A stretch of DNA of 63,968 nucleotides, filler included, from Gonapodya sp. JEL0774 (GCA_027604505.1; 5 parts of 5 records of this genome joined end to end with filler, not necessarily neighbours in it), one strand, 5' to 3'; counted from the first letter of the whole stretch, positions 1 through 63,968 are shown. Program-made: numbers and translations. Notes: generated from the sequence alone by a model not told the origin.

Positions 1-56
1 ATTTCGTTGACGTAGGCACGTTTAACCCAGGTTTTTAGTCCATCCGTCGCTCACAG

Positions 57-565
57 TCCCCGGCAACCCGCACCTCCTCCACTTCTTCTACAAATCTCGT
101 CCTGCCGTTCAGTACACGGAGATGCGACCCACTGGCCCTCTTGCGTATCGGCCGAGCTCCCCCTCCAGAATATTTACAGGTACCCTTGCGCCGCTCCCGC
201 TTCGTACCCCGATTGAACTGGCTAGCGCTGGCGATCTTGTGAGCGTTGAGCCACACAATCGCTCAGCAGACTCACTGCCCTCACCTGGAAGAGCGCCTGG
301 TCACCCGCTCCCATTGTATCCTCCTGTGCTCCTGATGTACAATCACGTCGCCTCCCTTCTCTCTCAAATGCCAGGGTCCAGGATTGCTCGGCTCTCCACA
401 GGTGTATACACTGTCGCGGCGATGGCCACTCCGAGGGAGGAGGTCTATGTTTGTGTAGGGCCGTGGTGTGAAGGGGTCGAAATGGACAAGGTTGTGAGAG
501 GGGTTGTGAAGTGGGGAAGAGACAAGATGGGTGAGATTGTGGTAGGAAATGCACCGGTATTCTAA
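57..565 (+). CDS. MON1: Vacuolar fusion protein Mon1-like, last exon (5' part outside window)
   Basis: After the acceptor tcacag at 56 the frame reads PGNPHLLHFFYKSRPAVQY...EVYVCVGP...VVKWGRDKMGEIVVGNAPVF*. This resembles the Mon1 third longin domain (LxHFxYKS motif and the KW...APxF C-terminus). Confidence 0.65.
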
Positions 566-1318
566 ATTCTGTGAATCTAAGAGTAAATTTGAGCAATCGT
601 CAGTTTATTATGAGATTGGATCTGGGATTTTGCCAGACGAGCACGCACTAAAACATGTAGAATAATAGTTCGCACGCAAGTCAGCACATAGAGCACATAG
701 TAGTGTTATGTCAAAAATGCGATATGGCAACGTGCTTTGTATAATAGTTCTGTTCATCAGCTGTGCGCCTCACCGTTCGCGTTGTCGTGTGAGGTGATGG
801 AAGGGGGTGATGGGAAGCAGAACCAACCAAACAAGGCGCCCCCGGCACCCTCATCAACAACTTGTTGCGCAGTCCAGCCCCAGAGGTGTCCATACCCCAC
901 CAAGGCAAAGCGTGGAGGTATAATTTTATTTACCATGAAACCTCAAAACCTCATAAAGGCATTTCTCGACCCGACTTTGCTCGACATTATGACATTTTTG
1001 GAAGAAAGGTTCCGAACTTACGTGCCCATCGTGATAACGGAACTGTGATAAATGAAACATGAGTAACTTAAGCTAGCAGCCCAACTCGTATGGAGATTAT
1101 TTTGAAGATCCGCACTTTCCTCGTAAGATCTTTTTCGCTTCTTGTGCTTGGGTCGCCGAGTGGGAGGCCATGGGCGTTTTCATCCCTTCAGCCCACACGT
1201 TTTTTAGGGTTTCCAAATAACGGCAAAACAGAACCAAACAGATAAACATCCGACGAGTCAATCGAAATCTCCGTGCCTTCTCTCAACTCGCTGTGGCAGG
1301 TCGTTGTGACTCCGGGAA

Positions 1319-4300
1319 ATGGCGTCCATGTTTCGAAACCTCAACATCTTCAAACCGAGCGCGGAAGGGGAACCGAGAAACGAGGTAAATGACCCCCAGG
1401 CAAGACAGGCTGCTCCAGGCGGCATGTCAGCCGCTGCTAGGTCGACAAATCAGGTGAGTCTCCGGGCTATGGATGCGGTCCTGGGGAACGTGTTTGCAGG
1501 TGTTTGTCCATTCCCCTGTGACACACCACGGGTGCCGGAGATAGGACGGGGACATACCGGATTTGATACAAAATCGAGATAGTATGCCGTAGACAGAAAG
1601 GGCGACAGCTTCGCAGTCATTCTAAGGTTTGCATGGAGGACTTCGTCCCATACCCCGGAAACAAGGGGCCTCTTGCCATCACTTATCGACGGTACGGCAA
1701 CAACCCAGCCGGACAAAGAATGAGCTCCCAAATACATAGAGTTCAGCGCACCACATGAGAACTTGTGAAACACTCTGTGCAAGCAAGGGACATTTGAGGG
1801 ATCACCAACACAGCCACCTTCATTGTTCTGTTTGACGGTTCGAGGTCTTCTCACTGTGGTTAAAGCTTCATTGTTATGTCGTGTTAACGGTACTGTATTT
1901 GTTGTTGCTCGACAGCGTGACCCGTGGACCGATTCGTTCAACTCGGATCGAGAGGATTTACAAAGTCGATCTGTGAGTTACCATACCCATCCTCTCACTT
2001 ACCATCCTAGCAACTGAAAGCTTACTGCGCCCCTCATTCAGAGCAAAGAACATACCGCCATCTCCAATCACCCCACCAGTATCCCGGCAACTTGGTCGAG
2101 CTCTGCACCACCCAACGCTCGCGAACAACGCAGCTCGTGGTCTCCTTTCAGTCTCGGTGCAAACCTTGCCCGTCACTCACTCACTCCCCAGCCGCAGTCC
2201 GGGGAGTCGCCGTTCGACAGAGCGCCTGGCGCCCCGTTAATCACTCGGACTTCTTCGTACGCTTCTGATCCAGGGGTGAGCTCCGGCGCACCAGGAACAT
2301 TTGTGCGCGCAGGTGGGATGGTTGGCGCTCCATGGGAGGGCGGTTCCGTGGATATCGATGTGGCAAAACTACAGAAACCAACGAGGGTGGTACTGGTGGA
2401 GAACTTGCCTGCCTGGGTCTCCACAGCAGGGCTATGGAAAGTGTTCGAGGTGAGTTTGTCAGTTCGTTCAGAAGGTGACAGCAATTTTTTGAGTCAAGGA
2501 GAGGTGCAATGTGAACCATTGCGTGTTCTGACGAGCACCGATTTTGGGTCTGTGGAGTTGTCATACACTGTCGCAATATTCTTGACATTTCCCCCCTCGA
2601 ACGTCCCTTTCCAGCCGCACACGAGTATCCGTAGACTCTATCGCCCAACTCACCCACCAACCACTGCGTTCCTTTGCTTCCATGATCTCCGATGCGCTCA
2701 GTCGGCTCTGCTGAAGCTCCGAGACATGCAGCCAGGTGGTCAGCCACTCAAAGCACGATTTGTGGACGAGCCAGCGGTTTCTGTGTTTGGAAATGTGGAT
2801 GCTTCTGAAGTGGAGGACATCGTCGGAAACAGGGGAACTGTCCTCTTCAGTAGTGTAAACGGGGACCTCGTTGCAGAAGACCTTGTACAGGGGGTACAGG
2901 TATGGACGGAATGTTTGCTCATGTTGGGAGTCATTTCATTCTGAACTGCTTTTCCGGACAGTCTATTTGTACGTCATTCGGGCCACTTCGACGTGTGTAC
3001 ATAATGACCAACGCTGCAGGCGTTTGCGCCGAATACTGGGATGTACGCAGTGCCAGGAGATGTGCGGAAGAATGTGGCAGTGTCGGAGGAGTCGAAGTTG
3101 GGGTGGGTACTACTTCTCGTCCTCCTGCACTTGGCAACTGCTGAACTTTGGGCAATGATCTACTCCACAGGGGGTCCATCTGAACGTTGAGCTGATGTTG
3201 CCTGTGGGCGCGGTTGCCCCAACGGCCACATCATTACAATCCACCCCTGCCGGACCAACTCTCGTGGCGCCTCCATTGCCAAGCCACCTCCGTCCTCCAG
3301 CAGCAGCTCGCAATGTGTTGTCATTCTCTGACTTCGAGGACTTGCGTCGCCGCCATGGGGGTGGATCTGGTAACTCTTCTGTCGCCCCTTCGCCTTCTCG
3401 GCTCAACCTCCCCGTGCCCGATGACCCACCGTCCGGCCGCGGTTCGTCGCCGTCAGTTTCGGACCGTGGAAATGACTCATCTCCTACGCCCGATACACTT
3501 CCTCCGTCAATGGCGCTCAACAGAAACGGTTCTCCGTCCTTGCTGGGACTATCTCCGCAAGTGGAGGACCTCGGAGAAATTTCCGCGTATTTGTCTGGGC
3601 CACTCAGAAGTGCGAGACCACTCAGTCATGCTTCAGCGAACAGCTCCGATTTCCCTCAAGAGTTTGCCACCCTGACCCTTGGTGGGTCTGCCGATCAATC
3701 TGGTTACTCTTCCGCTGGTGAACTGGAAAGCCGCCGCTCGATGCCGGCCGGCGCTGTTCCTTTCTCCGGAGCTGCGCTTCACGAGTTTCCACGTCGCGGT
3801 GGCCCTAAAGGATGCGCGGAGAACCCCAATCCTGGACCGAGAATGATTCCTAAGGCCAACGAGATCAACTTGTGGAGGGTGATGATGGGGTTGGACAAAC
3901 GGTAAGTCCTCTCTTGACGGTGCTTGGCATCGGCTTTCTCTATTAATGGCATGCTTTCCTCGCTTATAGCACCACTTGCATGGTTCGGAACATCCCGAAC
4001 AAGTATTCTCAACAGATGCTCATTGACTTTGTGGACGAAACCCACCGGGGACATTACGATTTTTTGTACCTTCGCATCGACTTTAAGAACCAGTGTAACG
4101 TTGGCTACGCTTTCATCAGTGAGTGGGCCCAAGGCATCAAAGTGCAAACGCTGGAGTTTTTACAAACTTATGTCATTTTCAGACTTCATCGATCCCTCAT
4201 CCATCGTTTCATTCGCGCACAAAGTGGTTGGAAGGAAGTGGAGCAAGTTCAATTCGTGAGTTGGAAACTCGTTCCAGCAGGCGGAGAACCACACAGCTCA

Positions 4301-4854
4301 AGCTCGTTTCCACACACCCCGACAGAGACAAGATTTGCACTTTGAGCTATGCAAACATCCAGGGCAAGTCTGCTCTCATTGAAAAATTCCGGAATTCGAG
4401 GTGCGTAATTTGATTTACTTATGTCAAGGATATCTGCTTCTGTTTCTGGCTGACACAATACGTCCTACCCGCCAGCGTTATGCTAGAAGATCCGACGTAC
4501 CGGCCTAAGATTTTCCACTCGACTGGCCCTCAGCGTGGTGCCGAAGCCCCGTTTCCACCTCCCACGATTATTCTTCGCAAGGCCCCAGGAGCTCCAAGTG
4601 CCGCAAACCTCCGAGACTCGACGTATTCACGTGATTCCGCTTATGGCTCCATCCGTGAATCCCTCCAGGACTATGTAGAGCCCACTCCAATGTACAACTA
4701 CTTGGCGGCCCAGGAGGAGGAGAGAGCGATTTTGGGACTGGTGCCAGGGAGGAGGATCTCGGAAGGAGCTCTTAACTTCGTGGGGGACGTGAGCGCGCTT
4801 GGTTCCCTTGGAATGACAGGTGCTGGGCCAGTTTACGGACGCCATGACTGGTAG
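1319..4854 (+). CDS. mei2: Mei2-like RNA-binding protein (multi-exon; N-terminal RRMs plus Mei2-type C-terminal RRM)
   Basis: [46 protein letters not shown] (from 3980), GRKWSKFNS and [36 protein letters not shown] are the Mei2 RRM3 signature. RRM-like segments lie at 2380-2760 and 2960-3070. GT-AG introns are present. Start codon and 5' exons are approximate. Confidence 0.85.
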
Positions 4855-6622
4855 TCGGTGGAAGAGCTGGCTGGAAATGTTGGATGGACGCAGTCGAAAA
4901 CAAATGTTTGAGTGAAGTGGATTCACACGATGTTATTTTTGAGCAGTTGGACCTGTCCCCCTTTTGCATACTTGACTTCTTCAGAGGATCCAGTTTCTCG
5001 TTTTGACGTGCCGACAGTGTCGCACCATGCAGCGGCTATTCCCCTCACTCGATTCAGCAAGCTCCCCACTGTCGCGAATTTTTTTTTTTTTTTTTCGCTT
5101 CCAATTTGGCAGCCTTATGCGCCGTACTTTTTTTACTGTCGACCGAGGAAGATAAGGACGAGTGATCTCTTGCCCGGGTGACGACCAGATGCGCAGATTT
5201 CAGTGCACGGTACTTTACGGCGCGGGCGCTGGAAAAGCAAGGGAATCACTCCCCCGTTTAGACTTCGATACTTCTTACGTTTTCCCTTTCTTTTTTTGGG
5301 GGGCTCCGGGACACACACGTCCTTTACGCTGTGCCGAATCGGGCGCGGGCGTTGGGGAATTTTTGGGAAAGGACACTACACGGTCTCTGCAAATCCCCAT
5401 TGGCGCCCTCCGCTGAATCAAATCTTACTCACACGAGCAATGAGGGGTTAGCGTGGGGATTTGGTCAAATTTAGAGCAATCTTCTTCACGTGTATAAAAA
5501 CAGCTAAAATCAATCACGACCGCAAAATTCCTTCATGAAATCGGTATCACTTCGAGTTCCTAATATTGGGCGAATATTTTTCTCATCGAGTGGTCGCTGA
5601 ACAGTCCATTCATCTGTTTGTGAATTATGATTAAACGGCAGGCAAGAAACGATCCACTTACTCTCCTACATCTACCGGAGTGAAGTTTTTGCTATTTTTC
5701 ACACCTTTGGAAGCACCGCGGGCGAGCAGAGCCGAGACAAGTTCTTCGGCACCAAGGAGTGCGGCTGTCGCAAGTTACATGGTAACAATCATGATGTTGG
5801 TGGACTGGAGGAGAATTGCGCCAAGGACAAAATCATCATGAGCATACCGAGATGAAGCGATGTGTTTCCACCCTAATGCCAAAATGTGGATTGGTGGGGT
5901 GAAAAGTTGGGACTCCACAACCATATCATCTGACTTAGACACCCACTCCAAAAGTTGCGTCCAGGTCTTCTTTGAATGTTGCGTCGATTATATCCTTCGC
6001 AATGTCATCCTGGCCAGTGAACAGTGCCAGTTGGAGACCGTTCACGCTCCCGACATAAGCTCCCTTTTATGTAAGCGACAAAGCGAAAATCGACTTTGGG
6101 GGAAGATTCTGGCATTATGGCAACCTTGGAGCTCACAAGAAACTTGAATGCATCCATTTCTACATCGTCATCGAACTTCGCAGCGGAGTCCTTCCCCCTC
6201 AATGACGTTACCCCCTTGTCGGCTTGCAGCATCCTTCTCACTTTATGAATGATAGAGTATGATGACGGTGAAGCCATCGTGGATGATGAAAAACCACAGG
6301 CCTACCCTCTTTGCTATCTCCTTGTTTGATAGCAGTGAAGAATCCCTGGCGCAATTCCATCAAGATTGTAGGGCATGTTACGCCGATTGTGATGGCAATG
6401 TGAAGGACGATCACGAGTTCAATCGATGGAACTTTAAGATTGCTCGCATTGCAGTTGCTCCCAGTGTGTGCTCACTTGAACATCGTTAGCGGCCATTTAC
6501 AGTTTCAGATGAATTGTGTATGTGAAGGGGACAGATGGACACACAACTTACTTCGGCACTAATTCTCAGAAACGCGGACACAATTCCATTTGGTTCCCAA
6601 TCACAAGAGTTCAACACACTCC

Positions 6623-9600
6623 ATGTCTTCAAAGTCGTGGCGCCCGCTACCTAGGGGCACTTTCGGGGTCGCGATACATTCGTTCATCCCGGTGACACCA
6701 ATCGCAGCCGAGGGTGACGGCGTGTCCACGAATGCTAGCGCCGCATTCAAAGCCCAAATCTCCCTCGAGGTGAGATTTTTGCGTCTTGAATGGCAAGGAG
6801 CGTTAAGGGGTGAACCTGGTCGGCTGACTGTGGTGTATCATCACGGTCGTTGCAAAACGGACACACCGATGGTCTGTTGCACGGAACGCCGGACATGGCT
6901 TTACATTAACGTGAATCCCATTCAAACATGAGAGAAGTTCTTTCTGGAAAAGTCAGAGACCGGTCATCTTCCTGTGGTTTCTGAGTGAAGTCAACCTCCC
7001 CCCCAACCGTCTTTCTCCCTCCCCAATTTCACAAGGTCGGTGACAACATTCATCTTCTAGAAGAAGGTCCAGCCGGCTGGCTACGTGGATACGTATTTTC
7101 GACAATGAACTTGTCCACCGACTCGCCTAAGTTGGGGATATTTCCTGGAAATCATGTGTACTCTCGCAGACTCGCTGACCGCGGGCTCAAGTCACCGCTT
7201 CCGATGGATGATGACAACGCGGACGAATCTGTCTTCTTTGGTGATCAACCAACCCCCTCAGGCCAACCGGCCGTTGCTCTCGATTCTGAGAGTCAATTGC
7301 AACCAAGTAGCCGTCGAAAAGTCGTCCTCGCACAGCAACTTCCAAAACCTCTTCAACCATCGCACGACACAGTAACTGGCTCCCTGGATCCTCTGGTAGA
7401 TGATATTTCTCGTGCTCTCCGCTCTTGGTCGGTGCACCTTCGCCAACTTCTGACAGCTCAACGGTACAAGGACTTCTCACAACTTCGGGCACTTTTCAAT
7501 TCCCTCTTTCAACAGCGGCGTCAGCTTGTGTCGCGAACTATGACACCGGAGGAGCTCGCGCGGGTCCGACGGTCCGTTGTTGCACAACTCCACGAAGGAG
7601 CATCACTTTTGGGGACAGACTTCATTATTCGTGGATCCGATGGCATTGTGCTAACCGAAAATGATATTGGGGTGGTTGGAATGTATAGACGTCACGTGGA
7701 CCTTGCTGATCGCGCTTTGGCCGGGAGTTTATCCTCCCCATCTCCGAGTGACGATCATGATGCCGACGTGCAGGCCGCATATCGACCCCGACGGGACTCA
7801 CCCGGATACATTCAAACACGAATTCAAGACTTGGAAAGCAAAGTGTGGCATCTCTGGGTTGAGGTGCGGGCAGTGGTTGCTCTATTGTGCACGGGAGCTG
7901 AAAGTGCGGAGTTGGCGTTCAGCGTCTACAATAGACGAGAGGCCAGAACGGTATCAGAAGATTATGTGGTCCATCTAAACAGTCAGGTGCGTGACGCAGT
8001 GATGCTTTGCATTGAATCACGGTATTGATTTTCTATAAACTTAAAACCTATTTTTTATGTAACTTTGCTATTTCGTATCAGGGGCTACCTCAAGGTGCCG
8101 ATAAGACTGGTCGCGTTCGCACTATTTTTACGGATCTTTCTGCTAAGGAACTAGGCGGCGATAACATGTACCTTGTTTGTCGGGTCATTCGAAACCAAAG
8201 ACTAGAGGCCGGTGGAGGTGGTGGAGCAACCGTCGAGTCCAGTGGTAACCAGACCAGTGGTCAAGGATTCAGTTTTCTGAAAGCAATGGGAGGTCAGAGA
8301 GATGACGATCAAACGGCGGTTTGGGTAAGGAAACCTATCGGAGTCGGGATTCTGAGGCTGTCGGAGGTTGTTGGGACCAAACCGAAAGAAGGCCGTGGCG
8401 AGAGCTATATGGTGAATTTCTTTTTCGCGCTTGATGTTTCCTTATCTCGTTTATAAAACTTGGACTCGCACCAAACAGGATATTGTTGTCCCGACGCAAG
8501 AAAACGCCTGGCATAATCTTCACGAGGCCATTATCAACGAATCTGCGTATGAGGTGTCTTCTCAATCACGGATGGTTTGCCTTGCTCTTCGTGCCCTTGA
8601 GGGTGATTTGAAAGCTCTGGTCCGACAGACCAGCGGCACGGTGACCTCTGGTGCGTTCTTAACCCCACGCTGCGGTTACGGAGACGTGCTACCACCTGGA
8701 GACGAGCGTAATTCCTTATACGTCACATTGGTTGGAGCCGATCTCGCTCAAAATAAGAAGGGGAACTACAAAACCTTCGAAATTGCCCTGCAAGTGCGGC
8801 TAAATACTGGAGAAATCGTAGAGAAAAGCATCGCCCGAACACATGGAGGAGATGCCAAGGTCACTATGTTTGAAACAGTGGTTATATATCATGTTTCGAA
8901 CCCTAAGTGGAATGAGACCATCCGCATCGATCTTCCCCCCGATGTATTCGCACAGTCTCACCTTTTGATTGCTGCCCGGGGATTATCGATCAAAGAAAAG
9001 GGTGAAAAGACAGAGCGAGCTTTTGCATTCGCCTGGCTGCCTCTGATAAATTCTCGAAGCGAATCGGTTGTCGCGGACGGGCAGCGTGTTCTCAACTTTT
9101 TCAAATGGGATCCGAAAGTATTGCAAAGCGCTGGTTATTTGCAAGACAGCGCAGCAAGTGAGTGCAAATCCTCACCTCTACAAGTGATGCGATGATGCTC
9201 GCAATGACCATATTTCTTTCTATGACTATTGAAGGCACGGAAATAATCACCGTCACCAGGGACACAGTCACAATAAGCACCCAGCTGCATTCTACAAAGA
9301 TTCCCCAAAGTGCGTCCCTTGTAAATCTACTACGCTGGCGCCAAACACTTGCTCTGGCTCAAGGCAAACTGGATGTCGGATTGATTCTCCGAGAAGTGTC
9401 ACTCGTGGGCGAAGCTGAGGTCATTAAGTTCCTTGAGGTGATTCTCGAGACTTTGTTTGCCGTGCTTGAGGATCAACCGGTCGCCGGAAACACTCGTGAG
9501 GCAGAGCCCATTGACTGGGTTTCAGCGCCTCGAAAATCAAAAAATGCAGTCGACTCCGTTCTCGAATCTCTGGTTTTTGTTCTGGGAATCGTCATGGATA

Positions 9601-12600
9601 AACGATTTGTAAATCACAGGCCTTCTCTTGATTCCTTTATCGAGAAACGGTTTTCGAGTACGAAATCGTGGGTACACATTTTACAGTCACTCTGCACATT
9701 GCTTGTGGATGCCCCCTCCGTCGTCCAGAAAGCCAAGGAGCTCAGAAACGCTATCAAAGTCTGGAACTACATTTTGCGACTTGCCATAAGGTCAGGCGAG
9801 CTGGCAGTCGCGAGAGACCCAGCTACAGCTGAGGAAACATTGCGGGCTCTGAAAGCCAGTCTCTTTTCTGTGAGTGGAACGATTTGCCGTCGGAAATGTG
9901 ACTCTATGCGATTGGCGTTTCTCAATCACGGTTGGGTCCTTAATCAGGTATTTGATGCAGTAGAAAAGATGATGGCTCTTGTGATTCCAGACACTGTGAT
10001 CGGTGCGCAAACACTAGCACTTCAGTACTCTACTCGATTGGTTCCTGAGCTCCGTCGTATTTTCAATTTGGATGAAGTAGCAGGTGCGTGGTGTGTCGAA
10101 AATTCTATCGCGGCAATCGTTCGATCACTCCAATTAATTCATTCGCCTTATCAGCAATATTCGTCAAATTCGCAGACTCGGTCAAGAACAATCGGCCTAC
10201 AGTTCTTGCGAACCGCCTGGCGTTTGCAAAAGAGCTTCTCCACACCGACCTTGTCTCTGAGCCGCGTGGTCGGCTCTTCATTACTGCAAGCGTTGTTCGT
10301 TGGGTTCGAGAGTGTATCGATGGAGAGTGGGAACGCAGCCTGACTGACCATCTCGAGTATGCAAAAGCTGCAGCACATGAGGTTCGAAACCAAGGCCTAG
10401 CTTCGTCCATTCAGGCAACACTCAATACGCTCAGGTCCAGCGAAATGCGAAAAGCTCACACTGTGTCTTTGAGGCAAGCTCTTGTGGTTGTTGCTGAACT
10501 GGTTGAATGTGTGCAAGCTTGGGTCTCTGACGCACAATCAAAAGAGGACGTGCATGCCTCGCACAGATTAGATGCTCAAGATGGTACCACGCAAGAACCG
10601 CAAACTGGTGTTCATGTCCGTAGCGTGGGCGATCCACTGTCTCTAATTGGAGATCTCATTCCACGACTTCTCGAGACCTATACGGAAATCCTTTCGAGTG
10701 ATGTTGGAGGACAGTCGTCTTCCATCGGTCTCACTCATGACATGAGTCCAGACATGGTCGATTCACTTCCGCTGGCCAGTGGAAAGGATAATCGCTCCTC
10801 CATGTTTGGCTTCGGAGTCATGGACGGACTCGCTACCACACGGATGCCTCACGCGATTGGATCCTGGTCGAGCGCAGTTTCATTACAAGACACATCTGCG
10901 AGTGGTTCGAATAATTTGCTACCAGCTGTCACTCCATCAACACGGCAGAAGGCAACGTCCGCGACCGAAATCGGCGAGCTCTCGACCATTTTTTTGGCAA
11001 TCTTGCATTGCTTAACGCCAATCCACATCCGCAATTTTTTTCGCGATCATCACAAGCTCAATGGGTTTAATGCGACGATAATTATCATGGAGCAACTTTT
11101 GACAGTGTTGCAGAATTTGCTAGAGGAGAATAGAGCATTCCCAGTGACATGGTGCAACATGAATCTTCTCTCACAAAAACTCGTGCTGAAATGCCTCGAG
11201 GCCGTTAGTGATCTGTTGAGCAAAGAGTATATCCCGAAACCAGACGATGATTTGGAGGAGCAGCAGATCGGTCTGAGGCGTGGCGTATGGACCAACTACT
11301 TGCTTCTGCTCTTTCAGTTACTGGATAATCCGTTTGCGCAAGTGGAAACATTTGAACCTCAGAAGCGAAGGGTAGTAGATGTACTCGACTCTGATGTGCG
11401 CAATCCTGCATCAAGGCTCCTTAGATCGATGTGGGATGTGCTTGGCGATGCTCCATCCGACTCTGCGCCTTCCTCTTTCGAACAGCCGAAAGCACTTCGT
11501 TCAACCTTTCAGCTTGCGTTCATTCCTACTCTGGTGGGACCAATTTTGAATCTCAGCTTCGCACCTGATGTGGCACTGAAGAGCTGTGCACTTGATATCC
11601 TGTGCTCCATGTTCGAAATCGAATGGCTTCACAAATCTAATTTTGTGTGGATGGAGCATGAAATATTGAGGATATATGAAAATCTTATCCTCGTTGAGAG
11701 GCTGGGCGCTCCTGAGTATGGGAAAACGTTCACAGACGGACTGGAGCACCGATTTGCCCCATTTGCAGCGAGAAACCCCGCTAGTCGCGTTCCATGGAGA
11801 TTACTAGTTACCAACATCCGATCTTTTCTCGAAGTTGCCCTCATGTTTATAGACATACCTACAACCAAAGAATTCGAGGATGACCGAATGGCCGCACTTC
11901 TTAAAATTATTCGCTTATCGAGAAATCTGAAGTCACCAGTACCATACTTGAAGCGGATTCACATGCTTGAGGATATGCTCGAAAAGTCGAACTGCAATGT
12001 TGAGGCTGGTATTGCATTGAAATTGCATGCTGAAACATTGCAATGGTCAATTGATCAAGCAGTGGAGGCGTACCCAGATATTGGTCTTCCTGATAGTCAG
12101 CTTGAGTTTGAAAGAAAAGAGTTAATATACTTGCAGATTTTGGACCTCTTCGAAAGAGGCAAAGGTGAGTTCGCAGATCCATTCTATGCGTGTGCGGGGC
12201 TAACACGGTATTTCAGCCTACGAAAGAGCAATCGAGATCTGCAAGGAGCTCGAGTATCAAGACGAACGTTTGACATTTGACTATGCGCGTCTCGGAGAAA
12301 TCTTGCGCAAGAGAGCGTCATTATACGAAAAGATTCAGAACGAAGAGCGCTACTATTCGGCGTACTTCCGAGTGGGGTATTTTGGGAAAAGATGGCCGGA
12401 CTCCCTCCGCAACAAGTTGTTCATATACAAAGGACACGAATGGGAGAAGATCGCACCCTTCTGTGACAGAATTCTGGACAGATATCCCGATAGTCAGCTT
12501 CTCCGACAGGCGCAGCCTCCTGGAGCAGACGTCAAAGAAGGAGACACTCTGTACATACAAGTGCTGTCCGTTAAACCGGAGCAAGACTGGGCCCGAGTTA

Positions 12601-13240
12601 TTTGGCTCCGACAACGACTTTCTGACAGTGGTGAACCGATTGACAGAGTAATTGACGACCTCGCGGGAATCTCCGGTAATCAAGCCGTCAGCATTCAGCC
12701 CGTTTGTATCACGAAGCAGCTGGAGCAATTTGTGGAGTTTAAGTTGAGCGCGGTGGACGAATTTCAGGATCTGGACGTGGATAGTATTCCGGCTTTCGTT
12801 CGGTCCTACTATGAGTCAAACGAAATTTGTGTCTTCTCTCTGACAAGACCATTCAAAAAGAAAACTGAGAGGAGTGGCAAGCCAACAAATGAGTTTTTGG
12901 AGCTTTGGACAGAAAAAACTTTGATGGTCACCGAGAATCGCTTTCCAGGTCTTCTTCAGCGCAGTGAAATAATCTTCCAGAAGACTATTGAACTGAGTCC
13001 GATCGAAAACGCTGTTATTGCAATGGTCAACAAGAACAGAGAGATCATGGCCCTTGCGACCAAGTACGAGACCCTTTCAAACTCAGAGAAGTCAGCAGAT
13101 CACGCTCGTGCCAGTGGTAATGGTGCTGCTGCCAAGCAACCCGTAGCGTCAAAGCCACCTCCAATGATCAATATTAATCCGTTGACAATGTCACTCAATG
13201 GCGCCGTGGATGCGCCTGTGAATGGTGGTGTTCCGATGTA
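6623..13240 (+). CDS. DOCK-family (Dock180-like) Rho/Rac GEF: SH3, C2/DHR-1, DHR-2; 3' end cut at spacer
   Basis: N-terminus WRPLP..FGVAIHSF plus SH3 (GWLRGY...GIFPGNHV). DHR-1: YHVSNPKWNETIRIDLP...HLLI. DHR-2: YFRVGYFG..P..LRNKLFIYKG..WEK, LSPIENA and LTMSLNGAVDAPVNGG. Several short GT-AG introns. Confidence 0.93.
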
Positions 13241-13340
13241 NNNNNNNNNNNNNNNNNNNNNNNNNNNNNNNNNNNNNNNNNNNNTTAATTAATTAANNNN
13301 NNNNNNNNNNNNNNNNNNNNNNNNNNNNNNNNNNNNNNNN
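13241..13340. other. Artificial contig spacer (44 N + TTAATTAATTAA + 44 N)
   Basis: The 12-mer places stops in all six frames inside N runs. Genes on both sides are truncated. Confidence 0.97.
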
Positions 13341-13430
13341 ACGACAGGGCCTCAACTCCTTCCGCGGCTTCTCCTCCAAAGTCGCTGCCGAAATCTCCCG
13401 TCTCACGGGTTTCCCCTTCCTTCCCGCCCC

Positions 13431-13463
<33 letters not shown>

Positions 13464-14444
13464 GCTGGTCGAGGCCAGCGGGGCGTTGAACACGGTGGCG
13501 GTCAGTTTGTTCAAGATCGCCAACGATGTGAGACTGCTTGGGTCTGGACCCAGGTGTGGGTTGGGCGAGTTGAGCTTGCCAGAGAACGAGCCGGGGAGTT
13601 CCATCGTGAGTAAGGGGGGTGGGGAGGGAGAGAGGGGATGGTCTTTTGTTCTGATGATTTGGAGTGGCGGTGGTGGTGACACCTGTGCTCGTTACACACC
13701 CTCGTGATCCGGACCCCGCAACCCAACCACCGCCCCCCGTTTGTTGCACGTGCAGATGCCCGGGAAAGTCAACCCGACTCAGTCCGAGGCCATGACAATG
13801 GTGTGCGCGCAGGTTATGGGGAACAATAGTGAGTCGGCCGGCGCAATCCCGTCCGCTGTCCCCTCTCCATCCCCACACACCACCTTTCCCCTTTTCCCTT
13901 CCCCACCGCCCCCACCCCCCTCCTCCCAAAGCCGCCGTCACCGTCGCCGGCTCCTCGGGGCACTTTGAGCTGAACGTCTTCAAGCCCGTGATCATCCGCA
14001 ACGTTCTCCACTCTGTTCGCCTCCTGGCCGACGCGTGCGAGTCCTTCACCAACAACTGCGTGGTGGGGATCGTGGCCAACGAGAAGAGGATCGACCAGTT
14101 GTTGCACGAGAGTTTGATGCTGGTCACTGCGTTGAATCCGTATATTGGGTATGATAGTGAGTAGCGGGCGGCGGTGTGACTAGACCCCTGCGTGTGCGGG
14201 GCGTGGGGGGACAGATCTAAAGCACCAACCATCACCACACCCCTCTCCCCCCCGCCCCCCGCCAGAGGCTGCCAAAACCGCCAAAAAAGCCCACAAAGAA
14301 GGCACCACGCTCAAGGAAGCAGCCATCAGTCTGGGTTACCTGACCGAAGCCGAGTTCGCCGAGTGGGTCCGCCCAGAGAACATGATCGGGCCGAGGGAAC
14401 CGCCGCAGCCGGGGGAGTCGGTTAAGTTGGAGGCGGGGCACTGA
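13341..14444 (+). CDS. FUM1: Fumarate hydratase class II, C-terminal half (5' part missing), 4 exons
   Basis: [42 protein letters not shown] (fumarate lyase signature split by an intron), [24 protein letters not shown] and [15 protein letters not shown]. Confidence 0.97.
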
Positions 14445-15053
14445 GGGTGGTGGGTTTGTAAGGTGCAGGGATGGGGTGGTGTTGGTTGAGTGAGGAGAGG
14501 TGGCGTGTGGTGGACGGCGGGGTAGGGACGTGCGTGAATTCAGGAAAGCAGGAACAACGAGTGGGAACGCATAGGCTGAGCAGACACGATTTCCGATTTG
14601 AGTCGGACAGCGGAGTCGTAGTATTTATACCCGGTAGAGTTGGCATCGATACCCGAAGCCCCCGGCAGCACTTGTCTTGGAGAAACCTTACGAGGACATG
14701 AGAACAGTCACACGATGTACGAGATAGATGTGGGCTTTTTTTGGCACACGTGGTGTAATCGCTATTTCGGTCGTACACGCATGGTGCCCGCGTCGAGAAC
14801 GTGCGCATCCATCCACGGATCAACTTCGACGCTTCGAAGCTCCAGCAAAACATTGTTATGTTGATTCCCGGTCCTGATTTGGTCGGGCGAATGATGCTGT
14901 TACCTGAGCGTAAATATATTGAAACGGCGAGACGGATCACCGACGACATTGGGGCCGCGGCGACAGCACTCGCCATTAGTTGGGAACACATAAAAACGAG
15001 GGAATACTCGGCCAAGAAAAGACTGTCGTTTCATCTCTACTGTCGCCTTACTG

Positions 15054-16341
15054 ATGCGAGAAGAGAATCCGCCGGATTGCTGCACAACTGGATACGTGTT
15101 CGCAGGGTATGTAACGAATACATTGCAACTTGATTCCGGGCACGTTTCTCCTATTTGATCGGCGATGTACTCAACTTCAGCACGCCCAAGGGCAAAGAAG
15201 AAAAGCTGAACGGTCTCGACTGCTACGTTGCGCTTCCTGCAGGTACGATTCGTCTCCCTCTGGCCATCGGCGATCATCAATATCCTGACCGCCTGCCGAT
15301 TCCCATCACCAGACGGTTCCCACGAGCGGGCTGTTCTCATATGCCATGACATCTTTGGATGGACGACGGTCAATACGAGGATCGTGGCAGACGCGATCGC
15401 GGAGGTGGGAGTGGCGGTGTACGTTCCTGGTGAGAGACGTGCGAGATTGCGGTTGTTGTATTGAATCGATGACGGCTCACAGGAAACCTGAATGGACTGT
15501 TTCCGTGTCATTGAAAGACTTCTTTGCTGGTGTTCCGGCGATCGCGGCGGACTCCCTCGACATCGCTTTCGTTCCCGAAACGACGGCTTTAGGGAGGCTA
15601 TGGCAAGTCGGACGAGGTAGGTTCGCTACAGAAAACTGTTATGAACACTGGTCGTGCTTTCTGAGTGTCGTTTTCAGCTCTCTATGCTTTGCCGACCATG
15701 GCTCGAGCGAGATGGGGCATGGGTCCTCAGTACCCGGAGCTGGCAAGAAAGTTCGCGACGTTTCTCAAGGAAGAGCACGGGGTGAAGAAGCTTGGAGCTA
15801 TTGGGTACTGTCTCGGAGGACAGTGAGTGTTCACAAAGGATCTGCCGAACGCGAGTCAGGATGTTTCACCTCTTCTCTCCACCACGCCAGCGCTGCCTTG
15901 CTCCTGGGGGAGTCAGAGACACCTTTGGTCGACTGCTGCGGTGAAGCTCACTCTGGCGACTGGCAGAAACCTCCCTCCAAGGACGCCGAGGACCTCAAAG
16001 TTCCGGCGCTCTTTGTGTTTTCACACGTCGACCGGCCTCTTCCTGACGCGGACAGGGACGAGATAGTCACAGTGCTCAAGAGGAGGAATGGAGAGGCGAA
16101 GACCAGAGATTGGTTCGACTATCACATGTGAGCTCCTGAACACTGCACTGTGATGTGTCTGACTTTTGTTGGGCGAGGTTGAATGCAAACACCTCAAACT
16201 TTTCGACTCAGTTATGCTCCAGGTACGATCCATGGCTTTGCTATTCGGTGCGACGAGAGAGACGACGTGCAGCGGCGGGAGCGTGATTTGTCGCTTGCCA
16301 ACACCAAGGCGTTTTTCAAGAAATGGCTCGTGGGCTCGTAG
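15054..16341 (+). CDS. Dienelactone hydrolase family alpha/beta hydrolase (multi-exon)
   Basis: PDCCTTG N-terminus, AVLICHDIFGW...NTRIVADAIA, nucleophile GYCLGG, and GTIHGFAIR near the C-terminus. Exons are joined by GT-AG introns. Confidence 0.88.
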
Positions 16342-16543
16342 GATACTGAAGACGCAGAAGCGATAATAGGGGTTATTTTGTACAACAGATCTTCATATCA
16401 TAGAGAGCAGAAGTGTCCCGTAACGAAAAACAGGAGTGGTCCTTGCGGGTGATTCCCCGGCTCAGCTGAACTCAGTTTGTGGTTATGAAATGCTGCAGGC
16501 CACATACTGAGATATCTCAATCCTTCAACCTCGAAGCTGTGCG

Positions 16544-17959
16544 ATGGAGACGCTCCCGACGGAAATAGCATCGCGCATTTTCCGCCTTCTTCCTCCCAAG
16601 ACGTTTTATGGCTCCTTGCCCCAGGTGAACCGAGCTTGGAACACACTCGCCAAAGCAGCGTTTCCAGGGAGCGATGGTCGACCTGTGTTCCACATCCGCA
16701 TCTGGTCCTGGAATCGAGAAAAATTATACCAGCAAGGCAGAATACCGGCTGTGGCGATTCTTTCCTCTTTTCAGGCCGATGTTGACGAGTTCGGTAAGGC
16801 ACTCTGGATTGCCGGGGAGATCCGAATCGAGTTGAATTGGCCAATGGCGAGCGCTGCTACCACACCGGAACACGAAATTTCCAGTGCGATTATTGAGATG
16901 GCTGTAAAGGCCTTGGGCTGTCATGAGTTTCTGGTCGCATCATTTGGAGCTGACTTCTTGAATCCTGTACGACCAATGTTCCGAAGCCCGGCAGAAATTT
17001 CATACATCTGTCGGCTTCTCAAGGCCATAAAAGTACGCCGAGTAGCTCTCAATCGGGAATTTCTGGGGCCATGGGCGGATTACCCGGACAGTCGGATTCC
17101 AGTACCCAACGTCAGAGAGGTCTACTTGTCGCCCTTCGGATCATCCATGAGTTGGGGGAGTTTGATCGAAACCGCCGCAAAGGCATTTCCAGGAGCTTCG
17201 ATCATGGTGAACCGGTTGGAGGAGGGAGTTGGGATGGGGAGTTCTGCCATCGAATCTGCACGAGAGTTGGCTCGCTGCACTCAAATGGACCCGTCTGGTG
17301 AAATCTTTCGGCGAAAAGTTACTGGGACGAGGTTCGTGCCACCATGCCTGCCACCTTTTTTCCAATGCGTGACGACCCACGCCATGGGGGCAAGGGGTCT
17401 GTCCCCCTCTGTGTTTCCACATCTAGTCAAACTTGGAGCATTCACCCTCGGGGGAAGAACACTGCAATGGCTGAAAAGCAACGAGGATGTGAAGATTCTT
17501 GAATCGGTCCGACAGTTTGAAATTGTGACCTGCATTCAACATCAACATCTGTCCAGCGAAAATACTTTGAGTCAAATTGGTCTGGCACTTGCAGAGAGAA
17601 TGCCCAATCTTGTTTCCATATCCGTGACCGTACAAGAGTGTCATTGGAAATTATCCGGTGACCAGAACTGGACTTGGTCTCCGTCCGTTGACTTTGATGC
17701 ATTTTGCTGGGAAACTTTTTGCCGTAGAGCACCTGCAACAAAGTTTGAGATTCGAATGGCGCCATGGAGCCGCATGTGGCATTTGAAAAGGAATGTGGCT
17801 AAAACTCCGAGGGACTATGCAAATTTGATTGCGGGGGCAGTCAAGAGGACGGGCAAAGTGTGCGTGAATCGCTGGGATGAGGACTACGAGCTCGGAAAGG
17901 ATCCTATTCGAGAATTAGAGAGGGATTGGGGTTATCGCATTTGTGGACCCACCGATTAG
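16544..17959 (+). CDS. F-box-like domain protein (intronless, 471 aa)
   Basis: N-terminal METLPTEIASRIFRLLP...LPQVNRAWNTLA fits the F-box consensus. The rest is unrecognised. Confidence 0.65.
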   Translation: METLPTEIASRIFRLLPPKTFYGSLPQVNRAWNTLAKAAFPGSDGRPVFHIRIWSWNREKLYQQGRIPAVAILSSFQADVDEFGKALWIAGEIRIELNWPMASAATTPEHEISSAIIEMAVKALGCHEFLVASFGADFLNPVRPMFRSPAEISYICRLLKAIKVRRVALNREFLGPWADYPDSRIPVPNVREVYLSPFGSSMSWGSLIETAAKAFPGASIMVNRLEEGVGMGSSAIESARELARCTQMDPSGEIFRRKVTGTRFVPPCLPPFFQCVTTHAMGARGLSPSVFPHLVKLGAFTLGGRTLQWLKSNEDVKILESVRQFEIVTCIQHQHLSSENTLSQIGLALAERMPNLVSISVTVQECHWKLSGDQNWTWSPSVDFDAFCWETFCRRAPATKFEIRMAPWSRMWHLKRNVAKTPRDYANLIAGAVKRTGKVCVNRWDEDYELGKDPIRELERDWGYRICGPTD

Positions 17960-18296
17960 CCGGCGGGGCGGCCATGTTGGGTTTACTTAACGTTGCAGTT
18001 ATTATGCAATGTGTTCAATAGCCTCAATCGTAGTTATCTTCCATTTTCTCTACGTTTGTACGACGTATTCTTGGGTGAATAATATCGTCGTCCACATCGC
18101 AATACTGTAATGATGGAATCGCACTTTCAGACGACTCAACTGAGATTTGCTTATCATCCGCGTTACTCATATCTGCGGGGTTCTTTTGTGGTGGTGTAGA
18201 TGAACAATTGGTATGGAGAAACAAGTGCGGTGTTGATCGGCTTATTTTGTTAGGCTTTCACCGATATCCTTCCGGCCACTCGAAGAGAGCTATACG

Positions 18297-20687
18297 ATGC
18301 CTGTCGCTTCTGCAATTGTTCCGCGAGCGAAATCTGGAATCACTCTTTCCCTTGCACGTCTCGCGTCCTCGTACGGCAGCCCATCCGCGTCATCTGTCGT
18401 GAAAACCGCCGTCGCGAGCTCGGCTTTTCCAGCTCGATTGCACGAGGATGTTGTCACGTTGACGAAGCAATGTATTCTGGACACCGTTGCTGTGACGATC
18501 GCTGCTAACGGAGATCCGCTTGTGGATATCTTGCAAGAGGAGTTGGTGGAGCAGGTGCGTGGAAGTTTTATTGGTTCCGACAGAAGGAGGGGACGCACAA
18601 TATCGATGAAATTTTTTCAAGAAAACAATCGAAGTCAATGAGTCGACTTCGTCCCTCGCCATGATGTTCGGATTTGGGTCGTCATCGGTTGAATTGAGGT
18701 TGAACAGCCAACGGACTAAAATGATCCCCAATATCTATGAAATTCACCTATCAGGGTGGCAAGCCCGTTGCTTCTGTTTGGGGATCGAAGTTGCGGCTAC
18801 CCACGACTAGCGCAGCTCTGCTCAATGGAACCAAGTCACATGGTAAGTCCTGCTAACAATGAGGTCAAACATTTGCTCAATGCAAACCTAGTTCCACCTC
18901 TCTAATCACTCATACAGCTCTCGACTATGATGACGTCAACTTTGCGTGAGAATAATTTCACATTTTTGTTCCACGGAGCGAGATCAGTTGACTGACTAAC
19001 CGGATGTACTTTTGATCAGCATCCTTGGCCACCCCTCAGTCGCCACGCTGCCACCACTAATCGCTCTAGCCGAGGAGAAACCTGAAGTCGTCGGATGGGA
19101 GCGTTTTGTTCGGTCGTTTGTTGCGGCTTATGAAGTTATGTGCAGATTGGGAATGCTTCTGGAACCGGACCACTGTTGGTATCCGGAGAGTCCGGTTCCC
19201 GTCAAGACGAGAAAGAAATTGACGACTTGTTTCTTTGTTCCTAAAGCGGGGCGGGGGGGGGGGGGGGGGGCCGCGGCGGGGGCGGGCCGCGCGGGGGGGG
19301 GCGCGGGCGGGGGGGGGGGCGGGCGCCGGCGGGGGGGGCCGGGGGGGGGGCGGGGGGGGCGNNNNNNNNNNCCCCACCCCCAACTAGATGACGGTCGCGG
19401 TTTCCATGCCACAGGAACTCTTGGTGCACTCGGGGCAGCCGCTGGCTGCAGTGTTGCTTTGAATCTGGGCGAGGAGGAAACAGCACATGCAATCGGTATC
19501 GCTGCAGCGCAAGCTGCAGGACTGAAGGTGCGGCCTTTCAACGCTCCGTTCTATATAGTCAACAGTTTTACCAACACGCACGCGCACATCATCAGGGCCT
19601 CTTCGGCACCCATTGCAAACCCCTTCACGCCGGTCGCGCTGCGCAGAATGGACTCTCGGCTGCTCGTCTGGCTGCAAAAGGTTTCAAGTCACGGATTGAC
19701 GCGATTGAGTGTGACCAAGGTGAGAGCAATAACGTTAATTCCTTGCATGCACGTGAGCGTTCTCTTATCAAGTTCGGACTAACGTTTAATTTGCTTTCCT
19801 CGCGTGCCATCAAACAAATGCGCTGGGCTCGTTTGAAGGTTTCGCATCCTCGCACTCGTCAGACTTCTACCCCGATCGTTGTCTGGCCACGCCCGAGAAC
19901 GACATTGGGCTCCACCTGCGGAACAACCTGTTTAAATACCATGCGTCGTGCTATCTTACAGTGAGTATGCCTGTGATGCTACAAGTCCAGACAGCCTCGA
20001 CGTAACATTCGCCGAAATGTTTTGAGTTTACGAGGTGCGATACTCATCAGCAGTTTCATTTATAGCATGCCCCCATCGAATGCGCACTCAAATGTCGCGC
20101 TCAGCTTGGGAATGCACTGGTCAGTGCCAAAGACATTACCAAGCTTAAATTGATTATCGACAAGACCACAAGGTGAGGAAGACAGCCAAATATTTTGCAT
20201 TATGATCGTTTAAGTTCATCATCGAAAATGCACCACCGCACTGCATCCATTTCTCAGTCGTGTCTGCAATATCCCTCAACCCGTATCGGGCCTCGAAGCA
20301 AAGTTTTCACTTCGCGTGACGGTGGCGGCAGCTCTCCGAGCCATTGATACCTCCCGCATGGACGTATGGACCGCCGAGCTCTGTACTGATCCTGAGGTAG
20401 TGGCACTTCGGGATGTTATGGATATCGAATTTAGGGACTCATGGGATCCCGCTGGATCAAAATCCATACTCGAAGTGGAGCTGAAAGATGGACGAAAGCT
20501 GACTGCCGACCACGACTCTTCCGTTCCCGCCGCGGATCTGAACGAGCAATGGGCGAGGTTGGAGGCAAAGGCTGTGGGATTGGTTGGACCGGTCTTGGGT
20601 CAAGAGAGGGCAGCGAAGTTGACGGAGGTGGTCAAGGGACTTGGGGAGAAGTACAGTTTGGGTGATTTGAAGCAGGTCTGGGAATGA
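18297..20687 (+). CDS. MmgE/PrpD family protein (multi-exon)
   Basis: CILDTVAVTIA, AALLNGTKSH|ALDYDD, GHPSVATLP, GFHATGTLGALGAAA, FGTHCKPLHAGRAAQNG, FKYHASCY and EAKFSL are MmgE/PrpD motifs. One intron contains a low-quality G-run and Ns (19247-19371). Confidence 0.9.
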
Positions 20688-21048
20688 TCAAGGTCATAAT
20701 ATTTTCCCTCGTACTAGTTGCTGAAGAGCGTTTTACCAATCGGGGAATCATATTTTGTCCGAGATCAGTTATAATGGTGGTAATAACGGAAGATTGGTTT
20801 GAATCAAATCGTTCATCGTCTTCAGATCGACCCTCGGCAGTTTCGTTGTCACACGCATTGTGAGGATAGAAAAGACAAGTTTGGGAAGTATTATACAACA
20901 GTATCGCGGTGAATGAGTACTACAAATTTGCTGGAAACAACATGCTGTTTAGACACATATGCACATGCAAGGGTGGGCTGCAAGCCAACAAGCTCATATA
21001 CGAAATGAATGTCCGACCTGCACACTTCCACTGCTCCCATCGCACTGA

Positions 21049-22819
21049 TCACCGTCTCCGCCTTTTCCCGCCGGCTGCATTTCGCCCTCCGTCACTTCCA
21101 TACTTGTTGTCGTCATAGTCCTCTGCCGTCGCTAAACGCAAAGCCTCTTTGTATCTTGCCACATCTCTCTCCCTCTTTCGCTCTTCCTCCGCCTCATCCA
21201 CGTCGTCAATACTCCCGTTTTGCGCCCTGGGTCCACTGGTCGCAGCCCCATCACCCATGAGTTCTTGATTCCTCGCCGCCAACGCCTCATGCCAGTCCCA
21301 ACCCTCTCCTTCTCCCGCCCCGTCCTCTTCATCAGTATCCTCTCTTAATGGGGCTCGCCACGCCAACTCGGGTGTATTCCGTCGCAACGGGCCTTCCGCT
21401 TCGAACGGCCACCTGAGGGTGAGTGTAACGGGACAGTGGTCAGATCCTTCGTGAGTGGTGAGAATGAAGGAAGAGAGCGTGAGGCGGGTGTGGAGGGCCG
21501 TGGTGAGGAGAAAGTAGTCGACCTGATGAGTTGAGGCGCGCGGGTTACTCAAATGCTACAACTCTGATGGAGAACTCTGCGTACCCGACAACCTTTGTTG
21601 CTGGCACGCTTGCCGGTATACTGATCCCAATAACTGAAGCGCACGAAGGCACAAACGGGACAAGTCGAAAATTTGTCCGTTTCGAGGAGCGTTGATTCTC
21701 TGGTATCGATTACCTGAAAGTGTTTCGCTCATCCTTGTTCGCCTCACGCCATGGATCCACCATGCGTGCTTCCTTCTTCAGTCGCTCAATGTATTTGGAT
21801 CCAACGGTCGAGAGTTTTCCTTCTTTGATATATATGTCGTCGTTTTGGTACACGTCTAGAGCCATAAAGAACGGGTTTGAGAACTTGCGGTAGCGCGGAC
21901 GCAGGTAGTAAAGCACCGAATTGAACACCCACCTTTGCTTGAGGGTATTGTGTTCCAGTCTCCCACTACGATGACCTCGCGACCAGACCGTGTCAGCTCC
22001 ACGACGCGGTCTCTCAGGACGTCTGTGAATACACCCCAGTAATCTCGTCGAGCAGCCGAGGAAGGGTTTGGGACACTGAATGCCAAACAAGGAGGTATTT
22101 GAAATGCGAAAGCGGGGGATGCCGTACACGGGTCGGATTCGTTCCTCTCGAGACCTTCCAACGCAAATCGCAGCAGAGACAAGTAGTCCTCTCCCTATTA
22201 GAACTTACTAGATATTGATGAGTACAAACTCTCCAAAGTCCACTGTGACTGCCCTTCCTTCCTCCCTGTCCACTGGCGGCCTTCGAAAGCCAACTTCCAC
22301 TGACAGAGCCAGTCCTTTGCGAGCGTAGGTTACGACGCCAGAATAACCTGTCTTGCTCGCGGAGAAGGACCAGAAACTGTCCTGCAGCGTGGTGAGCGCA
22401 GTTTCCGTACCACGGAGCAAACGCACGCACCGGCTAAAAGAGCTTCGCAATGACGACAGACACAGAACTCACATAGCCTGGAACAGATATACGTGTCGAT
22501 GTGACATTGGACGGATTTCTCAGGTCGACTTCCGAAATTTTAGTCTCCTAGTTGTGAACAAGATGATCCTTCTACGTAGTCCAAATGTAACACCAGCCCG
22601 GATCAACCTCACTTGAAAGCACACGATATCCGCACCCCACTTCTGAAACCAAATCCTCAAGGCTTTCTCGGGTTCGGTGGACTTGGTCGTTTTTGCAGCA
22701 AGACGGCGGATCTGACTTGAGATTCCACATACGTTCCAGGATAGAATGTTTAGAGAACGGGGGGAGCCCGATGCAGTCGACGAGATACATTGTTGGGGTG
22801 GGTCCGGCGAACTTGACAT
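21049..22819 (-). CDS. ExoIII/APE-family AP endonuclease (Apn2/APE-like, EEP fold), multi-exon
   Basis: LNILSWNVCGI, ADIVCFQ, GYSGVVTY, DREEGRAV, VIVVGDWN, MVDPWR, VDYFL and GSDHCPV. Confidence 0.9.
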
Positions 22820-23581
22820 CGACTTGACGAACGATGCTGTGAAAGGTCCGCCGCGCTCAACTCTTCCGTGTTCTCTCAGTGTGTCTTCACCTTCAAGCCT
22901 GACACCACTCAGACCACAGCAGTCGTACATCGGTGAAATGTCCATTTGACAACTCATGAAAGATGCTACTGTATTCAAAAGATTTTCATTTTTACCAGCA
23001 TGATATAGATTCTAAGTTTTCAATCCGGATGTTCTCATTTGGTCCGAGAAACGCCTCCACCCAGTTCGCACTAGTGTAGGGAATTGTTCCGTGAGCGATC
23101 GCTTTACGTACATAAGCATATGTGAACGGACTCGAGGAAAGAGACTCCTCAATACCGATGATCACAGGCAAACTTCATCGAGAGTGAGCGGCCGGGCCGG
23201 CGGATGATAAGACTGACACAGTTGTTATCGCTGTGTCCGCTCTCCGGGGGACCCATAATGTTAACGTAATTGAATTGGCATTGTGGTGAACGCTTCATCA
23301 GCTCTTAGTGGGATCCGTAATGTTTTATAATAGAATGCCAAAAGTGGAAACGCTGGCGTCATCTCATCACCAAATCGGGCGAGCGTTTACACAAAGGCTT
23401 GCAAACAAACTCAAAGTCACATGCAGCCAACCCTGGGAAAGAGAAAACGATTGGTACCTCAATTTCCGATCCGGAGATCCAGCTGAATCTGGTCCGATTG
23501 CAAGCCAACGATGCCGTCAAGGATTTAAAGCTGGTCACTTCTGCTTCTGCTAGTATCATTTCAGAGCTCTGCGCTTCACTT

Positions 23582-24528
23582 ATGTTCTCTTTCCGCATCC
23601 TTTCTGTGTTCATTGCCGCGATGCCCGCTCTGATCCGCACCATTCATGCGGATCCCACCACGGATCTGTGTTGTCTGACCAATGCCGCTCGCGCAGCACA
23701 GGGCTTGCCTCCCATGGGCATATCGGGGTAAGTTGGACTGCCCTTAATGGGAATGGTTTCCTTTTTCTCTGGGTGACAACACCTCATAGCTATGATGGCA
23801 CTGATTCAGTTGTTACGATATTGTAGTACTCTCGCCTCCTCTGCGGAGTTTCACTCTTCCGATCAAGCATCCATGGGATCTACTTCGCACTTTGGCAGTG
23901 ACGGATCTAACCCTTTGACGCGAATCGGGAACCTTGGCACGTAAGTCGGAAAGTGTTCACTGGAGAACTTCCTGGACGACCTCTTGATCGCTAACCTTCC
24001 ACTTCTACCTTACTGCACAAGACAAATCTCAGAGAACGTAGCAGGGTGAGATGCTGGTGGGGGTATCGCACAGTGCTCTCTTGCTGGTCTGACGGTAAAC
24101 CTTGGCACAGCGGCTTTAACGACCCATTCACCGTCTTTTCTGCCTGGATGGACTCGCCCGGTCATCGTGCGGCGATTATGGGACCGTTCAACTGTCAGGG
24201 CTCCGCCATGGTGAATGGGTGAGAATCTCCATTCTGGTAAAGCTTTCGGAAGTTCATGTACTCTAGCTCTCACTGCACATTTCGATCCTCCTATCCATCT
24301 TTCAGATTCTTCACCCAAGATTTCGCGTTCGAACCCTCGGGGTGCCCAATACCCTCTTGTGGTGGAGTTGCCCGACGTTCTCACCCTCGTGACTTCGCCT
24401 CGTCCGCTGTCGCCAAAGACGTGAACGCTGCAAGTGCCACTGAAGGTGCCAAGACTGTTTCCACTGCGGCACCGGCTCGAAACATCGGAACTGTGTGGAT
24501 ATCGGAGGGTTTGTTGGACCTGGATTAG
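23582..24528 (+). CDS. Secreted CAP/SCP (PR-1/YkwD-like) domain protein, multi-exon
   Basis: Signal-like MFSFRILSVFIAAMPALI, then LTNAARAAQGLPPM, AEFHSSDQ...SHFGSDGS, ISENVA, AWMDSPGHRAAIM and FFTQDF. The ORF track misses it because of short exons. Confidence 0.85.
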
Positions 24529-24876
24529 CTCCATGTGGTGATTGGCTGCGTGTTCAATCGTGGGGACATGTGTGTAAATAGAAACTACAGACAAGAAAAG
24601 GACAGAGTATTTTGCCACTTTACAGTCGAGGAGGATTCTGAATACGAAAAACGATTTATCGCTCAAAAACAACTCTAGTTCTTCGACACGTATTGCACAT
24701 TTTATTGTGAATGAGAGGTAGGCACTACGCGCAAGAACTAACTCAAATGCTATCTCTATTAAGAACGGTATGTTGTCCGCTGGCTATCCCTGTTTGAAGA
24801 TACAACCCAATACGCGAATGTAGCACACGAGTGCTTATCCCAAAAGTCACCGAAATCCGCCGACAAGTGAGTGTCA

Positions 24877-26048
24877 CTAAACCATATCATCACTCCGACC
24901 TCCCACCGTAGTTTGGCTCGAACCCCGGCTCCCGTTCCCACTTTGCTCTTTTGATCCAGATTTCCTCCCGATGGCATGCATCGCAGTGGAAACAATGTTC
25001 CTGTGCTTTTCTTCGGGCCGCTCTGGTTCTTCGAAGCGATATCGGCAGTGCATACAGACGTGGGCACCGATTTTGTAGTCCTGGTAAGAACAAATGGGGT
25101 CGAAATATTAACGCGCTGCTGGATGGAGGCTGTGTTCGGTTTTCCCAGGCCACTCACACCGAGACAGTCAGGACATTGTTTGGTGGGGTGGGGTACTGGG
25201 TAGACCAAAATAATGAGTTTGAAGAGACCGAACATAACGAGAGATGTGATGAGGAAGGTGACTGATCAGGCGAGATCAGCAAAGTGAAGCAACCATGAGG
25301 TGAGGCACGTCATCCAACGGTTCAAACGAACAGCAGGGAAACTCACTCAAGACATTCAGAAAGTCTCCGTAGTTCCATGTGATCTGGTGTCCGCGAAGAA
25401 TTTTCACGAGGGGTCCAAAAGGCACGATTAACGGCTAAGAATGGCGCGGACAATGGTCCAAGCAAACAACTGTCTCACCGCTCCATCTGCCTTCGCCTGC
25501 ACCAATGTATTGTACCGGCTCCCTAACGCTGTGTAATTAGCCCCTGGACGGAGGACTACATGTGAGTCCGGGAGGGAGGACTGGTATGTCGCGAGGGCGA
25601 TGAAAGGAGTGAAGAGATCCGTGACGACGGCAGTTACAACGGCGTTGAACGCGGCGCCTGAGATAGAATGTAGAGTTGAGATTGCATGAATGGAGAATCA
25701 TTATGTCTGTCCCTCGTTCCTGTCCAACTTCGCTGTGTCGGCCCCAAACGCCATTGATATCATTGTCACCTCATAATGAGCTCCCGACGCCCCATCACCC
25801 ATCCAAACCCAGCAATTATTTCAGAACTCACCCATAATAACCGCAATCGCCAAGTCCACAACATGACCTCTCAAGACAAAGGCCCGAAAATCTTTCAGCA
25901 ACGACGTGGTCCCTCCGTAGACTGCCTTTGCGCCCTTCTTGGCACCGCTCGCCGTTCTGCCAGCCATATTTTGAATTTGACCAGAAAAATGGCGGTCGGA
26001 TGAGGTAGAATCAGAAAGAGGGAGCATTGGGACGCGAGCGGTGTCCAT
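24877..26048 (-). CDS. mscL: Large-conductance mechanosensitive channel MscL-like protein with C-terminal CxxC..CxxC, spliced
   Basis: LLKDFRAFVLRGHVVDLAIAVIMG, AAFNAVVTAVVTDLFTPFI, ITWNYGDFL and TKQCPDCLG|DYKIGAHVCMHC. Start is at 26048 or 25967. Confidence 0.88.
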
Positions 26049-26546
26049 GGAGTTGTCGCGGTCGGCAGATGGCGATGGCATTGGCGATGTAACTGAGAGA
26101 AACAAGGAGCACACAAACAGTGCGGTATGGGGTTGACAGGAGTTCAGAGTGCTTTGATGGTTGTCTCAGGTCGCAAAGGTTGGGTTTTGTTGAGGGTCGC
26201 CAAAAACAGCCAACGTGATGCGTTGAGGCTCGATCAAGCCAGGCCACATCACCCCATGCCGCTTCTCACATCCGGAAGCAAAACGCACGAATTGTCGCCT
26301 GGTCTTGGCGGGACCATTTGTATCACCAGGGGATACAGGTGTTTTGAAAAGTCAAGTTCTTGTATCCGTTCGACCAGCGCACAGTATTACTCTGGTCTGG
26401 TCTCAATATCAAATTCTCAACTTCTGTTCATTTCTTACTGCAATCGTCACTGGGTGCTCGGGAATCTTTGCTGTTCCCGAGATTTTGTAAGCGTACAATC
26501 GGTTCAACCAGTACAGCCGTCCTTGTGGAGAACTCTATAACGCTCC

Positions 26547-26646
26547 NNNNNNNNNNNNNNNNNNNNNNNNNNNNNNNNNNNNNNNNNNNNTTAATTAATT
26601 AANNNNNNNNNNNNNNNNNNNNNNNNNNNNNNNNNNNNNNNNNNNN
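26547..26646. other. Artificial contig spacer
   Basis: 44 N + TTAATTAATTAA + 44 N. Confidence 0.97.
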
Positions 26647-28282
26647 CGCTGGAGAGCCACGGAGCACGCTTGTGCTCCGGAGTGACCCGCACTGGCCGCC
26701 CTCCGATACAGCTCAATAGCTCGCGTGAAATCGCGGGCGAATCCGGGAAATTGGGATCCTCGACGGTATTGCTCAGCAAGTTCAAATGTAGCGAGAGCTG
26801 ATCCTAGTCGCGCAGAGTCCCAGAGACAGTCCAGTGCGCGTAATTCGTTTGCCGGTTGTGATGCGAGACCGAAGCGATGGGCGAGGAAGAGGTTGAAAAG
26901 GTAAGTTGCAGCTTGGCTGAGCTGTGACAGCTTATTGTCGTTTACAGGTGGGCTGGAAGGGGACGGGGCCACTGTCGGCATTGGAGTTGGAGAGTAAGGA
27001 AGCGACTCGAGCTTTCGAGCAGTGTCCGGTTTCAGCACAGAGGACAAGTCAATCCCTCCAACGCCCCTGTTTATCTTCCCTGCCATGTCCGATTCGAGAG
27101 CTTTAAGAAGCCCCATAGCCAGCCGATTTCCCTCGGAGGCAGAAGGCTGCCACCACCGGACCGCATTCACAAGCTCGCCTTGGGCGACGCACCGACGGCC
27201 AAAGTCCACCATAGCATTACTAACGCGATCGAGAATTTGAGCGAAACTCGGTCTCTGAGCAGGATCTGGGTCCGTGCAGGCAAGGACTAACGCTGCGTAT
27301 TCGTCTTGTGGATTGAGGATCAGGGGTGCGACGGGTGGCATAGGAGGGATCGCGCGGGTGGCAATTTCCCAAAGAATGACGCCAAATGAATAAACATCAC
27401 ATTTGTGCGTGAAGGGCGAGCCCTGACGAAGTTCGGGGGCCATCCACAGTGGTGTGCCGACTTGTCCTATAGTCGCAAAGTCAGAGCGAAACTACGCGAA
27501 AATGGGTCCCATACGAGTTTCCATAGCAAGTGGAGACAAACTGATGCAACTCAAATTGAACTGCACAAACCTTCGCCAATCCAACATCGGCAATCTTCAT
27601 GGTCCCTGTCGAATCTAGGAGGAGGTTGTGAGATTTGAGGTCGCGGTGTTGAATGTTCTTGTCGTGGAGGAAGTGCATTCCAGAAGCGAACTGGAGAGTC
27701 CACTTCCAGCGGCTGTTGGGAGACGAGGTGTGAGGTTAAAGGTCCCCAAGCTTGCTACAACAACGGAGCGGCAAATTGATCGCGACGGAACCGAGCACAA
27801 ACATCCCGTGCCAAATCATTGTCTCCGTTGACGAGAGTATTGCTATTTGCCACAGTTTGGGTGAGAAGATAGTCCGGTCTGAGGGAGCGTGATGTCGAGT
27901 TGATCTGTACCAGAAGTGTTCCTCCGATCGTCTATTCCGGAGAGCTACCTCCCAAAATCAAAGACACTCACAGCATTGGAGAGATGGGCTTCGTTGCATC
28001 ATGCAAATAGTCAAACAAGGTCCCTCCGTCCATGAATTCCGTGACAATTCCGAACAAACTACCCTCCGCCAACACACCAACCATGCGGAGGACATATTTG
28101 TGAGAGAATATGAGCAAAATGGCCGCTTCCTTCAGTCCGTCATCAACGTTGGTTCCTTCCATTTTCTTGATCGCAACCCGTTCCCCGCGAAGAAGCCCTT
28201 CATAGACGACGGAGAATGTGCCTTTACCAAGCTGTCGGCCCCATTGTATTTCTGATGGGTTCACTCGTACTGAGATGGACAT
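26647..28282 (-). CDS. TKL-like protein kinase with C-terminal Sel1-like repeats (3' end cut at spacer)
   Basis: [25 protein letters not shown] (in place of DFG), GTPLWMAPE and DVYSFG. Sel1-like segments: [12 protein letters not shown]...[18 protein letters not shown] and [13 protein letters not shown]. Confidence 0.88.
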
Positions 28283-30963
28283 TTCCGATTAAGCGGCGGC
28301 GTTAGGCTGGTCACCAAAGAGATATGATGTAGTGGACCTGGGAGGATGATCGACACGATCGAGTGAAGAATGCGAAGGGGCATCACCAAAATGGAAAGCG
28401 TAGGGTAGTCGAGCGTCCCTAGAGCAAAGACGCGACCTGTAATACGAAATAGGAGTACTTGGCATGAACGAGGGATTGGCTTGTTCGCAGGATGAAACCG
28501 TGTTGTTCTCCCGCCAGATCCAAGGTATTCCCAATGTGCCCCACGTCCACCAGGTCTGGGACAATCCATTGAAGTGTCACCACACCGCATCATCTTCAAA
28601 ATTACAAGAACCATACACGGAGTCTGAATGTGAGGGCCTTGCACGACAAGGTCTTAGGATCAACGGACAGTCACAGATGACACAGGGAAAAATACCGTTG
28701 TTACCATCCCTCGTTACCACCGCGTTACCACTCTCACCTTCACCCAGGAAGCATTTCTTGGTGATGTGAGTTGGCTAAGTGGGTGGTTACCACCCTTTCA
28801 CCCATCCGAAATAATGGTGTGACCAAGTGAGTTACTCGCTCATTTGCATCTAACTCTCCGCTCGCTCGCTCACCCGGTCCCCCAACCCTCTCCTCGCTTG
28901 AATAGTGGGGGGTCCCAGCGACTCGCAACTCGCGAGATCACTCGCACATCCCCAAACCAATATTCAGTGCAATTGTAGCTGTTTTATACCATTTTATTCA
29001 CGTTCTGATTACTGAACATCACTGCATGCTATATTGGTCCATTCTTTCTTCCACCTCTTCAGCAACAATAGGTCTCTAATCATTCCTGTTCCCAGTTTTG
29101 CTCGCCTGTCGCCAATCACGTCCCTCCGAGCCGAAAACAACCGTTCGGAGGCAGGTGTGAAGCGCGAGTGATGCAGATGAACGGAAAACTAAAATGGAGA
29201 ACGAAAAACTCACGTATCGTGCCCGGCACCTTCGATTCTCTGTTCGTTTCCCGTACGTGGGATGCCAACCCACCGGAACTCCTCTCATTCATTCTTCTCC
29301 CGCGTTCCATTTTCGCAGGACCGTCCAAAGCTCATATTCTTCGTCACTACTGACGCGAATCTACCTTTTGGCGGACATGATTTGAATTCGACCGTCGTGT
29401 CAGGGCATCATCATTTGCTTGAGCGACGGCTCGAGCGCGGTGACACCGCACTCACCTTCCGCTTTCCACCGTACCGTGTTGAGCACCGCCTTCACCACCT
29501 CCTCGGCTTAATAGCCACCAGACCACATGTGGTGAAGTGACGTTCGGTCGAGGGGTGAGTTGGTCGAGCATGCGCATGCGAGGGGGAGATGAGGAAGGGA
29601 GTGTTAGGGATGGGAAGACGTATCGTGCAGCTTGGGTGAAAAGAACGAACGCGAAATTGAAACTAACGTTCACGCTCGGCGGAGCCACTGCAGCGGAGTT
29701 GGTTTGGAGACATGTTGGTGGTTGAAAAGCGTGGAAAGTGGGAATGGTGTGAGTGCGCTGAGGGGCCTGAAATGGGGCAGAAGGCAGATTTTAAGAAAAC
29801 GTGTGTGAACCAGGGAGTGCAAATTGGAGGACTTACCAAGTGGAGTGACTGTGTTTTCGTGATAAGGTTGGGACAGGCAACGTTCAAGTTGGTGAACCAG
29901 CGGGGATGAATGACGGGAGGAAACCAAAGGCGTACAAAATAGAGAAACACCTAAGTGAACTGTAGAGTACGATATGCGGGGTCATACAACGAGGGAAGAA
30001 GACTCACTTCTGTTTGCAACTGCTCACTCACCGATGGGGGTCAGACGCCATAGTTCCACACGACCATCCGTGTCATGCAATCCATCGACCTCACACCAAC
30101 GCTCATCGTGATGGGATTGGCGTGGCTCCCGCCCGTCTTTCCAGCGTAGTTGGCTTCGTTCGGGTGGAAGGACAAAGCTGTCCATGATCACGAAGATCAT
30201 ACATACAAATCGGGAAACGAAAGCGCAAAAATGACACAGCTTACTTGCCATCTGCGATTCCACAGCTACGAGCTCACCTTTCCTCGTTCTCGCGTTTCAT
30301 CCGCATTCGTCAATCCTCCCCTGTCCCGAATGATCGTCATGATCAACGGCACTCGCAACTTTCCATCCATCCCGTCACCGTTCAACATCCACATTTTGCA
30401 GACCGGGTAATCCCGGGTAATCGCTCTTTTCATTCGCTGCAGTACTGTTTGGACTGGTGGTACGGATCAGTGATGTGTAGCGCGGAAGCAGTTTGGGATG
30501 GGAAGACGCGAGTGTGGAGTGGTCGAGGGAACACCAGGCAGAGAGATTTTGTGAGAGTAATTGGGGATAGGCGGAAAGAATTAATTAGGTCGATGTGGTG
30601 AGGGAGGCGGAGTCGGCGAACACCAAACAACACAACACGATTTCGCAGAACGTTTCCTCTCGTCGGCTCCGAAAGAACGAAAAGAGCCCTGACGGGACAA
30701 AGATTTTTACAGCTTACTCAATTATTTACCGCAAATAGATACTACAAAAAAAAGACTCTCTCGAACTTTAGCAAGCCGCCGCTAAGCACAAACGTGGACC
30801 TAAAACAAAGAACGAAACAAAAAAACCCTCTTTTCAAACCTGCTATATCCCAAATCAACACCAGCTATCCCAGTGTCCCACTTTTCACCTTCCCTACCCC
30901 GCTCCTTCACCCCCACCCCCTCCAAGCTCCTCTGTCTCCGTCCCCATCCTCTCACTCTCACTC

Positions 30964-31290
30964 CTAGTTCCCGCGCCGGCAGCCCCTCCGCCAAATCTCC
31001 GCATTGCCCACCTCCTCCCACACTATAGCAAGTAACCCTCGACTCCACACCCCGCGCAGGCCACGTGCCTGAATGCGGTGGCGACGGTGCGGTGGGGAAC
31101 GTCGAACGTCCTCATGCACATGCAGAATCGCCAATGCCAACGCCGATTCGCCCTCCGCAGTGTCCGTTTTCGTCTCCGATCCGATCTTGCAGCTCAATGT
31201 GACTTGCTTCCTCGCGTTCGGGTTCGCTCCTTCCGCTAGAAGCTGCCAGACCCGCTGCGCCTGGCCGTTTTCCACGACTTCAATCAGTCT
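30964..31290 (-). pseudogene. Ankyrin-repeat gene fragment
   Basis: LIEVVENGQAQRVWQLLAEGANPNARK...GESALALAILH is ankyrin-like. The frame then degrades into low-complexity sequence and no clear start is visible. Confidence 0.5.
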
Positions 31291-32494
31291 ACATTGTATT
31301 GCTACATAATATATAAGTGCCCGCTATTCCTGCTCCCGGGGTTGGTGCCACTCCAAACGCACTTTGTGTTTCGTTCCCGTTTGCCCCGCCTCCAACACGC
31401 TCTATCCACCGCGGACTCCACAACGAAGGAGTCACCAACTTCCGTCTTTAGCAGCCTCTCACCCTCGCCCCAACACCCCACCCCCCCTCGGCCCCTCCAT
31501 TATCGACCCCTCACACCATCCCTCGTGCCCTCCCTCGCGGCCATCCCTCACACCCCTCCTGACATCGCCCCCCGCACCCCCCATCCGCCCCATTCTCGGC
31601 GCCCCATCGGCCCCCCGCCCATCCAGTCTCCGACGACCCGCTCTCCTAATCTCATCCCCCTCACTCCCACCCTACCTTGCAACTCACCTGCATCTCCGGC
31701 CAATGTTCCATATGTCTGACTTTCCATGCTTGTCACAATCCCGTCCCTCTCCAGCTCAAACGCACTTAACTCTGTTGCCGGTTCCCGCGCTCCTTGACCG
31801 TTTCTTGGCACAACCATCAGTAACTGAACACCCATGATGGGGCCTACATTTGCGCCAGACATCAATCACGGTGTCACTCGTCCCTGAGCTCCCTGTCCCA
31901 AATGTCCCTTGCAGGTTTCCTTATGCTGTTCTCCGTTCTGAACTGCATCTGCACTCCGACAGCCGCTCCCATCCAGTTTTGTCCTTGTCTGCGATGCAAT
32001 GTCTGTGTTCTAATGTCTTGCGTATCGGCCACGTTGTTTCGTCCAAGGGGAGAGCGCGTCTGCCTGCCTTTGAACACCTGAAGAGTCGGAATCAACACCA
32101 CGCTCAGCTCCACCTTGTTATCCCCACATTTCTCAAACAATCACAGAGTTCCGTTTTCTGGCTCCACTTCTCCTTCTGCGTCCCATTTCCAGGTTTCCTC
32201 CGTTCACGGTGCAAATGGGTGGAGTTGAACGAACGGTACCGGCAGCAACAACGTTTAGACAGTGGGCGTGACGGCGACCTGCAGGAAAGGTGGTGGCTGA
32301 ATGAGGGGAACACCCACGGGCCACGGGGAGGGGTCGTAGATATCGCGTTTTCTGCACCCCCCTTACAGTCGCACATTGCGATTCTTATCGGTTGAACTAC
32401 ATTGTATTTCAAAGCAATCTATCTATCCATGGCAGAAATGCCGACGAACTTGTCAATTCTCCTCATCTCCTCCATGAAAGCTCGAGTTCCCTCA

Positions 32495-35400
32495 CTATCT
32501 GGAAGTGTACCTCACCGCCGCGATTGGAAACACTGCACTGGTCATGTACACAACGGTTTCTGAAAAGGTTAATTTGCTTTTGCTATTCGGTGCCTCCTTC
32601 TTTGTGACGCCATACACCGAGTCTTTACCATTCGGTGGCTGCAGTACGAAAATTTGAGGCGTAAGTTGTTGGGGCTCACAACCAAACCCGTGATATGGAA
32701 AACTTACCATTGACAGATTAGGCATATCCTGTTCAGCTCTATATGATTCACCCTGCCAGTAAATATGTCAGCATGCTGGGTGATGGCTACATAAATACAC
32801 GATTCAAACTCACAACCACAACCAAACAAAGAATCAGGGCATGGTCGCCCGCTTGGCTGGTATAGTTATGGGCATTAGATGAATCCTCGGCGGTGTAGAT
32901 ACCCATTCCGAATCTGAACGGGCAAGATTGTGGTCTCGTTCACTTGTGTGAACCACCACCAATACGGGTGATCAACTCACCTTCCCCACTTGATAGTGGT
33001 GGTGGGGACCGCCATAGAGAACCCGTTGCGGAGGATCCCACATGTCCGACATTCCTCATCTTTGATACAGGCAGGGATGCTACGTCCCACGGAGAGATCG
33101 GAAATCTTATAAAGTGCAGGATAGGGCTTTTGAACGAATGAGGGAAACTTCGCTGAATATCAAGCTCACACTGCAAGCTGCCGTGGTTCCATGCCATAAA
33201 AACTTCATCGCAGGCCACCTTTTCATGCGATTTTTGTTTGCAAGTGACTTTGCGTATTCCATTGTTTTGTCAAAGCGAGCGCGTCCAAGAGGTAGGGGGT
33301 TGAACAACATCCCACGGATGGTGAGATCTTCGAAGTTAGGTGCATTGTGCGTGTTATTCACCCATTTAGATTTGAGGTGGTCGAGGGCAAACGGAAGAAC
33401 ATAGGACCACGGGTTTACAATTTCCTCTCGTGATAAGACACAGTGCGCCCACAAGTCCGCTACGTCGAGAAGACTGGAGACTCCGGGAGGGGGTTCGAAC
33501 GCGAGAGAGGAACTCATCCAAACTCCGCGGGCATTTGATGTAGCGATTGTAAGAGGAAACGAGATGTCGTAGTTTCCAGGGAATTTCAATCGAGGAATGA
33601 GTGCTTCAAAAACAGCATCGTGTCCTCTGCTTCCGGATGATGAAGATGGGAGTCGCGCAAGAGGAGCAGAGAGAGCAACCCCCGAGTCAAGTTTCGAGAG
33701 TAGCTCAGGCCTGAGCGGTGGTTGCGTCGCTGGAAGTCGAGGCAAGTGCTTCTGGAGGTGCTCTACCGCAGCAGTAAAAGGTGGGCGGTTTTCAGGCGTC
33801 GCATCCCAGCATCGTTTCAGTAAATCTTTCATGTAATCAGGCATCAGCGGGATGGGGCGAACAGGTCTTTTTATGTCTGCAAAGCGGTCAATGTCAGGTC
33901 GCTCCCCGTCCTTGACTTTGTCCCCGAGTACATCTTCGTCGACATCTGGAAGTGGAATATCGAGGGTCCAGATCTCACAGCACGTCATTGCAAATGCGTA
34001 AACGTCAGTGCTCTTGCTGTTCTTTCCACCTTTCTGGAACAGCTCAGGCGCCTTCCACCGCTTAGTTCCCACATTGCCAGAGCTTCCTCCCAGACTTTGT
34101 GAACGCACGACATTGGACACTTTGGCAAACCCAAAGTCCGCAACGATACCTGTGCCCTGAGCATCGACTAGGACGTTATTCCCCTTGAGGTCACGGTGTA
34201 TAATGTCAAGACTGTGGAGGTATTCCATCCCTTTGGCAATGTCCAGTATCAGCATTGTCTTTTCGTACACCGAACCACCGTCGGGCTTTGCACCCAGATA
34301 CTTGATCACATGGCCGTGTTCCATAAACGGAGAAACCATGAATGGTTGCGGACAGGTAAGATTGGCGCCATAGAGGGGAAGGATGTTGGGATGGCGCAGG
34401 ATCCACCATACTTCGATCTCGTACTGAGCAGCTTTGATGGAGTTTTCGTTGAGCTCCTTGATACGGACACGCTTTACAGCGACAGTTGTGCCACCACGCC
34501 AGAGTCCGCGGAATACATCCCCATATGTTCCACCTCCAACCCACAGCTCGTTCTCTCTCCCCTCCTTCATGACTTTGGCAACAACTATATGACGCTCTTC
34601 GATGTACCAGTCCATACGGGTGGCCGGGTTGTCCGACCGCCTTTTGCATTCCTTCTGTACCTGAGTGAGAATCTGCTTTTCGCCTGGCGGGACATTGATG
34701 TCCTCCAAGCGGGTCTGGACAGCAAGTATCAACTGCAACAACTCTTTCTGGCTGCACTGCATGCGCTCAAGGCTCTCTGCAACATGACGTAGGCTCTCGT
34801 CGATGGCTCTCTGCGCGGTGCGTGCGTCTTCCTCGTTCTCGGCAGCCCACTTTTGGACATTCAGAATTGTTGCAAATTGAAAGTCGGAACACAGCTGCTC
34901 GAGCCTGGCGTCCAAATCGAGTATATCCTTCTTGATGGTAGCGTGGGAGATGACCTTGAGCTGGTTGCTCTTGCAACCAACACCTTGGAGGAAATTGGCT
35001 GTTTCGGTGAGAAAAGTCCGGAGTTGTTTCTCGTAAATACCAAGCGTGCCATGGAACCCTCTCTCCTGCTGCGCCCTCTCCTGTAGAGTACGGACAACGA
35101 GTGCGCAGCGATGAGCGAGGCGGTCTGCAAGTTCCTTGTTTTCCTTGAACCCTGCAGCCGAGTTAACAATTCCCCGGAGGTCGCTGTAGGCAGCTTCCAG
35201 ACCGGGAGCAGGCAAAGCATCCAAAATGGGTTCAATAGCCTCCAGGAGACTCTGGACCGATCCCGCTGAAGTGCCTTCGACTCTGCCTCTGAGAACGTTT
35301 GACCGTGCTTGCCTGTTTGCACAATACCCGCACATTCATAACAAGAAAGAGGTCAGAGCTACGGACACTAACCGCACGGAGCCTTGAGTGGTTCAGCTTG

Positions 35401-35550
35401 CCTTGAGTTGTTGTAAAAGGATGGTCCAACCTGAGCGCGTGCATTACCGCCAATGTACTGGGACCCTATTGAGTAGGTGATATTCACTGTTTGCGGAGGT
35501 AGCGACGGACTCGGAAAGTGTGGTTCAGCAGCAGCAGCGGTGGCGGACAT
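32495..35550 (-). CDS. Spliced multidomain protein: MLKL/4HB-like helical N-domain + TKL-like kinase + PARP-like ADP-ribosyltransferase domain
   Basis: Kinase motifs are intact (GGGTYGDV, VAVK, HRDLKGNN, DFG, APE). Joining downstream exons gives FLWHGTTAACS|ISD...CIKDEECRTCGILRNGF...KWGR|FGMGIYTAEDSSNAHNY...LILCLVVV|GESYRAEQDMPNLSM|PPNGKDSVYG...LTFSETVVY..AVFP..VRY, a PARP catalytic signature. N-terminal helical region: KENKELADRLAHRC...IKKDILDLDARL. Confidence 0.85.
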
Positions 35551-36161
35551 CGCCGTCTCCAAGAAGGAAAGGGATTTGGAGTAGGGGGTGTGGTTGCGAG
35601 TCCCTGACGGGCACGGGGCCCTAGAAGACCGTCTGGTAAAGAATTCAAAAGGGACAGTCACATCAACATCGCAGCCGAGCAGACAGAGGAGTGGGATGGA
35701 CACAAACAAGGCCCAACAGTTTCTCCCGTTTGCAGTCCTCGGAAAGGGTCACGGGATTGAACATGCTTACAGCGCACCAGGCCCAAAACCGACAATCCAC
35801 ACAAAACCTCCTACCAACCTCAGTTAAATGAATATGGAAACAACGCGGGAAACGCTCGCGTGTGTAGGAGAAAGGAGGGGAGCGCGGGGAGTGTAGAGAG
35901 TGTCCAAAAGAGTGCGAGGGAGTTGCGAACCTTTGAGGGATCGACCTCAGAAGTGTCGGATAATTGTTTCCTCGGTATTTCCCATTGGGTGGTAACTTGT
36001 CTCCTGCTGGGTGTTTCCCGCTTGGGCCACAGAGGTGAATTGTTTCCCGCACGAAGTTATCGATAATCCACCAAACCACACCCCGCCACCTCCACCATTC
36101 TACCGATATTCGGCATCAAATTTTTCATCATCAAAGCGATCTCCCGACTCGCCGACTGGAA

Positions 36162-37708
36162 ATGCCACCTGCCCGTGATCTTCTTCGCCCAAACCGCAAC
36201 TCAGTCCCATCCCATGTCGCCGCTGCCAGCGGAGCCCTTCGCGAGACCACGGAGGAAATGAGGACGAGGTCGAAATCGACGTGTACTAGGAACAATTACT
36301 CTGGGTGAGCTGACGATGCGCCTTTCCATCGGAAACCATGTTGAACACCAGTCGCCGTTGCGAACACTGTGTCGACGACACCTCGAATCGAATCCTCTCG
36401 ATTCCTGCGGATCTCGCATACGTCCCAGCTATCAGTCGCGATTCCTGAAGCACTGGGCGAGCTTGAAGCCCGAGTATGCGGCTATGGCTGAGCTTGACGT
36501 GAAGAAACTCACACCTGCAATCATCATCCCCCATGTCACGGCGGACATTCCGCATGTAATTGCTGACTTCATGACGTGGTTATGCTCTCCCGAGTTCCAA
36601 GGAAACCTGGTGAGCTGCCTGAGCCTTTCAGCAACGTGCCGAGACACCGCGAGACCTTTGACTCTCCGATGCAGCCCCCAACGGCGCACTCAGCTCGTTC
36701 CGCAATCTCCGCGCTGTTTCAGGGACTGGGTGATCGGTGGAAAGGAGAGTGGAACGGAGACGAAGTACGCGGAAATCCAACCTTGAGCGATACAGTTCGG
36801 GAGGCAGAAAAGGTGAGTGGCACACTAATACAAGAACTGGTTGAGACAGACTGCCGTCACACATTTATGCCATTCAGGGAATCAACACCATGTGGTCCGA
36901 GGAAGGCTACTGCCCACGTCAAGTTCAGGATGTCACATATCGGCACATTGTATTGCTTGTGGAGCTGTTACGATTGAATGCCTCGCTGGAGATTCTTCAG
37001 ATTGTGGTGAGTTTCAAAAGGATTCAAGACAGCAATGCTTTTATTTATCTCCCTTCCAAAGGTTTTCATTGTCATAGCCTTTTCGCTGCTGCTTCGATGC
37101 CGAGAGGCACTTACCCTCACCATTGAGCAGTTTGAGCGGAAGCCAGGTACCAACTACTACAGTGCCACTCTGAAGCGCCGCAAGAATGTCTGGGGAAGGT
37201 CGTCGGTCTTCAAAATCCTCTCGGGCAACGACCCGAAGGCCTTCTGCGTCCGACTACTCGTGTCAACCTATCTCGACCAACTTCGTGCCGTAGGTATCAC
37301 TTCTGGTCCCATGTTCCCGCGTATCAATGGAAACACAGTACAAAGAGGATCTGAGCAGGTGAGTGTTTTGTCTCGTCTATGAGTCGAAGTCAGCATTTCC
37401 CTGAGTCACCTTGAATTCCACCTTCCTCCCTAATGCCTCCTCCCACATAGGAATATGATGAAATTCTGGACCGAATTAGACTCGCTCTACAAGCCATTGG
37501 AGAACCACATGTGGCCCTCTTTGGGTCTCACTCCATGCGTCGCGGGGGGGTCAAGTACTTGATCAATCTCGGTGTGGATCTCAGCTACATTGCAGACCTT
37601 GGCGACTGGGGCACGGGAAGCCCAGCATTCCTGCGGTACATTGTCACCAACTGCAACCTTGCCGAGCAAAGAGCAGGTCGGGAAACAATGGCAAAGGTCC
37701 GTTCATAG
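36162..37708 (+). CDS. Intron-containing tyrosine recombinase (Crypton-like)
   Basis: Catalytic residues appear in order: LLLRCRE (R), LKRRK (K), FGSHSMRRGG (HxxR), LGDW (W) and FLRY (Y). Upstream SAISALF...GNPTLS. About 6 exons with gtgag donors. No RT/RNase H nearby. Confidence 0.85.
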
Positions 37709-38087
37709 GCAATTACTACTTGAACTTAACGTGGAGCTTTTATCACAACTAAATTGTAATGCGAGTGATACACATGCTACGTTAATGCTGCTACCAAAAT
37801 ACTACGTGAATAATAAATCAAAACCTGCGCAAAGTGACTGCGAGCTACACATAGAACCGGACCAAAATCGAAATATCACTCTTCGTTCCCTCTCACAGTA
37901 TTCACTCTTCTGCAGCGGACACATAATCGTCTTGTTCAGCTTGGGGAGTACATGGTGCATTTACTGAGGGGTGAGAATTACAGGCCATTGTGATGTTGTG
38001 GACCTGGGGAGGTGTAGGAGAAGAAGTAAATGGAAGAAGAGAAGCCTGGGGTGCCGGGATAGACAGTGGCTTGGAACATGAGAGTGC

Positions 38088-39300
38088 TCAGAATGCGCCA
38101 AAATAAAGTGCCAATGGGACTGAAGAATGACTCACAGTGCTCTTTGGAAAGATTTTGTTGACGGCCTCGTACAACTTGTTCCAGTTTGTGTACTTGCTGC
38201 CACCAAAGGTGAGCTCGTACTCGTCAACCCGTCCGGCTCTTAGGTAGAGATCATAGACAAGGGCAACCCGCTGGAAACAATGGCACATTGGGGATTTCAG
38301 CAATCAAACACAACAGCAAACCAAAGCAACCAACCCGAAGTTTGCAGAGTTTTGACTTCATTGTCTTCCTATATGGGTTTGCATTCTCCCATTCTCGCAC
38401 TGGAGGTATACCAAACTTTCCACGAAAGTAAAGGTTGTGAGCATCCAGACCACTGTTTGGCGCAGAGAAACTGTAAAGTGCGCGGGGTAGCTTTGAGGAA
38501 TGGGGAGTTTCATTGCTCGAAGAGAACATCGTTGGTGGAATTATCAGTTGCGCAACTGGGTGTGCGGTGGGTGGCTCAGAATTTATGTCCGGTATGGTAG
38601 AAGATGTGCTCCGAGATCCCAAGGTAGCAAACGACAAGTTAGTGGGTGTGGATTGACTTTGAAATGGTGGTGGGAATGATGCCAATTAGCCAGTGCCCTG
38701 TCGGTGGTGCGTCATGAAGTGTTCAAGTGGCAGAATAAAGCGTTGCAACAAAGCAGTAAGCTCTGGTGTTGCCTCGTGTCTCACAATTGTGGTTGTTGAA
38801 CTCGGTGGCTGATGATAGAGTGTTGGAGTGGAGGTTGTTGGTGCAAAAGGTTGTCGAGTTGGAACTGCTGGAGGTGCAGCTGGTGGCTGGCCCGCTCCCA
38901 AAAGCTGAGGAGGAAGAGACAAACCAATTGTATCATTCCACTGGGGAATAAACGCGGCTGATGGAGGCACGGAAGGTGGTAGAGGAGTGGGTACGGAGGG
39001 AAGACCCAGAACGGGGTTGAACTGCCAAAACTCTGGGACCACGGTGCTTGAGCACGTATCACTGAGAGGAATCAGATTCAGGCAACTCACCAGGGCTCAC
39101 AAATGATTGCTCGCCTGGAGTTCCTGTGGATGTGCTGAATGACATCCCCGAGGACACCCCAAGCAAAGGGTCAGGCCCTCCATTCAGCCCCCATTCCATA
39201 TCACTCTCAAAGTCCCCAGGCAGATCCACAGTTGTGCTTGATGAATTCGGCGCCGGAACGGTGGTCTCGGGCGTGGCTTCGCGTCGGTGAGTGTTGAATG
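38088..39300 (-). pseudogene. Pro-rich protein with a possible GCR1_C-like C-terminal domain; in-frame TAA at 38686-38688
   Basis: ORFs 38686-39090 and 38251-38685 are contiguous in one frame, separated by a single stop. YSFSAPNSGLDAHNLYFRGKFGIPPVREWE...KLCKLR|RVALVY loosely resembles GCR1_C. Ends are approximate. Confidence 0.45.
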
Positions 39301-39832
39301 GTTGCTGAATGACGCGGTTCAGCGTTTCAACAGGTAGCTACTGGGCAAGGTGCTTCAAAGTCGAATCAGAAGCGTAGGTAGCTGGATAGTACCCGAATCG
39401 ACAATTCTCCGCAACATCGGCGTCCACCGCTGTCCAAAAGAGGTTGGGTGTAGCGTGAGAAGGTGGACAGGGCTATGGTTGTGCCGCTCCGCGGCGCGCC
39501 AGCTCCTCCGGGCCCATCGCCACCATGAAAGTAGAGAGCGATCCAGAATATGATTCATTGCGCTGATCCTTGGAACGCGCAGTGGATTGCTCAGCACGAA
39601 GACATGGTGCCGCAGCGCTTGAAGTTCCATCGGAGCGGCGGTGGTGGGGACGAGCTTGCGCAGACATGTTAGACGACCTAGACGGCAAAAAATGTCCCGA
39701 TGAAGGATCGATCCACGTGAGGACAAGGATGGATGCGGGGAGGTGAGGGAAACCGAGGACGAAGTTTCGCTGAGCGAAAGCGAAGCGGGGCTTCATTCTT
39801 TTGATTTTAAGAAGTGAAGGGGGTCATGCGAG

Positions 39833-39932
39833 NNNNNNNNNNNNNNNNNNNNNNNNNNNNNNNNNNNNNNNNNNNNTTAATTAATTAANNNNNNNNNNNN
39901 NNNNNNNNNNNNNNNNNNNNNNNNNNNNNNNN
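39833..39932. other. Artificial contig spacer
   Basis: 44 N + TTAATTAATTAA + 44 N. Confidence 0.97.
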
Positions 39933-39995
39933 TTCTTTCAGGATGGGATTGGAAGATATAAAGGTCTGTACATAGAGTGGAGCGAAACTTCGAAG

Positions 39996-42900
39996 ATGGT
40001 CAGTGAGCTGTCAAGGTACTGGGATCTGGGATGGATCGCATTCCCCATCACGTTGAAGTGGAGCGTGGAGAAGGGAAAGAAGGAGCTGATGCCACCGAAG
40101 GACTGGTCAAAGCTGACGCTGGAGACTGCGCAGAGTGTGCCGGCACGAAATGCGATTGCGATCCAAACTGGTGCGGGATCAGGGATCGTCGTAGTTGATG
40201 TCGACGATGTGGAGGGGTGGCAAAAGATCCTGGGAGAGAAGGGGGAGACGGCGCCCGAGACAGTGACAGCCCGCTCGCAGCGCGGAGGGTACCATTATTA
40301 TTTTGAGTTTACGGAGGATATTGCGGACTTGAAGTCCACGTCTGCCTTACTTGGCGGGTGCGTGGATGTTCGGAACAAGGGAGGAATGATTATCGCGCCG
40401 CAAAGCGCGTTCCAAGTTCCTGGCGAAGCGACGCCACGGGAGTACAAGTGGCTTGAGGGGAAAGCGCCTTGGGAGCGAGGACTTTCTGACATGCCGGGCT
40501 GGTTGGTCAGGGCTCTTCGGGAGAGTGGTGGAGGAGGAGGTGTCATAAGAGGTCAGGGTGGACAACAGGGGGAGGAGGCCGTGAATACGCCTGATGCAGT
40601 GAAGGATTTTATCCTCCAAACCTTCACGATCATGCACGGAAGTGTAGGTGAGACGAAAAAACTCAGTGGGGATGCAGGGTATGTCATTGCGACGAGTGTT
40701 CTGGAGTGCCCTTTCAAGAAGGCGGCGCACAAGAGCAACCGGCAGTACCTGCACATAACGCAGGGCGGTGAGATAACGCGGCAGTGTCACGACGGGGAGT
40801 GTGCCAACAAAAGCTGGGGAACACGCAAGGTTCCATCCGAGATAGTCCAGACACTCACGGCGATGTTTCAGAATGGTGGGATAGAGGAGTGTGTGAAGAT
40901 CAACTGCGGAGAGGAGACGCCATCAGAGGTCAAGAACTTTATCACAAAGAACTTCGGGCTGGAAGAGGACACCCTTGGATGGACGAAGTTGGCTCCGAAC
41001 GGAACTGGGTATATCGTGATGACAAGCGTGCGTTATTGCCCCATTGCAAAGGACTCACACAAACAAGGCCAGCAATACCTTTTCGTGAGCGCTGGCGGAG
41101 AGATAACCCGCCGGTGCCATGATGTCGAGTGCAAGGAGAAGATAAAGCGCAGGAAGGGTGGGCGTTACCAAACGCCAGAGCCGGTGATGCAAGCGCTGAG
41201 GGCGCTATTCCCTCTGGACGCTTCAGAGGAGGATATGGATATTGGAACGCCTGTGGAAGGAATGGAAGTTAGGATGGAGGCGGAACTCATCGAGCAAGCG
41301 AGACAGGAGGCCGTGATGCTCGTGAATTCTCTACACAAGGGTAATGAGGAAATGGCAATGGTGCACAAGCCTGAAGAGCAGATATTTGAGGGTGTGATGG
41401 AGAAATACTACAAGAAGGACGCGAAATGTTGGTTGTGTGGGCATGGACGTCTTGTGGCCACGACGAGCAAGGATGGACTGGTGATTCAATGCACTGACTG
41501 TGAATACCGGTCGCCAGGACAAGGCGCGATGGTGGTTGAGACGGAGAAGTACAAGCACCTTGGGAAATACTTCGTGATGGTCGTGAACCAGTACAACCAG
41601 CAAATCAACGTGACGAATGTGACGGTTGCGGCGGAGCCAACAGCAACATGGATGGACTTCGCGAGCGAGGAGCATGTGTTTGTGCATGGAGACGAACGCC
41701 TCAACAAGTTGTTTCTGCATGCGCTGAGTGGAATCCACGAGTGGGTAGCTAAGCTTGTCGCCGAGCTTGTACCCATTGGAGTCGCATATGCAGACCGCGG
41801 GTGGTGGTGTTTCGAAGGACATCGTTGGATTGAAGCGAGCGAGAGTGAGGCTATTGAGAAGACGGTCGGAGCTCCAAAAGTATACCTTCTGTTTGAGGAG
41901 GCATACAAGCATTACAGTAGTGTGCAAAGTGAGCGTACAGATGCGGCGACAGCGCAGCGAGCAAAGTGGGTGAGAGACACGCTGACGCAGTTGGGCAAAA
42001 CTCCTTATCGCAAAAACGTCATGGATCAGCTGGAAGCGCAATACAGGAGGGTGGGACGCACGTTCGTGAAGGAGCGGGACGACAGGGATGAGCTCCTTGC
42101 CTTTGAGAACGGAGTCGTTGATTTGGACAAATTAGTCGATGGGGATGAAGATTATTTTCGAGAGGGTCGCGCAGAGGACTATGTGACACTGAGTACCGAC
42201 TATGACTTCGACCGCAAAGCAGTGGACAACCCCGATGCGCGAAAGGTGGTGATGGACGTCTTGGAGAAGATTCTACCGGACCAAGCAACGCGCGATTATC
42301 TGCTGACATACATGTCAACAATGTTGAGTGGATCCGCACGTGAGCAAAAGCTGGTGTTCTTTACAGGCGACGGTGCGAATGGGAAGTCATTGATTGCAAA
42401 CGCGCTGAAAGCGGTTTTGGGCCGCTATGCGCAGACAATCAAGAGTTCTATCTTGATGGAAAACCGCAATGGCCCGCGTGATGGAGAAGCACCTACTCCA
42501 ACGTTGGCAGGACTTCGCACGGCACGATGCGTTATCGTGAGCGAAGTTGGTGCCGGCGCACGATTGGACGAGGAGATGTGCAAGTCGCTCACGGGTGATG
42601 AGGATATTGCTGCTCGCGGGCTTCACTCAAAAAAGACAGAATTTCGCTTTCGCGGCAAAATGTTGCTCCTGGTCAACGATCTACCGAATATGAAGGCAAC
42701 TGGGGAATCAGCATTTGCTATGCGCCGGCGTGTGCGGGTGGTAAGAGGACAGAGCACTTTTGTGGAGGATCGGGCACCGGATCCACAGAACCACGTTTAC
42801 GTCGCAGACAAGACGTTGGGGGCAAAGGTGAAGCTGTCATGGTTTAAAATGGCACTGCTTGGTATTCTCTTTGAGAGGTACAAGGCATACAGGGCAGAAG

Positions 42901-43247
42901 GGACAATCAAAGAGCCGGTGGCGGTTCGAGACGCGACGGGTGACTACCTGAGCGACAGCAATCCTGTCAAAGCGTTCTTTGATGACGCGACTGTTCCCAC
43001 AAATGCGGGCGGGACAAAGTCCTCGGTGGTCTTCGACGCATTTCGTCAATGGGTTACTACAAATGCGCCAGAACATACGGCAGCGGTCAGAATGTGGAGT
43101 TTGACGAAGTTTTCACGGAACCTGCCAGAGCCTCTCAAGAGCGAAGTGTTGAACGTGGATGGGAAGTGCGAGCGGGGAATCAGGGTGAGGCTGAAAAGAA
43201 AAATAGGAGTAGATTACACTTTGAAGGCAAAAGATTACACTTCTTAA
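39996..43247 (+). CDS. Prim-Pol (bifunctional primase-polymerase) + 2x UL52-like Zn finger + D5-like SF3 helicase, intronless 1083 aa
   Basis: Prim-Pol motifs: IAIQTG..SGIVVVDVDD, TARSQRGGYHYYF and VDVRNKGGMIIAP. D5_N: WWCFEGHRW and LLAFENGVVDL. Walker A FTGDGANGKS, Walker B CVIVSE, motif C LLVNDLP, Arg finger RRRV. Confidence 0.93.
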   Translation: MVSELSRYWDLGWIAFPITLKWSVEKGKKELMPPKDWSKLTLETAQSVPARNAIAIQTGAGSGIVVVDVDDVEGWQKILGEKGETAPETVTARSQRGGYHYYFEFTEDIADLKSTSALLGGCVDVRNKGGMIIAPQSAFQVPGEATPREYKWLEGKAPWERGLSDMPGWLVRALRESGGGGGVIRGQGGQQGEEAVNTPDAVKDFILQTFTIMHGSVGETKKLSGDAGYVIATSVLECPFKKAAHKSNRQYLHITQGGEITRQCHDGECANKSWGTRKVPSEIVQTLTAMFQNGGIEECVKINCGEETPSEVKNFITKNFGLEEDTLGWTKLAPNGTGYIVMTSVRYCPIAKDSHKQGQQYLFVSAGGEITRRCHDVECKEKIKRRKGGRYQTPEPVMQALRALFPLDASEEDMDIGTPVEGMEVRMEAELIEQARQEAVMLVNSLHKGNEEMAMVHKPEEQIFEGVMEKYYKKDAKCWLCGHGRLVATTSKDGLVIQCTDCEYRSPGQGAMVVETEKYKHLGKYFVMVVNQYNQQINVTNVTVAAEPTATWMDFASEEHVFVHGDERLNKLFLHALSGIHEWVAKLVAELVPIGVAYADRGWWCFEGHRWIEASESEAIEKTVGAPKVYLLFEEAYKHYSSVQSERTDAATAQRAKWVRDTLTQLGKTPYRKNVMDQLEAQYRRVGRTFVKERDDRDELLAFENGVVDLDKLVDGDEDYFREGRAEDYVTLSTDYDFDRKAVDNPDARKVVMDVLEKILPDQATRDYLLTYMSTMLSGSAREQKLVFFTGDGANGKSLIANALKAVLGRYAQTIKSSILMENRNGPRDGEAPTPTLAGLRTARCVIVSEVGAGARLDEEMCKSLTGDEDIAARGLHSKKTEFRFRGKMLLLVNDLPNMKATGESAFAMRRRVRVVRGQSTFVEDRAPDPQNHVYVADKTLGAKVKLSWFKMALLGILFERYKAYRAEGTIKEPVAVRDATGDYLSDSNPVKAFFDDATVPTNAGGTKSSVVFDAFRQWVTTNAPEHTAAVRMWSLTKFSRNLPEPLKSEVLNVDGKCERGIRVRLKRKIGVDYTLKAKDYTS

Positions 43248-43497
43248 CGTGAAGGCCTGACAAGAGATTACACTTTGGTACTGATAACATTACACTTCTT
43301 AGCAGCAACATATAGCTAGAGTACACTTAGTACACTTTTTCCCAGACTTTCTTCTACTACAACAAAACAAGCATCAGCTATGTACAGTAGATATAGTGTA
43401 TATATAGAGAGAGAAGGGTGGAGAATAAGAGTACTAAGTGTAATTCCAATGGTGAGACCTGCTAAGAAGTGTAATGTTATCAGTACCAAAGTGTAAT
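43212..43497. repeat. Iteron-like array with perfect 39-bp inverted repeat (putative replication origin)
   Basis: Six TACACTT copies on the left (in units at 43212, 43233, 43266, 43288, 43321, 43330). Three inverted AAGTGTAAT copies on the right (43436, 43467, 43489). 43267-43305 is the exact reverse complement of 43459-43497. Inner 12-bp IR at 43322-43333/43431-43442. Confidence 0.85.
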
Positions 43498-43835
43498 AGA
43501 GACGCTCCAAACTGTAGTTTCTACGACCCAAAGTATAATGGAGGTTCATTGACGTCCAATTCAATTTCGTTGAGACGGGCTTCACTGGAGGTCGTAGGTG
43601 GACTGACGGATGGACAAATGTGGATCGTTCGACCAAGTCCGAGGGATGATAAAAGGCCCCTGCAACCCAGAGTCCAACGAGTGATTCTTGACTCGAGATG
43701 GAGTTCTTGAATCTTTTTTGTATGGGATGGGATGGATTGGCTGGGTTGCACGTCATGGCAATTGGCATGAGATAAAATGGTATGTGATGTGGTGGGATGG
43801 AGAAGGGATCTTTCTGAAACTTTTCAAAAACCTGA

Positions 43836-44005
43836 TCCGGGATGGGGATGGGGAATGTGATTTGGAAACTCTTCGAAAATCAATTCAGGATGGGATGGGG
43901 ATGGGAATGGGGATGGGAATGGGGATGGGGAGATGGGGAGATGGGGAGATGGGGATGATGGGGATGATGGGGATGGGGATGGGGACGGGGATGGGATGAG
44001 GATGG
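43836..44005 (+). repeat. (GGGGAT/GGGATG)n G-rich simple repeat, G-quadruplex-capable
   Basis: Many runs of 3-4 G separated by AT/AAT/AGAT, lying between the putative origin and the second helicase gene. Confidence 0.85.
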
Positions 44006-44068
44006 AATGATTGCACGAAGACTTAAAGTCCCCATTTTTTTCCCCCCTGACATCCTACCTGAACCCTG

Positions 44069-46435
44069 ATGGAAAACCATCATGCAAAGCGTCGCTCCAC
44101 ATCACCAACAATCGAGAGTGATCTATATCTCGCAAAGCGCCGCCTCACGACTGCCCCTCAGGCCAGCCAGTCGAAGTTGTATCCTGCAGAGTTGATCAGG
44201 ACCATTGACGCTGGTATCGTTGAAGCTCAGCCGATTCTCAACAGAGCACTCAAAGTGCCCGTCGGAACAGAGTGGCAAGTGGGTGGTGACACCAATCTCA
44301 TCCCAAGGTGTGTCATGTGTCTTGTGGATCCGAAACACGCACATCAAGATACTGGCGACAGTTTCCTGCGTGTCAACTTGGACATGACAGTCGACGCGGT
44401 GTGTCGAGAGCTTGGAGAACGTCGCCTTCGCGGACCAGTTGCACGAACAGTGCAGGCAGCATTCAATATTAAGGTTCCCATCCACCATGGAACTAAGGAA
44501 TATGAGGGTCTTCGTGACCAAGTCGTTTCATACGCACTGTCACGGGGCTTGCAACGCGAAACAGGATCAGGTTGGGTGTACAAACCAATCAATGGCTTGA
44601 GCTATGCACTCGAACGATGGAAATCCCCTGAGGCGTATCTAAACATAGTGTTCAGAGATGATGACACTCGCACACTGTCGAAGCGGGGACACTACTTCGA
44701 CAACTTGGTCAGCTACCTCTGCAAGGTAGATGACGAGTGTTTTCACTTCGTAGTACGAAACATGAGGTACTACGGTTTCCGAAATGGCGTTTACGACCTG
44801 GAGGCGTGCGAGTTCATACCCGGTTCAGATGTTCCTTCGAATCTTGTTGCTCGAAAATACATCGATCAAGAGTTCACTGGAAGCACAGAAACGCCCTTAT
44901 TTGACAGTATCTTCCGCGATCAAGGGCACAGTGATGAAGTGCTTCGATTTGTGGATGTGTGCCTAGGTCGATTGTTTGGTATCCGTGACGACTGGCAGTT
45001 TATGCTGATGTTGTACGGAGAGTCTGGTACCGGGAAGTCCACGGTGCTGTCTGTGATGCGGAGCTTTTTCGAACAAGTTGGCTCTCTGTCAAGCACGTTT
45101 GAACGCACGTTTGGACTGTCGGCGTGGTACGACAAGGAGATAGTAATGGGTGACGATCTGCCACTGAACATGGCACAAGTGCTCCCTCAGACGGTCATTC
45201 AGACGATGATCTCCAACGGCGAGCTCACAGTCGTGCCAAAGGGCAAGACGGCGTTCAGCGTGAAGTGGAAAGTTCCGTTACTGTTCGCGACAAACTTCGC
45301 ACTCGACTACATTGATCAGGGTCAAGTGTCGCGGCGTGTGCTTGTCCTTTCGTTTTTGGAGAGGGTGCGTGTTGTAGCGCCAGACCTGGTATCAAGAATC
45401 GTGAGGGAGGAGCTTCCTGCTGTCCTAAAACGCGTGACAACAGCGTACAAGAAAGCACTGGAGTTGAATAGAGGTAGGGGAGTTTGGGATTTTACGCCAG
45501 CGTACTTCATCGAGGGGCAGCGGGAAATGCGAATGCAGAGTGACCCGGTATTTGCTTTCATCACGGAACACTGTGAATACCGGGAAGGCTCCCTGGTCAC
45601 CATCAAAACATTGAAGGAAGCTGTCAAGGATAAGACGGGAACGGTCCCTCCTTCGCGAATCAGCCATCTTACGGTGGAGAATGCTGATGAACGATATAAG
45701 ATTGTGAGGATCAAGTTGTGTAAGTCATGTGGGGGGGAGGCAAAGAAGGGGTGTTGCAGCGAATACAACCGTGCCCAGAGGACCAGTGCCGACGCAGTAG
45801 TGAACATGGCGCTTGACTGGTCCCCTGCACAAGCGGTGACTACCGCTATTGCACAGACGAGTGAATGCGCTGACTGGAGGGTGGAATATCGGACGAATGT
45901 ACTTGGTGGTGGTGGTGATGGTATGGTCGACGAGTCGATGGAGTGGATGAACCATGCGACGCCGTGCATTCTGGCCGGTGATGTGGCCGAGGCACAAGTC
46001 AAATTCTACTTGTGCGAAGGGGTAGAATTTGACTGGCGGCAACCAATCCGCCAGAACACGGAAGTGCCGCCACACACTCAGGCCGACATCCTGACATATT
46101 TCACGAAGCGGGAAGGCACGGTCAGAGCTGCGGTGCAGTTGATCAAGAAGGTGACGGGTGCAGAGCATTGGGAAGCGCCGACAGCCAACTTCCGAATGGT
46201 GACTGCGAAGCATGGAGAAGTTACAGGGCGTGTCGACTTCCATGGAAGAACTGGTGGAACGATGTACATCCTGGAGACTAAATTTTCTGGTAGTGATTTG
46301 GTTCCTGGCAACCGTCACTGTCGTCAAATGGAGATGTACTGGCGATGGGGTGTCTCACAACCTGGCGTGGAGAAATGCGAGATGATTTTCTACAACGTTC
46401 GAACGGGGGTATTAGAAATGGGTAGTTTTTCATAG
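44069..46435 (+). CDS. D5-like SF3 helicase fused to a Zn-ribbon and a C-terminal PD-(D/E)xK (RecB/Cas4-like) nuclease, intronless 788 aa
   Basis: YYGFRNGVYDL and TPLFDSIF. Walker A LYGESGTGKST, Walker B IVMGDD, motif C LFATN, SRRV. Zn-like CKSC...GCC. Nuclease motifs VTGRVD...YILETK...QMEMY. Confidence 0.88.
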   Translation: MENHHAKRRSTSPTIESDLYLAKRRLTTAPQASQSKLYPAELIRTIDAGIVEAQPILNRALKVPVGTEWQVGGDTNLIPRCVMCLVDPKHAHQDTGDSFLRVNLDMTVDAVCRELGERRLRGPVARTVQAAFNIKVPIHHGTKEYEGLRDQVVSYALSRGLQRETGSGWVYKPINGLSYALERWKSPEAYLNIVFRDDDTRTLSKRGHYFDNLVSYLCKVDDECFHFVVRNMRYYGFRNGVYDLEACEFIPGSDVPSNLVARKYIDQEFTGSTETPLFDSIFRDQGHSDEVLRFVDVCLGRLFGIRDDWQFMLMLYGESGTGKSTVLSVMRSFFEQVGSLSSTFERTFGLSAWYDKEIVMGDDLPLNMAQVLPQTVIQTMISNGELTVVPKGKTAFSVKWKVPLLFATNFALDYIDQGQVSRRVLVLSFLERVRVVAPDLVSRIVREELPAVLKRVTTAYKKALELNRGRGVWDFTPAYFIEGQREMRMQSDPVFAFITEHCEYREGSLVTIKTLKEAVKDKTGTVPPSRISHLTVENADERYKIVRIKLCKSCGGEAKKGCCSEYNRAQRTSADAVVNMALDWSPAQAVTTAIAQTSECADWRVEYRTNVLGGGGDGMVDESMEWMNHATPCILAGDVAEAQVKFYLCEGVEFDWRQPIRQNTEVPPHTQADILTYFTKREGTVRAAVQLIKKVTGAEHWEAPTANFRMVTAKHGEVTGRVDFHGRTGGTMYILETKFSGSDLVPGNRHCRQMEMYWRWGVSQPGVEKCEMIFYNVRTGVLEMGSFS

Positions 46436-46478
46436 CGTGAAGTCAAGGACCATATATTACAACTGAGACAATGAGTAA

Positions 46479-48092
46479 CTATGAGTTTGTGTAAGTGTTT
46501 CTTTCAGTACCAACCCATTTCCAACCTGGGAGGTTTTTGCCTTCCATCAAGATGTATTCTTGTCGGACATTGGAATTCCTCAACACCATGACGCTCAGTA
46601 GATTCCAAAACTCGTCCATTTGCTTCTGAGAAGATCCAACATACACCATCCCAGAACGCAACACACAAGGTGGAAGAAGTGATGGTTCGTCGTCGGGTAA
46701 AGTAGCGATGAGGTCTTCGCGGATTTGCGCCTGGCTGAAAGGTTCGTTTCGTAAGCGAAGATAGTTCCACACGCGGACGGCGACATTGGATGCGAGCTGT
46801 TTGAGCACATTGCGACGCTCAAGTTCGCGACGAGCAAAGAAGAAAGTTATGAAGAGAGCGACAGTTGGGAGGAGGATGTTGGTGAGAAACCGACGAAGGG
46901 AAAAGGACCAAGGACGAATGGGAGTGAGATAAGTAGATATGGGATGGTCAGGGTGGTGAGAGTGGATGGTGAGGCTGTCGGCGAAAGGGAAGTTGTCGTC
47001 GCAAATGTTGTTGAGGATGATGTCGACGGCGATGTTCCAGATGGCGATAAACTCCCTTTCAGACAACTCTGATTTGGCCATGACAATCTCTCTGACATGG
47101 GAGAGGGGCACGCCCAAGACTTTGGATTTGCGTAGTGAGACGCGTCCAGCGACTTGCACCCACGACTCCACAGTGACCTCGACGACGGGGGAGCCGTAAC
47201 CGAGCGTGTTCCTGAGAGTGTCGACCATAATGCGACCAAGAGCGTAGAGGGCTTCGTCGCGAGAATGGGTGAGGGGATCGGAGATGCAAGCAGGGGAGAG
47301 GGACATGAAGGAACGAGAGAGGAGGAAGCCAGGAAGGCAGGCGGAAATGCGACCATTTTCGCAAATGGCGTGCGGAGGGCAGTGAGGAGGGGAGATAGAG
47401 TGGATGAGGAGAGATGCGAGGAGGACGGTGACGAAGACCATGGAGGGTGCCTGCCAGAAGCCGAGTATAGAGGGGACGGGTGATTTTCCGTCTGTCGCCT
47501 GACCAGTTGTCGACGGTACCGAGACGTGTGGAGGGGGTGCATCTGCATATGTAGGAAGACCAGGTGTCGACGGTGCCGAGTGTAGAACAAACGCGCTATC
47601 TGGGATAACTATAGGCTTGGGCATATTGGAACGACGTTTGCCAGGTATTTTAGGGCTTTAACGAAGAATCAAAGTATTTTTGAGCGTTGACGAGATAGTG
47701 TACAGAAGCGTGTTTTGAACTCACACATAGGCTGTCGGGGACTGTGGTGGTGTTGGAGGATATCTCGCTGGCCTTGGTAAGAATGGTGGATGGTTGATAT
47801 AAGAGTGAAGATGAATGTACGTGATGGTGTTTCTCTCTCACCTTGGGAAGGCTGGTTGTGTGAGATCGATGTTTGTCGACAATGGGAAAAAGCACGGCGT
47901 GACATGCTTTTTCCACAACTGTATACATTCCTCGGGAGACTTGTGTCTAATATCCAGTTGCGGCTTGGCGATAGAGATTAGGTGTTTGAGATCTTCTGAT
48001 GACAGTTTCTGAGGGTTGAAGTTAATATGCTGGTATTGATTGGACAACCATCCGTCATGGGGGGTGCGATCGGGGAAGATGACGTAGGGCAT
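46479..48092 (-). CDS. LEM/HeH + Man1-Src1 C-terminal (MSC) inner nuclear membrane protein (Heh1/Src1/Man1-like), 3 exons
   Basis: Exon 1 NFNPQKLSSEDLKHLI...ECIQLWKKHVTP resembles HeH. Two GT-AG introns splice in frame into MPKP... The MSC-like part has TM, CPPHAICENG...CLPGF...CISDP, a second TM, FSQAQIREDL, W...V..NSNVR and WKWVG. Confidence 0.75.
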
Positions 48093-48160
48093 ATGATGAA
48101 TCGTGATAATCAATGGATAGGAGTTTATATAGGCAATTGGGGAATCGTATCCGGTGGGGC

Positions 48161-48223
48161 GTAGAACTTGCCGGAATCAAAAAAAAAAATTAAAATTAAA
48201 AAAAAAATGCGGTCTGCAACGAC
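48161..48223 (-). promoter_or_regulatory. Conserved upstream motif copy 1 (AGAACT.GCCGGAATC-polyA-GCGGT.TGCAACGAC on +)
   Basis: Near-identical to 49650-49709. Lies just upstream of a TATA-like TATATAAA (48124-48131, minus strand) of the LEM gene. Confidence 0.5.
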
Positions 48224-48240
48224 TAAGTCTCGTCCTGGAT

Positions 48241-48381
48241 GGGGATGGGGATGAGGATGAGGATGGGATCTGACATTCTGAAACTTTTCGAAGTGTCGTC
48301 CGGGATTGGGATGAGGATGAGGATTGGATTCGACATTCTGAAACTTTTCGAAATGTTATCCGGGATGGGGATGAGGATGAG
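48241..48381 (+). repeat. 60-bp tandem repeat (about 2.3 copies): GGGATGAGGATGAGGAT..GACATTCTGAAACTTTTCGAA
   Basis: Units at 48241-48300, 48301-48360 and a partial 48361-48381. A related unit lies at about 43812-43900. Confidence 0.85.
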
Positions 48382-48480
48382 AACGGGCCTAGACACATCA
48401 TTGATCGTTCTTTACGATCACGACTGTATTTAGAGTACATCCAACAGCAAGAAACTACAAGTTTCACGTGTTCACTTCCG

Positions 48481-49481
48481 CTATAATCTTCTGCTGCTCC
48501 TGGCTGGTCCCCCTCCTCCCCTCCTGACATCTCTTTCCTTCTTCCCCCGACGCCCCCCTGGCCTCGGTTTCTTTACCCCGGTCGACATGGGTGTGGCTCG
48601 TATCGAGGAGTGTGCCGAGGCTAAAACCGAATCGTTGTCAGAGTCGGATATGTGATCAGACTCTAGGGCATCGGTTGCCACGGGATGGAGTTGAGCGATG
48701 AGATCCCTGATATGGTGCTCTTTCTGCAAGATATCTTGATGTGCCGAATTGAGGTCTTGTAGTAACGATTTCTGTGTGTCTTCCAGGTGCAAGACTTGAT
48801 TGTTGGCGCGATCGAGATTGTCTCTGAGATCGGAGATTGTTTGTTTGAGGTGCTTAATTTGACGTTCAAGAAACGCGGTCTGGAAGAAGAGATGGAGTGG
48901 TGTTAGAAGACTGCAATAAAGAAAGAATCTTCAGATGCACTTACAGTATTGAAGTTGGCATTATCTAGAGGGTGACTGGTAGTTAATTCATCGTCGACAT
49001 TCCTAGAAGGATCTCCATACTTAGGAGAGAGCGCATGTGAGTCAAGAGAAGAGAATGAGCAAAGAGATGTACGTACGACATTATAACTCTTGAGACAGCT
49101 TATGGCCATGACCTTGTACGAACTATCCGACTGAGCCTTCTCAAAGATATGCCTCACGGCATCACCGCGTCTATCAAAAGTGTCCCGGAATTCGGGCGTC
49201 AAGAAGTGCTGCTTCAATGTCTCGAGTGTGAGAGATGACATTCCCCAGTAGATGTACAAAAGGTCGTTGTCGTGTGTGAGGAAGAATCGATTCGTGATCC
49301 CACGGTCAGGAACAGACCAAGTAAAATTGTAGACGATGTCGAAGGGGAGAGTATCATCGTAGAACTGTTCAACCGAGAGAAGTACAACGTGTGCAAGTAG
49401 TTTCAAGTAGTTGCGGAAGTAGAGATTGAGAGTCTCCCGTTTAATGTGGTGGCGCCAAGTCTCGTTTTCGTTTTCTGCCAT
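48481..49481 (-). CDS. Unknown protein, 'YWG' domain + coiled coil + basic tail (paralog A), spliced
   Basis: ORF 48903-49481 plus downstream coiled-coil exon(s) to 48481. Its N-domain aligns by eye with paralog B. Confidence 0.6.
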
Positions 49482-49649
49482 CTAAAGTTTGAAATGAAGA
49501 GGTCATGTGAGTGATAGGGCGGGCGTGATGAGAAGGTGAGAATCAACACGTACTACGATGAGAGTATGGTAAGATTCAATGTGACGGTAATGGAGAGAGA
49601 GTGAGCGTGAGCTTTATAATGGGTTTGGGTGTATGTGGCTGATGTGGCG

Positions 49650-49709
49650 CAGAACTCGCCGGAATCAAAAAAAATAGAAAAAAAAAAGGCCGTCGCGGTG
49701 TGCAACGAC
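49650..49709 (-). promoter_or_regulatory. Conserved upstream motif copy 2
   Basis: AGAACTCGCCGGAATCAAAAAAAA...GCGGTGTGCAACGAC, upstream of a TATA-like ATTATAAA (49613-49620, minus strand) of paralog A. Confidence 0.5.
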
Positions 49710-49966
49710 GACAACGAGCGTGGGCGGGATTGTAGGATTTTCCATCCCTGACAGAGTGAAGTGAATCAAATTTTGAAAGAGTGGTAATGAGCTTGTTCTC
49801 TGTTCAGTGAAGTAGGAGATAGAGGGGTAGACAGGGCAACGGTGTGTCGACGAGCAAGGAAACGAAGATAGTGATAGTCGGTTTTGGTAGGAACGACCGT
49901 GAACAAGATTTGAAAGAAGAGAATGGATTTTGATAGAGTATTACAGTAAATGATGAGCTATTTGCT

Positions 49967-52193
49967 TCACATTCCTTCGTATGACTTCCCGTCGAATGTC
50001 CTTTTTCTGTTGCCAACACGCCTGATGGGACCAGTGCCAACTTCACCTTGGGATTCAGGCACCACACTCAGCACTTCAGAAACCACCTCCTTCGGCGCCT
50101 TGTTCCTCACACGCCTGGCCTTTGGAATACCTTTACCCTTCTCCACGACTGCACCATTCTGTGCGGTTCGGGCACTCGAGGTCGCAAGCGCTACCAGAGC
50201 CCGCTCGGCTTTCGTCTTAGCTTGCCGTTTTAGTCGAACTGGTGTCACAACCGTGCTGACGGAGGAGGCTGAGCCATCGTCATCGGAGGCGGACTCACAA
50301 TCGGTATCTGGCTGAGTGTTTGGAATAAAGGTTGGCTCTGGAACAGGAGAAGGGGAGAGCTGACGTGGTTGGCGGAGGAGTTCTGGCTGCTTTTCCAAGG
50401 AAATAGGAGTACTAGGTGGTGATATGACGTCAAACTGAGATTGAGGGATACGGAGTGTGGTCACATCGAAGGTGTTCGAGCGACTCTTGGCTGCTTCCAA
50501 AAGCGCCTCTAGATTGGCGATCTGGGCGTCCCGCTGAGCTGCCATGCTCTGGAACTGCGAAAAGAGATGCTGAACTCCGCGCTCTCGCTCCGCGACCTCT
50601 TCACGGAGAGAATTGCATGTGTCTGATGCGTGCTGAAGCTGGGATTGTAAATCCGCGATCTGTTGACGCAGTTGTTGGGTGTTGTCCTCGATACGAGACT
50701 TTGCTTGGAGTTCGGTTCTCAGCGTGTGATTCTGACGAAAGACTTCTTCGACCTGTTCGAAGTTTGGATACTTAAAGAGTGAAGAGAGATGTAGGTAAGT
50801 GATTCTATGGGAGGGTGTTGCATGGAAGAAACCTAGCGTTTACACACCTGATTGATAGTGTTCCTGAGTTTCAGTATCTCGCGATCTTTGGAGGCAAGAT
50901 CTTGATGTAGACGAGCAATGATTTCCTCTTTGGAACGAGAAATCTGCAGGGATGAATAGGGGGGAGAAATGAGTTATAGATATGATGAAGATTCTGAGTC
51001 AACTCACCATGGCAATATCCTCTTTGTGCTGTTCACGCAGAGTATTGCATTGGTTGGCGTTGTGCAGCACCTGATCTCGTAAAGACGCGATCATTTTTTC
51101 CTGGCTAACGAGCATGTCCTTGTCGTGAGACCCTATTTGGCAGAGATTGTCGGTGAGATCCTGTATTTGATTGATGAGGTCTGCGACCAGAGCGTCCTTT
51201 GTCAACTGAAAGGGAGATCAGAGATGTAGGTAAGAGATGATGAGAGTGGGTGTCGCATGTGAGAACTCGATACACACCGAGTTAGTGGAAGCCTTGAGAT
51301 TCTGTATCTCTTCCTCTTTGTCGGCAAGGTTGCGGCGCAGCAAAGCAATGGTTTCGTCTTTACCGCGAGAAGAGCTCTGCAGGGATGAACGGTAGGGAGA
51401 AATTGAGTCAGAGATCTGAAAAGAAGTGCTGGTCAAACCGTAAGATGCAGAGTCGACTCACGTGAGTAAGCTGCTTCTCAAGTTCCTGGATTGTGCGATC
51501 TCTGCGCCCTACCCTTCCCTCGAGTTCTTTGACTTGACGAGCAAGTTCGGATGATGAGGTGTCCTGACTGGAATTTGGAGAGGACTCGAGAAATTTGTGG
51601 GTCATCTGAAAGGATAACAAGTGTATGAGAGATGAGAAGTACTGCGTACAATACGAGGGAGAATAGAGAACATACCCTGAGTTTCTCGTCCAAACGCTTC
51701 CGCATGTCAAGGTCGGCTTTGGCTTCTCTCCAAACGTAGTTCACAGCGGCCACCTTCGACATACGGGAGTAGGGTAGTGTCCGTCCAAGGACAGGTGGCA
51801 ACTCGTCAACGTTAATGCTGTACAGGCCCCAGTACAAGTAGATGTCTTGATTGTTTGATCCGAGGTTGAATTGAAAACCGTCCGAGTCTTTCACAGAGAG
51901 AGTAAGCCCGTCGAGGACTGGGACAGGTAGCTCGGACTGTCGAAAGCGAAGACAGAATGACTGGAAAGCTTTCTGCTTCGGGGAACAACGGCTAATTGAG
52001 GTTTTCAGGAACGAGGCAATAACCGGAATAGTCATGGAGTCGCAGTAGAGGCGAAGAGTGTCGTCGGTGACCCTGAGCAGAGACAGGCGATGCAAATGGG
52101 TGAGTGAGTGTAAGGATAACAATGCATACGGCTGCGTCATGTGGAAGGTACTCACATAAGGTTCAAGTATTTGGAGCTGTGTGACGACGACAT
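49967..52193 (-). CDS. Unknown protein, 'YWG' domain + repeated coiled-coil exons + basic tail (paralog B), multi-exon
   Basis: ATG 52193 MSSSHSSKYLNL splices in frame to VTDDTLRLYC...YLYWGLYS. Short coiled-coil exons lie at about 51470-51600, 51280-51380, 51010-51205 and 50850-50945. The final exon ends at 49967. Confidence 0.6.
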
Positions 52194-52442
52194 TACTTTG
52201 AATCTGAGTTGAGGGTGTGTGGGTGAGTGTGAGCATAGCGATATAAAAGGGCAGGAACATGTGGAAGGTACTCACATAGCTGGGTGATATGTAAGAGAGA
52301 GGAGAGATGATGAGACGGAATGGCAATGGATGGGTGAGGTAGAAGAGTGGTGCTTATAAGGGTATGAGAGATGGGGCACAGACCCGGCTGACAACGGGCT
52401 GGCCCCAAAAAAAAAAAAAAAAAAAGAAATGTTCCGGTAGTA

Positions 52443-52901
52443 ATGCCAAAGGAGCAAAAGAATGGGGAGTGGAGCTACAGTAAGGGAGGTCAGTGGGTTA
52501 AGATGGGGTGGCGGAGAAGAATGCAAAGTGAGCTGAATATGGTTTGTCGTGGGGCGTTGAAAGGAACAGAGATGTTGACTCAAACAATTTTTTTTTATGT
52601 AGGTGTAGAGGAAGTAACGAGAGAAGGAAATAACATCATGGAAGAGACAAAAGGAGAGAGTGTAGAGAAAGTTGTTAGTGTGTGGAAGAAGCAATGTGAG
52701 CATGGGAAGAGACTATCACGATGCAACCAGTGTCCAGGAGGGGGGCAAGAGCTGTGTGATCATGGGAGGCAAAGGCATACATGCCGTGTGAGCCCATGTG
52801 GAGGGAAGAGTACCATGTATTGCGAACATGGTAAGCACAAGACGAGGTGCATAGAGAAAGAGTGTGGAGGAGGAGGGTCATTGTGTGAACACGGGAAGAG
52901 A
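52443..52901 (+). CDS. CEHG-type Cys/His zinc-binding repeat protein (3' end cut at spacer)
   Basis: CEHGKRLSRCNQCPGGG, CDHGRQRHTCR..PCGG, CEHGKHKTRCIEKECGGGG and CEHGKR. The start may be the Met at 52638. Confidence 0.75.
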
Positions 52902-53001
52902 NNNNNNNNNNNNNNNNNNNNNNNNNNNNNNNNNNNNNNNNNNNNTTAATTAATTAANNNNNNNNNNNNNNNNNNNNNNNNNNNNNNNNNNNNNNNNNNN
53001 N
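52902..53001. other. Artificial contig spacer
   Basis: 44 N + TTAATTAATTAA + 44 N. Confidence 0.97.
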
Positions 53002-53575
53002 ACGTCCACAAACTGTATGTCGACATAGAGTGACACGCCTTCTTCCCCGTCACGCACATCGGTGCGGAGGTATTCGCCTGAGACAAAGTAAGGTCCTTGG
53101 GTCACGTCAGCTTCGAGTATGCAGGTGCCCGAAGAGGTGAAAAGAGATGTGGACGGGGAGGAGGCAGAGAGGCCAGTGAGGGTGGACTTATGGTCTTTGG
53201 AAAGAACGGAGGCCAGATCACGTTCTTTGCGGGAGAAGAAGTGAGGTGCAATTTTGGGTCGACAAAATGACGGAACGAGATCGTCAATGTAGAAAATGCA
53301 GGTTGCGAATCAGGTAGGTTCTGGTCTTGGTGGAATCACTCACTTTTCAGGTCGTTCTTTGCCTTGAGATCGTAGTACAAGCCCGCTCGCCTGGCCAAGG
53401 CCCGCTTGGCAATCAAGCCGCTGTTCAGTTCATTTTGGCAGCCTGCGAGAGTGCGCCTGTGCAACGTGGACGACCGAGCGTGTGAAGCTGCTTCTGAGTG
53501 AACCTCGCCTGGGTGGGCCAGCGATGAGGCTGCGAGAGCTGCGAAGGCCGCGAGAGTTGCGAGAGTGAAGCGCAT
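53002..53575 (-). CDS. Secreted intradiol ring-cleavage dioxygenase-like protein, 5' part (cut at spacer)
   Basis: Signal peptide MRFTLATLAAFAALAASSLAHPG...RRTLAGC. A downstream exon reads GPYFVSGEYLRTDVRDGEEGVSLYVDIQFVDV, typical of fungal extracellular dioxygenases. Confidence 0.82.
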
Positions 53576-56500
53576 TGCTATGATTGTAGAAAGTGAGATT
53601 TTCTTCACGGAAAGTGGAAGGGAGGAAGCGCAGCGGAGATGAGCGGACGGAGTTGGGACGAAGTGGGTTGTGGGGAACTCACGAATTAAGAGAAGCAGCA
53701 GGAAGTCGGATGTGGAGCAAGTCTGAGAATTGGAGATGGAGCTGCATTTGCTCGTTGGTTTTTATAAGGTGGAGACTGGAAACAAATGAAAGGTTGGGGT
53801 GATCCGCTCCCCATGCTCAAGGATCCCGCCCAGTTTGAGACCTTGTCCCCATATGAAGCTTGTGAAATTCATTTGTAAACAGTTTTCATTACGATCAAAA
53901 GGTCGTTCACTTTTATCGTTGCGAGCAGAGGGGATTTCTCAACAGATGGTGAATGGTAATTTTCATCCCAGTCCAAGAAGAAATGTCTTCGAACGAAGGC
54001 GTAAAGAGAGATTAACCCACATCACAAAAAGTAAAAAATTAATGAAAGGTTAAAGCGGAGTTAATACTTGGTTATTCTAGATGTCATATTGAGAAATATG
54101 GATAAAAAGGGAGTGCCGTGGGAGGGTCTGCTTAGTGGGGAAGTGCGGGGACAGGTCGCCCAAGGGAGCAGGGCAACTTCCCAGGGTTCATTCATTTGTC
54201 CAAAAAGGAATGTGACCCGCTGCCGGACCTGCATAAGCTTTATCCACGAGCAAAACTGAGTGCGATCAGCGTTCAGAACCGCGTTGGGGTCTGAAAGAGC
54301 TCCTTCCGGTTTCCGATGGGTCACTAATCTTGGACCATTGAATTATCCGGCCGATCCAAGTACTGTTTCTTTTAATATTTTACTAATCGTGATTGTAGGA
54401 GGTACAGGTTTGACGTCTAATACGGGATTGTAACACCGTGGGTACGAATAGAGATGTCGTGTTGACAGAGACTCAAACTGGTCCGGCAGTCGCGCTTTCA
54501 CCAGATCTGCCTACAGAGTGCGCCTTTACATTTCTGCGCCGTCAGGAAGTTCTTGTTCCTGTCAATCTGCGTGATCTCCGTTTCCATCACACTTTTTATT
54601 CTTAGATGCCGGCATCCGACACGACACTCATGTCTACTACAAGGATCATGAAGACTATTGAACAAGCGGCGATTGCGGGGAGTGCGGTGGCAAACGCATG
54701 CACGATGCTTTCCCGGTCGAACAGTGGACACCAAGAGTACCTACCACCACGGAAGCATCTGAACCTGGAGATGCGATAAGAGAAAGGTTTGTGGGACACA
54801 GGAGGCTGCCCAATCAAAGGAGCGTCAACGGAACATCCACGTGGCACCCGAAACCTTGAGTGACACCATCTACATAGCTTCAACACTTGTCGTTCGGGCT
54901 GTTGCGATTTCATCATAGTGAACATATGTACAATGTGTTGGAATTACCGATCTCTCCCCACATGACACAATACTCTCGGCCGGAGCCATTTGTCATTTGT
55001 GCATGCGAATTTCCATTATTTCGTTCTAGATTTGGTACGTGGAATTGCCACCGTGAGCGCTGAGTGGGTTGGTGCTTTGTTTGCAAAGATGTGTGTTCTT
55101 ATAACAGCGAGGCACCATTACAATGCATGAACTATCGCCTGCATGATAAGTGCATTTTTCATGTGTACTTGTTGCAAAACCTCGAGTGATGCTGGACTCT
55201 GTGTGGCGTTTGCTCGGTACGCTGCCACCTGCAGAAAAGCTCCGATGGTGAACTGCTTTCGAGCAAATCAATGCCCGATGCGGTGGAAACACTCGAGGAA
55301 AGTGTGAGAGGTGCAATGGCGGTCTAAGAAGGGACCAATTTTGTGCAGTCGAAAGAGTATTTCCACCACATCACCCAACTTATCTCTCTGATACTGGAAC
55401 CAGCCCGAGACCTACTTGTTCATAGATCTTTTGCTTGATCGCTCTCGAGCGGATTTCCGTGGAGGAAGCCGACTGATGGGCTTTGGATGATATGGATATA
55501 CTGGGTTGTCGTTGTTGAGGAACACCAGATCATGATGTCGATTGTTCTCAAGCAACTCTGTTATGAAGATTCCCGGCTCGCTACGGCAAACTTTCACTCT
55601 CTTCTAATCTTTGATTCTCGGTGGTTGTTTCCTGTCACTGTCATGAGTTTACACATAATCCGCCTACTCTCCACCATGAAACCTCACAAAGCAGTCAGAG
55701 TGATAATGTTGAGTGATGTATCAACGGGTTCAGAGCGCGATGATAGTGGTGCCTTTCCATTCCAATATCAAAGGAATCACGCGGAGCAGAGGCAACGTCA
55801 GTGTCTTTACAAGTCCGCTGAGCCAAGCGTCTCCTCGCCGCTTCAACTCTCCACCCCACACTCACGAAAATACCGTGTCCGCTCCGGAGTTCTTCTCTCC
55901 TCCGCAATCAAAATCTCTTCCCTTGCGATATCAAAGACCCTCGGAAGGAACGAGTCCTTTTTGTTGAGGTTGACGTCGTGGTCAAGTTCGATGTGTTTGG
56001 TCCGTGGAGACCACTTCCACAACGTTCTGTATTACGGTGCGATGCTTTGTGTGTGATAAAGGAGGTAATACAGAAACTCACTGAGTGTTGGCAGCGAAAC
56101 GATGATGAGGGTTTAATGTCACAGGATGGTTCCGACGCAACTACATCCATTCTTTTTTTTCAAAATCTAAAGCTGCTAAACTCCACCTATTACCGTTGAA
56201 TTAATTGTTGTCCACCGAATGGGATCTCCTGAGTATCCTTTTTGAAAGCCAGTCATGCTTGGATGCCGTGAGTCTTTACAGGAAGAATCTCTCCTTTCCC
56301 ACCCGGCGGCGCTATCATCCACTTCAGCATGCGAAATACTACTCAATGGAAGTATTGAACGATCAATCCAGGGTAAACTGCGGTTTACTCTCGTGGACGA
56401 ACCAGAGAAACGGCCAATTTCTCGAGTACCATTCTAATCATTCCGTCGGATTGCACCTAACTTGCTGGTTCATTACTGACTCAGGAAGCACCAAGCGCCT

Positions 56501-58416
56501 CAGCCGGCCGGATTTGCCTGTTGGACTTGATATCCGTGTATTGGTCCAGCTCTTGCTCTCCACACGCAAATGTGCAGTGTTCATTGTACAAACAGAACCA
56601 CATTCCATGTCTTCGGGGACCCATCACAGCACGTCTTTGCCCAAAGCTGGTTATGGCCCACATCACCTTACCTTCGAGTTCTGGTAAAAATACGGTCCAT
56701 CGTCCACCAGAATCCCCGCCATACGACGAGAAGTGCCCCGCCAAGTATGCAAATCTTGACCGTGTGCCTGGGCACAGGTGGCACCCGCTTTCACACACGG
56801 CATCCTCTTCCGAGTGCAGATCGCTCAGGTAGGTTGTTGTTGCTTGCATCTTTGCCGCGGAGTTGCCAACGTTAATATGTCCCCGAGGTCTAGTCACTGA
56901 GAGGTCTCTGAATTCTTGGGGCTTCGGTAGGAAGTTCTTGTCCACATTTATTTTCAGGTGGAGACTTGTCTGTTGGTGCAAGAACCCACAAAGACATGTC
57001 GTGCCCTTATGTTGTCCACGTTGCCCTATGCACTGTATTTGGGAGTGGTTCCGGACATGATGTGGTTGATGATCTTGAGGACTTGGAACATGCGGCATGA
57101 GGGGAGCGCGCTGCAGTTTAGGTCGAAGTTGACACGTGTGCTGGGAGGCACCAGTTGGGGGAAGATGACAGAGTGGGGAGCAAAGGTATTCGTGTGAGAT
57201 CAATGCGAGAGAGACAAGAAGGAGGATGGAGCGGAGTGGTGTAGGAGCCCGGCAAATTGTGGCTTGAATCAGAATGAGCTTCGTTCCTCCAACAACACGA
57301 ATGTCTTATTACGAAAGATATGCGCTGAATGGAATCCTCTGCACTTCCGAACACAGTGTAAGACATATATAATTTGAGTGATGCATCACTCGCTGGCCCG
57401 GCGCGAAACTGGTGGATTCAAAGATGGGAGCTGAAGATATACGACGTCCAGAAATTGACACACTCAAGAATCATACCTCCTTTTATGCTCGCAATTTCTT
57501 GCACCTGTTTGCTTGATCAACTAGGAAGAGGGGAGAAGACAAGACTCTCAGGTGGCACGCCGCAGAGAACGAAACTTCCGTGTCTGCCGTTCCAGTCACA
57601 GTGGCCTATTCAACAGACCTCTGAGTGCATTGAGTGGCGACGAATACAGGATATTTGCGGTGAGCTTATGACTCATCATCTTCGTCATACCGTAGAAAAT
57701 CTCCGCCTCCAGTGAATTTCTTCACATGAAGAGTCGACTTCTAACCGGGCCTACCGGCTGGATTATCTTAGATCCTGTCCCGGACTCGCAAAAGTTTGAT
57801 ATGTACCAAAACTTTGTACCGGTATGCTGTAATACCAAAGGGTATATTTGAGCGTTTATCGGAGAGGGACCGCCGCGGAACCAACCGAAGAGCCTGGGCT
57901 GCCAGATTGACATGTGACAGGGCTGGACCCGTCAGGGGCGGGAGGGGACAATGGAGAACGCAAAGCGTAATGCAAAACAGGACGTAGGAGGTTGGACATT
58001 TGCATTTTTTTGCCAGAGTTTTAAGAAGATAAATTCAATGGTGAGAAACCATTCTACCTGATATGCATACCCCCGCAGAAAGTGGACTCATCAGAACATG
58101 CAAAAGCACTAGATTCCGAATACACATAAAGAGGCGTCACCAGGAAAATAGCTCAATGAAGAGAAAAACACCAAGGGGGGTGAGGGGTGAGTCATAGTGT
58201 CCTTTGGAACCTCCCGGTCGTTGTGAGACCCTGGAGAGGGTAGGGCCGTCCCCTCGCTATGCAGAAACCGGACGACTTTCAAAACTCTTCACGCGAAGCA
58301 GCTTCAACTCAACGTTAACTCAACACAACTTCAACTTCAACTCTCTGCTGCCCGCTCTCTCTCCTCCCCTCCCCGCTTCGACTTCTCCCCCAACATCCAC
58401 TCAAAGGTTGTCTCCA

Positions 58417-60572
58417 ATGCCTCCAACCGGCACAAAAGTACCACGCCACGTATGTCAAGTATGCGATGCTGCCTTCTACAGAAATTCGCATCTCGAGAGG
58501 TGTGTCTTTGTGAAGCCGTTAAGAAGCTGGCAGAGGTGTATGCGGCTCGTTACCCCGCCGCGATCGGCAAAGTTGTCGACTCTCACAAATTGAAAGAGAA
58601 CTTTGCTCCAAATCTGTGCTGGATACTTGTAGCGATCCGGACACTCGGACACTCTCTCACAGGACAAATGGGGTACTACGGCGTCCACCACTCCTCGTCT
58701 GTGGAACTCTGTATCGCACCACCGAGCACCAGATTTCGAATTGGGATCACTGAATTTTGTCACCATGCAATGGAGTGCTTCGGGTTGTAATGCACTTGTT
58801 TTGGTTCTGCTGGTTCGGATGTCTACGGAGGCTTTGCCGCTTGCTGCTTGAAAGTCGTTCGTCAGCTAATCTGTTTGCCGGCGCTGAAATACATGGAGAT
58901 GTACATCTCGAAGATCACGACGAAAGTCTCTATTCGATTATCTCTTTTGTGAATCCCTTTCCTCCCTTCCGCTCTTTCGACATGACGTAATGCGTTTGGT
59001 CAACGTACATTGCTCATTCCGCACAAATATCTCCGCTCAACCCTTCTATCCTCACCAAAACCCTATTCTTCACAACTTACACACATCTACCACTTATTCC
59101 CTTCAATGCACGTGCTCCAAACAGGCACGCCAAAACCCATCTCTCCTATAAAGAACATTCGTGTGCATCATGCGGGCGCGACTTTGTCAGAAGGGATAAC
59201 TTAATGAGGCATCTGAGGATGTGAGTGTGCCATGTAGGCTATTGTGCTCTGCGCCTGGTACACACTCTTGTTCACGCTCTTCACGCACTCTCCCACACAA
59301 TACCACGTCCCTTCCCCACCCCTTCGCCATCAATCGTCGCTCCCTCACAACAGGTTTCACCCAGCGTACTTCACCCAACATCCCCCTTCGAGTAACTCCC
59401 CCATCATCAACCCTACCACCCGCAAACGCGCATCAAAACGGGAGCGAGCTTCCTTCTCATCGGAATCGGTCAAGAGTGCGGAGTCAGTGCCTAGCCCCAA
59501 GAAATTTGTGGACTCTGGTGAGTTGCACGCATGCATTCATGCCTCACTGAACAAGGGATTGATTTTGGGCCAGCGGATCGATAAACATCACCCATCCGAC
59601 AATCTTTCACCAATTTGAGACGCGGACCGGGCCAGCGGATTGGGAATGCGGCACACTATTGAATGCGAAACATCGTTGAGCTGTTTTGCTTTAAATTTTC
59701 CCCCACCACCCACAGTTTTCGAAACCCCACCTCCATCCCCGAAAAGCCATTCCATCTCTACATCGCTCGCAACCTTCTCAACATTCCCTAGCACGTACGC
59801 CTCCCCTTATGCATGCAACCCCAGCAACAGTTCCTTTCACTTTCCTCCAGATAGTTCCGCTTCTGCTCTGGGAACGCAGCCTCCCTCCACATCATTCTAT
59901 CCACACTACAACTCCGATCAACATTCATTGACACACACCCGAAAATCGTCCTCCCACGGTCTGTACCCGGACGAAGTGGATCGACCGCCACTACCTCAGT
60001 TGTTGCACCACTCCAACATTGACAGTCCGGTACGTCCAGGTGACACCAAAACAAATTGCGCTGATGAATCAAGTTGCGCTGATCGACATACTCAACAACG
60101 GTACGGCCAGAACCAAGCACGTTCTGGCGCCACTCACCGCTCATCATCCACCAGCACCGAAGTGGCCCGTGCCACCGTGGCTCACTTCCCCTCCCGATAC
60201 TTACCTGCACCTGTCAATCCGGCATCACGGGACAAAACCTGTGTCTATGGGAGAGATAGAATGCAAGTTGGTGAACGAAGCTTGTCGTGGAGATCCACAA
60301 CGGAACCTGTTTCCCGTTGGAATTCAGCCTCCACGCCCGCCTCCCCACCCCCTTATCTGTCGCCTCAATCACCACTCACCACGCTTCGTGTTATGGAGTC
60401 CTCGTTCCCAGTCGCTCTCGATTCGGAGCTGGCACTCCCACCACTGAGATACCTCGTGGAGGGAGATGGATGTCGTGATGGAAATGGGTCGGGGTCGGGC
60501 TTTGTGACAGTGGGACTACCGGTCTTGGAACCGCTTGTAGAGGTGGAAACCAGGAAAGGGGTGTGGAGCTGA
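58417..60572 (+). CDS. C2H2 zinc-finger transcription factor (two fingers split by an intron, Pro/Ser-rich tail)
   Basis: HVCQVCDAAFYRNSHLER|HAKTHLSYKEHSCASCGRDFVRRDNLMRHLR, with exon 2 at about 59144. Low-complexity C-terminal ORF 59640-60572. Internal exon structure is approximate. Confidence 0.78.
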
Positions 60573-60971
60573 GGTTTTGGTGGCCCACCGAGTGGATTTG
60601 AGTGATTTTTGGAGAGGAGCTGAGGCTCTTGCGTGTCTTACGGAAAGAAATGTTGAGGTTGATGCGGAGAGAAAGAGACACCTCAGGGCATCGAAGGAAA
60701 GCACATGAGAGGTGTTTTGTGCAAGGACGGTCCGCGTACATGCAATATTGTTATTGTGCACAAAAGCTAATGCGAATCGATGTGTTGCGAAGCCAATGTA
60801 TACATATGTTGAATGAGCTCTGTTTCTCATTCGGGGTCTTGCGCGCCCGTTAACATAACGTTTCGGGTTACATACCAGCCTCAAACCGAACCGCACGAGC
60901 AACGTGGGCTCGCAATAAATATCAGAACGCACAATAAATCGATTCCGCTTGTCAACACAGCGACCCGTCCC

Positions 60972-63802
60972 TCACCATCCCCATGTCCGCGCCTCCCTGC
61001 TCCTCCCTCGAGAGGCGGTCAGCATTTTCTCACCGTCAATTATTCCTTGCAGCACGCTAGGACCCACGAGACGAACCGAAACATCTTCTTTCAGTGGTGC
61101 GGACTGGGTATCGGTCATGGAAGAGGAGGTGGCGGAGTCATTGGTGGGACTATAGAGTATGCGAAGGGGGGGGCGGGTGGAGGAGTTGGAGAGGCGAGGG
61201 GCTGGATTGGAGGATGGCGAGAGCTCGGAGCTCCATTCTAAGGGTACGGGTACGGATGAGAGTGGGCGAGGCGCAGGTGACGCGAAGGAGGATGTCGGTG
61301 CATGTGATGGGGGGGTTTTCGGGATGGATGCCATTGATTTCTTCGAAGAAGGTGTCTTCCGTACCCCATCACCGCGTCGTCCCTCATCGAAAAAGGCAGG
61401 TGCCCTTTCACTCGGCACACTCAATTCGAATCTTTTGTCAATATTCCTGGCAATTTTGTTCGCCAACTTCCTCCCGACGGATCCGGGGCGCGCGGCGAGT
61501 TCCGCAACCAGCGCGTGCAAATGCGTTGGCGTGGAGGGGGCAGAGAGGTATCCTGGTCGTCTTCTCATCATAGAAGGGGATGGTGATGGTGACGGTGTTG
61601 GGGATCGAGACATCGGGCGACTGTCGGCATATATGGTAGTGTCAGCGCTGGGCCCAAAGCGGGGGAAAGAGGAAGGAGACGTAGCCCGGGATGGGGCGCG
61701 AGAACTGGTGCTGGAGACGGCTGCGGTACGCGAAAGGCGAGCTTTAAGGTGGATCAGGGTTTGGGCGAGCCGAGAAGAGTGTCTATTGTGGTCAGTAATG
61801 GAGATAATGAAGCACAGCACAGAGTTACTCAAGCAATGCAATACCAGCTTTCATTCTCTCTCAAATATACGGAGGCATGCGCACCGTTGTTCTTCCCCCA
61901 ATGCTTCCAACGTCTCCCTCGTCCACTTCTCGAGCTCCCCGATGTGCTGCTCTAACACCCCTAAAATAAGTGATACGGGGCTGGGATCCTCATGCACGTC
62001 TTGCGAAGTCACCAAAGCGTGTCGCTGCTTCCAATTAGCGCCACCGGGTGCTCCTCCGGTCCGTCCAGCCACGTGGGACCCAGCTGCACGGAGTAGTTCG
62101 CGAAAATGTTTGATGCGGACGTTTTCCAGTTGCCGGTGGAAATCCCCTGCAGGAGAATGGCTAGTGAGGGTGCGGACAAGGGGAGGTTGGTAGGAGAGAA
62201 GATGGTGGGAGGTGGGGGGTCGCGGGTAGGAGGAGTTAGTAGGACTGGAAAAGTGAAGATTGATGGTGAGTCGGAACGATGGAAAGAGCGAAATGCTTGA
62301 GAGCCTGACCTTTTTCCCCCACCTAATAGCTCTTCTTCCCTTTTATGTCCGATCTCTGCGTTGGAAGGTCCTCCATGGGATGAAGAAACCAAGCTTGTAC
62401 CAGTGTCCTCCTCAGCCAGTCGAGTACCGACTCCTCTCGCGGTTCCACTTGCGATCCGCCGCCCTCTTTTCTTGGTATACTGTTCCACCATTCCTATTGC
62501 GACGCTAGACTTGGAAACAGCAGCAACGATTCCCGCCTTTTCACGAACTCGAGAACGGGTGACGCGACCCAAGCGCGTTGTAGGCGATGCAGATGGGCGG
62601 CCACTCTGTGGATCCCTTCGTGATGACAAATCGGGGCGCAAGCTATCCGTGCCTGTGGCAGCGCCCCTGGGTCCATTTCCAGACCCGTCGATGTAGGGAT
62701 ACGCGGCGCCAGTGCTATCCCCATCAATCAAATCCCCACGATTGCCACGCAAATGCGGGTACGCATCCGCTTCATGCCCGACAAGCATGTCCGCGCTCGT
62801 CAGAACGTACTCCTCCACACTTCCGAAAGAATCGTCACTGCCCCACAGCTCCTGGGCTTTTGCCTTCCAAAAACTCCTTTCCCGTTCAGTGGCACGAAGA
62901 TGGCCCAGAGCAGTAGCGTGGGCTGTTTGCCACTGTGCGCATTGCTGCTCGAGACTGTCAATTTTGCTTTTAAGGGTTGCGATGACTGTCGTTTGTACAA
63001 CCGTTTTGGTGGTGTTTTGGGCCGAGGACGGACGGGTTCCCGTGCCAGTGCCTGGAGGGGACCCACGAACAGCTACTGAACCTCTTCTGCTTTTTACTTG
63101 TGTGAAGGTAGAGCCCCGCTTTGATGAACTCGGAGACGATCCTGATGGTTTGTGTGTAAGCACATCCGAACTCGCCAGATCCATCCCCGACACACCATTT
63201 TTAGCACTTTGGGAAACAATTTCTTCTACCAAAAAGTCCAAGTCGTTGCTTAAATTGCTCGTGGCAATGTCCTCGCTTATTTGTGGGAAGGCCGTTCTTG
63301 AAGGGCGTCGGGACTCCAGGGGCTGTGCGTGCGCATGATTCATTTGTCCATCGCCAGCTCTTGATGAATCAAATGAAACAGTAATTCCTTGGATTTCAGA
63401 CGCTGGTTGCATAGCGGAAATCGATCCTCGATCGGTGACAAGGTGCACGCCCGATGCCAGAGGGACAGCCTCGAGGTCTCGTTGAGACTGGTCGCCAACC
63501 AGAGCCGACGATGGAATTTCATTTTTGATAGCAAGATCAGCAGACAGCAGAACAGCGGAAGGGGTGGACGGTTTGCGTATAGCAGAAGTTGGCCGCGAAG
63601 GAGATTTCGAACCAGAGCTCGATCGGGGCGGGGACTGCCGCCAATCCGAATCCCGTGTCTCGCTGTACGCAGAGTTGGCCAGGTCGTTGTAGATATCGTC
63701 TACGGCGGTCAAGAACGGACCCTCGTGGTGCGGATCGTGCGAAGACGGGGCCGATGGTGGAGGGGGTAATTCTGTTTCAATTGCAGAAAGTGAAGAGGAC
63801 AT
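60972..63802 (-). CDS. Ser/Pro-rich coiled-coil protein of unknown function, spliced
   Basis: Long ORFs 62009-63913 and 60972-61841, with heptad segments (TLKSKIDSLEQQC...ERERSFWK; LEQHIGELEKW). No recognisable domain. Confidence 0.6.
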
Positions 63803-63968
63803 TCGCTGCCGTCTTGATTGGGCTGGAAAGGATTGAAACTGGAGCTCAATTGGAGGTGTAGACTTTGATATGAATATTGTGATTGTGTGCAACTGGGACT
63901 GTCTATAACCCACGGAGTACTGAGGTCATGACCTGGTGCAAGGGGCATGACCTCGATAGATATGACCC

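Follow-up and report, generated by a model that had tools for sequence, protein, structure and literature searches.

A candidate virus-derived nuclear replicon with a primase-helicase, an inverted iteron array and spliced cargo in Gonapodya sp.

The contig studied here (12,969 bp; source label, Gonapodya sp.) occupies positions 39933–52901 of the window, which is the whole analysed stretch of 63,968 nucleotides with filler included, and is bounded by N-spacers on both sides. It is broken at each end, on the right within a gene of giant-virus type. The first-pass annotation had described a candidate replicon at this locus, and the helicase pair, iteron array, spliced cargo and repeats that it listed are all present (Table 1). 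Its remark that housekeeping genes are lacking also holds: none was seen, and genes and repeats cover the contig, leaving a largest unexplained gap of at most ~820 bp. Rfam gave no matches in the contig.

Table 1. Positions of the genes and other features of the contig, counted from the first letter of the window.
Feature	Position	Strand	Description
ORF1	39996..43247	+	1083 aa, intronless, Prim-Pol primase-helicase
Iteron palindrome, candidate origin	43213..43539	.	opposed ATTACACTT copies with a moderately AT-rich centre between them
G-rich GGATGG array with TCTGAAACTTTTCGAA-type motifs	43812..44009	+	upstream of ORF2
ORF2	44069..46435	+	788 aa, intronless, SF3 helicase with predicted nuclease tail
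Gene C	46479..48092	-	491 aa; exons 48092-47842, 47772-47725, 47655-46479; Pfam MSC
Promoter-like motif GATTCCGGCRAGTTCTRCGCC	48158..48178	-	upstream of gene C, between poly-T tract and TATA box
60-bp tandem repeat	48236..48381	+	2.3 copies; GGATG / TCTGAAACTTTTCGAA family
Gene D	48481..49481	-	292 aa; exons 49481-49077, 49019-48945, 48879-48481; predicted 5'UTR intron 49553-49482
Gene E	49967..52193	-	591 aa, seven exons; predicted 5'UTR intron 52275-52204
CEHG..CxxC zinc-finger repeat gene, truncated	52638..52901	+	giant-virus type

The two helicase genes, annotated at first as intronless D5/SF3 genes, are single open frames in which the Walker A/B, motif C and arginine-finger-type motifs are intact. 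ORF1 encodes, in order, a Prim-Pol domain (DxD at residues 68–70), two tandem UL52-like Zn-knuckle repeats, a CxxC..CxxC Zn finger, D5_N, an SF3 helicase (Walker A at 791–798) and a winged-helix-like C-terminal tail. Pfam matches were obtained for Prim-Pol (E=1.7e-16), D5_N (2.4e-11) and DUF5906/SF3 (1e-6), together with weak ones, both below the curated cut-off, for Herpes_UL52 (E=0.004) and Pox_D5 (E=0.034), and the family profile matched ASFV C962R (E=6e-21) and also poxvirus D5. ORF1 has the AEP/Prim-Pol, D5_N and SF3 motifs of a D5-like SF3 primase-helicase, and its winged helix is weakly indicated by the Pox_D5 match and by the C962R match, which runs into the tail. ORF2, which has no Prim-Pol domain, encodes an N-terminal Cys/His domain, an SF3 helicase (DUF5906, E=3.3e-12; Walker A at 317–324), a Cys-rich tail and a C-terminal region predicted to be a PD-(D/E)xK nuclease of the RecB/lambda-like type, with the motifs D723, E736-x-K738 and QxxxY 753–757 present. 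RecB-family matches were weak (E>=0.008), and the top fold match of the low-confidence model (mean pLDDT of 45.7) was LHK exonuclease (Z of 7.5, rmsd of 3.1, 91 aligned), with further matches to Hjc resolvases and lambda exonuclease (Z<=7.5). Direct IMG/VR scans with the ORF1 family, ORF2 alone or the nuclease alignment, which need near-exact peptide words, returned no relative. The public gene model P0001, a fusion of ORF1 and ORF2 via an 800-bp intron, was rejected, because both frames have starts and stops of their own, the paralog P0015 starts at the start of ORF2, and the supposed intron consists of the palindrome and repeats.

The origin-like inverted iteron array reported right behind the primase-helicase gene was located there, with opposed copies of the 9-nt iteron ATTACACTT and perfect arms of 39 bp (43267–43305 and 43459–43497). 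The + strand has four exact copies and two with one mismatch at 43213–43337, the first two iterons overlapping the last codons of ORF1, and the inverted copies at 43444–43539 comprise three exact ones and one with one mismatch. By comparison, the longest perfect inverted repeats within 500 nt in the window's four other contigs are 11–13 bp. The fold of the palindrome had a z of −9.8 (equally stable shuffles, 0/100), and its centre, with an AT content of 60–68%, is only moderately rich. The opposed iterons, the AT-rich centre and the position immediately 3' of the helicase gene agree with the SaPI-type layout as defined in PMC9371898. Taken singly, neither ORF1 nor ORF2 lies between inverted repeats (scores 9–10). 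A bidirectional origin at the palindrome is not supported, because the GC skew keeps its sign across it. Since the G bias does not flip there, copying would run in one direction or by strand displacement; the absent flip could also mean that the palindrome is not a working origin, which counts against a compact replicon.

As to the spliced cargo, ten coding introns (57–85 nt, GT-AG) restore the three frames of genes C, D and E. Nine of them shift the frame or hold a stop, the exception being intron 1 of gene D. The five downstream exon junctions of gene E coincide with those of its public annotation (P0040), and its predicted first exon occurs in paralog P0041. The analysis supports the nuclear expression of the element that had been proposed. 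Gene C has a Src1/Heh1/MAN1-type MSC inner-nuclear-membrane domain (Pfam, E=2.4e-14) and two hydrophobic segments, the first of which is marginal (hydropathy of 1.63), and shows the combination of a C-terminal MSC domain and two membrane helices that is characteristic of Src1/Heh1. Regarding its initial designation as a nuclear-envelope LEM protein, the MSC domain and the hydrophobic segments stand, but an LEM/HeH domain was confirmed by no tool: the N-terminal region, which by eye resembles the HeH/LEM consensus, had no support in Pfam, PDB or Atlas, exon 1 giving only chance PDB matches and Atlas scores <0.9. A direct IMG/VR scan with the MSC frame, again needing near-exact peptide words, gave no relative, and no report of such an MSC gene in a mobile element was found in the accessible portions of the literature. 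Genes D and E have in common an orphan N-terminal domain (E=5e-6), with a coiled coil and a basic tail in D and a long coiled coil, a Ser/Pro-rich linker and a basic tail in E. In a low-confidence model, the domain of E has a weak SAP/HeH-like fold (PIAS1 SAP; Z of 5.3, rmsd of 2.9, 59 aligned). Among 1.84 billion representatives, the D/E domain had no credible relative outside the assembly (two strong and two marginal repeat matches), and nothing was found in Pfam, Atlas, viral Foldseek or PDB Foldseek.

Repeat comparison bore out the claim that the contig has a repeat family of its own. The GGATGG array is the contig's sole match to the G-quadruplex pattern, which occurs eight times in the window's four other contigs and is not special by itself, and a CAGGATGGGAT copy is also present at the broken left end. 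The promoter-like motif of gene C has a second copy at 49646–49666, upstream of gene D (two matches vs 0/100 shuffles), and the poly-T tract and TATA box recur upstream of gene E without it. The right-end zinc-finger gene is 52–57% identical (E ~1e-22) to IMG/VR repeat proteins, and in these viral relatives the repeats appear, judging from the protein tails, to be usually followed by a PD-(D/E)xK-like endonuclease domain.

A search of the assembly for other copies, as had been advised, found related Prim-Pol helicases on four more contigs of 7.3–11.3 kb, the other assembly contigs being compared as single proteins. On a contig of 10,375 bp, the consecutive KAJ3335125/6/7 are a primase-helicase, a helicase-nuclease and an MSC protein in the same order as in the window, and this MSC copy (P0039) is 85% identical to gene C. 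P0041 lies on a 4,367-bp contig, the sixth of the family, and the P0004 gene is cut at the end of the 11.3-kb contig. The copies swap helicase cores: ORF2 is 78–100% identical to P0005 over residues 251–550, and its identity to P0015 is 82–96% over residues 1–150, 24–62% over 301–600 and 86–98% over 601–788. The nuclease tail is also fused to P0002, an ORF1-type helicase. Furthermore, GC skew was positive in 25/25 bins of 500 nt, compared with 12/26, 17/26, 16/26 and 11/21 in the window's other contigs. At four-fold sites of the coding strand, the counts were G319:C163 for + genes and G110:C255 for - genes (Fisher p=1e-25), and the same strand test on six host segments gave p=0.15. Because the + strand is thus G-rich at synonymous sites regardless of gene direction, the spliced cargo shares the replication history of the element. 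A one-sided skew would likewise suit a single arm of a large virus: it was positive in 12 of the 13 bins of L086.

Among the closest outside relatives of the ORF2 helicase, mostly on giant-virus-type contigs, 11/13 have a palindrome of the same kind behind the stop codon, as opposed to 1/237 other gene ends, 0/9 core-type viral branch loci and 2/75 ORF1-related viral D5 loci, at a score cut-off of 20 that was chosen after the scores had been seen and with counted loci that are related. The count left out L087 and L091 (duplicates), L094 (no stop), L096, L104 and L106 (partial) and L011. ORF2 itself has no palindrome (score 9), and that the contig's palindrome is behind ORF1, whereas the pattern is that of ORF2's relatives, counts against a compact replicon. 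Palindromes of this kind also accompany accessory helicases within giant viruses and in virophage L180 (Sputnik MCP). The phylogeny recommended for the helicases placed ORF1 with eukaryotic-virus D5 (99% SH-aLRT) and ORF2 with accessory helicases of giant-virus-type contigs (96%), and phage D5 genes were only 23–29% identical. ORF1 and its paralogs have long branches outside a 68-row group of giant-virus D5 genes, and both helicases fall, on long branches, outside the sampled core D5 groups in these quick trees, which contain no named Mycodnaviridae rows. P0014, P0027 and L090 (no anchor) were dropped from the first tree, and P0009 was probably mis-cut; ORF1 was with P0002-4 in the first tree and apart in the second.

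Taken together, the diverged syntenic copies, the shared strand bias and the viral gene-plus-palindrome layout support a virus-derived element with its own primase/helicase and a cis origin-like site, and the replicon interpretation of the first-pass annotation is upheld in part. Our preferred reading, held at a little short of an even chance, is that the contig represents a virus-derived, compact nuclear plasmid- or satellite-like replicon, present in several diverged copies in a chytrid-type fungus, that lacks its own capsid genes and has a SaPI-like origin. The spliced cargo is flanked by virus-type genes on either side, which speaks for it, and every non-spliced gene has giant-virus relatives, which speaks against it, as does the point that capsid or integrase genes may lie beyond the broken ends. 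Pfam/profile scans found no MCP, PolB, A32 ATPase or VLTF3 within the 13 kb, of which both ends are broken, and a Pfam scan found no integrase inside the contig. This part of the claim that the element fits no standard class stands, but the class verdict is not established: the right end is in a giant-virus-type gene, and, because the ends are broken and L001, a giant-virus locus of 21.5 kb that carries a related helicase, had no core gene among the ORFs scanned, a contig without capsid genes is not thereby set outside the known classes.

The replication module has precedents in SaPI PriRep plus ori (PMC9371898) and in the D5-like helicases that large DNA viruses and Polinton-like viruses (PLVs) carry as mobile accessory genes (PMC11296320). 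By analogy with SaPI PriRep, ORF1 hexamers would bind the iterons through the C-terminal winged helix, melt the palindrome centre, unwind and prime with the Prim-Pol domain, and host polymerases, or Prim-Pol itself, would extend the primers. ORF2, as a primase-less helicase with a RecB/lambda-exonuclease-like nuclease, would process replication or recombination intermediates and would also drive module swapping among copies. More speculatively, the MSC protein C and the coiled-coil, basic D and E would anchor the element at the inner nuclear membrane and thereby secure its inheritance through nuclear division.

It is also quite possible, if somewhat less so, that the contig belongs to a large DNA virus, latent or endogenous (a Mycodnaviridae-like nucleocytovirus or a nuclear mirusvirus-like one), with the helicases as accessory mobile cassettes, the spliced genes as host-style latency genes and the copies as duplicated blocks or co-resident strains. 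The tree positions of both helicases and the right-end gene agree with such a virus, as do giant-virus gene islands in Gonapodya prolifera (PMC5294986), MCP in two Monoblephidomycota genomes (PMC13533422), a latent algal giant virus with spliceosomal introns in 61/506 genes (10.64898/2026.10.09.758095) and entomopoxviruses with several mobile, repeat-flanked accessory helicases (PMC11296320). However, three of the six genes are spliced and have TATA promoters, Mycodnaviridae contigs are partly defined by an intron density unlike that of the host, the 13 kb has no core gene and neither helicase nests in a core D5 clade. Moreover, a family of smaller elements accounts more simply for an assembly with at least five diverged Prim-Pol helicases and one recurrent order of three genes, and no relative of MSC, D, E or the nuclease was found in 301 loci (3.6 Mb) or in low-sensitivity IMG/VR scans. 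An endogenous PLV or virophage-like element, with its capsid, ATPase and integrase module past a broken end, is improbable. PLV-like contigs L097, L098, L100 and L103 share the 31-row helicase clade of ORF2 (A32 ATPase confirmed in L103), virophage L180 carries a D5 gene with a palindrome, and PLVs multiply to many copies and exchange replicases (PMC12220804), but these 13 kb, which would make up most of a typical PLV (14–40 kb), hold no morphogenetic gene, the six loci of the PLV-like branch have no palindrome (scores 6–13; two with <70 nt of downstream DNA), and spliceosomal cargo is not reported for PLVs in the accessible portions of the literature. Mobile primase-helicase cassettes beside ordinary host genes C, D and E, with no larger element, are disfavoured as very improbable: elsewhere the cassette looks mobile, with a helicase gene lying inside perfect inverted repeats of 224 bp (L102), palindromes that are stacked (L082) and remnants of helicase 3' ends (L001, L082, L084), which would suit them, as would the host nature of the MSC domain and the host-like GC content, whereas the MSC gene adjoins the helicases in a second diverged copy too, and the cargo has a strand bias absent from host genes, has the repeat family found before ORF2 and is closed on its far side by a virus-type gene. 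Least credible is a contaminating or co-cultured organism, for which a tetranucleotide correlation of 0.76–0.84 to the window's other contigs (vs 0.83–0.92 among those) speaks, but against which stand a GC content of 50% and CpG and TpA ratios matching those contigs, short fungal-type introns and family members on six contigs, the five besides this one carrying paralogs.

Few nuclear DNA replicons are known from fungi, with the yeast 2-micron plasmid as the textbook case. The genes, palindrome, introns, extra copies, swapped helicase cores and strand bias of the present element are directly observed. It is likely a self-copying nuclear element of a kind without earlier description, although it could instead belong to a larger latent virus; our literature search found no description of such an element and none combining giant virus, iteron and primase-helicase. 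The related helicase contigs, the core swapping, the strand bias common to the cargo and the palindrome layout in viral relatives are new here. A fuller proposal, which we consider rather unlikely, would put the element in a new class, as a nuclear plasmid of fungi or a satellite without a capsid that joins a giant-virus-derived primase-helicase, a SaPI-style iteron origin, a recombination helicase-nuclease and a spliced partition kit from a captured inner-nuclear-membrane protein anchoring DNA to the envelope. If true, giant-virus mobile helicases, satellites and nuclear plasmids would be connected by a multi-copy element that has a bacterial-satellite-style origin in a eukaryotic nucleus and carries a nuclear-envelope protein, and ORF1 with its 330-bp site is a short, testable pair from which a replicating vector for zoosporic fungi might be built. 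Should the large latent virus be correct instead, a viral segment rich in introns and bearing an MSC gene would reveal the way in which a latent DNA virus of fungi keeps hold of the nucleus.

Among known systems, Mirusviricota are marked by an HK97-fold capsid and herpes-like morphogenesis genes, none of which was found in the contig, both ends of which are broken. Gene C is like Src1/Heh1/MAN1 in its MSC domain and two hydrophobic segments, but it is divergent, with LEM/HeH unconfirmed, and is duplicated together with the replication module. Double-stranded DNA viruses of fungi have only just been described, and Mycodnaviridae and giant endogenous viral elements of zoosporic fungi share the host group, D5-like helicase-primase genes and nuclear integration (PMC13533422); unlike Mycodnaviridae, the contig is intron-rich, without the four core genes scanned for, and has helicases outside the sampled core D5 clades, in trees with no named Mycodnaviridae D5. 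With PLVs and virophages that have AEP-SF3 replicases, it shares a related helicase clade, mosaic replicases, multi-copy endogenous families and, in one virophage locus, the same kind of palindrome, whereas its 13 kb has spliced cargo and no capsid, ATPase, protease or tyrosine recombinase. Polinton/Maverick elements are marked by protein-primed PolB and rve integrase, neither of which was found in the contig, replication in the part seen here being of the primase-helicase type. Helitrons, defined in PMC11296320 by an HUH Rep fused to a Pif1-type SF1 helicase, differ in that both helicases of the contig are SF3 and no HUH domain was found. The accessory D5-like primase-helicases of nucleocytoviruses and PLVs are likewise non-core, present in several copies, associated with repeats and nucleases and subject to domain exchange, and distant chytrid homologs of one PLV helicase have been noted (PMC11296320); the accessible text of that source does not use the word iteron, and its free T5orf172 contrasts with the fused PD-(D/E)xK type of the contig, whose two helicases are in tandem and travel with spliced genes. 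Finally, although this fungal contig with spliceosomal introns is not a bacterial island with integrase and phage interference genes, and differs from SaPI/PICI in its eukaryotic nuclear setting, eukaryotic-virus-D5-related helicases, 9-nt iterons with 39-bp perfect arms, second helicase-nuclease, spliced cargo and lack of a visible integrase, it resembles the SaPI/PICI module (PriRep5 or Pri+Rep with ori; PMC9371898) in the fused primase-SF3 helicase with a C-terminal winged helix and in the layout of 6–12 short iterons immediately 3' of the gene, opposed across an AT-rich centre.

The fourth of the five N-spacer-joined contigs that make up the window carries, as the first-pass annotation had described, two helicase genes, an iteron array and spliced cargo, and only the labelling of one cargo product as a LEM protein was not confirmed. 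Gonapodya is a zoosporic fungus, and the other four contigs carried ordinary spliced eukaryotic genes. Translations from the neighbouring contigs were labelled by eye as host genes, one for a DOCK-like exchange factor and two for protein kinases. A protein search identified P0001 as a public gene model of ORF1, on a contig of 12,969 bp labelled Gonapodya sp.; the evidence beyond the window consists of single proteins and related viral loci. ORF1 contained Prim-Pol, D5_N and SF3 domains, all exceeding the Pfam cut-offs, together with weak matches to UL52-type zinc-knuckle and winged-helix domains, and its zinc knuckle was duplicated internally compared with its paralogs. The ORF1 family profile matched C962R of ASFV and D5 of poxviruses, and the D5 split in a quick tree placed ORF1 with the eukaryotic viruses (99% support), outside a 68-row giant-virus group. 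In ORF2, the Pfam search detected an SF3 domain and no primase domain. Its last 214 residues contained D, ExK and QxxxY motifs, and the low-confidence model of this tail gave lambda-type exonucleases and Hjc resolvases as the best fold matches (Z 7.5, rmsd 3.1, 91 aligned), with weak RecB-family matches among viral models. With moderate confidence, the tail is predicted to be a nuclease. ORF2 grouped in a quick tree with accessory Prim-Pol helicases and PLV-like helicases (96% support), separately from an 11-row branch (98%) that we take to be the core viral helicase type.

Coordinates of the features in the window and in related loci
Feature	Sequence	Positions	Strand	Remark
Contig under study	window	39933-52901		fourth contig
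ORF1	window	39996-43247		
Iteron palindrome	window	43213-43539		
ORF2	window	44069-46435		
Host genes on neighbouring contigs	window	6985-13240	+	by-eye translation label
	window	26647-27491	-	by-eye translation label
	window	33107-35335	-	by-eye translation label
Helicase units	L102	2611-5352		224-bp repeats
	L102	11468-13822		60-bp repeats
Stacked palindromes and following frame	L082	4276-4675		
	L082	4798-5676		
Helicase 3' remnants	L001	11735-11962		
	L084	3168-3437		
Iteron palindromes	L180	2987-3334		
	L180	8863-9376		
Region with tandem duplications	L107	1-19664		
Giant-virus contig	L001	645-19270		

The iteron ATTACACTT was present in six forward copies opposed to four reverse copies, each with at most one mismatch, and the perfect palindrome arms reached 39 bp on this contig versus a maximum of 11-13 bp on the four other contigs. 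We surveyed loci fetched with the ORF2 alignment, counting those in which downstream DNA was present. A palindrome scoring at least 20 followed the stop in 11 of the 13 close ORF2 relatives, only some of which are demonstrably giant-virus DNA and several of which are short, and the iteron differed in each of the 11. L001 was assigned to giant viruses by its GVMAG name and L086 by a capping enzyme and minor-capsid domains. The controls gave 1 of 237 for gene ends of other kinds, 0 of 9 for core-type loci, 0 of 6 for PLV-branch loci and 2 of 75 for ORF1-related viral loci. The p-values of this survey overstate independence because the cut-off was set post hoc and the loci are akin. ORF2 itself had no palindrome by the same scoring behind its stop. 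One of the two ORF1-related loci with a palindrome was virophage L180. This virophage, with a Sputnik-type MCP, carried several copies of an iteron palindrome on both sides of its AEP-D5 gene and also 6 kb away. The hexamer CCAGAG/CTCTGG, a motif first chosen by eye, was found no more than 450 nt from the helicase stop in 7 of the 13 loci (L081, L082, L088, L089, L090, L093 and L095; 0.74 expected), and one copy in the window lies at 43667.

Related loci also showed signs of helicase mobility. In L102, one Prim-Pol/SF3 helicase gene lay inside 224-bp perfect inverted repeats with iteron triplets as their inner ends, which looks like a one-gene mobile unit; by-eye inspection revealed no target-site duplication there. 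A second L102 helicase lay inside 60-bp imperfect inverted repeats. In L082, two unlike iteron palindromes, the second with the L081/L092 iteron, were stacked behind the helicase. Next comes a frame with a T5orf172 domain, and the end of this frame looks like a helicase tail. In L001 and L084, what remains of a second helicase 3' end immediately past the palindrome suggests that one cassette replaced another. L107 carried MutS and a disrupted Prim-Pol helicase among numerous tandem duplications, exact and 78-342 bp long; either the DNA itself is unusual or the pattern arose in assembly. The peroxidase, multicopper oxidase, CAP-domain and phytochrome-like histidine kinase genes of L001 might be a clue to a host among fungi or fungus-like organisms.

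Removal of ten short GT-AG introns gave three open frames on the minus strand of the contig, genes C, D and E. Pfam identified an MSC domain in gene C, which also encodes two hydrophobic segments; a LEM/HeH domain was not confirmed by Pfam, PDB and Atlas searches. The earlier interpretation as a replicon with a LEM protein was partly supported. Genes D and E have in common an orphan N-terminal domain, followed by a coiled coil and a basic tail. The model of this domain showed a weak likeness to DNA-binding domains of the SAP/HeH type (Z at most 5.3), which we treat as a lead only. Its profile, searched against 1.84 billion representatives, gave two strong matches, both within this assembly: the public gene E model, with the same exon junctions as predicted here, and a gene E paralog, on a 4,367-bp contig, with the first exon that was predicted here. 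Genes C and D had a 21-bp upstream motif in common. In the final 264 bp of the contig, the encoded CEHG zinc-finger repeats share 52-57% identity with proteins of giant-virus type, and the cargo is therefore bracketed by virus-type genes.

Related Prim-Pol helicases were encoded on four other contigs of the assembly (7,260, 8,390, 10,375 and 11,292 bp), of which the 10,375-bp contig presented, as three consecutive accessions, a primase-helicase, a helicase-nuclease and an MSC protein 85% identical to that of gene C. The copies were mosaic, with the ORF2 helicase core matching the first gene of this three-gene copy and both ORF2 ends matching the second; an ORF2-type nuclease tail was also fused to an ORF1-type helicase. 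Every frame on the contig under study was intact. The element is one of a multi-copy family rather than a lone insert. GC skew was positive in 25 of 25 bins of the contig and in about half of those elsewhere in the window, and at four-fold sites the + strand was rich in G regardless of gene orientation (p=1e-25; six host segments, p=0.15). From this shared bias, we infer that viral-type genes and spliced genes share a long history of replication in one constant direction.

The binned skew did not change sign at the palindrome, which fits a small one-directional replicon and equally an arm of a large virus; the skew of L086 behaved likewise. A compact capsid-less element is the reading that we tentatively prefer, at somewhat under an even chance, and a large latent virus is a serious possibility. 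A PLV-like virus, whose helicases group with ORF2 and whose branch lacked the palindrome in the loci surveyed, is rather improbable, and all remaining explanations together carry very little weight. ORF1 would likely load onto its own iterons and then unwind and prime, by close architectural analogy with SaPI PriRep; ORF2, going by a weak fold match, would likely resolve or recombine intermediates; and the gene C protein, perhaps with D and E, may tether the DNA to the inner nuclear membrane, judging from domain identity alone.

Literature searches did not find such a replication module combined with helicases in tandem, a nuclease fused to one of them and intron-rich cargo of nuclear-envelope type in a multi-copy fungal family. 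A new class of element is less likely than not, and several findings count against it: giant-virus islands are present in the genus (PMC5294986), Mycodnaviridae occur in related fungi (PMC13533422), genes with introns are known from latent giant viruses (10.64898/2026.10.09.758095) and replicases are swapped among PLVs (PMC12220804). A known counterpart of ORF1 and its palindrome is SaPI PriRep plus ori (PMC9371898), in which 6-12 iterons lie directly 3' of rep and face one another around an AT-rich centre, an arrangement that the palindrome here shares; in SaPI, the winged helix binds these iterons. A further counterpart is provided by the D5-like helicases that large viruses and PLVs carry as mobile accessory genes (PMC11296320). 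Both are known systems of which the replication module here is a variant.
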